From an uncultured Planctomycetota bacterium (GTDB lineage: Bacteria; Planctomycetota; Planctomycetia; Isosphaerales; Isosphaeraceae): a stretch of 64,000 nucleotides of DNA. Location of the stretch: NCBI GenBank assembly GCA_963823665.1, contig CAWGMQ010000010.1, positions 2,016,001 through 2,080,000 of the forward strand, written 5' to 3'. Within the stretch, counting starts at the first letter, position 1; the number at the start of each line of letters is the position of its first letter. The notes below the pieces were generated by a model. That model was not told the origin of the DNA, made no database searches, and saw only the letters and a list, made by a program, of their open reading frames with translations. This document shows, piece after piece, positions 1 to 64,000 of the stretch. The translations under genes and the position numbers were made by a program.

Positions 1-141
1 GAGCAGCGGAGCGTTGGCAGTCACGAGGTTCTCGGCGGTAGCATGATGACATTGCGGAAAGGACACACCAGGCGGTGTGAAGCCGCATGATTCTAGCTGG
101 TTTGGTGTTTCCAGGACAACGGGTGTGAGAAACACGGCCGT

Positions 142-1398
142 TTAGAAGCCCATGCGCACGAACCTCATCATGGGCCGCTTCACCTGCGCCGCCACAATCC
201 CTTGATCCGTGACCGTGGTCTTGCCGATTGCTACCTGCTGCAAGGCTCGCAGTCCTTGCAGATGCAATAACCCCGCGTCGGTGATCGCCGTCCGCTCCAG
301 GAAAAGCAGTGTCAGTTGATCCAGGCCCGCCAGCTTTGCCAGACCCGCGTCGCTCGTCGCCGTACCGTCCAACCAGAGATTATACAGATTCGTGAGCCCG
401 GCGATGTGGGTCAGGCCCGCATCGGTGATCCGGGTGTCGTCGAGCGACAGATGGGTGACCGCCCCAAGATTGCTGATCGCGCCGAGCCCGGCGTCGCTGA
501 CCTTTGTCTTCGCCAGCGAGAGCTGCTGCATCAAAGTCAGGCCGCGAATCGGCGCAAGTCCGGGATCGTCGATCGGTGTCGAATCGAGATTCAACGATGT
601 TAATCCACGCAGATGTGCGATCGGGGCGAGATCGTCGACGCCGGTGTGGTGAAGGTTCAGCATTTGAAGGCGTGTCATTTCTCGTAATGAAATGAGCCCG
701 GCGGACGTGATCCGGGGCGAATGGATCTGAATTGTCTGCAAACGACGAAGCCCTTTCAGATTCACCAACCCCGCGTCGGTTAGCTCGGGGCTGATCGTTC
801 CCTGGGAAAGCCATTGCAGCTTGGTGAGGCCTGCCAGGTTGGTCAGGTCGGAGTCTGAAAGACGCGCATTGGGCAAATCCAGCCGCTCGAGCCGGGTGAG
901 CCGCTGCAAGTGCTGCAATCCGGCGCCGGTGGCTCCGCTGAAGCTGAGGTCCAGAATTCGCAGCTTTGTTAGACCTACCAGATGCGCCAAGCCGGCGTCA
1001 GTGACGTTTCGGCATCCGTTTAACTGGAGATCTTCCAGGCCGCCAAGCCGGCCCACGTGGGCCATGAGCGAGTCGTTCGTTCGATCGGCCCGCCCACCAA
1101 CGAGCACGACCTGCTTGACCTCGTAGAGGAAGTCCACCCCCAGGTTGTTGATGAGCCACGCGGGCCACTTGGGTTGGCCGCGCGGGTCCCACCGGCCGTC
1201 GCGCCATTGCCACGAGTAGACGACCCTGCCCCCCGCCTTGCCGATCGCCGCCACCGTATCGCGCTGAACGTGAGCCCTGCGCACGATCCAGCCGAATCCG
1301 CCGCCCAGCACGAGCACCAGCGCGATCAGCCCACGAATGCTGAACCTCAGGAAGCGCCGACGATGGCGAGACGCAGACGTTTGAATAGCGGCATGCAC
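142..1398 (-). CDS. Leucine-rich repeat protein (planctomycete internalin-like) with N-terminal TM anchor
   Basis: About 12 LxxLxLxxTxITDAGLxxL repeats after an RFSIRGLIALVLVLGGGFGW hydrophobic segment. Start uncertain; GTG near 1398 preferred over 1518. Confidence 0.9.
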   Translation of the reverse strand: MHAAIQTSASRHRRRFLRFSIRGLIALVLVLGGGFGWIVRRAHVQRDTVAAIGKAGGRVVYSWQWRDGRWDPRGQPKWPAWLINNLGVDFLYEVKQVVLVGGRADRTNDSLMAHVGRLGGLEDLQLNGCRNVTDAGLAHLVGLTKLRILDLSFSGATGAGLQHLQRLTRLERLDLPNARLSDSDLTNLAGLTKLQWLSQGTISPELTDAGLVNLKGLRRLQTIQIHSPRITSAGLISLREMTRLQMLNLHHTGVDDLAPIAHLRGLTSLNLDSTPIDDPGLAPIRGLTLMQQLSLAKTKVSDAGLGAISNLGAVTHLSLDDTRITDAGLTHIAGLTNLYNLWLDGTATSDAGLAKLAGLDQLTLLFLERTAITDAGLLHLQGLRALQQVAIGKTTVTDQGIVAAQVKRPMMRFVRMGF

Positions 1399-1453
1399 TT
1401 GCGACCGGCATCTCCAAACTGAGCAGAGCCAGGGCATACGATCCTGAAACTTT

Positions 1454-1476
1454 GTAGCAGGCACACTCCGTGTGCC
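1454..1476. repeat. GTAG-type REP-like palindrome
   Basis: GTAG-CA-GGCACAC-TCC-GTGTGCC: GTAG tetranucleotide followed by a 7-bp stem hairpin, in an intergenic gap. Confidence 0.5.
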
Positions 1477-1574
1477 GCCCGCAAACGCATCTGGTTCGCT
1501 GCACCCTCCCAAATCCACCGCAGATCGGCTAGCGTGGACCGCTCAATTTTCTCCATTGAGGCAGGCCCCTCGCA

Positions 1575-3408
1575 ATGCCAGAGCAATCCCTCGCCACTGA
1601 TCCAGCAGCCCGAAACTCGGCGCTCGCCGAAGACATTCGGCCCACCTACGAGCGCCGGCTCGCTGAGCGGAACCGCGAGCTGGAGCGATGCACGCGTCGC
1701 GACCGCAGAGTCGCCGACGCCCGGCTGGCCGCGTTTGTCGTGCTGGTCTTGCTCGGTTTTCTGGTCATTCGCGGCACAGGCATCCCGCTGTGGTGGCTGG
1801 TCCCACCTGGGGCGATCTTCATCGCGCTGATCCTGGTCCACGAGCCGGTCCGCCGCGCCGCCGACCGCGCCCGTCGCTCCGTGCAGTTTTACTCGAACGG
1901 CCTGGCTCGACTCGACGGCCGCTGGCCCGGCGCGGGCTCAACCGGGTTGTCGTATCTCAACGTGGATCACCCTTATGCCGCCGACCTCGACCTCTTCGGT
2001 GCCGGTTCGCTCTTTGAGAGGTTATGCACCGCGAGGACGCGATCGGGTGAGGACACGCTGGCCGCCTGGTTGCTCGCCCCCGCGAGCCCAGAGGAGGTCG
2101 CCGAGCGCCAAGAGGCCGTTCGTGAGCTGCGCCCGCAGCTCGACCTGCGCGAAGACCTCGAGCTGCTGGGCGTCGATGTTCGCCAGGCCATCGATCCGGC
2201 CGCGCTCGTTGAATTTGGAACCGCCAGGCGGGTCTTTTCGGGACTCTGGGTGCCTCTTGTCGCGTTTGTTCTCGGCGTGCTCGGGACCGCCACTCTCGTG
2301 GGCTGGCTCTTCTTCGAGTTCGACCTTGTGCCTTTTCTCCTCGTTCTCATTTGCGATGGTATCTTCGCCCGTGTGGTCTTCAGACGCGTAAGCACCGTGC
2401 TTTCGGCCGTCGAGCGCCGCACGGCCGACCTGATTCTTCTCTCCGAGATGTTGCATCGGCTGGAGACGCATCCGTTCGAGGCCGCGCGGCTGCGCCAGCT
2501 TGTAAAATCGCTGGAATCGGACGGGCACCCGGCGTCCACGCAGATCAAGCGGCTCGCCCGCCTTCTTCAGTTGCTCGATTGCCGGCGTAATCAGCTCTTC
2601 GCGCCCTTCGGCGCGTTGTGGCTTTGGACCACCCAGATCGCCGTGCGCATCGACGCCTGGCGCAGCGGGCCGGGGCCCCGGATCGTCAACTGGCTCGCCG
2701 CAATCGGAGAATTCGAGTCGCTCTGTGCGCTGGCGGCCTACACCGCGGAAAACCCGCAGGATGTGTTTCCGCAGATTGGTACAGGCCCGGCACAGGTGGA
2801 AGCTCTGGGAATCGGCCACCCGTTGATCGCGAGACGCGACTGCGTCTTCAACGACGTGACGCTCGGCAGCCGCACGCATGCCTTGATCGTCAGCGGCTCG
2901 AACATGTCGGGCAAGAGCACATTGTTGCGTACGGTGGGCATCAATACCGTGCTGGCGCTGGCCGGCGCCGGTGCGTGCCACGGCGCTCCGCCTCACGCCG
3001 ATGGCCGTGGGCGCCACTCTGCGAATTCAGGATTCGCTCCAGGCGGGGCGCTCGCGTTTCTACGCCGAGATCACCCGCGTGCGGCAATTAGTCGAGCTCT
3101 CGCGCGGCCGGCTTCCGCTTCTCTTCCTGTTCGACGAGCTATTCAACGGCACCAACTCGCACGACCGCTTCGTCGGAGCGGAGGGCGTCGTCAAGGGACT
3201 GCTCGCGCACGGCGCGATCGGCATGGTCACGACCCATGACCTTGCCTTGACCGAGTTCGGCGGCGGCGAGGATTCCGGGATCACCAACGTGCATTTTGCA
3301 GACCGACTCGTCGATGGGAAGATGATCTTCGATTACCGGATGCGGCCAGGGGTGGTGCAGCACAGCAATGCGCTGGCGCTCATGCGGGCGATTGGATTGG
3401 AGGTTTAG
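1575..3408 (+). CDS. MutS-related ATPase (MutS domain V with N-terminal TM helices), frameshifted near 2970
   Basis: Walker A SGSNMSGKST in the first frame; SRFYAEI, LFLFDELFNGTNS and TTHDL in the second frame (2971-3408). Confidence 0.88.
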
Positions 3409-4187
3409 AAATCAAACGTCCCGCGCGCCAGCTCTTCTTCCCAGGCGTCCATGAGCGGCCAGTCGACGGCGCAGGTGCCGAAGTCGGACATGTGGGTGTA
3501 CGATTCGAGCCGCGCGATGGTCGCCTCGATCAGCTTGTTGTTCTTCCGGAAGATGGGGCCGTGGGAGGGAAGAAGGTATTCCACGTCCGAGCCGAGGATC
3601 CGCTTCAGACTGGCGACGAATTCCACCAGGCTCGAGCCGTGGTGGGCGTCGATCACCCCGACGCAGCCGTCGCGGAAGATATTGTCGCCGGAGAAAAGCA
3701 AGTTGCCCATCCGCAGCGCGAGCTGGCCGTCGGTGTGGCCAGGCGTGCTCCAGACCTCCAGGCTTTTATCGCCGATTTGCAGGCGTTCTCCCTCGTTGAT
3801 GACGCGGTCGACCTTGCAGCGCGGCATTGGGATATGGATGTTCTGAGCGTCGATTCTCGCGTAGGTGAAAATCTCATCGCCTTCTTCGATTGCCCTGATG
3901 CTCTTGGGATGGGCGGCCACGTCGCACTTGAGCACGTCGCGTGCACGGGTGAGCCCCTGGGTGTGATCGACGTCCGCGTGGGTCGCGATGATCAGCTTGC
4001 ACGCGGAGAAGCTGAAATTCATCTGACGGATCAGCTCGAGCACGTCGCCCAGCTCGTCGAGGAAGCCCACGTCGATCAAGGCGTATTCCGAGCCCCCGTC
4101 GATGAGGTAGATATTCACCCCCATCCGGCGCTTCGCCTGGTAGTTCATCTCGATCACGCCAGGAAAGACGTACCGCCGTTCGATCAT
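3405..4187 (-). CDS. Metallo-beta-lactamase fold hydrolase
   Basis: THADVDH, TPGHT, FSGD and PSHG motifs. Confidence 0.9.
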   Translation of the reverse strand: MIERRYVFPGVIEMNYQAKRRMGVNIYLIDGGSEYALIDVGFLDELGDVLELIRQMNFSFSACKLIIATHADVDHTQGLTRARDVLKCDVAAHPKSIRAIEEGDEIFTYARIDAQNIHIPMPRCKVDRVINEGERLQIGDKSLEVWSTPGHTDGQLALRMGNLLFSGDNIFRDGCVGVIDAHHGSSLVEFVASLKRILGSDVEYLLPSHGPIFRKNNKLIEATIARLESYTHMSDFGTCAVDWPLMDAWEEELARGTFDF

Positions 4188-4279
4188 TCGAAATCAAGCT
4201 CCCGCGTGAGGACATGGCCGGCCTGAGAGGATTGTCGCCATTCTACGCGCTCCCCGCTCGAGGCTCAACGGCGCTGGAG

Positions 4280-4300
4280 AAAAGGTGTCTGACACCTTTT
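4280..4300. repeat. Perfect palindrome (REP-like) at the rhamnulokinase stop codon
   Basis: AAAAGGTGTC-T-GACACCTTTT: 10-bp inverted repeat with a 1-nt spacer. Confidence 0.6.
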
Positions 4301-5815
4301 TCAAACGCCCACGAGCGCATTGAATCTCTCCATGGCGACGTCCCATGCAGATGTGTCCCGGGGCTCGTAGACCGTTACGGGAAACGAGCGAGCCACCACG
4401 GCGCGCAAGTCCGAGACCGAGCCGAGCTGACCGCGGCCCAAGGCTTGCATCAGAATGTTGCCGATCGCCGTGGCTTCGGCTGGGCCCGCGTGAACCGGAC
4501 GCCCGCAGGCGTCGGCCGTGAACTGGCACAAGAGCGCGTTCTTGCTGCCGCCCCCGACCACGTGGATCGTCTTGAGACGCGTTCCGAGAATCGATTCGAG
4601 GCGATCCACACCCCAGCGATACTTGAGCGCGAGGCTTTCAAAACAGCAACGAACGATCGCCCCCTCATCCTTGGGCAGTGTCTGGCCCGTCCGCTCGCAA
4701 TAAGCCGATAGCCGTTTCGGCATGTGTCCGTGCGACAGAAAGGACGCGTCGTCGGGATCCACCAGGGCCGCAAACGCCGGTGCAGCCTGGGCCCGCGCGG
4801 TCAACTCGTCGTACGACAGCTCCCGACCCGCCGCCGCCCAGTTCCGGCGGCATTCCTGCACCAGCCAGAGGCCCATGATGTTCTTGAGCAACCGCGTCGT
4901 CCCGGCCACTCCACCTTCGTTCGTAAAGTTAAATTTCATTGTCTCGGCGGTGATCACCGGACGCGGAACTTCGACGCCCAGAAGGGACCAGGTTCCCGAG
5001 CTCAGATAACACCAGTCGGGGGCGGCCGGTGATGCAGCGAGATTTCTCGATCCAGCCACGGCCGGCACGGCCGCGACCGCGCTCGCGGTGTCATGCGTTG
5101 CGGGCACGATCACGTCGATCGCGCGCGAGATCCCCAATTCCTCTGCCACGGATGGTCGCAGCGCCCCCAGCGTCGTGCCGGCCTCGATCAGCTCGGGTAA
5201 GATCGCCCGCGGCAAGCCGAGTGCCGTACAGAGCTCATCCGACCACGCTCCTTTGCGAGCGTCGAGCAACTGCGTGGTTGACGCGTTTGTCCGCTCGCAG
5301 ACGCGGCGCCCGGTCAGGAGCCATCCGAACAAGTCCGGCATCAACAGGAGCGTTTCGCTCACCTCGAGCAGGGGCGACCGCGATGTCGCCAGTGCGAGAA
5401 GCTGGTAGACGGTGTTGAACGGCAAAAACTGCAAGCCGGAGATCTCATAGATTCGCTCGCGGGAAACTCGTTCGAAAGCGGCTTCAAGCATGCCGTTCGT
5501 GCGTGCGTCGCGATAATGCACGGGGTTGCCCAGGAGCGTGTCACCCCGCCCGACGAGGCCAAAATCGACACCCCACGTATCGACGCCGATGCCATCGAGC
5601 TGCCCGGCACCCGCGGCGCCTTTGCGAATCGCCGTCTTCGCCTCGTCAAGGAGCCGGGGTAAGTCCCAGTGGAGGGTGTCGAAAAGCCGCACGGGACCAT
5701 TGGGGAAACGGTGAACTTCCTCCATCTCCAGGAGCGTGCCATCGAACCGGCCCAGTAGCCCTCGGCCGCTCTCCGCCCCCAGGTCCAGCGCCAGATAGTT
5801 GCTCGTGGCCGCCAT
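4301..5815 (-). CDS. rhaB: Rhamnulokinase/fuculokinase (FGGY family)
   Basis: LALDLGAESGR, GVDTWGVDF, HYRDART, HDTASAV, SSGTWSLLG, FTNEGG and LKNIMGLW motifs. Confidence 0.9.
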   Translation of the reverse strand: MAATSNYLALDLGAESGRGLLGRFDGTLLEMEEVHRFPNGPVRLFDTLHWDLPRLLDEAKTAIRKGAAGAGQLDGIGVDTWGVDFGLVGRGDTLLGNPVHYRDARTNGMLEAAFERVSRERIYEISGLQFLPFNTVYQLLALATSRSPLLEVSETLLLMPDLFGWLLTGRRVCERTNASTTQLLDARKGAWSDELCTALGLPRAILPELIEAGTTLGALRPSVAEELGISRAIDVIVPATHDTASAVAAVPAVAGSRNLAASPAAPDWCYLSSGTWSLLGVEVPRPVITAETMKFNFTNEGGVAGTTRLLKNIMGLWLVQECRRNWAAAGRELSYDELTARAQAAPAFAALVDPDDASFLSHGHMPKRLSAYCERTGQTLPKDEGAIVRCCFESLALKYRWGVDRLESILGTRLKTIHVVGGGSKNALLCQFTADACGRPVHAGPAEATAIGNILMQALGRGQLGSVSDLRAVVARSFPVTVYEPRDTSAWDVAMERFNALVGV

Positions 5816-6171
5816 GGAGCTCGCCTCTCCCGCCGATTCCGAAGTCGATGTTATCTCACCCGTAACGACCGCTCATGATACGGACGTTCGCGCGGCCCAA
5901 CAAGCGCGCCGGCCATGAACGCGGCAGACCAATCCCGGCAAGCTAACTGGTAAACTCTTGCCAGGTGAATCCACATCCCGCGAATCCTGGCTCCCTGTCG
6001 GAACCAGCGGCGTAGACCGAGCGTCTAAAGGCATATGGGTGTCGCAAGCGGCGGTTGATGCCGGCTCGTCCACGGGGCTCGAACTGAACGGTATTGCACG
6101 TACTGGGCCCATCTCGCCGCGACCCGAAAGGTTGACAATTTCGGGCTCGCGGCGAGAGGCCGTCCAGCGAC

Positions 6172-6200
6172 TTGACAGACCTCGAATGGCGGGTTAACTT
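6172..6200 (+). promoter_or_regulatory. Putative sigma70 promoter
   Basis: TTGACA (6172-6177), 17 nt spacer, TAACTT (6195-6200), about 180 nt upstream of the gene at 6378. Confidence 0.5.
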
Positions 6201-6377
6201 GAACTGTGGCCATTTGATGGAAGTGCAAAGATCATCTTGAGATGAGTTAAGGCGGCACGCGACTGAACCGCCTTGTTCGGTTGTGCCCGCGATCAGGCAG
6301 GCACCTCGCCACGCGGCCCTTCGGGCATGCCGGCAGTGACTCTCCAGCTCCTGGTTTTTTTCACGAGGTTCCGCGAA

Positions 6378-8015
6378 ATGCGCATCGTGCTCGTCGGCTG
6401 TCTTGGCCTGGCGCTCGTGCTGTTGCCACCACGATCCTCGGTCGCGCAGGCTCCGGCCAAGAAGGAGGCACAAGCTCCGGCCGCGACCCCCAAAGACGAT
6501 CAGGATGACGCCGATCAGCCCAAGGCCAAGGCTGGCGCGGAGAAAGGGAAGGCAGGGCAGGATAACGGGGCACCGGATGACGAAGACGGCACGTCCAAGG
6601 CTCTACCGTACGACGTGTTCCGGGACGAGAAGGCCGAAAAGTTGACCGACATCGCGGGTTTTACGCATATCAAGAAGCCCAAGGTGACGCCGATCGAGAT
6701 CCAGGACTTGAACGGCATGGCCGGCCCGGGTGGGCAACCTGAAAGCAATCTGATGAACCGCGTTGTCGATGCCATGGTCTCGGAATTGACCGATCATGCG
6801 AACCTCCAGGCCGTGGTCGAGCCCTCACCGAAGACGAGTATCCAGGCAGACGTCAACAAAGCGATTAACGACGCCACGACCACGCTGCTCGAGCCGATCT
6901 TCCTGGCCCGCAGCAACAAGAATCTGGCCTTTCAGACCGCGTATAACCGAGTACTGAAAGCGAAGCTAACGCCGTTGCTGAAGAACCATCTGATTCCCAG
7001 GGTGCAGGCAATGATCGTCCTGGGCCAGGCCGCAAGTGGTGACTACTTCCCACTTTACGCCGAGCAGATCAAGGATCCCAACCAGACCGTATGGGTCAAG
7101 CTCTGGGCCTTCGAGGGTATTGCCAATGCGATTGAGGAAGGGAAGCCGCCTGCCGGCGACGTGATTGCCTCAACTGCCAAGGTCGTCGCTGATTTCCTCA
7201 CCAAAATGGAGGACGCGCCCTATCCCGTCCAGCTTCGTGCGCTCGAGGCGCTTCGCGCCTTGAAGCAGGGCTATGAACCCAGTCGACCCGAAAACGCGGC
7301 GATGGCCAGCGCGGCGATGAAATTCCTCGCCGATGGCGACAAAAAGTTCGAGTTGCGGTCCGAGGCCGCCCGGGCTCTCGGGCTCATGCAGATTCCGCCG
7401 AGCGTGCGCAAGTACAACTTTCCCCTGGTCGCTCATTCGGTCGGTGTGCTGGCTGCGGACCTGGGTGAGCAGATCAACGAGCTCATCCCCGAGCACCAGT
7501 TGAAATCGGCCGCTGGCAAGGCGGCAGCCGCACCCGACGTCAAGATGAAGCCGGTTGCCAAAGCGCCCGCGAAGCCCGCTGCGAAGCCCGCCGTGAAGGG
7601 ACTGAAGGCGGCGAAGGCGGAGTTAGCGGCCGCACCGCCTGCAAAAGACACGGCCAAGCGCCCGCAGTCGACCAATCCCATCAAGGCGCGATACTTGACC
7701 GCGCTTTTGATCGGTCCGGTCTATCAAGCGTTTGACGGCAATCCCGGCGCTCGCGGCGACGCAGGCGGGCTCCTGCGCAACTCCGGCGCCGAGGGAGGTG
7801 CCTACAGCCAGAAGGTGTTCGAGCTGGTGAAGCCGATCGCCAAGGCATCGATCGAGCTGATCACGTCCGGCTCTCGTCAGATCAATGACAAGAAGAAGGA
7901 ACTCCAGGCTCGGGTCGACGCGCTTCGCGACTTCCTCGAAAAGAATCCACCGCCGGACAGGAAACTGGTTCAGGGGGGCGAGGAATTTCCCGTGGCGCAA
8001 GTACTGGGCCGATGA
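6378..8015 (+). CDS. Secreted hypothetical protein with HEAT-like helical repeats
   Basis: Signal peptide MRIVLVGCLGLALVLLPPRSSVA, helical repeats (LRALEALRAL, RSEAARALG) and an Ala/Lys/Pro-rich linker. Confidence 0.7.
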   Translation: MRIVLVGCLGLALVLLPPRSSVAQAPAKKEAQAPAATPKDDQDDADQPKAKAGAEKGKAGQDNGAPDDEDGTSKALPYDVFRDEKAEKLTDIAGFTHIKKPKVTPIEIQDLNGMAGPGGQPESNLMNRVVDAMVSELTDHANLQAVVEPSPKTSIQADVNKAINDATTTLLEPIFLARSNKNLAFQTAYNRVLKAKLTPLLKNHLIPRVQAMIVLGQAASGDYFPLYAEQIKDPNQTVWVKLWAFEGIANAIEEGKPPAGDVIASTAKVVADFLTKMEDAPYPVQLRALEALRALKQGYEPSRPENAAMASAAMKFLADGDKKFELRSEAARALGLMQIPPSVRKYNFPLVAHSVGVLAADLGEQINELIPEHQLKSAAGKAAAAPDVKMKPVAKAPAKPAAKPAVKGLKAAKAELAAAPPAKDTAKRPQSTNPIKARYLTALLIGPVYQAFDGNPGARGDAGGLLRNSGAEGGAYSQKVFELVKPIAKASIELITSGSRQINDKKKELQARVDALRDFLEKNPPPDRKLVQGGEEFPVAQVLGR

Positions 8016-8480
8016 GAGCGGCCGTCGCGGAATCTCTGGCTTCGCGCCTCACTCGGGTGTTCACTCGCGCTCGGGTGCCTGGGCTGCCATGATGCCCTGG
8101 GCCCGGAGAAGATGATCACAACGACCGTGCAGGGAACTGTCACGCAGGCGGGCAAGCCGCTCTCGCGAGGCTGGGTCGAATTCATCCCCATTGACGGCAC
8201 CGTGGGCCGAATGCGTTCGGCACGCATCCAGAAGGATGGTTCCTTTCATGCCACGAAAGTCCCGGTGGGCTTCAACTTGATTCGTCTGGTCAACGCGGAC
8301 ATCGAGAATGACGAGCTGCGGCGCGGCCTGGGCTCGTTCGGTTCGCCGATCCGGCGCACGATTGCCGAGAAGCCAGGCGGTGACCGCGTTCTGATCGACG
8401 TCATCGACGAGTACAAGAAGGCCGCCACCGCCAAGCTGCGCAGCGGAGGCGGGCTCGCCGAGCCGAGGCCATCGCGATGA
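8012..8480 (+). CDS. Probable lipoprotein, carboxypeptidase-regulatory-like domain (likely indel just after the ATG at 8012)
   Basis: VQGTVTQAGKPLSRGWVEFIP...DGSFH pattern. The in-frame upstream LGCSLALGCLGC is lipobox-like but lacks an in-frame start; ATG 8012 overlaps the previous stop. Confidence 0.6.
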
Positions 8481-9538
8481 GCGGCGATGCCCACGCAGCG
8501 GAGGCGGGGCCCACCGTCGCGCTCTTGAGCGCTGGAACCGTTTTCAAGCTGGTTTACCGTGACGGCAAGGGCGTCTTCCATGCCGATTGGCCCCGAGATT
8601 CCATCGACGACGCGCTTGCCGACAGCGCCGGTCTGATCTGGGTCGATATCCTCGGGCCGGAGGAGCACGCCAGCCCTGCGCTAGAGGACTGGCTTTGCCG
8701 GCACTTTCAGTTCCATCACCTGGCCGTCGAAGACGCGCTGGCTGAGTCGCACATCGCCAAGGTCGACGACTGGGGAGAATACCTCTACATCGTCTTCCAC
8801 GTTGCCGGCTTCGAGCCCAACTCGGACAAGCTCGATCTCCACGAGCTCGATATTTTCCTCGGGCCCAACTACCTGGTCACGTACCACACCGCGCCGCTCG
8901 AGATTCTCGATCAGGATCGCAAGATCATCATGCGCGACCCCCGAGATCGCCTGCGCAACGGCGCAGACCATCTGCTCTATCGGTTCCTCGAGCTGGCGAT
9001 CGATCGGTCGCTGTTCGCGATCGAGCATCTCGACGAAAAGATCGATCAAATCCAGAACGCCGTGATCGAGAACGCGAGCACGCAGTCACTGCGGGCGATC
9101 TTTCGGCTCAAGCGTGCCGCCCTCTTGCTCCACAAGGCGCTCTCTCCCCAGCGCGAGGTGCTCACCCGGTTGGCCCGCGATCCGTTCAAGCCCGTCCAGG
9201 CGAAGCACCGCGTGTACTTTCGCGACCTCTACGACCACGTGGTGCGAATTCACGATATTTCCGAGAGCCTGCGCGATCTGATCGCAGGAGCGGTCGAGAC
9301 GTACCTCTCGGTCGTCTCCAACCGCACCAACGAGATCATGAAGGCGCTGACAATCGCCACGGTCATGTTCCTGCCGATGACGTTTCTGGTCGGCTTCTTC
9401 GGCATGAACTTTTTCGGCGACAACCTGGCTTTCACCAATCCGCTGCCCAAAGCCTTGCTCTTCTGGGGCAGCGCCGCGATCATGGCAGTATCGCCCTGTT
9501 TCATCTGGATTTATGCGCGGCGCCGCAAGTGGTTCTAG
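8477..9538 (+). CDS. corA: CorA family magnesium transporter
   Basis: HHLAVED, NEIMKALT, and FFGMNF (GMN signature) between two C-terminal TM helices. Confidence 0.92.
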   Translation: MSGDAHAAEAGPTVALLSAGTVFKLVYRDGKGVFHADWPRDSIDDALADSAGLIWVDILGPEEHASPALEDWLCRHFQFHHLAVEDALAESHIAKVDDWGEYLYIVFHVAGFEPNSDKLDLHELDIFLGPNYLVTYHTAPLEILDQDRKIIMRDPRDRLRNGADHLLYRFLELAIDRSLFAIEHLDEKIDQIQNAVIENASTQSLRAIFRLKRAALLLHKALSPQREVLTRLARDPFKPVQAKHRVYFRDLYDHVVRIHDISESLRDLIAGAVETYLSVVSNRTNEIMKALTIATVMFLPMTFLVGFFGMNFFGDNLAFTNPLPKALLFWGSAAIMAVSPCFIWIYARRRKWF

Positions 9539-9564
9539 AAGGCCCGCAGATCGGTCGCTTTTTT

Positions 9565-11333
9565 GTGACAGCCAGAGCCTTCCGACCCACCCGCTGGCGA
9601 CTCAAGCCGTTCGATGCCGGGCGCATCGAGAGCTTGAGTCGAAGCGCCCGGCTTTCGCCCCTGGTCGCGCAGTTGCTGATCAATCGCGGCATCGACGACC
9701 CGGCCCGGGCCACCGCATTCCTCGAAGCCAAGATGGGGGCTCTGCACGACCCGGAGCTTCTGCCGGGCGCCAGGCGGGCTGCGGAACGGATCGTGAGTGC
9801 CATTCACGAGCGCCGCAAAATCGTGATCTACGGCGACTACGATGTCGACGGTGTGTGTGGCACCAGCGTTCTCTGGGCGTGCCTTCGTCTGGCGGGCGCC
9901 ACGGAGCTCGATTATTACATTCCGCACCGTGTCGAGGAGGGCTACGGCGTCAACGCCGAGGCCCTGCGCCGGCTCACAACGGAGGAGAAGGCTTCACTGA
10001 TCGTGACGGTCGACTGCGGAATTTCCGCGGTCCAGGAGGCCGAGCTCGCGCGAAGCCTGGGGCTCGAGCTGATCATCACCGACCATCACACGCTGGGGCC
10101 GGAGCTTCCCGCAGCGGCCGAGATCGTTCACCCGCGTCTGCCCGGCAGCGCGTATCCCTCGGGTGATCTCTGCGGCGCGGGCGTCGCGTTCAAGCTGGCG
10201 TGGCAGGTCTGCAAGTCATTTGGCGACGGCAAGCGCGCATCTCCGCATATGCGCAACTTTCTGGTCGGCTCGCTTGGTCTGGTCGCGCTGGCGACGATCG
10301 CTGACGTTGTGCCTCTTTCTGATGAGAACCGAATCATCGTGCGACACGGCCTGGCAGCCATTTCCGCCGAGCCCAGCGCCGGCCTGCGTGCTCTCATGGA
10401 AATCAGCGGCTCACTGGGCAAGAAGCGTCTGACGGCGGGAATGGTCGGGTTCGGCATGGCGCCCGCATCAACGCGGCCGGCCGGCTCGAGCGCGCGATGA
10501 TGGCCGTGAAGCTGCTGACGACCGATGATCTTGAGCAGGCGCGAACGATCGCCTCGGTGCTCGATTCGTGCAACACGCGCCGCCAGGAAGTGGAGCGCCA
10601 GATCCTGGACGAAGCGCGGCGAATGATCGAGGACGAAGGGGGCCTGGGCGACCGGCGCTCGATCGTGCTGGCGCGCGAAGGCTGGCATGTCGGCGTGATT
10701 GGAATCGTCGCCGGCCGTCTGGCTGACATGTTTCATCGCCCCACGATCGTGATCTCGCTGGGTCCCGAGCAATCTCAAGGATCTGCGCGGTCCATTCCGG
10801 GTTTCGACGTGCATCAAGCAATCAAGGAGAGCTCCGAACATTTGCTCAATTTCGGCGGCCATCCGGCGGCGGCGGGGCTCAAGCTCAGGCAGGACCAGCT
10901 CGCGGATTTCACCCGCCGATTCGAGCAAAGCTGCCGCGCCACTCTCCAAGCGGAGCAGCTCGAGCGCGAGCTGGCGATCGATGCCGAGGTTCCCCTGGGC
11001 GCCTTGACGCTGCGCATCGTCGAGGAGATCGAGAAGCTCGAGCCGCACGGCATCGCCAATCCCCGGCCCATGCTTCTGGCCACCGGCCTTCAAATCGCCG
11101 CTGCACCAAGGGAAGTGGGTGCCCAGAGACAGCACTTGCAGCTCCGGTTGAAGCAAGGCCCGCACGAGCTGAAAGCCATCGGCTGGAACATGTCCGCAAA
11201 GGCAGGCTCCCTGCCCCCAGGCACGCGCTGCTCGGCGGTCTTCCACCCGACTATCAACGAATGGAACAATCGCCGCGACGTCCAGCTTGAAATCCGGGAT
11301 ATCGTGCCGGAGGAGGATGAATCTTTGTCCTAA
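9565..11333 (+). CDS. recJ: ssDNA-specific exonuclease RecJ, frameshifted near 10460
   Basis: YGDYDVDG, TVDCG, TDHH, ATIADVV; then INAAGR, WHVGVIGIVAG, GSARS and GGHPAAAG in the second frame. Confidence 0.93.
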
Positions 11334-11363
11334 TCCTAATCCTAATCCTACTATTACTCCTCC
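11328..11363. repeat. Short tandem repeat (TCCTAA)x3 plus degenerate units between convergent genes
   Basis: tcctaa tcctaa tcctaa tcctac tattac tcctcc. Confidence 0.75.
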
Positions 11364-11364
11364 C

Positions 11365-12345
11365 TCAGCTCCGCTTCACCCGTGCCCACCCGGCTGCCCC
11401 GATAAATCCTGCCTCGCCCCCGAGCTGGGCGTATTCAATCCGCGTCTTCGCTGCCGGAACTGGAAACGCCATCGCCCTCACTCCGCTGCGAATCTCTTCG
11501 AGAAACGCCTGTCCTGCGGCGATCATGCCACCGCCGAAGAGCACAATTTCCGGGTCGATGGTGTGCATGAGCGAAACCGCTCCAACCGCCAGGTAATGCG
11601 CCGTCTCGCTCATGAGCTGCTTGGCGATCGCGTCGCCCGCCACGGCCGCGGAGTTGATCGCGCGGCTGGTGAGCTGTTCTCGCGCGATCGATCGCAATGA
11701 GCTGGGTGTCTCGTTGGCTTCGAGCCGCTCGACGGCGCGTTTGACCACGGACGTGGCCGAAGCGTACGCCTCGAGATGCCCGAGCTGTCCGCAACTGCAC
11801 CGCCGTCCGTTCTCGGCCTCAATGATGATATGGCCGCACTCGCCGCCGTGGCTGTGGCGCCCCTGAATGATGTGGCCGCCGATCACGATTCCGCCGCCGA
11901 CACCCGTGCCCAGGGTGAACATCACCAGGCTGTGCGCATTCCGGCCTGCGCCGACCCAGTATTCACCGTATGCTGCGGCGTTGCCGTCGTTCTGAAGCAC
12001 GACCGGCTTTCGGAGCCGCTCGGCGAGCAACCGGCAGATCGGCAGGTTATCCCACCCGGGCAGGTTAGGAGGCTCGAGTAGCATGCCGGCGTCAAGGTCC
12101 ATCGTTCCGGGTGACCCCAAGCCCACCGCGGCGATGCGGTCCCAGTCGAGCCCGGCTTCCTGCACGGCCTTCTTGCCGGCGGCAACCAGGTTGTCGACGC
12201 CGACGACCGGCCCGTGGTCGGCCTGGGTCGCAATGCTGATTGAAGACAGCGGCCGGCCTTTGTCGTCGACCACCCCGCTCTTGATGTTCGTTCCGCCCAG
12301 GTCGATGCCGAGGAAATAGGGAGGCGAGGTGTGGCCGGCATCCAT
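11365..12345 (-). CDS. ROK family sugar kinase (glucokinase-like)
   Basis: GIDLGGTN, NDGNAAAYGE, TLGTGVGGG, GECGH and CSCGQLGHLEAYAS. Confidence 0.92.
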   Translation of the reverse strand: MDAGHTSPPYFLGIDLGGTNIKSGVVDDKGRPLSSISIATQADHGPVVGVDNLVAAGKKAVQEAGLDWDRIAAVGLGSPGTMDLDAGMLLEPPNLPGWDNLPICRLLAERLRKPVVLQNDGNAAAYGEYWVGAGRNAHSLVMFTLGTGVGGGIVIGGHIIQGRHSHGGECGHIIIEAENGRRCSCGQLGHLEAYASATSVVKRAVERLEANETPSSLRSIAREQLTSRAINSAAVAGDAIAKQLMSETAHYLAVGAVSLMHTIDPEIVLFGGGMIAAGQAFLEEIRSGVRAMAFPVPAAKTRIEYAQLGGEAGFIGAAGWARVKRS

Positions 12346-12547
12346 CAAAGTGTACCTGGCGACGTGGCTAAGGCTGCGGTGAATCAGAGTTCGTTGAATC
12401 AAGAACAATTTACGGATTCGAGCGCGATCGGTCAACGGCGCGGGAGCTTTCGTGTTTTGACGCGGCGCATGTCGGGTTCACAGGTTAAACTATGCGGAAT
12501 ACGATCGCGGGCGATGGAAGATCGGCTGAATGGGAGGAAGGCGAATC

Positions 12548-13015
12548 ATGCCCAAGCACCCAAAAAAGGTCGTTCTGAAGGGCGAGGATGACCGCTACAT
12601 CCGGCTCGTCCGACAACTTCGACTCCGTCCGATCAGCACGGACGTCGAGCTGGACCGAGCCATCGCGATGATCGACTCGTTGATCAGTCGAGCCGAGCTT
12701 CAGCCCGACGAGGAGGATTACCTCGATGTTCTGAGCGATCTGGTCCACCGATATGAGGCCGAGCAGGATCCGAGCGAGCCGGTTTCCGACTCGGAAATGA
12801 TCCGGTTCTTGCTTCAGTCGAATGAAATGACCCAAGTAGAACTGGCCCAGCGGAGCAAGATCGCCAGCTCGACAATCTCGGAAATCCTGGCGGAGAGACG
12901 TAAGCTGAGCCGCCGGCACATCGCGGCGGTTTCGCGCGTCTTCCGTGTTAGCCCCGCGGTCTTCTTCTCCGAGGCGATTGAAATGACGCCTGAACGAGCA
13001 GCGGAGATCATGTGA
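12548..13015 (+). CDS. HigA-like antitoxin / XRE HTH regulator
   Basis: EEDYLDVLSDLVHRYE followed by the HTH MTQVELAQRSKIASSTISEILAERRKLSRRHI, typical of HigA-type proteins. Confidence 0.8.
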   Translation: MPKHPKKVVLKGEDDRYIRLVRQLRLRPISTDVELDRAIAMIDSLISRAELQPDEEDYLDVLSDLVHRYEAEQDPSEPVSDSEMIRFLLQSNEMTQVELAQRSKIASSTISEILAERRKLSRRHIAAVSRVFRVSPAVFFSEAIEMTPERAAEIM

Positions 13016-13172
13016 GCTCGTCGACGAAGCCATCCAAACGACGTGTGGCCTGCGGTGAGGGATCACCGAAGAGCACCGACGTCCGTGGTTGGTGCTCTGT
13101 GCTTGATCTGATAAGATGGTGATAAGCTTTAGCGGGATAAGTGGCACTTAGGTCCCTGGGGCGTACCGAACA

Positions 13173-13415
13173 ATGGCGACTGTGGAACAAGTTCGACGCG
13201 CGATGCACCGCCAGCCATTTCGGCCGTTCTTCATCAAGCTCGCCGATGGCACGGCTTACCACGTGAGACATCCCGATTTCGTCGCCGTCACGCACCGAAG
13301 CGAGCTGGTGTTTGTGGGCGATGATGAGGGTTTCCACGAAATCGACATGAGGCTTGTTGCCGAGATTGAAACGCCCGCTCCGACATCGACGCAGAGAGAG
13401 TCGCAGGATGAATGA
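13173..13415 (+). CDS. Conserved small hypothetical protein (QPFRPFxIxLADG..V.HP family)
   Basis: 80-aa ORF resembling a widespread uncharacterised small-protein family. Confidence 0.65.
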   Translation: MATVEQVRRAMHRQPFRPFFIKLADGTAYHVRHPDFVAVTHRSELVFVGDDEGFHEIDMRLVAEIETPAPTSTQRESQDE

Positions 13416-13470
13416 AATGTAGTTCCGTCTGATTGCGCGAGAAACCCATTCGGCTCGGAGCACGACTGCA

Positions 13471-14478
13471 ATGCCGCACACGTCGGTTCCACTTTACTCG
13501 GCCCCTCATCGCGAGCGCTCGCCCGGTCTTTCCCGTCGCGCGTGCATCGCCCGCACAATCTGTGGGATCGTCGGAATTCCCCTGCTTACTCGCATCTCGT
13601 TGTCAGGCGAAGCAGTTGCAGTGGTCGATGACGCCGCAGAAATCGCCGAAGTAAAGGCCCTGGGAAAGAAAGCTGGCCTGGCACCGTTCTCGGATGCCCC
13701 GTCCAAGCACTTCCTGGGACTGGGAGATGCCAGCCCAGTCTATAGCAAGGACGCACTCACGATTTGCGAAGCACTGGCTCCGGAGTTTCTCTCGCACTTC
13801 CGCGATCGGGGTTTCAAGCTCGCGCTGCCGCCGAACCGAATGACGGTCATCACTCTCAAGGACGCTGCGTCTTATCGTGCGTTTCTCGGCGAAGACAAGG
13901 GTGCAGCGGTTGGTGGCCATTATGATCTCGAGACCAATCGGCTGGTTGTGTTCGACAATCGGGGCACGGACGAGGAACTTCCCGACAGTCCCGAGCGCGT
14001 AAATCGTTTTACCCTAACGCACGAGGCTCTGCACTTGCTGTCGTATAATACGGGCCTCCTCTCCCGGCAACGGGACGTGCCCGCTTGCATTAGCGAAGGC
14101 TTGGCGACTTACGGCGAGCTCTGGCAATACAAGGGCAAGACCAAGATCGGGACGACCAATGGCGCCAGGCTCCGGGCGCTGACTGACCCACGCGCCGGCG
14201 GCGGCAGCTGGATTCCGATCCCGGAGCTGCTGGCCAATGACGCCTACTTCAACGACGACAAAACGGCGCAGCTCGCTTACGCCGAGGCGTGGGCGCTGGT
14301 GCACTATCTGCTCAGGCGAGATTCTAAGCAGCTCGCGAAGTTTCACTCCTATCTCGACAAGCTTCCGCCGCTGCAGGACGCGGCCAAGCGGCTCAAGATC
14401 GCCGAAGCCGAGCTAGGCTCACTCGAGGCGCTCGACAAGGAGGTCAAACGCCACGCCAAGGAGCAGCTCCGCAAGTGA
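13471..14478 (+). CDS. DUF1570 domain-containing protein (zincin-like)
   Basis: GGHYDLETNRL, HEALHLL.YNTG, EGLATYGE and YAEAWALVHYL; Tat-like SRR signal. Confidence 0.85.
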   Translation: MPHTSVPLYSAPHRERSPGLSRRACIARTICGIVGIPLLTRISLSGEAVAVVDDAAEIAEVKALGKKAGLAPFSDAPSKHFLGLGDASPVYSKDALTICEALAPEFLSHFRDRGFKLALPPNRMTVITLKDAASYRAFLGEDKGAAVGGHYDLETNRLVVFDNRGTDEELPDSPERVNRFTLTHEALHLLSYNTGLLSRQRDVPACISEGLATYGELWQYKGKTKIGTTNGARLRALTDPRAGGGSWIPIPELLANDAYFNDDKTAQLAYAEAWALVHYLLRRDSKQLAKFHSYLDKLPPLQDAAKRLKIAEAELGSLEALDKEVKRHAKEQLRK

Positions 14479-14503
14479 AAATGAGTTTCGACGAAGCGCT
14501 TGC

Positions 14504-16458
14504 TCAGCCGAGCACCGGGTTGAGCCCCATGTTCTTGCGCATCTCGGCCCGCTGCTTCTCGTAGTGCATGAGCAGCTTGCGGTCGCGGAAGTGCTGTCGT
14601 TCCTTCTTCCGCTGCGCGGCCACGAACATCCGACGCATGGCCACGCTGGTCAACTCGCCTTTGCCGCGCAGCCGCTTGCGGATGCGCGCTGCGCGCTTTT
14701 CGCCGAACGCTTCGACGATCTCGTCGTCGACCGAAATGAAGAACTGCGCGAGGCCCGGGTCTCCTTGGCGTGCGCAGCGGCCGGCGAGCTGGCGGTCGAT
14801 TCGCCGGGCCTCATGCCGTTCGGTGCCGATGACGTGCAGCCCGCCCAGCTCGGCAACGTCGTCGCCCAGCTTGATGTCGGTCCCGCGGCCGGCCATGTTG
14901 GTGGCGACCGTCACGCGGCCCTTCTGCCCTGCCTGCGCGACGATCTGGGCCTCGATCTCGTGGTTCTTGGCGTTCAAGATCTGGTGTTCGATTCCCTGCG
15001 CCTCGAGCAATGCGCTGAGCCGCTCGGATTTCTCGATCGACCGCGTGCCCACCAGCACCGGCACTCCTTGCTTGTTCCATTCGACGATCTGGTTCGCGAC
15101 CGCCTGGAAGCCTTCGTCGATGGTCGAGAAGACCCGATCGGGCAGCCAGACCCGCTGGCAGGCACGATTGGTGGGCACCTTGAAGACGCCGACCTTGTAG
15201 ATCCGGCGCAGCTCGGCGGCATCGGAAGAGGCCGTTCCGGTCATCCCCGCCAGCTTGGTATAACGCTTGAAGAAGTCTTGAACCGTCACTCGCGCGGCCG
15301 TGATCGTCTCGAGGGTGATCTCGAGCCGCTCCTTGGCCTGGATCGCCTGGTGCAGACCGTCTTGCCACTGGCGACCGGGCATCATACGTCCGGTGAATTC
15401 GTCGACGATCACGATCTCGCCGTCGACGGCGACATAATCGCGGTCCTTGAGATAGGCGATCTGGGCTCGCAGCGATCGCTCGACATATTCATAGAGGCCG
15501 TCAACCGTGAGCGAAACGAACGCGGGGTTGGCTGCAACCGCCTGGATCTTGCGCCGGCCGGCCGCCGATAGCTCGGCCTTCCGCTCGAGCGGGTCGTACT
15601 TGTAGTCCTTGACGCGCACCAGCGTCGCGGCAAGCTGGTCGGCTCCGTAATAAGCGGCGGCCTCCTCCTGGGTGGGCTGATTATTCGCTCCGATGATCAG
15701 CGGCGTACGTGCCTCGTCGATCAGGATGCTGTCGGCCTCGTCGACGATCGCATAGTTGTGCGTGCGCTGGACGGGCATCTGCGACTCGACGGCGCCACCC
15801 TGGCCGAGATAAGACCTGTTCAAACGTCTTGCGGTGCGCGTCGCCGCCAAGCTGGAGACGCTTCAGCTCGTCGCGCAGGAAGTCGAAACCCAGCTCCTTG
15901 GCCGTGCCGTAGGTGATGTCGCAGGCGTAGGCAGCGCGGCGCGACCGGGTCGGTCTGGCCGGTCTGAATGCAGCCGACGGTCAAACCCAGCGTGCGGTAG
16001 ATCGGACCCATCCATTCGGCGTCGCGGCGGGCCAGGTAGTCGTTGACGGTGACGATATGCACGCCCTTGCCGGTCAGTGCGTTCAAGAACGCCGGCATGG
16101 TCGAGACCAGCGTTTTCCCTTCACCGGTTTCGAGCTCGGCGATGCAGCGGTAGTGGATCGCGATGCCGCCCAAGACCTGAACGTCAAACTGTCGCTGGCC
16201 GATCGATCGTTTTGCCGATTCGCGAACCAGGGCAAACGCTTCCGGCAGCAGGCTGTTGAGCGAATCACCCTGCCTGGCCCGGAGCGTCAGTTCATGGGCC
16301 TTGGACGCGAGCTGCTCGGGCGTGCACACCTCGAGCAAGGGCTCGAGCGCATTCACGCGATCCACCATGCCGGAATACCGGCCCAGCCGGCCCGCATGGG
16401 TGGGACCGGCGAGTTGCTGAACACGATTCAACCAGGACGGGCCCAGGCGGTTGGCCAT
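14504..16458 (-). CDS. secA: Short SecA paralog (frameshifts near 15945 and 15815)
   Basis: [62 protein letters not shown] and [10 protein letters not shown]. About 650 aa, lacking the C-terminal wing and Zn-binding regions. Confidence 0.88.
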
Positions 16459-16564
16459 GGTGCAGTCAGGCTCCTCTTGGAGTTCTCAGATTCACTCAGA
16501 AGCGGGGCAAGATCGCGGTGCATTGGCCGGGCCGCCCCGCGGCCGCGCAACATCTTACTCAACC

Positions 16565-17689
16565 TTAACAGGACAGCCAAACTGGCGTCTTGTCCCGAGA
16601 CATTCCCGTCGGTAGCCGGCCGCTCCAGGGCAGCCGGCCTACCTGCGTCATGGCCGGCTCGGTGTGCCGGGGATGATGTGTTCGAGGGCATCGATGCGCG
16701 AGCCCCTTGGCCGTGAAGTCCCAGTAGTCGCCGTCCGGGAGAGTGTGGTCGATCGCCAGACCACTCCACCTGAGCAGAATCTGCCACTTCTCCTCTGCGG
16801 TAGACTCCCGGGGCCCTTCCGAGCCTGGGGGGCGTCCCCAGCAGAAGGACAGTTCCCTCGGAATTCACCATGAACAGGCCGCGTCCGGCGAATTCCGTCA
16901 CGATGATCTGGATCATCCGCAGCGATCTGGAGACGTTCGTGTGATCACTACCGACTCGCTCCTTGAGGAAGCGGGCCAGACGCGCCGCGGCGACGATTCG
17001 CTCGTCAACCCGCTCGACGTCTTGACCGGCCGACTTCGACTTCCACACCACGCCCGCGCGGGAATCGGCGGGACTGCCCGGCTCGAGCCCGGTGATCTGA
17101 ATGAGCGGCCCCGCCAACTCCACGTCGACATCATCCGACGGCAACAGCCGCCCCTCGCCATCGATGATTTGCTGCGTCTTCTCGACCTTCACCCACGCGA
17201 CCGGCTCGCGAAACTTCAACTCGACCGCAATTCGACCTGGGCCGAACGTCACCCTGGTCACTTCCTCGACCCACGGCTCGAGCTTGAAAGCGGTCGCGAT
17301 CCGCTCGGGCCGAACTTCTAGCAGTGAGATCGATTCCGCATTTCCCGAGCTACGCTGGACCCGCGCAAGAAACTCACGTTTTCCACCGCGATACCAGCTT
17401 CGGAAGGTCCCGAACGAGTTGAATATCGCTGAACGCAAGCCGATACTGTGACTGGCGATGAAGCCACGCAACCGCGCCGCTCGTGGCGCGAGACAGCCCG
17501 TACACCAACGCCACGGCCACCACGACTAAGCCCAGCGACCGTGACGCCGAGCCGGACCGGGTCAACCCGAGCGCCGGCCACGGAACGGATCGAACGCGCG
17601 CAGACGCACCCCGTCCGCGGCATTCTCGACCGCGCACTGACCGAGCGGCGATCGCCCGCGCCGATTCGAGGAGGTTCGCGGTGTTCCAT
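16565..17689 (-). CDS. FtsQ/DivIB-like protein (POTRA), multiple indels
   Basis: Single TM, then PWVEEVTRV...IAVELKFREPVAWV...IDGEGRLLP, directly downstream of murB. Boundaries approximate. Confidence 0.6.
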
Positions 17690-17772
17690 CACCTGAATGC
17701 CTCCGTCGTCTCGATCACTTGCATCAGACCGCCAGCATTCGAATTCGGGGGAGATTGTCAGAACAACCTATT

Positions 17773-18658
17773 TTACCAAATTTGGATCTGGAGTTCCAAT
17801 TCGTAGCCGAATTGTTGCCAGACGCGCTGGCGGATACGGTCGATAAGCTGGAGGACATCGGACGTCTTGGCGCCGGGGTGAGCGACGATGAAGTTGGCGT
17901 GCCGGTCCGATACCTCGGCGTCGCCGAAGCGGGTTCCCTTGAGCCCGGCCTGATCGATCAGCGTGCCGGCGGAGACGTCGGGCGCGGGGTTCTTGAAGAT
18001 ACAGCCGGAGAATTGATAGCCGTAGGGTTGATTCTCCTTCTTGACGATCCAGATCCGCCGCATCCGGCGGACGAGCGTTTCCGGATCCTCGGGTGCCAGC
18101 TCGAATTCCGCCGAGAGGATGACGGGCTCGTCGAGGTTGGAGTCGCGGTCGGCGAAATTGAGGTCGTCGCGCTCGCGCACCTGGATCTCATCGGCCAGGT
18201 CCAGCACCATGGCCCGGCGGACGAACTGGCCGATGGCACCCTGGCGGCTACCGGCGTTGCCGCGCAGGCGCTCCGCCAACGGTGCCGGGGATTCCGGTCA
18301 GGATCTCGAGCCCGGCCAGGCCCGCCCGCGCGGCTTGCGAGATCAGGGCGGTCAGAGGCACGGCCGCGCCCGCCTCGATCACGATTTTCTCGCACGACAC
18401 ACGTCGGAGAAAGACGGACTTTCCAGATGGATGACCAGCGCATCGATGCCCTCGTCGCGCACCAAAACGTTGGAGCCGCCGCCCAAGGATCTTGGCTGTG
18501 ATTCCCGCGGCCCGGCATCGTTTCAGGAGTGCGGCGAGCTCGTCGACCTGGCGCGGCCGTGCGAAGTACGTGGCCGGACCGCCGAGCCGAAACCACGCCA
18601 GGGGAGCCAGCGGCTCGTTCTTTCGGACGATGTCTCCGAAGTCGTCAAAAGGATCCAT
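17773..18658 (-). CDS. murB: UDP-N-acetylenolpyruvoylglucosamine reductase, about 3 indels
   Basis: NEPLAPLAWFRLGGPA, GLEILTGIPGTVGGA, NAG, SGCIFKNP, LIDQAGLKG and SDRHANFIV. Confidence 0.9.
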
Positions 18659-18828
18659 CGGCTTTGAGACCTAAATCCATAAAGCACAAGATCGTAGCCT
18701 CAGATCGAACAGTCGTCAAGCGGGGTCGGCCGCCACGCGTTTCGCCGGCCAATGTGCTGAAATCATGGATGCTCCCAGGCTCCCATCTCGCAAACCGCCC
18801 GGAGAATGCTCGATCGCCGTCGCCGCTT

Positions 18829-19572
18829 TCAAAGCGTGGGCTTGTCATTGAGCGTGCGTGTTCCGTCGAGCAGCCAGTTGCCGAACGAGTCCTTCACGAA
18901 ATAAAGGTGGAACTCGACAGTCGATGCGGGTTTTGAGAGGCCAGGGTTGGGGTGAACGGCATCGATGCCGGCGTTTCCGAGCCGGGTGCCTTCCGCCGAA
19001 AATTGAGCGACGACGACGGCCGGACCATTGGACCCGTCGGACAGCACCTTGATGTTCAGGCCGGCGTCGAGCCCGCCGAGCGCCATCTTGAGCTCGTTGT
19101 ACTGTCGGCTGGCTTCACCATGCCAGCGGATGACGTCGAGCGCGGTCTCGGGAACGGCGATCGTCATCGCCGTCTGGATTCCTTCCGGTGTCATGAGGGC
19201 CCTGGCCGCCGTCTCCGCGCGCGTCGTCAGAGATTGTCGGGCGAGAAGCCAGATTCCGAGGGCCGCAACCAGGATAACCGCCGCCGCAATTCCGGCGGTG
19301 GCCCCGGAGACGCGTGGCAGTTTGATCTTCGACAATCCCGCCGTGAGACCTTCGAGCGACCCGCCGAACTCGATGCCACCACCACCCGACTCGGCGCGCA
19401 CCTTTTCTTTGGGTAGATCCTTGAGCGCGGGGGGCTCGCCGAGAACCGCCACTCCACTCGGGCTCAAGTGGAACACCGCGAGGCATTTTCTGCAGACGAG
19501 CCGAGTGTCCTTCTTCTCGCGGGGAACGCGCCCGCCGGCACCGCAGCGCGGACATTTCATCTCGATTGCCAT
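18829..19572 (-). CDS. Hypothetical membrane protein with N-terminal zinc ribbon
   Basis: CPRC...CRKC, followed by one TM segment. Confidence 0.7.
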   Translation of the reverse strand: MAIEMKCPRCGAGGRVPREKKDTRLVCRKCLAVFHLSPSGVAVLGEPPALKDLPKEKVRAESGGGGIEFGGSLEGLTAGLSKIKLPRVSGATAGIAAAVILVAALGIWLLARQSLTTRAETAARALMTPEGIQTAMTIAVPETALDVIRWHGEASRQYNELKMALGGLDAGLNIKVLSDGSNGPAVVVAQFSAEGTRLGNAGIDAVHPNPGLSKPASTVEFHLYFVKDSFGNWLLDGTRTLNDKPTL

Positions 19573-19820
19573 GAAGCGGTTCCTCCGCGCCAGCCTGGAC
19601 GCACGATCATTCCTCGATCCGGGCCCAACCCGGGCCCAGGTCAGGCGGTTCGCCAGTTTTGGGCGTCACCTCTGCCGTTCTCTTGACCCGCTCAAGGATG
19701 AGGGCGAATCTTGCCCCTGTTCAAACTAACCCTCCGCGGCACGATTAGCAACGTCAATGACGGGATGCTGGCAGAAGGGGTAACGGCAAGCGCCGGGAGT
19801 ATCGAGGCTGGTCATTCCGG

Positions 19821-20909
19821 CTACATGATCGTGTTGCCCTTGGGAGCGATGGAACCCCAGCAGCCTTCGATCGGGCGGTGGTCTCGCGCAGACTGAACCG
19901 CAGCGTCGAGAACGCGAACCACCTCACCGGCGTCCTCGGCGGTGACGGCGAGAGGAGCGAGGCCCAGGATGACGTCGGCGATGTTTTCGTAGTAAGAGTC
20001 CCAATGGCCGTGGACGGTCGGGACCGGCCAGTGGCCGGGAGTTCCGTCGGCGAGGGGTCCGTGCATCACCCCGTGGTGTTCCGGCGGCTCCGATGCGGAA
20101 TCGATATCGCCGCCGCGCAAGGCGGCTTCCTGGGGGTCGATGCCGTATTTGACGAACGCGCACCGCGTTCCGATGATCCACCACCGCGGGCGGTCGAGCC
20201 GGCAGATTCGACTGGATTCCACATGAAACAGCGTGTCGTCGAATTCAAGGACGATCCGGCCGTGCCCCCATGAATCGACCCCTTCCCAATTACCAGGCGT
20301 CAACCACGCGGTGAGCCGGCGGCACGGGCCGAGACCGAGCTGAAGGGCCTGGTCGATGAGATGCGCACCCCAGTCGTGCAGGATCGTACCGGCTGAGGAA
20401 ACACGTCCCCGCCACCCTCGCGGCGGCGCATCGCGGCAAACAGAGCTTTCAATGATCACGGGACGCCCAAGCGCACCACTGGCAAGGATGTCGCGCACCG
20501 TCTGGAAGTCCCAATCCCATCGTCGGTTATGGAATACTGATAGCAAGCATCCGGAACGATCTCGTGCGGCGATCATCGCGTCGGCTTCGGTAGCGGAAAG
20601 TGCCATGACTTTGTCGACGACGCAATGACGCGAGGCGTCGAGAGTGCGCTGGCAGAGCTCGGCGTGGGAGTCGTGCGGCGTGGCGATCACGACGAGCTGC
20701 ACATCCGGATCGGCCAACGCCTCATCAAGGTGAGCGAACGTTCGGAGGCCATCACCCAGGTGCGCCCTCGCTTCCGCGCGGACCCGCGGATCACGGGCGA
20801 CGATCCCGTGCAGACTCAAGTTCCGTTGGCGGCGAATCAACGGGCAATGGAATGCCCGGCCTGCGAGTCCATAACCGACGACGACCGTTGGGATCATTTT
20901 CTCGGACAC
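19821..20909 (-). CDS. Gfo/Idh/MocA oxidoreductase
   Basis: VVGYGLAGRAFH, IATPHDSH, VVDK, FHNRRWD and DWGAHLIDQ. Confidence 0.92.
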   Translation of the reverse strand: MSEKMIPTVVVGYGLAGRAFHCPLIRRQRNLSLHGIVARDPRVRAEARAHLGDGLRTFAHLDEALADPDVQLVVIATPHDSHAELCQRTLDASRHCVVDKVMALSATEADAMIAARDRSGCLLSVFHNRRWDWDFQTVRDILASGALGRPVIIESSVCRDAPPRGWRGRVSSAGTILHDWGAHLIDQALQLGLGPCRRLTAWLTPGNWEGVDSWGHGRIVLEFDDTLFHVESSRICRLDRPRWWIIGTRCAFVKYGIDPQEAALRGGDIDSASEPPEHHGVMHGPLADGTPGHWPVPTVHGHWDSYYENIADVILGLAPLAVTAEDAGEVVRVLDAAVQSARDHRPIEGCWGSIAPKGNTIM

Positions 20910-21282
20910 CTCGATTTCGATAGCTGGATCACTCGACGCTCGCGCATCGACGCTTAACCATTCTCCCCATCATAGCGGCGCACATGATCCCGCATAGTTA
21001 TAGTTTATAGCGATCTGGTGCCACACGCCGCATGCGAAAGCCCGGGCATTCGGCCGCGTCGGAAATGCGGGAGTGGCAGTGGAGTTGGTGCGATCAGGAC
21101 GGTTCATCGGCGAACGGCGCTTATTGTCTGCGTTTGGCTCTCGTCGTACCACCCGGATTGAATTATGATCTTTATGTTTCGTCTCCGCCGGAGTAATTCG
21201 CTGCGGCACATGTCACGGGTTTGAAGATCTCGCGCGCGGGCGTGTACTTCATTTGCACGCCACGCTCACAGACTGGTTTGCA

Positions 21283-21570
21283 ATGTCACGATCGACGAAC
21301 ATCACGATCCACGTGCCGCGTGAGCTTCGTGCGTATTGCGAGGGCGCTTCTGCGCTTATGCTCCAGGCTCAAAGTGTGCGTGCTGCACTCGAAGAACTGG
21401 AGCGGCGGCATCCGCTGGTACATCGTGGCGTCTGCGACGATACGGGCGCGGTGAGGCGACACGTGAATGTGTTCGTGAACAGGGATCATATGCGCGATCG
21501 GGATGGGCTCGATACGGCGCTCGTGCCAGGGGACGAGATCATCATACTTCCATCGGTTTCAGGGGGTTGA
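21283..21570 (+). CDS. MoaD/ThiS ubiquitin-like protein
   Basis: RRHVNVFVN...IILPSVSGG, with a C-terminal diglycine. Confidence 0.88.
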   Translation: MSRSTNITIHVPRELRAYCEGASALMLQAQSVRAALEELERRHPLVHRGVCDDTGAVRRHVNVFVNRDHMRDRDGLDTALVPGDEIIILPSVSGG

Positions 21571-21649
21571 CTGTCGGAGCATTGCAGTCCTTTCCAACCC
21601 TCGTATTGTGCGTGATCACGATTCTGCCGGTTCAGTCAGGAGTTTCAAC

Positions 21650-22762
21650 ATGCCAGATCGCATTATTCTCACGATTGGTACCAAGAAAGGCGTGTTCGTG
21701 GCCCAGGCGCCGAAGTCGCGTCGCAGCTTCGCGCTCTCTGGGCCGGTCGGACCAGGCGTGGCCGTGTATGCCACTCTGATCGACACGCGCGGAACACCGC
21801 GACTCTACGCTTCGAGCTGTAATCCTTTCTTCGGCATGAAGGTCCTGCGTTCGACCGATCTCGGCAAGAAGTTCAAGGAGACGAAGTCGGCTCCGGCGTT
21901 CCCCAAGGACGACGGGCGGGCGCTGGCCAACATCTGGTCGCTGGAGCCGGGGTATGACAAGAAGGACCTCCTGTGCGGCGTGGAGCCGGCATCGCTCTTC
22001 CGGTCGAATGATAGCGGAGATTCGTGGGAGATGGTTGCGGGGATCAGTAACCATGATCATGCTCGTAAGTGGCAGCCGGGGAACGGAGGGCTGTGCATGC
22101 ACACGATCCTCCGGGACGGGAATCGCGTGCACCTGGGAATCTCCACCGGCGGTCACTACTTGAGCGAGGATGGCGGCCAAACCTTCACAGCGGCGAACAA
22201 CGGCGTCGGCGCCGGGTTCACGCCGGATCCCTATCCTGAGTTCGGTCAGTGCGTGCACAAGATCGCCGGCCACCCGGCGGCGCCCGGGCGGCTCTACATG
22301 CAGAACCACGGCGGCTGGGCCGATTGGAGCGGGCCTGGAGGGCCGCGGCCGGGCATTGGCGTGCTGCGCAGCGACGACCACGGCAAAACGTGGAGATCGA
22401 TCGCCAAGGGGCTGCCATCGGATTTTGGCTTCCCGATCGTGGTGCACCCGCACGACCCGGACACGGTCTACGTCATGCCGCTCGAGCCGATGACCCGCAC
22501 ATGCCCGGGTGGGGCACCCGCGGTCTGGCGCAGCGAGAACGGTGGCGGCTCGTGGAAGCGGCTGGCGAAGGGGATGGCGAAGAAGGAGAGCTACTTCACG
22601 GTCCTTCGGGATGCGATGGACATCGACAACCTCCGCTCGCCCTCGCTCTATTTCGGCACCACGACCGGTCAGCTCTGGATGGGTCGAGAAGGTGGGGAGG
22701 AATGGAACTGCCTCTTTGACTCACTGCCGCCGATTCATTGCGTGAAGGTGGCGGTGGTGTGA
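21650..22762 (+). CDS. BNR/Asp-box beta-propeller (sialidase-like glycosyl hydrolase family)
   Basis: Repeated SxDxGxxW Asp boxes; IGTKKG, GQCVHK and LPSDFGFP. Confidence 0.88.
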   Translation: MPDRIILTIGTKKGVFVAQAPKSRRSFALSGPVGPGVAVYATLIDTRGTPRLYASSCNPFFGMKVLRSTDLGKKFKETKSAPAFPKDDGRALANIWSLEPGYDKKDLLCGVEPASLFRSNDSGDSWEMVAGISNHDHARKWQPGNGGLCMHTILRDGNRVHLGISTGGHYLSEDGGQTFTAANNGVGAGFTPDPYPEFGQCVHKIAGHPAAPGRLYMQNHGGWADWSGPGGPRPGIGVLRSDDHGKTWRSIAKGLPSDFGFPIVVHPHDPDTVYVMPLEPMTRTCPGGAPAVWRSENGGGSWKRLAKGMAKKESYFTVLRDAMDIDNLRSPSLYFGTTTGQLWMGREGGEEWNCLFDSLPPIHCVKVAVV

Positions 22763-22864
22763 GGCTGAGAACGGGCGGCTGGGATGCCGCCTCGGCCCGA
22801 GTCGCTTCAGGACACGCTCGAGGTGCTCACCGACGCCGGCTCTGCGATCGCTATGACCACTCGA

Positions 22865-25800
22865 TCAATGGCGCACTGTTTCTGATTCACGTTCGAAACG
22901 TTCGCTGAGAGGTTGACTCGACTCGTCCTTGAGGAGTTTGCGCCCGCCGTCAATCTGGCCGAATAAATAATAAAGGCCGGGAATGATCAAGACTCCGATG
23001 ACCGTGCCGAGGAGCATGCCGCCGGCTCCCGTGGTGCCGATGGTTCGGTTGCCGATCGCCCCGGCTCCGGTGGCCACGACCAAGGGAAGGAGACCAGCGA
23101 TGAAGGCGAAGGAGGTCATCTGAATCGGCCGGAAGCGCAGTTTTGCACCTTCAACGGCCGCCTCATGGAGAGGCACGCCCTCCATCCGCCGTTGGACCGC
23201 GAATTCCACGATCAAGATCGCGTTCTTGCCGAGCAGACCGACCAGCATGACCAGACCAATCTGGGCGTACACGTCGTTAGTCAAACCCATGGCCTGCAAG
23301 AAGAAGAAAGAACCGAAAAGCCCGACAGGCAGCGACAGGATCACTGCCAGCGGCAGGATAAAGCTCTCGTATTGCCCGACCAGCACCAGATAGACGAAAG
23401 CGACGACGATGAGAAAGATGTAAATTGCCTCGTTCCCCTTTCTTGACTCGTCATAAGAGAGACCCGACCAGCCGATGTCGAAGCCGCGCGGCAGCGTCTT
23501 GGCGCCGACCTCCTTGATCGCCTGAATGGCTTGACCGGTGCTGTATCCAGCAGCCGGCGCGCATTGAATCGCGGCGGAGGTGTACAGGTTATACCGGGTG
23601 ATCCCATTCAAACCCTGCTTCGTTTCGCGAGTTATGAACGCGGAGTAGGGGACCATTTCCCCTTTGTCGTTCTTGACGAACAGGTAGTCCAGATCCTCTG
23701 GGTAGCGCCGGAACTCCGGCCGGGCCTGGACGAAGACCTTGTAGAACTGGTTGAAGAGAATGAATCCCTGCTCCCAGGTGCTGCCAATGAGGATGTTGAG
23801 ACTGTCCATCGCGTCCTTGATCGACACGCCCTTCTGCATGGCCTTGTCGTTGTCGATGATGAACTCGTACTGCGGGTAGTTGGCAGCGTAGAAGGTGAAC
23901 AGGTTCGTCACCTCCTTACGCTTTGCCAGCTCGGCCATGAACTTTTTGGTCTCGTTTTCGAGCCGCCGGTAATCAGCGGAGAATGTCTTGTCCAGGACGA
24001 GCATGGAGATACCCCCGGCGGTTCCAAAGCCGGGAACCGCGGGCGGTTCGAAGAACTCGAGCTTCACGTTGCTCAGCTTGCGGCATTTTTCTTCGAGATC
24101 CACAATGAGCTGGCGTGCGGTTCGCTTTCGCTCGTCCCAGGGTTTCAGGTTGATGATACAGGTACCCGAGTTCGAGCCGCGGCCTTCGGTCAGAACTTCA
24201 TAGCCGGCCAAACTTGTGACGGACGTGACTTCCTTGATATCCTTTGCGATCGCCTCGAGCTCCTGGGATTTGGCGTTGGTGTACTCGAGCGTGGAGCCTG
24301 GAGGCGTCTGGAGGACGGCGTAGATGATGCCCTGGTCCTCGCCCGGGATAAAACCCGTTGCGAGCTGCGTGTTGACAACAACGATGCCGGCGGCAAAGAC
24401 CCCGACGACGGCCATGGTCAGCGTGCGGCGCGTGGCGATGCGCCGGACGATCCCGGCATAACCGCCCGTGACCTTCTCGACGGCGCGGTCAAAAGGCTTC
24501 CGCACGAACGGCAAAAGAATGAGCAGGAAGCCAGCCGGCCCCCACAGCTCATACGCCAGATACGTTATTCCGCCCAGGACCAGCAACCCTCCGAGCGCAA
24601 AAAGCAGCCTGACTCCCAGTCCGCGCCGTCTTTCCCCGTTGTTCGTGTCGGTGTCAAGGCTCGTGTCGGTGTTACCGTCGGTGTGGCTCGTGTGGGAGTC
24701 AGTGCCGGTGTGGCTGTGGGGCTTCAAGATCATCGCACAGAGGACCGGCGTCAGCGTCAGGGCCACCAGACCGGACAGAATGATGGACGTGGCCATCGTG
24801 ATGCCAAACTGGCGGTAGAAGGTGCCGACCGCCCCGGGAATGAACGTCACCGGAACGAAGACGGATGTCATCACAAGCGTGATGGCAATGATCGCGCCGG
24901 AGATCTCGTGCACGACCTCCATGGTTGCCTGGTAGGGCGATAAGTGCTTCTGCGCCATCTTGGCATGCACCGCCTCGACCACCACGATCGCATCGTCGAC
25001 CACGACACCAATCGCGAGAACCATGGCGAAGAGTGTGATCAGGTTGATCGAGAGGCCCATCAACCGCAGGACAAAGAAGGTCCCGACCAGCGACACTGGA
25101 ACCGCGAGCGTCGGGATCAGCGTGGATCGTAAATCCCCCAGGAACATGTAGACCACGAGAGACACCAGGATGAACGCCTCGAGCAGGGTGTGCAGCACCT
25201 TTTCGATCGAGGCATCCAGAAACTTGGAGACGTCGTAGGCGAATTCGTAGTCCATCCCGGGAGGGAATGATTCCTTCTTGATCGCCTCGAGCTCCTTCTT
25301 GATTTCCTCGATCACCTCGGCGGCGTTGGAGCCGGGAGCCTGCTTGAGAACGATGGACGCCGCGGGATGTCCGTTGATGTCGGAGTAAATATCAAAGAAC
25401 TGGGGACCCAACTCCACCTCACCAATGTCCTTGAGCCGCAGGATTTCTCCTGAGGGATTTGCTTTTAAAACTGATGTTTTCATACTGCTCTGGCTTATTG
25501 AAGCGGCCGATATAGGTCAAAACGTACTCTTTTGATTGCGACGTCTTCCCTGTGGCCTGGCCGAGTCGTCCGGGCGAACCAATCACGCTCTGTTGCGACA
25601 GAGCCTTCATGACATCCTCGGAGGACACGTTGTAGGCCCGCATCCGCTCGGGATTGAGCCAAACCCGCATCGCAAAGATGCGGTTGCCGAGATTCCTGGG
25701 GATGCCCATGCCTTTGATCCGCTTGAGCCGGGGCATGACGTAGACGTTGGCAAAATTGAAAAGGTCTTTCTGGTCGGCCTTTGGATCCGTGCTGTAAATG

Positions 25801-26222
25801 TTCACGTACATCAGCATGCTCGGCACGACCTGGCTGACCAAGATCCCTTCCCGAACCACCAGGGGCGGGAGCTGGAACAGCACGATGTTGACCCGGTTTT
25901 GCACGTTCACGACATTGATGTTCGGGTTCGTGCCCGGCTCGAAGTAGATGATGATCGCCGCCTCGCCGGCACTGGAGGCGGAGGAGGTAATGAAGCGCAT
26001 GTTCTGAACGCCGTTGATGGATTGCTCGAGCGGAATCAGAACCGATTCGACCAGGACATTGGCGCTGGCGCCGGGATAAGAAATGGAAACCATGACAGTC
26101 GGCGGCGCGATGTCGGGGAACTGTGCGATTGGAAGGGTCTTGATCCCCAGCACGCCCAGGAACAAGAGGATGATTGAGATGACGATCGCGAATGCCGGCT
26201 GGTGGAGGATTTTCGTGAACAT
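22865..26222 (-). CDS. RND efflux permease (HAE1/AcrB-like), copy 1; 1-nt insertion at about 25471
   Basis: AQFPDIAPP, GVVVDDAIVVVE, GKNAILIVEFA and RFRPIQMTS. Confidence 0.93.
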
Positions 26223-26299
26223 GGTTTGGGGCCCATCTCGTTGTGTTGGGTGTCGCGAATGTCGGTGAGCGAAGGCGACTGGACTCGAGCCAGCGCCGA

Positions 26300-26510
26300 G
26301 CAATTCCAATGCGATCAAGCCACGGTTTGAAGGGCCTGCCATCGGTATCAAACCGATGGCGTGGTCGACCTTACTCGCCGACAGCCGGAAGGAACACTCG
26401 CGGCGAGACGCCACGATTTGCCGCCCGTTCAGCGCGCTCAGATCATCGAACTGGCCTGCTTGGAGCCCTTGGCCACGGGGCTGCGCATCACTCACTGGTC
26501 CAGTGAATAC
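26300..26510 (+). mobile_element. IS630-family transposase N-terminal remnant
   Basis: PPVQRAQIIELACLEPLATGLRITHWSSE resembles the IS630 HTH region; no DDE domain follows. Confidence 0.65.
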
Positions 26511-26605
26511 GCGTCAACCCGCGATCGGCTGGTGACGGGGCGCAAGGAACTCCATGCAACGAAGTTGCCGAGCGGCAAGACGGACGACGATTCCAGACTT
26601 GTTTC

Positions 26606-27043
26606 TCAGAAGCGTCTATTCATCAAACCCTGAAGCGCGAGAGAAGGGAGGAAACGTGCCCGAGCTGAGTCGTGACTGGAGAATTCGCCGAGAGGGATGA
26701 GATTTGTTCCGGCAAAGGCTGGAGGGTGGCCGGGATTCTCGTCGAAGGGGTCCGGATCCTCGGTCTCCACACAAACGAGGAAGTCACGCGCCAGAGCCTG
26801 AGGTTTGTGCGAAGTGCCAGTATTGTGAGACCGCAAGACAACGCGACCGGAAACATCAACGCTGGGCAACGAGCCAGTCAGAAGAGAACTTGAAAATTGA
26901 GGGAAGTCAGAAACGGAACGAATCGTGAAGGAATTGAAGTACGGTTGAAAGACAATACAAGCACCGAGTACAGCCAGAACGCGTACTGGCTGGCATCGAA
27001 TCTCCGCTTTACCAACAGTTTGGATTGTTGGCGTGCATGACAT
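26606..27043 (-). CDS. Possible small hypothetical protein (hydrophobic segment plus acidic patch)
   Basis: 145-aa frame with VRVLAVLGACIVF and VETEDPDPFDENP; similar layout to 32303-32668. Confidence 0.3.
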   Translation of the reverse strand: MSCTPTIQTVGKAEIRCQPVRVLAVLGACIVFQPYFNSFTIRSVSDFPQFSSSLLTGSLPSVDVSGRVVLRSHNTGTSHKPQALARDFLVCVETEDPDPFDENPGHPPAFAGTNLIPLGEFSSHDSARARFLPSLALQGLMNRRF

Positions 27044-27149
27044 TCGGTGCCGTGCCCCACGAAAGAATCTGGAATCGCGGTGCATATCCTTTCTCCCGGG
27101 AATTCCAAAGGACGCCAGAAAGAGCAGCATGCTCCAAATGATCACTTGA

Positions 27150-30100
27150 TCAATGGCGCACTGTTTCTGATTCACGTTCGGAAACGTCTCGCTGAGAGGT
27201 TGACTCGACTCGTCCTTGAGGAGTTTGCGCCCGCCGTCAATCTGGCCGAATAAATAATAAAGGCCGGGAATGATCAAGACTCCGATGACCGTGCCGACGA
27301 GCATGCCGCCGGCTCCCGTGGTGCCGATGGTTCGGTTGCCGATCGCCCCGGCGCCGGTGGCCACGACCAAGCGGAAGGAGACCAGCGATGAAGGCGAAGG
27401 AGGTCATCTGAATCGGCCGGAAGCGCAGTTTTGCGCCTTCGACGGCCGCCTCGTGGAGCGACACGCCCTCCATCCGCCGTTGGACCGCGAATTCCACGAT
27501 CAAGATCGCGTTCTTGCCGAGCAGACCGACCAGCATGACCAGACCAATCTGGGCGTACACGTCGTTAGCCAAACCCATGGCCTGCAGGAAGAAGAAAGAA
27601 CCGAAAAGCCCGATCGGCAGCGACAGGATTACCGCCAGCGGCAGGATAAAGCTTTCGTATTGCCCGACCAGCACCAGATAGACGAAGGCGACGACGATGA
27701 GGAAGATATAAATTGCCTCGTTCCCCTTTTTTGACTCGTCATAAGAGAGACCCGACCAGCCGATGTCGAAACCGCGTTGCAGCGTCTTGGCGCCGACCTC
27801 CTTGATCGCCTGGATCGCTTGACCGGTGCTGTATCCAGCAGCCGGCGCTAATTGAATCGCGGCGGAGGTGTACAGGTTATACCGGGTGATCTCATTCAAA
27901 CCCTGCTTCTTCACGCGCGTCATGAACGCGGAGTAGGGGACCATTTCCCCTTTGTCGTTCTTGACGAACAGGTTGTCCAGATCCTCTGGGTAGCGCCGGA
28001 ACTCCGGCTTGGCCTGGACGAAGACCTTGTAGAACTGGTTGAAACGAATGAATCCCTGCTCCCAGGTGCTGCCGATGAGAATGTTGAGGCTGTCCATCGC
28101 GTGCCTTGATCGACACGCCCTTCTGCATGGCCACGTCGTTGTTGATGACCAGCTCGTACTGCGGGTAGTTGGCGGCGTAGAAGGTGAACAGGTTCGTCAC
28201 CTCCTTACGCTTTGCCAGCTCGGCCATGAACTTTTTGGTCACGTCTTCGAGCCGCTGGTAATCAGCGGAGAATGTCTTGTCGAGGACTAGCATGGAGATA
28301 CCCCCGGCGGTGCCAAAGCCGGGAACTGCGGGCGGTTCAAAGAACTCGAGCTTCACGTTGCTCAGCTTGCGGCATTTTTCTTCGAGTTCCACGATGAGCT
28401 GGCGTGCGGTTCGCTTGCGCTCGTCCCAGGGTTTCAGGTTGATGATACAGGTACCCGAGTTCGAGCCGCGGCCTTCGGTCAGAACCTCATAGCCGGCCAA
28501 ACATGTGACGGAGGTGACTTCCTTGATCTCCTTTGCGATCTCCTCGAGCTCCAGGGATTTGGCGTTGGTGTACTCGAGCGTGGATCCTGGAGGTGTCTGG
28601 AGGACGGCGTAGATGATGCCCTGGTCCTCGCCCGGGATAAAACCCGTCGCGAGCTGCGTGTTGACAACCACGATTCCGGCGGCAAAGCCCCCGACGACGG
28701 TCATGGTCAGCGTGCGGCGCGTGGCGATGCGCCGAACGATCGCGGCATAACCGCCCGTCACTTTCTCGACGGCGCGGTCAAAAGGCTTCCGCACGAAGGG
28801 CAGAAGAATGAGCAGAAAGCCAGCCGGCCCCCACAACTCGTACGCCTCATACGTTACTCCGCCCAGGACCGCCAGCCCTCCGAGCGCAAAAAGCAGCCTG
28901 ACTCCCAGTCCCCGCCGCTTTGCCCCGTTGTTTGTGTCCGCGTCAGGGATCGTGTGGGTGTTACCGTTACCATTACCGTCGTTGTGGTTCGTGTCGGAGT
29001 CAGTGCCGGGGTGGCTGTGGGGCTTCAAGATCATCGCACAGAGGACGGGCGTCAGCGTCAGTGCCACCAGACCGGAAAGAATGATGGACGTGGCCATCGT
29101 GATCCCGAACTGGCGGTAGAAGGTGCCGACCGCCCCGGGAATGAACGTCACCGGAACGAAGACGGACGTCATCACAAGCGTGATGGCAATGATCGCGCCG
29201 GAGATCTCTTGCATGACCTCCGCGGTCGCCCGGTAGGGCGATAAGTGCTTCTGGGCCATCTTGGCATGCACCGCCTCGACCACCACGATCGCATCGTCGA
29301 CCACGACACCAATCGCGAGAACCATGGCGAAGAGTGTGATCAGGTTGATCGAGAGGCCCATCAACCGCAGGACAAAGAAGGTCCCGACCAGCGACACTGG
29401 AACCGCGAGTGTCGGGATCAGCGTGGATCGTAAATCCCCCAGGAACATGTAGACCACGAGAGACACCAAGATGAACGCCTCGAGCAGGGTGTGCAGCACC
29501 TTGTCGATCGAGGCTTCCAGAAATTTGGAGACGTCGTAGGCGAATTCGTAATCCATCCCGGGAGGGAATGATTCCTTCTTGATCAGATCGAGCTCGGTCT
29601 TGATTGCATCGATCACCTCGGCGGCGTTGGAGCCGGGAGCCTGCTTGAGAACGACGGACGCCGCGGGATGCCCGTTGATGTCGGAGTAAATATCAAAGAA
29701 CTGGGGACCCAACTCCACCTCGCCAACGTCCCTGAGCCGCAGGATCTCCCCAGAGGGATTTGCTTTTAGAATGATGTTTGCATACTGGTCTGGCTTGTTG
29801 AAGCGGCCGATATAGGTCAAAACGTACTCTTTTGATTGCGACGTCTTCCCTGTGGCCTGGCCGAGTCGTCCCGGCGAACCAATCATGCTCTGTGACGACA
29901 GAGCCTTCATGACATCCTCGGTGGACACGTTGTAGGCCCGCATCCGCTCGGGATTGAGCCAAACCCGCATGGCAAAGATGCGGTTGCCGAGATTCCTGGG
30001 GATGCCCATGCCTTTGATCCGCTTGAGCCGGGGCATGACGTAGACGTTGGCAAAATTGAAAAGGTCTTTCTGGTCGGCGTTGGGATCCGTGCTGTAAATG

Positions 30101-30522
30101 TTCACGTACATCAGCATGCTCGGCACGACCTGGCTGACCAAGATCCCCTCCCGCACCACCAGGGGCGGGAGCTGAAACAGCACGATGTTGACCCGGTTTT
30201 GCACGTTCACGACATTGATGTTCGGGTCCGTGCCCGGCTCGAAGTAGATGATGATCGCCGCCTCACCGGCACTGGTCGCGGAGGAGGAAATGAAACGCAT
30301 GTTCTGGACGCCGTTGATGGATTGTTCCAACGGAATCAGAACCGATTCGACCAGGACATTGGCGCTGGCGCCGGGATAAGAAATGGAAACCATGACGGTC
30401 GGCGGCGCAATGTCGGGGAACTGTGCGATCGGCAGGGTCCTGATCCCCAGCACGCCCAGGAATAAGAGGATGATCGAGATCACGATCGCGAATGCCGGCC
30501 GATGGAGGATTCTCGTGAACAT
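27150..30522 (-). CDS. RND efflux permease, copy 2; extra bases at about 28103, 27372, 27188 and 27181
   Basis: Closely similar in DNA to copy 1; alignment of the two copies restores the frame and puts the stop at 27150-27152. Confidence 0.92.
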
Positions 30523-30573
30523 GATTCGGGAACAACCTCTCTGTGTACGGTGTCTCGAATGCCGGTGAGCGTT

Positions 30574-31917
30574 CTATTCCGCGCGGAATTTTTGGTTCTT
30601 GAGGGCATCTTCCGGCTTGACGAACTCGTATTCGACCTTTGCGCCTTGCTCAATCTGCCGAGTCCCTTCCAGAACGATCTTGTCTCCCACGCTCAGTCCG
30701 CTCTCGATGACAAAACGGTCCTCCAGCTCGTGCTTGATGGTAATCAGGGTCTGATGCGCCACGTCATCCTTGTCGAGAAGCCAGACGTATCGATTGTCGA
30801 GGATCTCAAACGTCGCCCGCTGTGGAATGACGATCGCATTCTTGAGCTTCCGTTTGATCAGCATGGTGCCGGTCTGACCGTGACGCAAGAGGCCATCTGG
30901 ATTGGGAAAATCCGCGCGGAAGGGGATGTTCCCGGTCTCGTTGTTGAATTGGCCCTCGATCGTGATCTTGATGCCGTCGTGCTTGAACTTGGCGCCGCTG
31001 GCCAGCACGAGCTCGAGTTTTTCCTCCGCCTGATGCTGCGCCCGGTGTTCCATGTATTCGAGGTATTGTCTCTCGGGTACGTTAAAATAAACCCACATTA
31101 CGGCGTTATCGGACAAGGTCGTGAGGATGTCACCCTCCTTGACCAGGCTGCCCTTCTGCTCTTTCAGCGTGTTGACGATGCCGTCGAAACGTGCAGTGAC
31201 CTTGGTAAAGTCGAATTCGGCCTTCGCCAGGTCCGCGTTGGCCTGGGCCCTTGCCAGTTTGGCCTCGTACAGTTTCACCTCATTCAGAGAGACACCTTGT
31301 CTCTGGGCCAACCTCTTGGTGTTATTCAACTCCAGTTGCGCGAGGTCTCTCTCGGCCACCGCGGCGTCCCACCTTGCCTTGTAAAGAGTGGGCACAACCT
31401 CGAAGAGCACGTCGCCCTCTTTCACCGCCTGGCCTTCCTGGAGCTTGATGGGCATGAGATACCCGTCCTCGAGCGCACAGACATCGATGTGATTCCGCGA
31501 GTGGATCTGACAGACAAACGCCTGCGTGATGGTTTCCTCCTTTGCCATCGGGCTGGTGACCGTGATCTGATGGTCCTCGTGGGAGCCCTCCGCGCCTGAG
31601 TGCTTGTGAAAATACTTCTCGTACTGGTTGATGATGCGTGCGGAGAGGGTATCAAGATGCGCGTAAAGCTTGGGAGTATTCAGTGCGGGGATCTCGACAC
31701 GCATCTTGTACAGGCCGAAGACCACGCCGCAGAACACGACGGCGAGCAGCATCAAGATGCCCACCAGCCGTCCCATGATGGACTTATTGGGTTCAGCATT
31801 CTCATTGGGCTCAGCATGATCATTGAGAGGTTGGTCGATGGACGAGCCGTTGAGCGCACTCGATCGATCATCGACCAACGGCTCAGTGACCATGCTGGAC
31901 TGCGTAACCGGATTCAC
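30574..31917 (-). CDS. RND periplasmic adaptor (MFP)
   Basis: N-terminal TM, EGQAVKEGDVLF lipoyl-like motif, ETGNIPFRADFPNPDGLLRHGQTG and IPQRAT. Confidence 0.92.
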   Translation of the reverse strand: MNPVTQSSMVTEPLVDDRSSALNGSSIDQPLNDHAEPNENAEPNKSIMGRLVGILMLLAVVFCGVVFGLYKMRVEIPALNTPKLYAHLDTLSARIINQYEKYFHKHSGAEGSHEDHQITVTSPMAKEETITQAFVCQIHSRNHIDVCALEDGYLMPIKLQEGQAVKEGDVLFEVVPTLYKARWDAAVAERDLAQLELNNTKRLAQRQGVSLNEVKLYEAKLARAQANADLAKAEFDFTKVTARFDGIVNTLKEQKGSLVKEGDILTTLSDNAVMWVYFNVPERQYLEYMEHRAQHQAEEKLELVLASGAKFKHDGIKITIEGQFNNETGNIPFRADFPNPDGLLRHGQTGTMLIKRKLKNAIVIPQRATFEILDNRYVWLLDKDDVAHQTLITIKHELEDRFVIESGLSVGDKIVLEGTRQIEQGAKVEYEFVKPEDALKNQKFRAE

Positions 31918-32302
31918 TGTAGGGCTCCTGTTCGACGCTTCACGACTCGACTCTTATCCGATCACTTGGGCAAGGACACAAGGTGTGGATTGAAGGGACT
32001 CGAGAAAGTATTGGCCGCGATCCGACTCGGTTTGAAGCCGGAGAGGGTGAATTGGCGGCGGACGGCGTGCGGGATGATCTCCCTCCCGACCAAGTCGTAA
32101 ACGATCGATCGCGGGCGTCGGCGTCGCGCCGAACCGACGACCAAGAGGGACGTCGAGCCCAAGACATGGGCATTGGAGAGGAGGAACGGTTTGGCCGAGT
32201 CGGCGATGTCGATTGCACGCCATCCCCCCAAGCCGAGGTTTGGACGACGCGTGAAGAACCGGCGACATATCAGCCGGTAATCAGGCGTCCCGGAGCGGAT
32301 GA

Positions 32303-32668
32303 TCAACAGCGGAGGGGGTAGAGGGTCAGGATCGACCGGGGAACGATCAACTGGCGATCGGGGACTTTGCAGAAGGAACACGGGATCAGGAACGAAACTC
32401 GAGGCTCGTCCAGAGGATCGGCCCGATCCTGCTCTTCGTTCTCGGAAGGAAGGGCGTTTACCTGGAGGACGGCGTAGGTGGCCATCGGTGCGCTGAGACG
32501 GGTCGTAGGCTCGCCCGGGGGTAGGGCGATATTGCGGGGGGGGCAATCGGGTCGGGCCGAGACCAAGACGAAACGAGAAGTCCGAATAGGCGCAACCAGC
32601 ACCGACGCCAGCAGCGCCAGCGAGGATATAAGCCAGAGCATCCAGACGAGACTTCTACGGTCGGGCAT
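32303..32668 (-). CDS. Small exported or membrane protein ending LRC, upstream of the MFP
   Basis: Signal-like LVWMLWLISSLALLASVLVA, acidic SENEEQDRADPLDEP, C-terminal LYPLRC. Confidence 0.5.
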   Translation of the reverse strand: MPDRRSLVWMLWLISSLALLASVLVAPIRTSRFVLVSARPDCPPRNIALPPGEPTTRLSAPMATYAVLQVNALPSENEEQDRADPLDEPRVSFLIPCSFCKVPDRQLIVPRSILTLYPLRC

Positions 32669-32998
32669 GGCCCCTCGCTTCTCGAACGTCGTGATTCGAG
32701 GCTCGCAGTCGTCCGGCGAGATGGCTTTCTACCAGATCGCTTCGCGAATTCTCTGGCTGCCCGGGTGAAGCACACAGCCTCGCACCAAAAACTCCTTCGA
32801 CGTGCGAGGAAACCCCCATATTCCGGACAAACAATACACGACATCCAAGTCCTAGAATTTATAGCTTCGCTATCGCCGGAAGTCAAGAGACGGCCGTTGG
32901 TTGTTCGAGACATGGCAACCGGTGCAAGGTGCGTATTCCCTGGTGACTGCGCCCACGCTCACGTGCACCTGTGGGTCACAGAAGAGCTTGCCAGGCGG

Positions 32999-34885
32999 TC
33001 ACTTGCCCGTCATCGCCGGCTCTGGCCACGCCGCTGGTGGGTTGATGCCGCCGGCGGCTCTGACGGCGGCGTCTTCGGTCGGCTTCTGGCTGAACGGGCC
33101 AGGCACGCCTGCGGGTGGCGGCACGGGCAGGGGGGGGGCGGTCGCCGGTTCGCCGGCGGGCACGGTATCGGGGACGGGTGCGGCAGGCGCGGGGACCTCC
33201 TGGATCAGGGCCGGGTCGAGCTGATTGACCGGCGGGATGATGATCTTGTCGCCGACCTTCAGGCGGTCGAGGCCGGGAACGGCATCCTTGTTGGCTGCCC
33301 AGAGGGCCTTGCCATACCGGCTCGACCGGTAGTAGAGCAGGGCGATCGTCCAGAAGTTCTCGCCGTTGCGGACCGTGTGGATGTACGGGAATTTACCTTG
33401 AAAGTCTGGAGGAATTGCAATCGTGTACACACCGCCGCCCAGGGCTTGATAGGTATTCACGACGGCAGAGAGTTGCTCCGTCTTGGTGTCGATCATGACC
33501 ACTCTCGCATCCCTCAAGTCACGCTGGCTGAAGAGCACGTCGATGTATTCGATGCGGGCATTCTGAAAAAGATCCTCGGCGTACTGGACTGCGTTCTCGA
33601 GCGTTTTCAACTGCTGCCTCTTGATCTCGATGCTCTTGCTGTAGTTCTCCACCATGGTCATGCGGTTGATAACCTGGGTGAAGGCCTCGAGGATAACGCG
33701 CTGGTATTTGTAGATGGCCTGCAATTGCGTGGCGTTCGCGGTGAGGTACATGGCCCTGATCGCTCTCTTGTTGACGAGCGGCCCGACCAGGCCACCGGCG
33801 ATATCGCCAATCACGGCATTCGGCTCGAAGAGATGATTCAGAATCAAGGACTGGAGGCCAACGCCGCCGCTGATCACCAGTTGAGGAAAGAAGTTGACCC
33901 GGGCGACCTTGACGTCGAGCCCGGTAGCCGCCAGCTCGCGCTCGGCCTGGCGGATATCGGGTCGGTTCTGGAGGAGCTGCGAGGGCACTCCTACGGCCAG
34001 CGGATGAATTTCCAGCTCGTAGAATCGCGTAGAATCGCGTTCGACACGCTGCGGGTAGCGATTGACGAGGAAGTTGATCCGGTTTTCGCCCTGGATGATC
34101 GACTGATTGATGATCAGCTTTTCGCTGTAGTTCCTTTGAAGCTCGGCCTGGAACCGCAGGACGCCCAGCTCGGTGCTGCGGGCGGCTTCCTTCCTGGCCT
34201 TGGCAATCTCGAGGCTTCGCGTCTGAAGCTCGATGATTTGATCCAGGTTCTCAAGCCGTTTGTCGAGCCCCATGAGCCTGTAAAAATTCTCGGCAATCTC
34301 TGCGACCATGGTGGTCACGAAGTAGTTCCGCTTCTCACTGGCGACGACGTAGCGCTGGGCCGCCGCGTCCCTGGCATTCCGCAGTTGCCGGTAGATGTCA
34401 AGCTGCCAGGTGAGGTTGACGCCCGTCGCGAAATTCCCCGACGGATTGGTAAAGTGCTTCCCGGGTAGATACTCGTCGTCGAGAATTCCGGCTCCTTCTT
34501 CGGTGAAGCGGCTGTATCGGTTCAGCCCCGAGCTGGCCGCGACGCTGACGAAGGGAAGATACGCCCCTGATCGCGCCAGAACTTCGTTGCCGGCGATCTG
34601 GACGTCCTCATTCAGGACCTTCAGCTCCCGATTTTCGACCAGCGCCTTTTCGATCAACATTGTAAGCATGCGATCGTTGTAAAACTGTTCGATCCCGAGC
34701 TGACCTGAGTTATCCGGGCTGGTCGCACCATTATAGTCTGTCGGCAGGCCCGGTCCCGGCTCCGGATTACGGAGAGGGGGGATTCCACAGGACGGCAGAA
34801 CCAGCAGCATGATGCTGCAAGCGATCGCTCGCGCAATCACGAGCTTCATCTGCTTTGCGTTCGAAGACCTCACGCGCTGATGCAT
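32999..34885 (-). CDS. TolC/OprM family outer membrane factor lipoprotein with C-terminal LysM domain
   Basis: Lipobox LPSC, WQLDI, LLQNRPDIRQAE and YQALGGG; then HTVRNGENFWTIA...LKVGDKIIIP and a Pro-rich tail. Confidence 0.9.
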   Translation of the reverse strand: MHQRVRSSNAKQMKLVIARAIACSIMLLVLPSCGIPPLRNPEPGPGLPTDYNGATSPDNSGQLGIEQFYNDRMLTMLIEKALVENRELKVLNEDVQIAGNEVLARSGAYLPFVSVAASSGLNRYSRFTEEGAGILDDEYLPGKHFTNPSGNFATGVNLTWQLDIYRQLRNARDAAAQRYVVASEKRNYFVTTMVAEIAENFYRLMGLDKRLENLDQIIELQTRSLEIAKARKEAARSTELGVLRFQAELQRNYSEKLIINQSIIQGENRINFLVNRYPQRVERDSTRFYELEIHPLAVGVPSQLLQNRPDIRQAERELAATGLDVKVARVNFFPQLVISGGVGLQSLILNHLFEPNAVIGDIAGGLVGPLVNKRAIRAMYLTANATQLQAIYKYQRVILEAFTQVINRMTMVENYSKSIEIKRQQLKTLENAVQYAEDLFQNARIEYIDVLFSQRDLRDARVVMIDTKTEQLSAVVNTYQALGGGVYTIAIPPDFQGKFPYIHTVRNGENFWTIALLYYRSSRYGKALWAANKDAVPGLDRLKVGDKIIIPPVNQLDPALIQEVPAPAAPVPDTVPAGEPATAPPLPVPPPAGVPGPFSQKPTEDAAVRAAGGINPPAAWPEPAMTGK

Positions 34886-35131
34886 CCGCTCGTCCTTGAG
34901 GAGTTTGCGCTTGTCGGGAATCCGGCCCAACAAGCAATAGTCGATCGACTCCTGGCTCGTGCAGGGCTCATTCATGAGCGTCCTCAGCGAATGGTCCAAT
35001 GGGCCATGCCAGCGCAGGACTGTCTATTGATCGACGAATGCGGGTTATGACTTTAGTAGCGGATTACGCGATTGGGAGAAATGGAGACGGTAGAAGGGTA
35101 AATCGGCCCGACAAGGCGCAGCAGAAGACCC

Positions 35132-35719
35132 CTAGTCGTTCAGTCCCCTGCCCTCGAGGATTTGCTGCATCCACTTTTCAACCCTCGACTCCCGAGTTTT
35201 GGATTGTTTGGGCGCAGAAAAATGGAGGATGTACGCTCTTTGCCGTCCCGGCGTCAGCGCATCAAAAGCGGCTTTCAAGGCAGGGATTGCATCTAGTTTA
35301 TTTTGAAACTCTTCAGGAATTGAGAATTCCGATGACTTTTTGAAATCCACTTTCAAGCCGGCTTCTTCCACCAGAATGGCTTCACGAATATAGGCTTTCA
35401 AGGTGGTTTTCAACTTGACTATTTCCCGAACATTGGTGAATCGGATCTGGCGCCCCGCCTGCACATTCTTGGTTTGCTGGATCAGAATACCATTGGCATC
35501 ATGCAACAAGGCGCCTTTGAAAAACAAAAGCGCACAGTATTCTTTAAATATATGTATCAAAACAATATTATGTTTCTGAAACGTGTAACACGGAACACCC
35601 CACTTCAATTCTTCGGTAAGCTGACAGTCAAGAACGATCGTTCTCAAAACCTCCAATTCTTCCTGCCACTTCTTGGCTTTACTAAAATAAAAATCAACCT
35701 TCGGGTTCATTTTGTTCAT
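35132..35719 (-). CDS. YdeI/OmpD-associated family protein (DUF1801)
   Basis: EELKWGVPCY, FFKGALL, FDALTPGRQRAY and KQSKTRESR. Confidence 0.88.
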   Translation of the reverse strand: MNKMNPKVDFYFSKAKKWQEELEVLRTIVLDCQLTEELKWGVPCYTFQKHNIVLIHIFKEYCALLFFKGALLHDANGILIQQTKNVQAGRQIRFTNVREIVKLKTTLKAYIREAILVEEAGLKVDFKKSSEFSIPEEFQNKLDAIPALKAAFDALTPGRQRAYILHFSAPKQSKTRESRVEKWMQQILEGRGLND

Positions 35720-36999
35720 TGATTGATACTCCGAAAGATGTCGCCTCCATCGCCCTGGCAGAGGGTGATGCGGCGGCGCAAGAATTCTTGATCGGCGCGG
35801 GCAGTAGTAAAGCGTAAGGCTTCCCGCCAGGCGCGTAGGGCGGCGGAGTGTCGACCGAGCCGGAAATTTAGCTCGCCGATCACCACGTGCCAACCGGGAT
35901 AACGGGCGGGAACGTTGCTGGGAAGAACGGCGGCCAGGCGATCGAGGCCGGCTTGCGGGCCGTGCAGGTAAGCTTCGGCGACCGCACGGTTCAAGGAGTG
36001 GAGCGGCGACGGCGCGATGCGATCGAGCGTATCGTAAAGTTCGGCGATCCGTCGCCAATCGGTGTCGGCGAAGGAGGGCGCGCGGCAGTGCTCCCAGGCG
36101 ATGCCCGCTTCCACGTGATAGCGCGAGAGCTCGTCGCCCGCGGCTGACCTGGCGAGCCATGCCATGCCTTCACGCACGTCGCTCCAGTTCCAGGCGGAGC
36201 GATCCTGTTCTTCGAGCAGAACGATGGCGCCGCCCTTAGCGACGCGCGCGTCGAAGCGGGCCCCGTGGAAGCACAAGAGCGCGAGCAGGGCATGGACCGC
36301 CGGGACGTCCTCGACGGGATGGGCGGCGAGCATCCGCGCCAGCCGGCGGGCCTCGTCGCACAGGTCGCGGCGGATTGGCACGTCGCCGTGGGTGACGTGG
36401 CAGCCCTGGCTGAAGAGGAGATAGATGACCGCGAGGACCGCGTCCAGCCGAGCGCAAAGCTGGGCCGCAGCCGGCGTCTCAAAATCCACGTCCAGCTTGC
36501 GCAGCCGATCCCGCGCCCGCTCGATCCGCTTCTGGACGTTGGCCTCGGTGGTGAGTAGCGCGCGAGCGATCTCCGCGGTGCTGAAACCGCATAGCGTCCG
36601 CAGCGCCATGGCGACGCGCGATTCGGCCGGCACCGCTTCGTGGCAGCAGACGAAGAGCAACCGAAGGGGCTCGTCGCCGATCTCGTCCACGAAAAAGGTG
36701 TCCGGCGGCGACGATTCCCGCTCGGCCTCATCGGCCAGGCGCGGCAACGCGTGGGCGTGGGTTCGCTCCCGCCGCAGCGCGTCGATCGCCAGGTTGCGGG
36801 CGGTGCGGAAGAGCCAGCCCGCCGGGTCTTCAGGTACGCCGCGCCGGGACCAGGTTTCCAAGGCCTGCACGAGCGCGGCTTGCACGACGTCCTCGACGAG
36901 CTCGAGCCGGCGCACGCCGAGCGACCGGGTCAGCAAGGCGACAAGCCGGCCGAACTCGTGGCGAAAAAAGTGCTCCACCAGCGCGCACGGTTCGCTCAT
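35716..36999 (-). CDS. ECF42-type RNA polymerase sigma factor (sigma2/4 plus DUF6596/TPR extension)
   Basis: EDVVQAAL, RNLAIDALRRE, LRLLFVCCH, CGFSTAEIARAL, DRSAW and TDWRRIAELYD; lies next to a YciI gene. Confidence 0.88.
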   Translation of the reverse strand: MSEPCALVEHFFRHEFGRLVALLTRSLGVRRLELVEDVVQAALVQALETWSRRGVPEDPAGWLFRTARNLAIDALRRERTHAHALPRLADEAERESSPPDTFFVDEIGDEPLRLLFVCCHEAVPAESRVAMALRTLCGFSTAEIARALLTTEANVQKRIERARDRLRKLDVDFETPAAAQLCARLDAVLAVIYLLFSQGCHVTHGDVPIRRDLCDEARRLARMLAAHPVEDVPAVHALLALLCFHGARFDARVAKGGAIVLLEEQDRSAWNWSDVREGMAWLARSAAGDELSRYHVEAGIAWEHCRAPSFADTDWRRIAELYDTLDRIAPSPLHSLNRAVAEAYLHGPQAGLDRLAAVLPSNVPARYPGWHVVIGELNFRLGRHSAALRAWREALRFTTARADQEFLRRRITLCQGDGGDIFRSINQ

Positions 37000-37009
37000 G
37001 TGGGTTCGC

Positions 37010-37345
37010 TCATGCGTAGCCGGCAAATTCGCGGATCTCGATCGTGTGGCCGGGCGGGCACGCACGTGCGACCTCGAGCGCCGCGTCGTAGTTGTCGGCC
37101 TGGATGACCCCGAAGCTGACGATGATTTCCTTGGCTTCGACATAGGGACCGTCGGTCACGAGTGCGTCCTTCAAGACTCGGCCGGTTGGCTTCAATCCGT
37201 CGCCGCCGGGCAAAATTGCCGAGCTGAACTTCTGCATCCATGTGTACCAGGCTGCCTGCAAAGCCTGCATTTCCTCAGGAGACGGCTTGCACCCTTTGGC
37301 GTGGCTCTCCGTGGATTCGCGATAGATGAACAGAAACTTCGCCAT
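37010..37345 (-). CDS. YciI/DGPF family protein
   Basis: VTDGPYVEAKE and IEIRE motifs. Confidence 0.9.
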   Translation of the reverse strand: MAKFLFIYRESTESHAKGCKPSPEEMQALQAAWYTWMQKFSSAILPGGDGLKPTGRVLKDALVTDGPYVEAKEIIVSFGVIQADNYDAALEVARACPPGHTIEIREFAGYA

Positions 37346-37407
37346 GACGGTTCTCCACACGGTTTCGCACTCGCGGGCGGAGGCCTGTCCTCCGCGTCGT
37401 GTGAGTA

Positions 37408-37435
37408 CAACGAACAAGCTGCAACCGTTCGGACA
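37408..37435 (-). promoter_or_regulatory. Putative ECF42 autoregulated promoter
   Basis: Minus strand TGTCCG-N17-CGTTG upstream of yciI, loosely resembling the TGTC...CG(A/T) motifs described for ECF42. Confidence 0.35.
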
Positions 37436-37677
37436 CCGGCGCGGGATAAAAACTTCGACGCGCCGGATACGACGACCGAAATCCTTATTTCTAAGTGATA
37501 TAGGGCGAATTCGCTCGCGCGAATTGCCCGGCCCGACTTGAGTACCCCGGTCGATCCAGCGTGCTCGGGCTGCTCGACTTCTTGCGGGCGGGCTCATGGG
37601 AGGCCATGATGACCAGTTCGACTGGGGGGACAACTTGTTACGGATCGCCGCCGTTGGGAGGAATAGGGGGAACAGCC

Positions 37678-37917
37678 GTGGATGTCACGCTCGAATACTG
37701 TGCACTTTGAAACTATGAACCTCAAGCCGTCAGTTTGACGGCCAAGCTCTTGCCGCGTTACAAGCAGGCGATCAGTCGTTTCGTCATGATTCCCTCCAAG
37801 GGAGGCTGCTTCGAGCTTACTGTGGGTGGCAGGAAGCTCTACTCGAAGCTCAAGACAGGCACTTTCCCCGACGAAGACGAACTCATTGAAGCCGTGGGCA
37901 AGGTGATCGGGGCTTGA
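37678..37917 (+). CDS. Rdx/SelT/SelW/SelH family selenoprotein (CxxU, UGA at 37708-37710)
   Basis: GTG start after a purine-rich RBS; reads MDVTLEYCAL-U-NYEPQAVSL...GGCFELTV.G..LYSK..TGTFPDE. Confidence 0.88.
37711..37745 (+). promoter_or_regulatory. Putative bacterial SECIS hairpin
   Basis: GCCGTCA (37726-32), GTT loop, TGACGGC (37736-42); the G-containing loop starts 22 nt after the UGA. Confidence 0.7.
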
Positions 37918-37976
37918 GCACGCGTCAGCCAGGTCAGCCGTCCCGCGCCCGCCGCGGGGTGCGCTTGGGAACGTGA

Positions 37977-39441
37977 TCACGCCCGCGGTTGCCGGGCGGC
38001 GATGGTCCGGTCTGCCCACGACTTTGACCGAGCGTTCGGGATCGTGCCGCCGAATGCCAGATTGGCCGAGTGGGTCGCCAGGATCGTCGTCATGATGACC
38101 AGCTCGCCCACGCTGCGTGTGAAGTTGTCGCCGCGTGCCGGATCAATCGGCGAAACGGAATCGGTGGCCGTGAGCGGAGCGCGCTGCGCGATATCGACGT
38201 CAGAGGCGCTGGCGGCGCTCGCGCTCATCACTGTCGGGGCGGTGAATGAGGCGGATTCGGCCTGATCGGTCAGGAATACCTCTCTATGGAGGTCGAAAAC
38301 GGCGTCGCCTCCGGCCTTTTCCTCGGCCTCGGCCGGCGCCGGAACGCCGACGGCGTCAGAGACAGTCGAACCCGGCAACTCGCGCGTGCCGGCAAACGGA
38401 TCGAAGGCGAACATCTCTGGCTTGCTGACGTCTTGGCCGGGTCCGAGGGAAGTTGAGCTCGGCGCGGAATTGGCGATGGCGGCGGTGCCGGCGACGGTGC
38501 TGAGATTCGCACCATCGCCCGGATTGCCGGTCTGGCCCATGATGGGGCTACCGCTGCCGCTCGTGCCGATCAGGCTTGCAGAAGCGCTCACCGAGCCCCC
38601 AGCGCTAGCGAAGAGAGCACCGGCTATCGCGATGGGGCTGGTTCCCTGCGTATTCTGGGTAACGAGTATTGGGGACGCGGTCGAAATGTTGTCGGAAAAC
38701 CTGCCGGCCACGGCACCGTGGAGGCGTTCGAAATTCTCCGGCGAACCTGTCCATGAACGCCGGAACGGGCGCGGGGGCGGTGGTTAACCCTCCGATCGTC
38801 GCCGAGTTCGTGGCGAGGGTGCCGTAGACCAGGGTCAACTGGCCGGTGACGACGGGAATTCCTCCTGCGGTGCTACCGGAGCTTGACCCCGAGGCGGTAT
38901 TCGTCGTTGTACCGGGGTTCGCGGTCGTCGTCGCGTTGCCTGGTGTGTTTGTCGCGTTACTCGCTGCGCTGGTCGCGTTGCCTGCTGGATTTGTTGCAGG
39001 GCTTGGCGAGGTCGAAACCGCGCCTCCGGCGGAGGATGCCGAGTTGCTGGCGACTGTGCCGGCCGCTCCCGAGCCGGTGGCGGAGTTGCTCGACGACGCG
39101 GAATCCGACCCGTTGACCGGGCCTCCGCCGCTCCAGATCGCACCACCGGCCTGCGCGGGATTGCCCGGTAACAATGGACCGCCGATCGTCACGATCCCCG
39201 AGGCGACAAAGGTCCCCTCGAGACTACCGATTGTGCTGATCGCGGCGATGCTCGCGCCGGGGGTTCCGATGTCCGCAACATGGGTCAAGTTCATGACGTG
39301 GATCGACGGTGATCCCGAGAGCATCAGGCGACCCTCGAGCCAATCCGGACGAAGCTCCGACGTGCGACCTCGCTGGTGATTCGTGGCGCGCGACAGATTC
39401 GGAAAAAGTCGAGAACGTGTGATGCGTTCGATGCGGTCCAT
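37977..39441 (-). CDS. Secreted Ser/Thr/Ala-rich planctomycete protein, frameshift near 38760
   Basis: LRPDWLEGRLMLS resembles the planctomycete LEPR-XLL motif; low-complexity body continues in the second frame. Confidence 0.55.
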
Positions 39442-39709
39442 CGGTGCTCCTTCACGGATTGGGGCAAGGCAAAAGTGGCCCACTGAAACCGGCAACGACT
39501 TTGGCGCAGCAACATAAAATGCTGGCGACGATCCAGGTGACGTGTTTATGCACGGTATTCGCGAATGGTATCTCCGACGATTGGGGTGACGCAATACGGC
39601 GGCGAAAAAGACGGTCGGGCTGCATAGAGATCATTTATTCACTTGGAGGTCCAACTCATATGGCGTGTTCGCCGCCACGGCAGGAAAAACCATCCAGAAA
39701 ACGCCAGCC

Positions 39710-40337
39710 TATGGAGACGCTCGAGGAGCTCAAGCGGCTGCGGACGATCCCGAAGGTCAAGCCGGCCGAGGCAGGCGGCAAAGTCGAGGCCACGATCCCC
39801 TTCCCGAGCGCCGGCCGCGACGTTTCGGCGGCCGACGTGGCGCAATCGCTCTTGACCGGCCGGTTCATGCCGAATGGGGACGGATCGAACGCTCCAGAGG
39901 TGGCTCAGGAAACGACTCCGCCAGCCGAAAGCGGTTCGGAAGTCATTTCCTCCTCGTCGCTGTCTCTGCCAGGGGGCGAGTCGCGGGGCAAATCGCGGCG
40001 CCAGGCGTACTGGCAGGGCGTGGCGCGGATCGGGCAGCAGGTGGCCGAGGCACTAGCGTACGCCCATGGCCAGGGAATCATACACCGCGACATCAAGCCG
40101 TCGAACCTGCTGCTCGACAACAAGGGGACGGTCTGGGTCGCCGACTTCGGCCTGGCGAAGGCCTCGGACCAGCAAGACCAGACGCATACGGGAGACCTCC
40201 TGGGCACGCTGCGCTACATGCCGCCGGAAGCCTTCGGCGGCAAGGCCGACGCCCGCGGTGATATTTATTCGCTTGGCCTGACGCTCTACGAGCTGCTCGC
40301 ATTCCGCCCGGCGTTCGACGAGGGGGACCGGGACCGA
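39710..40337 (+). pseudogene. Ser/Thr kinase internal fragment
   Basis: HRDIKPSN, DFGLAK and GTLRYMPPE present; no Gly-loop or VAIK N-lobe; truncated at the C-terminus. Confidence 0.8.
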
Positions 40338-41400
40338 AACGATCACGGGCCGGGCGGCGAGCGTGACGGTCGACGCCGGCGGGAACAGCCGGGTGTTCCA
40401 GGTCGATGCCATTGTCACCGCGTCGATCTCGGGGATGACGATCAGCGGAGGAAGCAACGCGTCTTACGGCGGGGGCCTGCTCAACAGCGGGCGGGGCACG
40501 ATCGGGATCACCGGTTGCACCGTCGGCGACAATTCCGCGAGCTCCGGCGGCGGGCTCTACAATAATGACGCCACGGCGAATCTGGATGCCACCACGATCG
40601 GCGGCAACTCCGCGGGCTCGGGCGGTGGAATTGACAAAATGGACGATGGCGGCGCCACGCTCGAAGACACGATCGTTGCCGCCAATACGGGGACAGGCGG
40701 CACGCCCACTGACATCGGCGGTGCCAGCGCTACGGGAGTCGTCGGCACGTATGATCTGGTGGGGACCGGCAGCGCCGGGGGAATCGCCGGCGGCACAGGC
40801 GACATTGTCCTCTCCAGCCTGAGCGGCTTGGGGCTTGCCTCGCTCGGCGACTACGGCGGTTCGTCCGAGACCATGCCCTTGCTACCCGCCAGCGCCGCGA
40901 TCGATACCGGCACCACGATCCCGGGGGTCTCAACCGACCAGCGCGGCCTCCCCCCTCAAGCTCGACGCCCGACATCTGTGCGTTCCAGAGCCAGGGATTC
41001 ACGTTCTCGGTCGTCGCCGGCAGCACCCCCCAGCTCGTGGCCACCGACGCCGAGTTTGCCAATCCGCTGGCGGTCATCGCCACTCCGATCAATCCCGTCG
41101 AGCCGGTGGCTGGCGGGGTCGTGACGTTCACCGTCAATCCGGGCCCGAACGGTGCCGGGGCCACCCTCTCCCCGGCGACTGCGATCATCGGATCAGCCGG
41201 AATTGCCGAGGTCACCGCCACGGCCAATTCCATCGACGGGCCTTACACGGTCACCGCAACGGCCGCGGGCGGCACGCCGACGATCGATTTCGATTTGAAG
41301 AACCTGATCAGGCTCACGTTCTCGGGAGTAACCAATCAGAGCATCACCTACGGCCCATCGAGCGAGACCCTTTCCGGCACGCTGGCCAACGGCACTCAAA
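40338..41400 (+). pseudogene. Fragment of a beta-helix (choice-of-anchor Q-like) / Ig-repeat surface protein
   Basis: VDAGGNSRVFQVD, GGGLYN, LGDYGG..ETMPLLPASAAIDTG..TDQRG and QSITYG; no proper start or end. Confidence 0.75.
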
Positions 41401-41889
41401 ATGCCGATCAAGATCATCTACAGCGGCGATTCTGATTTCATGTCCAGCACGGCGACTCCGCCGGAGCTCGCGCGGTCGGGACTCAAGAGCCTGGCGCGGC
41501 CGATGATCGGGGAGACAGGGCACGCAGCGCAACGCCAACACTTTCGCGGTGGTCCGAAGATGTAGGCAGCCCTAACCCATTTCATTCTGGAACGGTTCGG
41601 ATCTCCCGACGGTGCCTGGGCCCGACGAATCCCCTCGAAGGATACCACCGCGCGCGGGAGAATTGCTACTTTCGGAATGCTGCGAATGGCTGGACCTGCC
41701 GCCAAAATCGCCTTCAAAATGGACCCGAAATACAGCCATATCTGAATGCTGGTGCTGGAGTAGGTCCTGGCCTGAGTGTGATGTCCCAAACATGCGCATT
41801 CGCTGAATTGTCGGAAATTTCATTTTTCCTGTCCTGCTTTCCTAGGTACGCGCTGGGTATAGTGTATGGGTACCTTCTTGGCCAAGACG

Positions 41890-42085
41890 CCCCACGACCC
41901 GGTCGACCCGAACGAGCAGGTCAGCGGCGGCGACCGCAGGGCGCTGCCAACGCTCTTCGAGCAGCATCGCGAGCGGCCCCGGCGGTTGGTGGATCTGCGC
42001 CTGGACCCCCGGATTCGAGCCCGGCTCGACGGGTCGGAGCTCGTCCGGGATGCGTTCCTCGACGTCGCCCGCGAGCGCAACGAGC
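41890..42085 (+). pseudogene. Truncated planctomycete ECF sigma factor N-terminus
   Basis: GDRRALPTLFEQHRERPRRLVDLRLDPRIRARLDGSELVRDAFLDVAR matches the sigma2 start; the rest is missing. Confidence 0.7.
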
Positions 42086-42193
42086 GACCGGAGTTGGTGT
42101 ACGCGCCGTTCGCGTTGGCTCGACATTGGCGAGGAAAGCCGCCGGACACAGGCCACTTGAGGATCACCGGCTGAACCACGGGACGCAAATCTG

Positions 42194-44605
42194 ATGATCG
42201 GCAACACGGTTCGCAACTATCGCATCGTCGCCAGGCTCGGCGCGGGCGGCATGGGGGAAGTGTTTCTCGCAGAAGACACACGGCTCGACCGGAAGGCGGC
42301 GATCAAGTTCTTGCCGGCCGAAGTGGCGAGCGACCCGGACCGTCGCCAGAGGTTCTTGACCGAGGCCAAAGCTGCTTCGGCGCTCAATCATCCGCACGTC
42401 TGCGTTGTGTACGACGTTGGGGAGACCGAAGATGGGCTGCCTTTCATCGCGATGGAGTTCGTGGAAGGGCTGACGCTCGGCGCGCTCGTGAACCAGGGAC
42501 GACCCGAGATCCCCACAGTCGTCCAGATCGCCGTCCAGGTCGCCGACGCGCTCGATGCCGCCCACTCCCGCCGGATCGTCCATCGTGACATCAAGCCCGA
42601 AAATATCAGCATCAATGAGCGCGGCGAGATCAAGGTCCTGGACTTCGGCCTGGCCAAGCGCATGTTCGAGGAATCCGCGGACTCGCTGGGAAAGACGGCC
42701 GACGCAGGGCAGACGCAGGACGGGCAGCTCCTCGGAACCCCCAGGTACATGAGCCCCGAGCAAGCGCTCGGCAAGGCCGTTGATCATCGCAGCGATCTCT
42801 TCAGTCTTGGCTCGGTCATCTACTTCCTGGTCACAGGCCGCCCGCCGTTTGCGGGGGCCAGCATGGGTGAAGTGCTGGACAACGTGGTCCACAAACAACC
42901 CGAGGCCCTGGCCCGTTTCAATTATGACGTCCCACCCGAGCTGGAACGGATCACGCTCAAGCTCCTGGCAAAACAGGTCGACCGCCGATACCAGTCGGCT
43001 CGCGATCTGCTTGTGGATCTCAAGAACCTGCACCGCGATTTCAATGACTCGCCGGCTCACCACCTGGCTGCGGCAACCCCGTCGATTCCGACACCGAAAG
43101 AGATCGCCGAGAGCGATATCGTCATCACCTACGCGAACCTGGATGACCGACCGGTCATGTCGGGGCGTCAGGGGTGGGTTTCGCAGCTCGAGCAAAACCT
43201 CCAGTTGCGCGTCGCGCAGCTTTCGGGTAAGCAGGTGGCCGTCGTCAAGCAGCCAGACGCGTCGGAGTCCGCCGACGTCGAATCGGCGATCCTCCAGCAG
43301 ATGCCGCAGGCCAAGACGGTCGTCTCGGTCCTCTCTCCCCCCTTCGCCCGGTCGAACGGGTGTCACCGGATGGTCGATACGTTCGCGAAGAGTACGCAGG
43401 CATCCGGGCGCTTCGAAGTCGGCAGTCGCTCGCGATTGTTGAATGTCATCAAGACGCCGGTGGACGCCGACGACTTGCCCCCCAACCTGCGTGCGCTTTA
43501 CACCGGTCTGGTACCCTACGAGTTCTTCGAGCGCGACCCGGTTTCGGGCCGGATGCGAGAATTCGACGAGGCGTTCGGAAGCACCGCTCTGCAACGCTTC
43601 CACGAGCGGGTTTATGACGTCGCCTACGACGTCTCCCAGGTGCTCAAATACCTGGGGGAAGGCCTCTCCGCTGGCGACAAGCGAACCGCGAATCCCAAGA
43701 CCATCTTTCTCGCCGCCACGACTTCGGACCTCGAACCGCAGCGCGATCAGTTGCGGCGCGAGCTGATCGAACTGGGGCACACGGTCGTCCCGAAGCAGCC
43801 GCTGCCCTTGGTTGCCAGCGAGCTGGTCGCGGTGGTGCAAAGTTGCCTCGTGCAGGCCGACGTCGCCATTCACTTCGTCGGTGAACACTTCGGACTCGTC
43901 CCCGAGGCGACTGATCTGTCGATGGTCGCTCTGCAGAACCAGGTGGCTGCCAGGTTCTGCGAGAACTCGTCGCTCAAGCGCCTGATCTGGATTCCCAAGG
44001 GACTAGTGCCCAGAGATGAGCGCCAGAGTTTGTTCATCCGTCAACTCGAGACCGATCCCCGCTCTGTCACCGGCGCCGAGCTGATCGCCGATACGCTCGA
44101 GAATCTCAAGGTGCTGTTACGCACCCGCTGGGAGCGAGAGCAGGCCGAGCGCGACAAGCCGGCACCAAAGCCGTCAGCCGGCGGCGCACCGCGCGTCTAC
44201 ATGATTTGCGACCAGAACGACGAGGCCGCACTCGAGCCGCTCGAAGACTTCTTCTACGCGCAGGGCATCGAGGTCAGCCTGCCGGGATTCGAGGCGGAAG
44301 AATCCGAGGTGCAGCAGATCCACATCCAGAACCTGCGCGATTGCGACGCGGCGCTCATTTATTACGGGGCAGCCGGCATGCATTGGGTGGACTTCAAGAT
44401 CCGGGACCTCCAAAAAGCGGCCGGCTATCGGGATTCGCGCCCCATACCAGTCAGCGCGGTCTATGTAGCACCTCCGTTCAATCACCGCAAGGAGCGCTTC
44501 AAGAGCGTCTCCACGGAAGTGATCCGGCAGGCGGAAGCCTCATTTGCCTCGGGATTACTCACGGAATTCGTCGCGGCCATCCGCCAGGCGAAGGAGGCCG
44601 TCTGA
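42194..44605 (+). CDS. Ser/Thr protein kinase fused to TIR-like, DUF4062-like and TIR-like domains
   Basis: Intact kinase (GAGGMG, AIK, HRDIKPEN, DFG, GTPRYMSPE); then DIVITYA..GWV, TIFLAATTSDL..RDQLRREL and RVYMICDQ..DCDAALIYYG. Confidence 0.88.
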   Translation: MIGNTVRNYRIVARLGAGGMGEVFLAEDTRLDRKAAIKFLPAEVASDPDRRQRFLTEAKAASALNHPHVCVVYDVGETEDGLPFIAMEFVEGLTLGALVNQGRPEIPTVVQIAVQVADALDAAHSRRIVHRDIKPENISINERGEIKVLDFGLAKRMFEESADSLGKTADAGQTQDGQLLGTPRYMSPEQALGKAVDHRSDLFSLGSVIYFLVTGRPPFAGASMGEVLDNVVHKQPEALARFNYDVPPELERITLKLLAKQVDRRYQSARDLLVDLKNLHRDFNDSPAHHLAAATPSIPTPKEIAESDIVITYANLDDRPVMSGRQGWVSQLEQNLQLRVAQLSGKQVAVVKQPDASESADVESAILQQMPQAKTVVSVLSPPFARSNGCHRMVDTFAKSTQASGRFEVGSRSRLLNVIKTPVDADDLPPNLRALYTGLVPYEFFERDPVSGRMREFDEAFGSTALQRFHERVYDVAYDVSQVLKYLGEGLSAGDKRTANPKTIFLAATTSDLEPQRDQLRRELIELGHTVVPKQPLPLVASELVAVVQSCLVQADVAIHFVGEHFGLVPEATDLSMVALQNQVAARFCENSSLKRLIWIPKGLVPRDERQSLFIRQLETDPRSVTGAELIADTLENLKVLLRTRWEREQAERDKPAPKPSAGGAPRVYMICDQNDEAALEPLEDFFYAQGIEVSLPGFEAEESEVQQIHIQNLRDCDAALIYYGAAGMHWVDFKIRDLQKAAGYRDSRPIPVSAVYVAPPFNHRKERFKSVSTEVIRQAEASFASGLLTEFVAAIRQAKEAV

Positions 44606-47600
44606 TGAAAACGGTTGACTCCCAGCCGGCCAATCCATTTCCCGGCCTTCGCCCGTTTCGCAGCGACGAGCACCATCTGTTCTTCGGCCGCGAGGAACAG
44701 ACCGCGGCGCTCTTGCAACTGCTGCGAACGAACCGATTCCTGGCGGTCGTCGGCACCTCGGGCAGCGGAAAGTCGTCGCTGGTGCGGGCCGGCATGATCG
44801 CCGAGCTTCACGGCGGCACCATGACCCGGGCCGGCTCGACCTGGGAGGTGATGATTCTCCGCCCCGGCGGCAGCCCCGTCGAGAATCTCGCGCGGGCGTT
44901 CGTCGAGTCCGATCTCTACGATCGGGAAGATCCCAGCACCCTGCCCCGGTTGCTTGCCACGCTCAACCGCAGCCGCTTCGGCCTGGTCGAAGCGATGAAA
45001 CAGTGCGAGCTGTTCGAACCGGGAACCAACCTGCTGGTCGTGGTCGATCAGTTCGAGGAACTGTTCCGTTTCCGGCAGCAGGGCGTCGATTCCGAGGAGA
45101 CGGCCGCCGCCTTCGTGAACCTGCTGTTGACTGCTAGCGAGCAGGCGGAATGGCCGATCTACGTGACCATCACGATGCGTTCCGACTATCTGGGTGACTG
45201 TTCCGAGATTCCCGGCCTGGCCGAAGCCGTGAACGATGGCGAGTACCTGATTCCCCGGCTGCTGCGCGATCAGAAGCGGGATGCGATCGAGAAGCCGATT
45301 GGCGTCGGCGGGGCGAATATCTCGCGGATGCTCGTGCAGCGACTCTTGAACGACGTGGGCGACGATCCCGATCAACTGCCGGTGCTGCAGCACGCGCTCA
45401 TGCGGATGTGGGATGCCTGGTCGACCGGCGGCGACGACGATCGGCCGATCGACTTCGCCGACTTCGAGGCGACCGGCGGCCTGGGGGCGGCGCTCTCCAA
45501 CCACGCCGATGAGATCTACGACTCGCTCCCTCACGACCGCCATCGGTCTGCCTGCGAGAAGATCTTCAAGACCCTCACCGAGAAGGGTGACGACAACCGC
45601 GGGATTCGCCGGCCGACGCGGCTGGTGCAACTCCAGGCCATTGCGGATTCCGCCCGCGACACGGTCACGACCGTGCTGGACGCCTTTCGCGGCTCGGGCG
45701 TGACGTTCCTGATGCCCGGCGCGGAGGTCCGCCTGGATGACCGAACGGTGATCGACCTGTCGCATGAGAGCCTGATGCGCGGCTGGCAACGGCTGCGGAT
45801 GTGGGTGGAGGACGAGGCGCAATCGGCGCGGATCTTCCGGCGGTTGCTGGACACGGCCCGGCTCTGGAGCGATGGGAAAGCCGGACTGTTCCGCGATCCC
45901 GATCTGCAGATCGCGCTCTCCTGGCGCGAGCAGGAGGCGCCCAATACCGATTGGGCCGAGCAATACGGCGGGCATTTCGAGACGGCGATCGGTTTTCTGG
46001 AGACCAGCAACGCGGACGCGGAGGCCGAACAGCAAGCCAAGGAAGCGGCCCGGCAGCGAGAACTGGAACAGGCGCGGCAGTTGGCCGAGGCCCAGCAACT
46101 GCGGCTGGAGCAGCAGCAGCGGGCGGCGCGCCGGCTACGCGTCATGATCGCCGGGCTCGCCGCGGTCGCGCTCGTTGCGGGCGCCGCCTGCGTCGTTGCG
46201 CTCTTCGCGAACCAGCGGGCGATCACGCTGGCGGCCGCGGCGCGGCATAACGAGGAGAGAGCCAGACAAAACGAAGAGAAGGCCAACCAGAACGCGACGC
46301 GAGCGGAGCAATCTCAGCAAGAGACGGCCAGCGCCCTCGCCCTCGTCGCGTCACAGAAGGCACAAGTCGAGGGAAGTCTGACCAAGGCCGAGACGGCCGA
46401 GCGGCTGGCGCGAGCCGCCGAGGAGGAGGGCCGGAAGCTACTCTACACGACCGATATGCGACTCGCCCCGTTTGTGTGGCGCGATGATCGGAGCACGGCG
46501 AATCAACTCCGCGATCTCTTGTCGAAACACATCCCCACCAGCATCTCGACCGTCGCCAAGCCCGATCTGCGCGGCTTCGAGTGGAACTACTACCAGCATT
46601 TACTCGAACATAACGCGGCGATTTTCTCGGGGCACGGCGTCTCCGTTGCCGGCGCTGCTTTCAGCTCGGGTGGTCGACTGGTTACCCTGGATCAGGAAGG
46701 CCAGGTAAGGCGATGGGAGCTGGATTCGCAGGACGAAGACACGGCAAATCGCCGCGACTTGCCCGGCGGCGCCACTGCTGGACTTCGCGTCTTATCTCCG
46801 AGCGGACGGCTGGCCGCGCTGGCTTCAGGCGATAAGATTCACGTATTTGACACGTCCACGGGCAAAGATACGTTTCAGATCGCTTCCGGCAATGTTTTTT
46901 ATCGCCGCCTGATTTTCTCGCGGGATGAAAAGAAGCTGGTCATTGTTGACGACAAGATTCGCTGGTGCGATGCCTCAAGCGGCGAGGTGATCGCATCCGT
47001 CGTCAATCAGGGGCTCACACAAGTAGCAAGTCTTGCCTTGTCCGCCGATGGTCTAACGCTGGCCGCGGTCGGCTACGCGCCCGGGGTTAACCCAGGATTC
47101 TTGATCCTTCGCCTGGACCCTACCACGCGCACAGTGACTTCGCTTGCAAAGGACCTCAAAGAGGAAGGTGAAGCATTGAATGCCTCCGCGCTCAGCCCCG
47201 ATGGCGAGCGGATTGCTGTAGGCTGTCAACTCAACGGATCGTTATTCGTTTGCGACACGGCCACAGGCCGCTCGATTGCGAGATTTGGGTCCGCGCACGC
47301 GTCGCCTATCTCGGCGATTGCCTTCTCAGGCGACGGCACGAAGCTGGCCACGGCCGATGTGGAAGGGACAATCAAGATCTGGGCCGACGCTCAGAAGCTC
47401 ACTTCGAAGAGCACAGCGCTCTGGACGCTCAAGGGTCATCAAGGCACGATCACAAGTGTCAACTTTTCGAGCGATGGCAAACGACTTGCAAGTGGTAGCG
47501 CGGACAAAACGGCCAGAGTCTGGGACCTGGAAAATGCCGGCGCGGCCATCCGGTCATTGGAACATTCCCGTGGTGATTGCTGGGTGGCGCGCTTTTCGGC

Positions 47601-50600
47601 TGATGGCCAGTTGATTGCCGCCGCCGACGGCAACCGCGTTCGTCTGTGGGACGCCGCCACGGGGCGACTCGTGCGGGACCTGTCGGCCGGCGACACGAGC
47701 CGGGTCTTCAGCGTGGCATTCTCGCCCACCGACAGCAACCTGCTGGCCACGGGACATGGTGGACAAGCGAATCTATCGTATGTCTCTCTGTGGGACATCC
47801 ATACCGGAACGGAAATAGCTCGGTTGCCGGGAGCGACCGACCTGCCCGGCTTCAAGGTTGCCGAAGAAAACGGGCCGGTCGGCGCGCTGGCATTTTCGCC
47901 CGACGGGAAATATCTGGTCGCCGGTTTCGGCTCAAAGTGGCTTCTATCGGCGGATAGTTCTCCCACTCCGCTGAAGGTCTGGGAGGTCGCCACGCGCCGC
48001 CTGATCCGCCGCCTTAATGGACACACCGGCTTCTGCGTTTCTCTCGACTTCTCCAACGATGGAAAGCTGCTAGCCAGCGGCAGCCGAGACGGAACGGCGA
48101 TCATCTGGTCAGCCCGGACCTGGAAGAGCACGCTGACGCTGCTGGATCCAGATCAGCGCTTGTCATTCGGCCGAGCTGGGCGGGGCATGGTCGATGATGT
48201 GGCGTTTTCGCCGGACGGCAAGATTCTAGCCCTGGCCAGCCGTGGGGGGAACGTCCAGTTGTGGGACGTCGCCTCCGGAAAACTTCTGCAAGCGCTCAAG
48301 GGACATTCCAACGCCGTCCAAGCCGTGGCGTTTTCGCCGGACGGTCGCACGCTGGCGTCGGGCGGCAGCGATCAAACGGTCCGCCTGTGGAATGTTGCGA
48401 CGCGGCGCGAACTGATGCAATTGGGTCAGGGCGGCATCGAGCTGGGTAATGTGACAACACTCGCGTTTTCGCCCGACGGCGAGCGATTGTTGACGGGAGG
48501 GGAGCACAGCACGCCTGCCTTCTGGTCCGCCGCGCCGATCGTGTGGAACGATCCAGGCCGCGCCGCCCTGAAACTGCGACTTCTGCTGAATTCGAACGCC
48601 GACTTCCCGAGCCGCATCCGGATGCTGTCCGAAAACCTGAGGCTGCACGAAGCGCTGGCGAAGCTCGACGCGAAGGATCGGCGCGTGCAGGCCGCGCTCG
48701 CCGCCACGCAGGCCAACTGGCACGCCTCGCGTCATGAATGGGCTCTGGCCGTTCGTGCCTTTGATCGGCTGGCGGCCGCCGACCCGTCGTCCCCGCCCGA
48801 CGCCTGGCTCCGTACGCCCGGACTGCTTCGTCTGGCGACGGCCCTCGCGCATCAGAATCGGCCTGCCGTGGCGGCCAAGCTATTGCAGGGAGGCGCGAAA
48901 CGCCGTAGCCAGGATGGGCTACCCACCGCCGCTCTACAGGTGGGAGTCGGCATTGCGTATGAAGAGGAGGAGTTGCATTCCCTTCGGGCGGCCGTCAATG
49001 AACGGCTCGCCGAACAGCCGCGAAACGCCGGACTTCTCGAACTGCGCGCCGAACTTGCGGGCCAGTGGTCGGATGCCAGGGCCCAGTTGGCCGACTACAC
49101 CGCCGCCATCGATGCCCTTTCGCCGCTGAAAGCCGAGGCCACAGCGGCCGATCTCGAGCGGCTGTACGGCCGCCGCGGCAACGCCCACGTCGCTCTGGAG
49201 CAGTGGCAAAAGGCCGTCGACGATTACGCTCGGGCCGTGGTTGACGCGACAACCGATGAAACTCTGCTATCCAACCAGGCGCTGGCACTTTCCGAGACGC
49301 TCCTTTCCTCCAAGCGATGGACCGTGATGAAACCGACCGAGATGAAATCAGCGCTGGGAGCGACTCTGGCATTGCAGGAGGACGGCTCCGCCTCGGTAAG
49401 TGGGAAGCTCCTGACCAAAGAGACCTACACGCTGGAATTCGAGGGCATTCCCAGGAAGATTCGAGCCATTCGCCTCGAGGCGCTCCGCGATGACCGGCTT
49501 CCGAACAGTGGGCCGGGGACGCATTGGTCCGGGAATTTTATCCTCAGTCATCTCGCGGTGTTCAGACCGGACGAAAGAGGTCCGGCAGCAACAAAGGAGG
49601 TCCCGCTGCGAGCCGTGTTTGCCACGTTCGAGGAACGCCGTGCCGAAACGTCCGTATCGAAAAAGGACCAGGATGCGGGCTGGAGCGTATCCCCCGCAAC
49701 GGGTAAGTCGCACAGCGCCATTTTCGCGATCGATCCCTACCAGGATAGAGTCGGCGCCGATCGACTCCGGATTGTGCTGGATTTTCGCCACTCTGACTCG
49801 ACCCCCGCGCTCCTCGGGCGGTTTCGTTTTTCGGTCTCTTCGGATGATCCAAAGGTCATCGCCAGTGAAGCAAGCACGCAACTGCGAGCGACGAACCTCA
49901 CCGATCCCTGGACAAAACTGGCCGCGGCTTACCGGCTCGCTGGCGATCAGCAGGCGATCGACGATCTGGTCGCGCGACGACCTCAAGCAGCGGGCGGCGT
50001 CGGCGACCTTTTCGCCGCGGACAGCGCCTGGGCCCGCGCGGTGGAAATCTACAGCCGGGGCCGCACGGCGAAGACGAACGACGCCCTATTGCTCTCGAAG
50101 CGGGCTCGCGCCTATGAGGCGCTCAAGAACTGGGAGGCCGCGGCAGCCGACTGGTCGCGGGCCGCGAGCGGGAATCCGGACGGGCCGCGGCTGCTCGCCG
50201 AGTTCGCAAGTCGACTTGCGGCCGGCGGCCCGGTTCCCTTGGCGAACGGTCAGTTCGAAAGGTCGCGAGCACTTTTCGAGGAGTCACTGCAAGCGGACCC
50301 TGGGAATGACCCGGTCGCTACGGAGCTGGCTCAACTTCTCCTGGACAAGCTCAGGCCCACGAAGCCGGATTGGGTCGTTCTCAGACCAGCCGAAACGAAG
50401 ACCGAAAATGGGACGTCGCTGACGTTGCAGGATGATGGATCGATTCTTGTTGCGGAGACGCCACCAGAGGTCGTCCGCTGGCAACCCGGTCCCACGCCGG
50501 TTCAGGCGCTGCGCATCGAGACCAGCACCCGTGCGGTCACACCCACCAACGGCGCCCCGCTATTCAACGAGTACCAGATCGTCGCGGCGAGCATGGCGGC

Positions 50601-53600
50601 TTCCGGATCCGGTGCCATACGGGGCCGGTTCGTGCGACTCGACCTGCCCGGGGACAGCAGTCGGTTTCCCAGGCACCCGGCGGAGCCCGATAAGAAAGTG
50701 ATCAACCTGGCCGAGTTGCAGGTGTTTCAAGGCGGTCAGAATATCGCCCTGGGGAAAAAGGCTCGGCAGTCGTCCATCTGGAGTGGGAGCGAGAGTCGAT
50801 TCCGGCCGGGAGGCGCCGTGGATGGCAATACGGTCGGTGATGATGATGGCAATCCCTACGCTCATACCGCGGAAAACGATCCGTGGTGGGAAGTCGATCT
50901 TGGCAGCGAAGAGGCGATCGAACGGATGGTTGTCTGGAATCGATCCGATGCCATCTTGTACTCACGCATGAATCATTTTCGTATCCGGGTGCTGGATCGC
51001 TCGCGAAAAGTTGTCTTCGAACGGGTCATCGAAAGGGCGCCGAGCCCTTCGAGAGAGATCGTCCCCCCGAAGCTTCTAGCGGAAGCGAACGCCGCGCTCA
51101 CCGGGGGAAATCAGCCGTTGATCGTGCGTTTGCCATTGAACCCGCACGAGGACGCGCCATCCCGCTTCCGCGTTTCGGTGGCTGACCGCCTTGTTGACTT
51201 GAGCCGGGAGGAAGAACGCGAGGAACGAGCGCAGCCGGGGTGGGCGGTGCTCAAACCGGCGGAATCGAAAACCCAACGTGGATCGAAGCTGACATTAGAC
51301 GAGGATGGATCGATTCTTGTTGATAGGAAACCAGAGACGGTTCGCTGGCAGCCCGGTCCCAGGCCGGTTCAGGCCCTGCGCATCGAGACCAGCAGCCGTG
51401 CATTCGCCCCCACCACCGGCGCCCCGCTTTTCAACGAGTACCAGGTCGTCGCGGCGAGCACGGCTGCTTCCGGATCCGGGGCCATACGGGGCCAGTTCGT
51501 GCGACTCGACCTGCCCGGGGACAGCAGTCAGTTTCCACGGCTCGCGAGCGATCTCGACAAAAAAGCGATCAACCTGGCCGAGTTGCAGGTTTTTCAAGGC
51601 GATCAGAACATCTCGCTGCGCAAGAAGGCTCGGCTGTCCAGCGACCTTGGCAATGAGCAGGTGGCCGAACTCGCCGTGGATGGAAATACGGCCGGTGACC
51701 AACCCCACATTGCCCATTCGGGATTCGAGAGTGCGCCCTGGTGGGAAGTGGACCTCGGGAGCGAACAGTCGATCGATCGGATGGTTGTCTGGAATCGACC
51801 CGACTGGGGGCTCTACAAACGCATGAGCCATTTTCGGGTCCGAGTGCTGGATCACTCACGAAGACTGGTCTTCGAGCAGGTCGTCGAACAAGCTCCGGCC
51901 CCTTCGGCAGAGATCGTTCCTCGGGCGTTGCCGGCGGAAGCGCTTCCCGCGCCGACCGGAGAAAACCAGCCGTTGATCCTGCGGTTGCCATCCCAGCCGG
52001 ACAACGACGCTCCGGCCCGCTTTCGCGTTTCAGTCGCCGCTCGGCTCCCTGATGTGGACCTGGATGAAAACCGCGAGGAGGCCATGAAAATTAACGACGT
52101 CGCGACGCGTCTGGCGGTCGCTTACGCGATGAACGGTCGCAATGACGAGGCGTCGCAGTACTTTGGCCGGGCACTCCAGCAGGCCGACGGTTATGAGGCA
52201 AGGACGCCGATCGTCGAATTCGCATCGCGTTTTGACGACGTGCTTTCCGCCTTGATCAAACAACAGCCTGAGGTTTCGCAATTGCAGTTGGCTTGGGCAC
52301 GACGTCTTGCGGAGCGGGGCAAGCAGCGTCTGGCCGAGAAGCAAGCGGCGAAAGCACTGACTGAGTTGGACGAATCCCGCAAGATTTTCACGCGGCTGCG
52401 CGGAAATGCCTTGGAAGGTGCCCACCCCGGTCGAGATGAAGACCGAAAACGGGTCCAAGCTGGAATTGCAGGAAGATGGCTCCGTTTTCGTTCACCAGCC
52501 CGCGAAGCGAGACACCTACACGCTCGTCTTCCGGACCGAACTGAAGGGCATCAAGGGCCTGCGTCTGGAAGCCCTGGCCGATTCCCGCCTGCCAAACGGC
52601 GGACCGGGGTGCTGGAACGATGGGAACTTCGTGCTCAGCGAACTGTCGCTGCACGCGGCCTCCGCCAAGAGCCACGACCAGCCAAGGCCCATCGTCTTAC
52701 GAAACGCGTGGGCGGATTTTAGCCAAGAAGGTTTCAACGTGCGTGGAACAGTGGATGGCAAAGGGTTGGGTTGGGCCATCGCGCCGGCATTTGCCAAAGA
52801 TCACATGGCAGTCTTTCAAGTAGCCGAGGAACTTGGCGACGGCCAGACCCTTCGACTCACGGTCCGGCTTAACCACAAGTTTCACTACGAGAAACACTTG
52901 CTTGGCCGCTTCCGCTTGTCGTTTACCAACGATGCGAATGCGACAACGTTGCAAGCGGCGCGAATTCGGCCGGATCTGAAAGACAGCGAGGTGGCGGACC
53001 TCTGCGTCGCCCTTGGAAAGGCCCATGCCCAGCTAGGTGGTAGCAGCGAGGCTGCTGCTTCCTTCGCCGAGGCTATTTCTCTGGCTGCCGACCGCGCCGG
53101 CAGAGCCAGGATCATTGAGGAGGCCGTGCCGCTCGAAGGTGTACTGGCCAAACTTGCGGACGGTGCGGCGGGCGATGGACGGTTCCAGGCCGAGCTGGCC
53201 CGACATTTCGCCGAACACGGCGATGCGCCAAGGGCGGACGCTTCGCGCACCAGAGCCCGCGCGGCGCTTGAAGAAAGCCTTGCCAAGGAGCCTGAGAGTT
53301 CCGCGGTGGTCGCGGAACTGAGCGACGTCCTGTTGCTGAACACCGCCGCCTGGACCGTTCTGAAACCGACTGCGCTGAAATCGGAAGGCGGGGCCGCCCT
53401 GACGCTCCAGCCGGATGGTTCTGTTCTGGCGAGCGGCGTCAACCCGGCCAAGGACGTATACGTCGTCAAGGCGGAGTTTCAGGGACCGATCGGGGCAATC
53501 CGACTCGAAGCTATCCCCGACTCAAGCATGCCAGGAGCCGGCTCTGGGCGGTATGGGAACGGGAACTTCATGCTCACCGATTTCCGGGTCCTGGCAGGGG

Positions 53601-55822
53601 AAAACGTGGTCACCTGGAGGCAAGCATCCGCCGATTTCAGCCAGGAGAATTCCTCGGGGAACTTTCGAATTGACTTGGCCATTGACGCGGACAAATCGAC
53701 CGGCTGGGCGATCTTTCCTGAGGTCGCCGAGCGCCACCGCGCGGTGTTCATCCCCAGCCGGCCGATCACCGCGGCCAGCGAGACCCATCTCACCATACGG
53801 CTGGCGTTTCAGAGCAAGCACTCGCATCATGCGCTGGGCCGGTTCCGGCTCTCGGTCAGTGAAGACGCGGCCGCTTTTGAAAGGGAAAGGAAACGCTTCG
53901 CCCTCGTGAACGTTGTCGACCCCTGGGCAAGACTGGCCGCCGCGTACGCGGTGAACGATCGCGACGATCTCGCGTCGCGATACTTTAGCAGAGCACTCGA
54001 GCGCGCCCACGCCTACGAGGCGAGGAAGCCGATCGTCGAGGCCGCTGCGCGTTTCGACGAGGTCCTCTCCGCCCTGATCGAACGGCAGCCCGAAGATCCG
54101 CAATTGCAGTTGGCACTGGCTCGGAAACTCGCGGAGCGGGGCAAGCAGCGTTTGGCGGAGAAGCAGCCCGCGCAGGCACAAGCCGCGTTGAAGAAGGCGC
54201 GGGAGATCCTCACACGGCTCCGCGTGGAGCCGCAGTGGACCGTGCTGACCCCGGTCGAGATGAAAACCGATAACGGCTCCAAGCTGGAATTGCAGGAAGA
54301 TGGTTCCGTCTTCGTTCACCAACCCGCCAATAACGACACCTACTCGCTCGTGTTCCAGACCGAGTTGAAGGGGATCAAGGGCCTGCGCCTGGATGCGCTG
54401 GCCGATCCCCGCCTGCCAGGCGGCGGACCGGGGTGGGCGCCCGATGGAGGCTTCGTGCTTAACGAACTATCACTGGCTGCGGCCCCTGCAAACAGCCCCG
54501 AGCAGCCGAGGCCCTTGGCCATACGAAACGCGTCGGCGGATTTTAACCAAGCGGGTTACAACGTCGGTAAAGCAGTGGACGGCGTCAGCGAGCCTTTCGG
54601 GGGTTGGGCTATCGCCCCCCAAGCCAACAAAGATCACGCAGCGGTCTTCGAGACGGCCGAGGAAATCGGTAACGGCAAGGCCACTCGGTTTACGGTCCGG
54701 CTCGACCACCTGTTTCACATGGAGAAACGCTTACTCGGCCGCTTCCGATTGTCCTTCACCAACGACGCGGCCACGTTGCAAGCCACGCGTATTCGATGGG
54801 ATCTGAAAGACAGCGAACTCCTGGACCTGAACGTCGCGCTGGCAGAGGCTTGTGCCCAACAAGGTCAAACCGATGTCGCCGTCGCCTCCTTCGCTGAGGC
54901 GCTCGCTCTGGCCAAGGACCGCGCCGGCAAAGCGAAGGTCATTGGGGAGGCCGCCCCGCTGGCAGGCGTGCTCGAAAAGCTGGCCGAGCGCGCAGCGGGC
55001 GACGCGCGGTTCCAGGCCGAGCTGGCCCGACATTTTGCGGAACGAGGCAATGCCCAGGCCGCGGACGCGGCACGCGCGCGAGCGTGCATATTGTTCGCCG
55101 AGAAGCTGGCGCAGGAGCCGGAGAACTCCGCGCTCGCCGCGGACCTCCTCTCGGCGTACCAGTCGGCCGGCCGCACGCGTGAGGCGGTCCTATTTCTGGC
55201 GAAGGCGTCCGCCGCCGATCCGAAGGACACAATGCTCTCCTTGAAGGTCGCCGCTCTCCAGGCGTGGTTCGGGCAGGAGAAGGAACTTGCCGCCACCCGG
55301 CAGCGAATCCTGGCGTCAGCCAAGGGCACCGCCGAATCGATCACGGCGGAACGCGCGGCCATGGCGTGCAGCATCCTTCCCTCCACCGACAAGGCAGAGA
55401 TCGAAGCGGCGCTGGCGCTCGGTCGCTCGGCGGTGAAGCTGGGTAACGGCGTGGAGTGGTGGAACCTGCTGGCCCTCGGCATGTCGGAGTGCCGTGGCGG
55501 CAACCACGCTGCCGCCGAGAAGGCCCTGCTCGCCGCGGTGGAATCCGTCAAGAACAGTCCGCTCGACGCCCCCGGCGTGACGGGCGCGTCATCCTTCTTC
55601 CGCGCGATGAGCCTGTTCCTACTCGGCAAGAAGTATGAAGCTCGCAAGCTCGCGATTGCGGCCGCGGCGAAGATGAAGCCCCTGCCGGCCGACGAGCGGA
55701 ACCCTCTGGCCGGCGATGAAACCGAGAACGACCTGATCGTGTGGCTGGCTTACAAGGAAGCGAAGGCCATGATCAGGTTCGACCCACTCCCAGCGGCCGC
55801 GGATCAACCCAAAGCGAAATGA
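44605..55822 (+). CDS. Giant nSTAND1 NTPase-TM-WD40-TPR-lectin protein (~3,739 aa; 2-nt deletion near 52401)
   Basis: NPFPGLRPF, Walker A GTSGSGKSS, Walker B VVVDQFEELF, LPVLQHAL and LSHESL; TM 46141-46210; WD40 repeats; TPR-like helices; discoidin/F-lectin domains. ATG overlaps the upstream stop (TGATG). Confidence 0.9.
50371..52050 (+). repeat. Tandem ~870-bp intragenic duplication (lectin module x2)
   Basis: 50371-51190 and 51241-52050 are similar in both DNA and protein. Confidence 0.85.
52105..55150 (+). repeat. ~1.2-kb intragenic duplication (helical block plus beta-sandwich module)
   Basis: 52105-53320 and 53930-55150 share long near-identical stretches, e.g. AERGKQRLAEKQ and NGSKLELQEDGSVFVHQPA. 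Confidence 0.85.
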
Positions 55823-56051
55823 TCGCGTCACCAGGATCCGATCCGCTCCCGAGTCTCGCCGTCATCTCGCAGCAAAAACGCGGCCGTACGCTCAGTGCAG
55901 CGAGCGCTTGGCGCGCGATTTGCTTGCGGAATTGCAAGTCCGTGGCGCGGTCGGTCGTTGAGAACGGGCCGAACGGTGAAATCGCTGGGAAAACAATAGC
56001 ATCAAGGCTTTGATCAGCGCGTCTTGGGGAGAATCCGGCTGTGGGACGCCG

Positions 56052-59000
56052 ATGAGCGACACGAAAAGAATGCCAAACGCCGATGCGCACTCCCTTCGCT
56101 TTCTCAGGGGAGGCGGCGAGATGGGTGAGCGCATTCGTGCATTCGACTGGTCAAAGACGCCGATTGGACCAGCGGAGTCGTGGTCACCTGCGCTGCGGAC
56201 GGTTATTCGACTGATGCTGTCGAATCGCTTGCCCATGTTGCTGTGGTGGGGGCCGCAGTACGTCTGCATTTACAACGACCCCTACTGCCCGGTTCTCGGC
56301 AACAAGCATCCATGGGGTTTGGGCCGTCCGGTGAGCGAGTGCTGGAAGGAAATCTGGCACGTGCTCAAACCACTGATCGACACGCCGTTCAATGGTGGTC
56401 CAGCAACCTGGGATGAGGACATTCTTCTCGTCATCAACCGCTACGGGTTCAACGAAGAGACGCACTGGCTGATCGCGTACAGCCCGGTCCCGGACGAGAG
56501 CGTACCGAGCGGCATCGGCGGCGTCCTGGCGACTGTTCATGAAATCACGGCGAAAGTGCTCAGCGAGCGCCGCATGACGGCACTGCGTGATCTGGGTAGT
56601 CATCCGGGCGAGGCAAAGAGCCCGGAGGCGGCGTGCATCGCGGCCGCAAGGACATTGGAGGCTTACGCCAAGGACATCCCGTTCGCGCTGCTCTACCTGA
56701 CCGAAGCCGACGGCAGGCACGCACGCCTGGCGGCGACCGCAGGAGTCGCACCGGGCCAGGACATCAGCCCAGAGCGTGTTGACCTCGAGTCAAAGAGCGA
56801 TGCGTGGCCATGGGTGGAAACAAAACGGAGCATGGATCTGCAGGTCGTAACCGATCTCGGGGCGCGCTTCTCGTCCGTGCCGTCCGGCCGCTGGCCCGAC
56901 CCACCGAACACCGCGGTCGTGCTGCCCATCGGTTCCAGCAAGCCGCACGAGCCCGTCGGGTTCCTCGTCTCCGGGGTCAGCAGTCAACTGCGGCTGGACG
57001 ACGCCTACCGCGGCTTTCTGGACCTCGTGACCACACAGGTCGGCACGGCCGTCGCGAATGCACGGGCCCACGCAGAGGAGAAGCGGCGTGCCGAGTCGCT
57101 GGCCGAACTTGACCGAGCCAAGACGACCTTCTTCTCGAACGTCAGCCACGAATTCCGCACCCCGCTGACACTCATGCTCGGCCCCCTTGAGGATGCCCTT
57201 GCCGAGACGGAAAGCGACTTGCCGCCCCAGCAGCGAGAGCGGCTGGAAATTGTCCGCCGCAACGGGCTGCGTCTCCACAAACTCGTCAACACTCTGCTCG
57301 ATTTCTCCCGCATCGAAGCGGGGCGGGTTCAGGTCAGTTTTCAACCGGTCGATCTGGCAGCGCTTACCAGCGATCTGGCAAGTAATTTCCGCTCGGCCTG
57401 CGAGAAGGCGGGCCTCGAGCTCGTCGTGGACTGCTCCGTGCTGTCGGAGCCGGTGTATGTGGACGCCGAGATGTGGGAAAAGATCGTTTTCAATTTGATC
57501 TCGAACGCCTTCAAGTTCACTTTGAAGGGCCGTATCGAGATCACGCTGCGGCAGTCGGACCGGCACGCCGAGCTGGTTGTGCGGGATACCGGTGTCGGCA
57601 TTCCGGGCGACCAGATGCCCAGGCTGTTCGAGCGGTTTCATCGAGTCGAGGGAGTCACGGGACGATCGCTTGAAGGCTCCGGCATCGGACTGGCTCTCGT
57701 CCGAGAACTGCTGCGCCTCCACGGCGGCCAGATCAGCGCCACGAGCGAGATCGGCAAGGGGACTTCATTTGTCGTGACGGTTCCGCTGGGTACCGCCCAC
57801 CTTCAGGGTAAGCTACTCGCTCCGGCTCCGGCCTTGATTTCGACGGCGCTGCGCACCGGCCATCACGTCGAAGAGGCGTTGCGCTGGTTGCCCGATGCTG
57901 GTCCCGCTCTCCTTGAAGAGGCGACTCTGATCGGCGAGGTCGAACAGGAACGGAGGCCGGGTCATCAGCCGGGCGGCAACGCGTTCCGTATCGTGATCGC
58001 CGACGACAACGCCGACATGCGGCAACACCTCGAGCGCGTTCTCTCTCAACACTATCACATCGAGGCGGTATGTGATGGTCAGGCGGCGCTCGATGCCGTC
58101 AAGCGGTCGATGCCCGACCTGATCCTGGCGGATGTCACGATGCCCCGGCTTGACGGGTTCGGGCTGCTCAAAGCCCTGCGATCCGACCCGAGCACGAGCG
58201 GATTGCCCTTCGTCATGCTCACGGCCCGTGCCGGCGAGGAAAGCCGGGTCGACGGGATGGAGGCCGGGGCAGACGACTACCTCGTGAAGCCATTCAGCGC
58301 CGAGAGCTTCTGGCCCGTGTCGGTGGGCACCTCCAGATGGCACGGCTGCGACAGCAGGCCGGCGCAGCCGCGCGGAAGAGTGAAGAACGGATGCGTCTCT
58401 TGTGGGAATCGGCGGCCGTGCTGCTGACCACCGATGATCCTGAGACGATGTTGCGAAACCTTTTCGCCAAGATCGGGCCACACCTGGGGCTGGACACCTA
58501 CTTCAACTTCATGGTCAATGACAGCGGCACGGGACTCAAGCTGGCATCTTGCACCGGCGTCTCGGACGAGGCCGCGGGCACCATCAAGAACCTGGAGTTC
58601 GGGCAGTCCATTTGCGGCACGGAGGCCATGCTCCGCATGCCAGTCACCGTCACGTTCATCCAGCGGTCTGATGACCCGAAGGCGCAGTTGGCGAAATCGT
58701 TCGGTATCAGAGCGTATGCCTGCAATCCGCTGATGACGGGCGACGAATTGCTTGGCACATTGTCGTTCGCCAGCCGCAGTCGGGATGAGTTCGACGCCGA
58801 GGAGCTGGACTTCTTGCAAACGATCTGCCGGTACGTCACGGCTGCCTATGAACGGCTGCGACTTATCGGGCAGTTGCGCGAGTCAGATCGCCGCAAGGAT
58901 GAATTCCTGGCGACACTGGCCCATGAACTCCGCAACCCGCTGGCGCCGATCCGCAACGGTCTGCACGTCCTGCGGCTTGGCGGCGCCGGTGGCGAGATGG

Positions 59001-59992
59001 CAGACGATGCCCGTGAGATGATGGAGCGGCAACTATCGTTGATGGTGCGCCTGATTGACGACTTGCTGGACTTGAGCCGGATCAGCCGTGGCAAGATTGA
59101 ACTTAAAAAAGAACGGGTCGAGCTGGCGAAAGTCGTTCATCATGCCATCGAGACGAGCCGCCCGACCATCGAGGAAGCAGGCCACGAGTTGATGATTGAC
59201 GTGCCAGCCGGTCGAGTCTATGTCGATGCTGATGTGATACGACTGGCCCAGGTATTTTCCAACCTCCTGAACAATGCCGCGAAATACACAGAGCGCGGCG
59301 GCCGGATTGGACTTTCGGTGCAGCGGCGGGGGGGAGAGGTGCACGTGTCCGTGCGAGATAACGGAATCGGCATCCCTGTGCACATGCTGCCAAAGGTGTT
59401 CGATATGTTCACCCAAGTCGACCGCAACCTGGAGCGGTCACAAGGCGGGCTCGGTATTGGCCTGTCGATCGTGAAGCGGCTGGTCGAGATGCACGGCGGC
59501 AGCGTCGAAGCCAGGAGCGACGGTCACGGCATGGGAAGCGACTTCGCAGTCCGGCTGCCCGTCGTGCCGTACGTAGCTCAGTCGAAGATCGCTGATGAAC
59601 ACGCCACCGACCCATCGAGCCGACGGCGAGTCCTGGTCGTGGACGACAATCGGGACGCCGCCATGAGCCTGGCAATGATGCTCAAGCTCATGGGGAATGA
59701 GACGAAGACAGCGCACGACGGGTTCGAGGCGCTCGAGGTGGCGGCAGTCTTCCGGCCAGACCTGATCCTCCTCGACATCGGGATGCCGCGATTGAACGGT
59801 CACGAGACCGCCAGGCGGATCCGGGAGCAACCCTGGGACAAAGGCGTCGTACTGGTGGCGCTGACCGGCTGGGGCCAGGAGGAAGACCGCCGCATGTCAG
59901 ATGCGGCCGGGTTTGACGCACACCTGGTCAAACCGATCGAACCATCGGCGCTGGAGAAGTTGCTCGCGAGCCTGCCGGCGAGAATTGGCTGA
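56052..59992 (+). CDS. Hybrid sensor kinase GAF-HisKA-HATPase-REC-GAF-HisKA-HATPase-REC, frameshift near 58301
   Basis: DWSKTPIGPAESW N-terminus; H-boxes SHEFRTPL and AHELRNPL; two G-boxes; two REC domains. FSARELLARV is broken by a 1-nt deletion. Confidence 0.9.
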
Positions 59993-60022
59993 GGGTTCGG
60001 CGGGGGGTTGTGATCCCGGCCC

Positions 60023-63000
60023 TCATTGCCCATCGCTGTAATCTTTGACGGCGGGCATCAGTCCATGCTCGAACAAGCTGTCGATCGCTGCGGCGGTTGG
60101 AGCTTCGATGGCGGCGGCGCTCGCGGTGGGCGAAATGACAAGCCCGGTATTGGCCACCGTGGCTGTGAAATCCTTGCCGTTGTTGATCGGTCGTCCCAGC
60201 GGGTCGGTCAGAAGCGAAACGTTGACCAGCAACTGCTCGAACTTGGGCAGGCGGTGCTTGCCCCGGGGGAGGAGGATGACGCTGTCGCTCGAGGGGTTGT
60301 AGATCGCCTGGGTGAGCGGCACGAGCTTGTTATAGATGATTCGCGAAACCTTGTGAACCTTCTTTTTCTTGCCCGAGAAGACGGTGTAGGCCGCGAGATT
60401 CTGAGCCGCGGTGGCGTCCAAGGCACCGCTGAACTGGACGAAGAGCACCAGCGCTCTCTGCTTGTGGAATTTCCTGCCGAGCTTGACCTTCTCGACCTTT
60501 AATGCCGTGATCGTCACGGGCGACGTTGGCGCTTGCGTAACGGCGATCGTCGTCGTGGCTCCCGTGGTCGTGTAATCGGCCGCGTCGGCCGGCCTGAAGA
60601 GCACCGACAAAGGCTGATTCTGGCCTACGGGCAAGATCGTGCCCGCCGCCGGAGTGTAGACGAAGGTGCCCGCCACCCCTGCCGTGGCGTCGAGCTGCGC
60701 CGACCCCAGGGGCGTGCCGGACGTGATGCCGCCAGGCGTGGCCCACGTGACCGTCGGTGTCGCCTTCTTGACCGTCAGCGTCGCCGAGCTGCTGGCGGAC
60801 ATGAAATCCGCATTGCCCACGACGCTGTAGGAAATCGTGTAGGGCGAACCAGCAGCGCCAAGCGAGGCCGTGTTGAATTTCGCGGAGAAGTCGCCGGTCG
60901 TGGTGTCGATCGGGACGGTCGCGGTGACGCCAGCGAGGGTGATCGAGACATTCCCGGAGGGGATCTTCGACCCTGGGGCGACGATCTGGCCCGAGAGCGT
61001 GACGCTCGGGGTGCCGTAGCTGATCGTCGGCACGGAGAGCACGCTGAAGGCCGGCTGCGCCGCGACGACGTTGATCGTCACTGAGTCAGGAGCCGTGGTG
61101 TAGTCGGCCGAATCGGTTGGGGTGAATAGCACCGACAGGGTCTGTCCCTGGCCTACATTCGGTACCGTTCCCACAGCCGGTGAATAGGCGAAGGCGCCGC
61201 CCACCGAGGCCGTGGCGTCGAGCTGCGTCGACCCCAGCGACGTGCCATACGCGATGTCGGCGGGCGTGGCCCATGTAACGGCCGGCGTGGCCTTGTTGAC
61301 CGTCAGCATCGTGGTGCTGCCCGCGGCGGCGAAGTCTGCGTTGCCCGCGAAGCTGTAGGAGATGGTGTAGGGCGAAGCGGCCACGCCAAGCGCGGCCGTG
61401 TTGAAGTTCGCGGAGAAGTCGCCGGTCGAAGTGTCGATCGGGGCGGTCTCGGTGACGCCATCGAGGGTGATCGAGACATCGCCCGAAGGAATGAGCGACC
61501 CTGGGGCGGCGATCTGGCCCGAGAGGTTGACGCTCGCCGTGCCGTAGGTGATCGTGGGCGCGGACAGGACGCTGAAGGCCGGCTGTGCCGGGGTGACGTT
61601 GATCGTCACTGAGTCAGGAGCCGTGGTGTAGTCGGCCGAGTCGGTCGGGGTGAATAGAACCGACAAGGTCTGTCCCTGGCCTCCATTCGGTACCGTTCCC
61701 ACCGCCGGTGAATAGACGAACGTGCCCGCCACCGAGGCCGTGGCGTCGAGCTGCGCTGACCCCAGGGCCGTGCCATACGTGATGCCGGCGGGCGTGGCCC
61801 ACGTGACGGCCGGCGTGGCCTGGGTGACCGTCAGCGTCGCGGTGCTGCTGGAGGCGGTGAAGTTTGCGTCGCCGGCGAAGTTGTAGGAGATGGTGTAGGG
61901 CGAAGCAGCCACGCCAAGTGCGGCCGTGTTGAAGTTCGCGGAGAAGTCGCCGGTCGAGGGGTCGATCGCGGCGGTCGCGGTAACGCCGTCGAGCGTGATC
62001 GTGACATCGCCGGAAGGGATGGTTGAGCCTGGGCCGGCGATCTCGCCCGAGAGGGTGACGCTCGCTGTGCCGTAGGTGATGAAGGGCACAGACAGTCGAC
62101 TCCAGGTAGGCGTGGGCCCCGTCTTCACCGTCGCGGTTACCGACGCCGACTCGTTCGGCTGAGTCAGCGAATTTACCTGCACGGTGACGGTCCCTTGGCC
62201 GACGCTCGAGAGGCTTATCTCGAGCATGATCGCGCCGGTCGAAAATCCCGGCAGGATGAAAGTCGGGATCGTCTGGGTCGGCAGTCCGTCGAGGCCCATC
62301 AAGGTGGCGGTCACCGGGCCTGTCGTTCCCATGATGGTCGCCGCATAGGAGTCCTGGCTGTTGCCCGTGTTGTTGACCAGCAGGATGAACGAGGACGAGC
62401 CCGGGACAGGCACGACCTGGACGCTCGGGTTGAACTGGGCCGTCAGTCCTTCGGTCGACGGGATGCTGAGCGTAGCGGTGGCGGCCGCTCCGACGGCGGG
62501 ATTGGTCTGCGATGTGGCCATTGCGGTCAGGGCCAGGCCGCCCGGATCGGCGAAGTTCACGGCCGACGTGGTGATCGAGACCATTTGCGACGCACCCGGC
62601 GCCAGCGTCACCTGTGACACGGCGAGAGTCGAAACGACTGCGGCCGGCCCGGTCAGCGCCAGGGTATAGGTGTCTGACGCCGTACCGGTGTTGGTCACGG
62701 TCATCTGGAAGGTTGTGCCCGGAGCGGCCGAGCCCGGGTCGAGCGACACGCTGACGCCGTTGGCCGCGACCGTGAGCGTGCCCTGAGTCGTGGCCGTTGC
62801 CGCAGAGCTGGTGGTGGAAACAGCAGTGACCGTGAATGGGTAATCCGCGGCGGCGGTGCCGGGCGCCGGCGTGAGCGTCAAGGTCACGTCGCGGAAGTTG
62901 CTCTGGCCGGGGGGTGCAGTGATCGTCGCGGGGGAGAAGCTCGCCGCGATGCCGGCAGGCAGGCCCATGACAGCCAGATTGTAGGTGTCGGTCGCGTTGC

Positions 63001-64000
63001 CGACGTTGGTGACGGTGACGGTATAACTGGCCGACGTTCCTTGCCCGGCGGTGGCCGAGGACGGGCTGAGGCTCACATTGACGCCGGGCAGAGCGACCGT
63101 GGACGTCACGGTGAGCTGGCCTTCGACCGAATCGCTGGCGCCGGCGGCATCCGTGGTATCGACTTCGAAGACCTGCGTACCCGCGGCGGCGCCGGCGGGG
63201 ACGGTCACCTCTAGCGGCACATCGACCGTCTGGCCGGCAGGCATCAGCATGCTCGCGGCCAAGCCGACCGTGAACCCGCTCAAGCCGCTCACACTGAGAT
63301 TGTAGGTCTCGTCGGTTGACAGCGGGTTGGTCAGTGCCACGGTGTAGTCGGCCGTCGTGCTGGTGTTCGCGGTCTGCGCTGGCGGAGTCAAGCTGATGAT
63401 GTGCTCGGCCGCCACCGTGACCGGCGGCAGCGTGATGGTTTCGACGAGCGGTTGCCCCGTGCTCGTTGTGGTCGTCTCGGTGACCGTGATCCCGGTGCTG
63501 ATCTGCTCTACTTCGCCGGGGGTCATGTTGGCGACGGTGCCGGTCAGTTGGAACTGGCTGTCGGTAAATCCCCCGACCACGTTGGCGTTCCACACCACTC
63601 CCGACGCGGACACCGACGTGGCCCCCGGACTGATCGAGGAAGGGTCTACGTTATAGCCGGTTGCGGGGAGCTGGTCCTCGATCTGCGTTTGCGCCGTGTT
63701 GGGGTTAAACACCATGGCCATGACGACCGCGTTGCCCTGGCTGTCGGTCACGAGGGTGGTGAACCCGGCGGCGCTCGGCGTGCTAAAGTCGGAATGAACG
63801 CTGGAATTCCAGCCGCTGAGACCTTGCCCGCCGGCTGTTTGTTGCCAGTTGCCGCTCGATAGACCGGCCATGATCGGGCTGCTAGGGTCGACGATGCTGA
63901 CGTCTTGCACATCGGTGACGGCGTTGGGATTGCCGCCGCTTGATCCGATGAGAGAGGCATAGGGGACCCAAGAAAAGGAGTTGGCTGCGTAAAGCTCTGC
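60023..64000 (-). CDS. Large secreted Ig-like repeat surface protein (5' end outside the window)
   Basis: Frame open to the window end; NEW3/Ig-like T/S/A-rich repeats, three Big_3/MBG-like units, and a planctomycete-like basic C-terminal domain. Confidence 0.85.
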   Translation of the reverse strand, partial: AELYAANSFSWVPYASLIGSSGGNPNAVTDVQDVSIVDPSSPIMAGLSSGNWQQTAGGQGLSGWNSSVHSDFSTPSAAGFTTLVTDSQGNAVVMAMVFNPNTAQTQIEDQLPATGYNVDPSSISPGATSVSASGVVWNANVVGGFTDSQFQLTGTVANMTPGEVEQISTGITVTETTTTSTGQPLVETITLPPVTVAAEHIISLTPPAQTANTSTTADYTVALTNPLSTDETYNLSVSGLSGFTVGLAASMLMPAGQTVDVPLEVTVPAGAAAGTQVFEVDTTDAAGASDSVEGQLTVTSTVALPGVNVSLSPSSATAGQGTSASYTVTVTNVGNATDTYNLAVMGLPAGIAASFSPATITAPPGQSNFRDVTLTLTPAPGTAAADYPFTVTAVSTTSSAATATTQGTLTVAANGVSVSLDPGSAAPGTTFQMTVTNTGTASDTYTLALTGPAAVVSTLAVSQVTLAPGASQMVSITTSAVNFADPGGLALTAMATSQTNPAVGAAATATLSIPSTEGLTAQFNPSVQVVPVPGSSSFILLVNNTGNSQDSYAATIMGTTGPVTATLMGLDGLPTQTIPTFILPGFSTGAIMLEISLSSVGQGTVTVQVNSLTQPNESASVTATVKTGPTPTWSRLSVPFITYGTASVTLSGEIAGPGSTIPSGDVTITLDGVTATAAIDPSTGDFSANFNTAALGVAASPYTISYNFAGDANFTASSSTATLTVTQATPAVTWATPAGITYGTALGSAQLDATASVAGTFVYSPAVGTVPNGGQGQTLSVLFTPTDSADYTTAPDSVTINVTPAQPAFSVLSAPTITYGTASVNLSGQIAAPGSLIPSGDVSITLDGVTETAPIDTSTGDFSANFNTAALGVAASPYTISYSFAGNADFAAAGSTTMLTVNKATPAVTWATPADIAYGTSLGSTQLDATASVGGAFAYSPAVGTVPNVGQGQTLSVLFTPTDSADYTTAPDSVTINVVAAQPAFSVLSVPTISYGTPSVTLSGQIVAPGSKIPSGNVSITLAGVTATVPIDTTTGDFSAKFNTASLGAAGSPYTISYSVVGNADFMSASSSATLTVKKATPTVTWATPGGITSGTPLGSAQLDATAGVAGTFVYTPAAGTILPVGQNQPLSVLFRPADAADYTTTGATTTIAVTQAPTSPVTITALKVEKVKLGRKFHKQRALVLFVQFSGALDATAAQNLAAYTVFSGKKKKVHKVSRIIYNKLVPLTQAIYNPSSDSVILLPRGKHRLPKFEQLLVNVSLLTDPLGRPINNGKDFTATVANTGLVISPTASAAAIEAPTAAAIDSLFEHGLMPAVKDYSDGQ
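60540..62095 (-). repeat. Three tandem 528-bp (176-aa) intragenic repeats
   Basis: GAGAAGTCGCCGGTCG recurs at 60885, 61413 and 61941. Confidence 0.88.

Follow-up and report, generated by a model that had tools for sequence, protein, structure and literature searches.

Several described families of bacterial conflict and signalling proteins share parts with the gene pair reported here. According to the accessible text of PMC8195603 (Kaur, Iyer, Burroughs, Aravind, eLife 2021), nSTAND1-centred conflict systems have an effector or EAD at the N-terminus of the NTPase protein and sense through an FGS/C-type-lectin domain, with TIR and S/T kinase among the effector classes and the effector at times encoded by an adjoining gene. 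In STAND defence proteins, TIR and DUF4062/NIR domains have been proven to act as NADase effectors (10.64898/2026.09.04.749371; 10.64898/2026.05.01.722283), and DUF4062/NIR has been described in three 2026 preprints. PsAvs2, as presented in 10.64898/2026.09.04.749371, is a single cytoplasmic protein with an N-terminal NIR domain, a STAND NTPase, and a C-terminal repeat sensor that recognizes phage terminase, and oligomerisation is its expected switch. Planctomycetota also have Ser/Thr kinases of a TM-WD40/TPR type (available description in PMC11032199), in which a cytoplasmic kinase head is followed on the same polypeptide by one transmembrane helix (TM) and then by long WD40/TPR arrays, for which a periplasmic location is predicted. 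The general STAND/NLR plan is tripartite, with effector, NTPase, and repeats on one chain. In animal innate immunity (TLR/MyD88/IRAK), TIR domains act as scaffolds, a kinase is the output, and the TLR sensor lies outside the cytoplasm.

The locus analyzed here comes from a soil planctomycete, an uncultured member of the Planctomycetota (Isosphaeraceae; GCA_963823665.1, contig CAWGMQ010000010.1). The window, that is, the whole stretch of 64,000 nt that was analyzed, corresponds to positions 2,016,001-2,080,000 of the forward strand. Gene 1 encodes a soluble partner, in which no hydrophobic helix was detected by hydropathy, and gene 2 encodes a giant receptor. On balance, sequence comparisons and structural models make it somewhat probable that the pair forms a two-gene, membrane-spanning, NLR-like signalling module, with an effector acting in trans and a kinase output delivered through a Glu-less TIR-fold scaffold. 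The features, in window coordinates, are listed below.

41863..42171, + strand: remnant of a planctomycete ECF sigma gene, first ~50 profile positions (TIGR02984, 31.9 bits, cut-off 183.75)
42194..44605, + strand: gene 1, partner, 803 aa, kinase + TIR + NIR/DUF4062-like + TIR-like (ORF, Pfam, AF2 model, fold matches)
42218..42994, + strand: Hanks-type Ser/Thr kinase, gene 1 residues 9-267 (Pkinase, 148.2 bits, cut-off 31.7)
43106..43660, + strand: domain A, TIR fold, gene 1 residues 305-489, with the Met393 codon at 43370-43372 (fold match, profile alignment)
43697..44131, + strand: domain B, DUF4062/NIR-like, gene 1 residues 502-646, with the Gln581 codon at 43934-43936 (DUF4062, 29.3 bits; fold match)
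44183..44602, + strand: domain C, third TIR-like domain, gene 1 residues 664-803, predicted docking surface for nSTAND1 (fold match, complex model)
44593..44607, + strand: coupling junction, GGAGG then TGA/ATG with one base in common (sequence)
44605..55822, + strand: gene 2, giant receptor, 3739 aa counting two missing bases (frame 1 to ~52401, frame 2 from ~52403)
44635..45876, + strand: nSTAND1 NTPase, gene 2 residues 11-424 (PF20703, 321.4 bits, cut-off 27.1)
46135..46215, + strand: transmembrane helix, residues 511-537, between coiled-coil-like Glu/Gln/Arg-rich stretches (Kyte-Doolittle peak 2.59)
47122..48534, + strand: WD40 beta-propeller region, residues ~840-1310 (WD40, 208 bits; many propeller families)
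49318..54760, + strand: six beta-sandwich modules with TPR-like helices between them (motif 'W.VL.P', Pfam, module 4 fold), starting at 49318, 50371, 51241, 52412, 53351, and 54236 ('W.VL.P' motif)
52397..52402, + strand: frame break, (GC)2 in the window versus (GC)3 in two metagenome contigs (contig comparison)
54776..55819, + strand: C-terminal TPR-like helical region (TPR_2, TPR_7, TPR_19, all below cut-off)

The TGA of gene 1 (44603-44605) and the ATG of gene 2 (44605-44607) overlap by one base in the TGATG reported by the original prediction, and GGAGG lies upstream of this ATG at 44593-44597. An ATGA overlap was found at the equivalent junction in relatives G033 and G006, but intergenic gaps of 359 nt in G012, 788 nt in G001, and 1478 nt in the paralogous pair of the same genome indicate that this coupling is not universal. 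Conserved adjacency in other genomes had been proposed as a check, and the partner gene was followed by an nSTAND1 gene in all 13 loci (8/8 and 5/5) from 11 other genomes. The flanks were not conserved: nine of 11 flanking window ORFs used as queries had no match in the loci of relatives, a partial kinase ORF matched kinase domains only, and a short ORF matched G012 only. An in-frame fusion was observed in one of 150 listed representatives (P0221), and a long fused relative was not found, which is weak evidence. Together with the complex model described below, which passed its controls, the adjacency, the unconserved flanks, and the in-frame fusion support the view that the two genes form one unit.

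An intact kinase followed by three TIR/DUF4062-like domains had been predicted for gene 1, and this description was borne out. The Gly-loop, the AIK Lys, HRDIKPEN, and DFG are all intact in the translation. Pfam placed DUF4062 at residues 504-579 (cut-off 24.7), while a TIR_2 match at residues 327-399 fell below its cut-off (22.7 versus 28), which homologues exceed, and no Pfam match was obtained for domain C. The AF2 model of residues 301-803 (pLDDT 93.9) contained three flavodoxin-like domains, and the fold matches, numbered within this 503-residue piece, agreed with the folds expected for the C-terminal part. Piece residues 5-189 (domain A) resembled the TIR of RPV1 (Z 14.2, rmsd 2.6, 144 aligned) and, for domain A again, SPARTA TIR-APAZ (Z 14.1); residues 202-346 (domain B) resembled the CMP N-glycosidase BcmB (Z 11.9), of NDT/TIR-like fold; and residues 364-503 (domain C) resembled the TIR of TIR-STING (Z 11.8).

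The TIR assignment of the original prediction therefore stood for the fold, but it had missed that the catalytic residues are replaced. The catalytic Glu column of domain A, which the family profile puts on the Glu of RUN1 'WCLDEL', is occupied by Met393. Glu was found at this column in at least 90% of 87 aligned relatives, and I, L, M, or V in 120 of 120 close relatives; being common to all of the latter, the loss is fixed and no recent lesion. In domain B, Gln581 stands at the position of the catalytic Glu of DUF4062/NIR, namely E97 in KpSwz and E108 in PsAvs2 (10.64898/2026.09.04.749371, accessible text), and Gln is found there in nearly all relatives. Two alignments underlie this assignment: by hhalign (probability 86%), domain B was matched to a canonical DUF4062 domain from the same genome, and by phmmer that canonical domain was aligned to KpSwz at the position of its mutated Glu. 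According to the accessible text of the cited DUF4062/NIR preprint, four NIR proteins became inactive when this Glu was changed to Gln. Domain A has the fold of a TIR NADase, and domain B the profile and fold of a DUF4062/NIR NADase, but neither has the catalytic Glu. Since both positions are altered and the kinase motifs are intact, the kinase is the likely output of gene 1, in place of NAD+ cleavage.

Among 133 representatives, the TIR Glu was kept in 108 of 113 kinase-less versus eight of 20 kinase-fused proteins, and in the fetched loci in 5/5 versus 3/9; G001, G033, and G030 are kinase-fused relatives that retain it. When relatedness was allowed for in comparing kinase fusion with Glu loss, 9-12 independent pairs were obtained, in which the Glu differed in ~1.6, and the association was not significant (sign test, p ~1). 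That kinase-less relatives retain the catalytic Glu suggests an NAD+-cleaving ancestor.

Gene 2 opens with the nSTAND1 NTPase and has no effector domain N-terminal of it, as had been predicted: the match (E 1.5e-95) covers profile positions 1-374 of 379, and position 1 falls on residue 11. Walker A (GTSGSGKS, 50-57) and Walker B (DQFEE, 148-152) were invariant in seven of seven aligned heads. The predicted succession of one TM, WD40 repeats, TPR-like helices, and six beta-sandwich modules was recovered by hydropathy, Pfam, the 'W.VL.P' motif, and fold prediction. The superstructure-forming C-terminal repeats of the tripartite plan are present here as WD40 and TPR, but its N-terminal effector is not. 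Three modules begin in frame 1, at gene 2 residues 1572, 1923, and 2213, and the other three in the second frame, at its residues 3, 316, and 611; modules 2 and 3 bear F5/8 type C (discoidin) domains, F5_F8_type_C being detected in two stretches. Module 4 was predicted to be a jelly-roll (pLDDT 87) whose nearest matches are carbohydrate-binding modules (best Z 10.3, BT0290).

Hydropathy detected no second hydrophobic helix in gene 2 besides residues 511-537. The product is accordingly predicted to be a single-pass protein with nSTAND1 on one side of the membrane and the WD40, TPR, and six beta-sandwiches on the other, a topology derived solely from the hydropathy plot and the positive-inside rule. 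The original prediction placed the signal outside the cytoplasm; this is plausible, because a hydropathy peak is kept at the TM position in 117 of 119 homologues (counted from the listing) and the arrays of the Planctomycetota TM-WD40/TPR kinases are predicted to be periplasmic in the available part of PMC11032199.

TIR-mediated recruitment had also been proposed, with a complex model of the TIR region and the STAND protein as a check. In our model, domain C docks on the nSTAND1 NTPase with an ipSAE of 0.74, whereas the best of three controls reached 0.00. The interface on gene 1 comprises residues 673-748, at least 94% of contacts were shared between model runs, and the partner pLDDT was at least 83. 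Among solved complexes, 116 of 157 scored as high as 0.74, against two of 215 mismatched pairs, a rough calibration since own alignments were used. The model thus places the third TIR-like domain against the NTPase domain of gene 2. A TIR-like domain of gene 1 does dock, as proposed, but without TIR-TIR contact: gene 2 has no TIR, and the partner is the NTPase. The idea that the effector is supplied in trans gains support from the lack of one in gene 2, which sets it apart from five further nSTAND1 loci retrieved from the same genome: these carry either a cis TIR or, directly upstream, a SIR2 or caspase gene.

Compared with the nSTAND1-centred systems, as they appear in the accessible text of PMC8195603, the locus shares the NTPase family (PF20703, 321 bits), the TIR and S/T kinase effector classes, lectin-fold sensors, and the adjoining effector gene, but differs in its NTPase without N-terminal domain, its triple TIR-fold partner, and the TM between NTPase and WD40/TPR/CBM-like sensors. 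The EAD-linked ternary/binary conflict systems (Kaur 2020, 2021) have matching EADs on NTPase and effector; here, no EAD family was found in gene 1, in the second frame of gene 2, or among the best 25 of 55 Pfam families for gene 2. With PsAvs2 (10.64898/2026.09.04.749371, accessible text), it has in common a STAND NTPase used with a DUF4062/NIR-type domain, a C-terminal repeat sensor, and expected switching by oligomerisation; here, however, the NIR-like domain has a Gln and lies on a separate protein with TIR and kinase, the sensor is behind a TM, and the NTPase belongs to another family. The body plan behind the head is the same as that of the TM-WD40/TPR kinases, as far as described in PMC11032199, but the head is nSTAND1 and the kinase is on the partner. 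With TIR-NLRs and TLR/MyD88/IRAK, the pair would share TIR-fold domains clustered by an oligomerising receptor, and with TLRs a sensor outside the cytoplasm; the receptor here has no TIR, there are no Death domains, and the predicted docking is of a TIR-like domain on an NTPase, and the likeness is one of logic, not descent.

No system-specific match to Avs or other defence systems was obtained for either gene with PADLOC-DB 2.0, another of the proposed checks: gene 1 matched generic kinase models only (PD-T4-6, mad6), up to residue ~365 at most, and gene 2 matched HEAT-ARM_XIII only, on the WD40. The original prediction did not recognize the architecture as a described system, and our literature searches found no paper with a split, membrane-spanning, kinase-bearing nSTAND1 arrangement; its parts, however, are already described in the accessible portions of PMC8195603 (nSTAND1) and the 2026 preprints (DUF4062/NIR).

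In the reading that we favour, the NTPase and gene 1 would be cytoplasmic, with the repeats on the far side of the membrane. Binding of a glycan or protein ligand outside would release the NTPase, nSTAND1 would oligomerise in a nucleotide-dependent manner, and the oligomers would cluster docked copies of gene 1, whose kinase domains would phosphorylate one another and then a further target, the Glu-less TIR (domain A) and the NIR-like domain (B) serving as scaffold. In kinase-less relatives with the TIR Glu, the same clustering would start NAD+ cleavage, as in TIR-NLRs, and the window lineage would represent an effector swap from NADase to kinase, so that an immune-type NAD-destroying module may have become a phosphorylation relay. 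A bolder version, which we put forward tentatively, is that of a bacterial transmembrane NLR combining TLR-like outside sensing (lectin-like, WD40), NLR-like oligomerisation, and a kinase docked on catalytically dead TIR-fold scaffolds. If true, the shift of TIR from NAD-destroying executioner to kinase scaffold, as in animal innate immunity, would have been made independently in Planctomycetota, with intermediates (kinase plus live Glu) surviving in relatives.

A classical abortive-infection NLR-like defence, in which gene 1 would destroy NAD+ or make a nucleotide signal through a non-canonical site and the kinase would only regulate, seems unlikely. It would agree with the proven NADase activity of TIR and DUF4062/NIR effectors in the two preprints cited above, the TIR Glu kept in most relatives, a sensor part that is highly variable among homologues, a decayed paralogous pair in the same genome (gene 1 residues 36-559 deleted, several frame changes), and a patchy distribution (eight of 36 genomes of the family, none of 24 from the other families of the class, and three of 300 in a phylum sample). 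However, the window protein has Met and Gln at the two Glu positions, the latter being the substitution that inactivates four NIR proteins; the loss of the TIR Glu is fixed among close relatives, a sensor outside the cytoplasm is ill-suited to intracellular phage proteins, and PADLOC gave no system-specific match. The absence of the module from most family and phylum genomes searched, its unconserved flanks, and the ancestral NAD+ cleavage suggested by kinase-less relatives speak in turn against an ordinary, non-conflict role in envelope or nutrient sensing, where lectin-like modules would read extracellular polysaccharide and the kinase would tune gene expression, as in TM-WD40/TPR kinases. 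We regard this role as doubtful, although it shares the mechanism of the favoured reading and differs in biological role only. It is consistent with the strong conservation of gene 1 (76-91% identity) and the nSTAND1 head (60-93%) among many environmental relatives, the CBM-type folds and discoidin domains of the modules, the ECF sigma remnant ahead of gene 1, and the TM-WD40 body (residues 567-1235), which is 60-66% identical to a frame that directly follows a kinase ORF close to the paralogous locus.

The original prediction treated gene 2 as one open frame and did not mention a break near 52400, where frame 1 passes into ~107 residues of out-of-frame text up to a stop at 52722, the remainder lying in frame 2 (52406-55822). 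Gene 2 could then be a pseudogene by a 2-base deletion and the pair defunct in this strain, in line with the clearly decayed second copy and the fragmented region upstream of gene 1. However, both contigs that span the site (two soil-metagenome runs, one study) have GC inserted behind 52397, and a single frame is thereby restored; apart from this, one is identical to the window and the other has one difference. Both halves are contiguous in five intact homologues, are free of in-frame stops, and align to these homologues up to the break. SecA, recJ, and two acrB-like genes are also split in the same window. Because of the bridging contigs and these other splits, we read the break as an assembly indel and not a true lesion, and consider a decaying locus highly improbable.

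Finally, EAD1 was present in one distant homologue (P0258), and the DNA upstream of gene 1 is fragmented too. No intact sigma gene lies beside the kinase gene at this locus, which therefore lacks one partner of the ECF sigma/Hanks kinase pairs (ECF43-type). The sigma remnant, whose match covers profile positions 3-54 of 189, ends 23 nt ahead of gene 1 and was found in relative G012 as well.

The partner (gene 1) and the receptor (gene 2) form a real, conserved two-gene module. They lie in the window (G000:C10:2016001-2080000), which belongs to a genome of 16.46 Mb in 12 contigs, and the closest public proteins carry names from Isosphaeraceae, Planctomycetaceae and Pirellulales MAGs.

Features of gene 1 and gene 2
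42194-44605, (+): gene 1, open frame of 803 codons
Gene 1 residues 9-267: Pkinase (Pfam), 148 bits
Gene 1 residues 327-399: TIR_2 (Pfam), 22.7 against a cut-off of 28, thus below cut-off
Gene 1 residues 504-579: DUF4062 (Pfam), 29.3 bits, cut-off 24.7
Gene 2 residues 11-424: nSTAND1, E 1.5e-95
Gene 2 residues ~840-1310: WD40 propellers, followed by TPR and two F5/8-type-C stretches
Gene 2 residues 1572, 1923 and 2213, and second-frame residues 3, 316 and 611: starts of six "W.VL.P" modules

The translation of gene 1 contains the kinase motifs (Gly-loop, AIK lysine, HRDIKPEN, and DFG). The last base of its stop codon TGA (44603-44605) is also the first base of the gene 2 start codon ATG (44605-44607), as expected from the TGATG overlap first noticed at this junction, and a GGAGG is located 7 nt upstream of this start codon. 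Since the nSTAND1 domain begins at residue 11, gene 2 has no space for an N-terminal effector. A hydropathy scan detected exactly one hydrophobic helix in gene 2 (residues 511-537), found at the same place in 117 of 119 homologues, as counted from the listing. Together with the six modules, these features agree with the original prediction of a receptor opening directly with nSTAND1 and carrying one transmembrane segment and six beta-sandwich modules. One of the four modules without a Pfam match, modelled with 12 sequences (pLDDT 87, pTM 0.86), folded as a beta jelly-roll whose best matches were carbohydrate-binding modules and glycosidase accessory domains; the Z values were middling (10.3 for BT0290, then 8.7-7 for SGBP-B, CBM86, CBM32, CBM6, and others) and thus assign a fold class only and no ligand. 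The receptor head had 3755 matches among scored candidates. The family consists of giant proteins (1500-4454 aa) of Planctomycetota and Verrucomicrobiota, with conserved heads (60-93% identity) and variable tails (PDZ, TPR, discoidin, LamG, FGE).

Gene 2 had been described as a single giant gene, but in the window it occupies two frames: beyond about residue 2599, frame 1 deteriorates and then reaches a stop at 52722, and the remainder lies in frame 2, to 55822. The junction has an internal duplicate, from which the break is placed at about 52402 and two missing bases are predicted. Contigs from four soil-metagenome runs belonging to a single study were compared with the break; the two that bridged it both contained a GC inserted behind 52397, one with no further difference and the other with one. 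Even the best run contained only 0.35 of the sampled words, the whole 1-kb stretch was spanned by none of the contigs, and no RNA dataset was among the runs listed. In five intact homologues (2968-4161 aa), both parts sit in one chain, the second beginning 6-9 residues after the first ends. Four other genes of the window are also split into two overlapping frames:

9529-11333, (+): recJ-like gene
14504-16458, (-): secA
22865-26495, (-): acrB-like gene
27237-30522, (-): acrB-like gene

As essential genes are broken among them, assembly indel errors are favoured over pseudogenes. A real, strain-specific deletion of two bases, which would account for the broken frame of the window as it stands, is unlikely. 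The bridging contigs, the intact homologues and the other split genes lead us to read the break as an assembly indel error in a short GC repeat. Under the reading as an assembly error, gene 2 is one gene of about 3739 codons.

The C-terminal part of gene 1 (residues 301-803) was modelled confidently by AlphaFold2 from an alignment of 87 relatives (pLDDT 93.9, pTM 0.75) and comprises three flavodoxin-like domains in this model. They are listed below in the numbering of the modelled 503-residue piece, with structural matches obtained range by range, a Foldseek search of the whole model being dominated by multi-domain Rossmann-type matches.

Domain A, 5-189: plant, SPARTA and SARM1 TIR domains, Z 14.2-13.3
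Domain B, 202-346: CMP N-glycosidase BcmB, Z 11.9
Domain C, 364-503: TIR of TIR-STING, Z 11.8

The match to BcmB is of the kind described for DUF4062/NIR domains (10.64898/2026.09.04.749371); domain B alone had no match among solved structures by phmmer. Of the proposal of three TIR/DUF4062-like domains, the fold is thus found in the model and DUF4062 exceeded its cut-off, but TIR_2 did not.

In the family profile alignment, the "S.WC..E" motif of domain A coincides with the catalytic Glu found in plant TIRs such as RUN1. At this TIR Glu column, at least 90% of the 87 sequences have Glu, and the window protein has Met (Met393). For domain B, another protein of this genome, a canonical DUF4062, was aligned to the solved chain of KpSwz (E 9.7e-25), and the alanine of the KpSwz E97A construct fell on the second Glu of its "S.TE.E" motif. 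The near-invariant Gln of the family (Gln581 in gene 1) was aligned by hhalign (86%, E 5e-6) with this same Glu. Such an E-to-Q change inactivates PsAvs2, Vulcan, VstA, and the human TEP1 NIR (10.64898/2026.09.04.749371). With Met in one column and Gln581 in the other, both the TIR and the NIR-like domain of the window protein are, as judged from the alignments, without the catalytic Glu of their family. The identities of the parts, their pairing, and the missing catalytic residues rest on computed results.

Of 60 related genomes, 8 contained relatives of the C-terminal 503 residues of gene 1 (8/36 of the same family, 0/24 of the other families of the class), and a profile search of 300 phylum-wide genomes added three. 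In 13/13 loci of 11 genomes, the next gene downstream of the partner was an nSTAND1 gene, which bears out the predicted conserved adjacency; the kinase was present in eight of these loci and absent in five. The two genes overlap by ATGA in G033 and G006 and are separated by 20-25 nt in G018 and G031, and by 359, 788, and 1478 nt in G012, G001, and the paralogue of the own genome, respectively. When the flanking ORFs of the window were queried against the loci of the relatives, 9 of 11 had no match; a partial kinase ORF matched kinase domains only, and a short ORF immediately preceding gene 1 had its only match in G012.

In a library of 1.84 billion proteins, the C-terminal unit had 3449 matches at E <= 0.001 and 834 at E <= 1e-30, the latter corresponding to 834 representative clusters of the partner family. 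Most of the matches listed were stand-alone proteins of about 500 aa. The typical composition among 24 scanned homologues was TIR_2, DUF4062 and a third domain; some carried an N-terminal kinase, P0186 a C-terminal kinase, P0258 an EAD1, and P0221 was an in-frame fusion to nSTAND1. Long fused forms of the partner were looked for and none turned up, which is weak evidence.

A complex of the nSTAND1 head and the C-terminal unit of gene 1, the modelling of which had been suggested, scored 0.74, against 0.00 for the best control. This mark was reached by 116/157 solved complexes and 2/215 mismatched pairs, a calibration that is only rough because custom alignments were used. Contacts agreed across runs by at least 94%, and the pLDDT of the partner was at least 83. 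In the model, gene 1 residues 673-748 (domain C) and the preceding helix would contact NTPase residues 21-41, 66-80, and 220-253. These results support a predicted binding of the third domain of gene 1 to the nSTAND1 NTPase.

The TIR Glu column was I, L, M, or V in 120/120 close relatives (76-91% identity). Among 133 representatives, after omission of 18 as fragments or gapped at this column, the Glu was kept in 108/113 kinase-less proteins versus 8/20 kinase-bearing ones, and in the fetched loci in 5/5 without versus 3/9 with a kinase; the G006 and G249 partners are examples of kinase-less homologues that bear the Glu. The kinase state changed 12 times on a FastTree tree of the representatives. 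An independent-pairs test (9-12 pairs) for an association of the kinase with loss of the Glu did not reach significance, the Glu differing in about 1.6 pairs and never in the same direction. The counts are suggestive of a possible link between the kinase and TIR Glu loss. A change of effector in the module is likely. The distant genome G254 has three kinase-fused copies of the pair (L029, L032, L034), with H, Q, and P in the TIR column and an NIR-column Glu in L034 alone.

STAND/NLR receptors are viewed as intracellular sensors, and the TIR and NIR domains of bacteria as effectors that destroy NAD. The module departs from both views: its NTPase head is carried on a body that spans the membrane and whose sensors are predicted to lie outside, and the partner appears to have exchanged NAD cleavage for a kinase. 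The topology, a ligand-driven oligomerisation, kinase activation, and the biological role of the module are inferred. Within the nSTAND1/NLR-like kind, the module is a variant of unusual topology. Members of its family differ naturally in whether they have the kinase, whether they keep the Glu, and whether they are split or fused, and such series could reveal how immune effector modules come to serve in signalling. The TIR-like domain docked on the NTPase in the model would offer a concrete structural hypothesis.

nSTAND1 was named for FGS-centred systems with TIR, kinase, or peptidase effectors or EADs (Kaur et al. 2021, PMC8195603), and is recurrent among DGR targets (PMC10907252) and found in ParA fusions (10.64898/2026.10.19.760177). 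DUF4062 was shown in 2026 work to be a TIR-like NADase (Swarozyc; NIR with Avs2, Vulcan and Vesta; Evangelion). A STAND survey (Nature 2026, PMC13581612) lists WD40 and FGE sensors, and in the passages covered "transmembrane" appears in a figure legend only. No paper on a split, membrane-spanning, kinase-bearing form was found in a search of main texts; supplements may hold such architectures.

The own genome contains 37 nSTAND1 matches. Five of the stronger loci (L022-L026) each had an effector in cis or just upstream: TIR-nSTAND1-WD40 and TIR/SEFIR-nSTAND1-FGE-sulfatase with the TIR in cis, a caspase gene upstream of nSTAND1-WD40, and SIR2 genes upstream of two receptors, one with a second SIR2 at its C-terminus. 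Effector genes upstream of nSTAND1 receptors thus recur in this genome, and gene 1 occupies that place. A decayed second copy of the pair (L003, G000:C4:2146000-2165000, about 5988-15640) has lost partner residues 36-559, and its receptor, 73% identical, lies in several frames. Downstream of it are a kinase ORF and then frames with a related TM-WD40 body.

Upstream of gene 1 lies the following remnant:

41863-42171, (+): ECF sigma remnant, TIGR02984, 31.9 bits (cut-off 183.75), first ~50 profile positions

It ends 23 nt 5' of gene 1, is common to G012 (L015), and may be a relic of a sigma-kinase pairing. This sigma family has more than 100 copies per genome in five relatives, none of which could be placed beside the pair, and inspection by eye of the upstream ORFs of G001, G033, G008, and G030 showed no sigma. 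The ORF at 41778-42194 was considered as an upstream gene coupled to gene 1 and rejected, since it reads Arg/Ala-rich and lies in another frame than the sigma-like one. A promoter/terminator scan of 41300-56300 gave no excess over shuffles (1 versus 1.7 and 13 versus 14.2). The remaining neighbours are:

39423-41432, (+): kinase C-lobe without N-lobe, Gly/Thr-rich beta-helix-like repeats and Ig-like stretch, in three frames
56010-59992, (+): two tandem hybrid histidine kinases (GAF-HisKA-HATPase_c-receiver)
60023-64000, (-): Ig-like-domain surface protein, >1295 aa, running off the window
142-1518, (-): leucine-rich-repeat protein

The tandem histidine kinases, directly downstream of gene 2, are not conserved beside the pair in relatives. 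The stretch at 39423-41432 is a broken gene or the site of further assembly indels.
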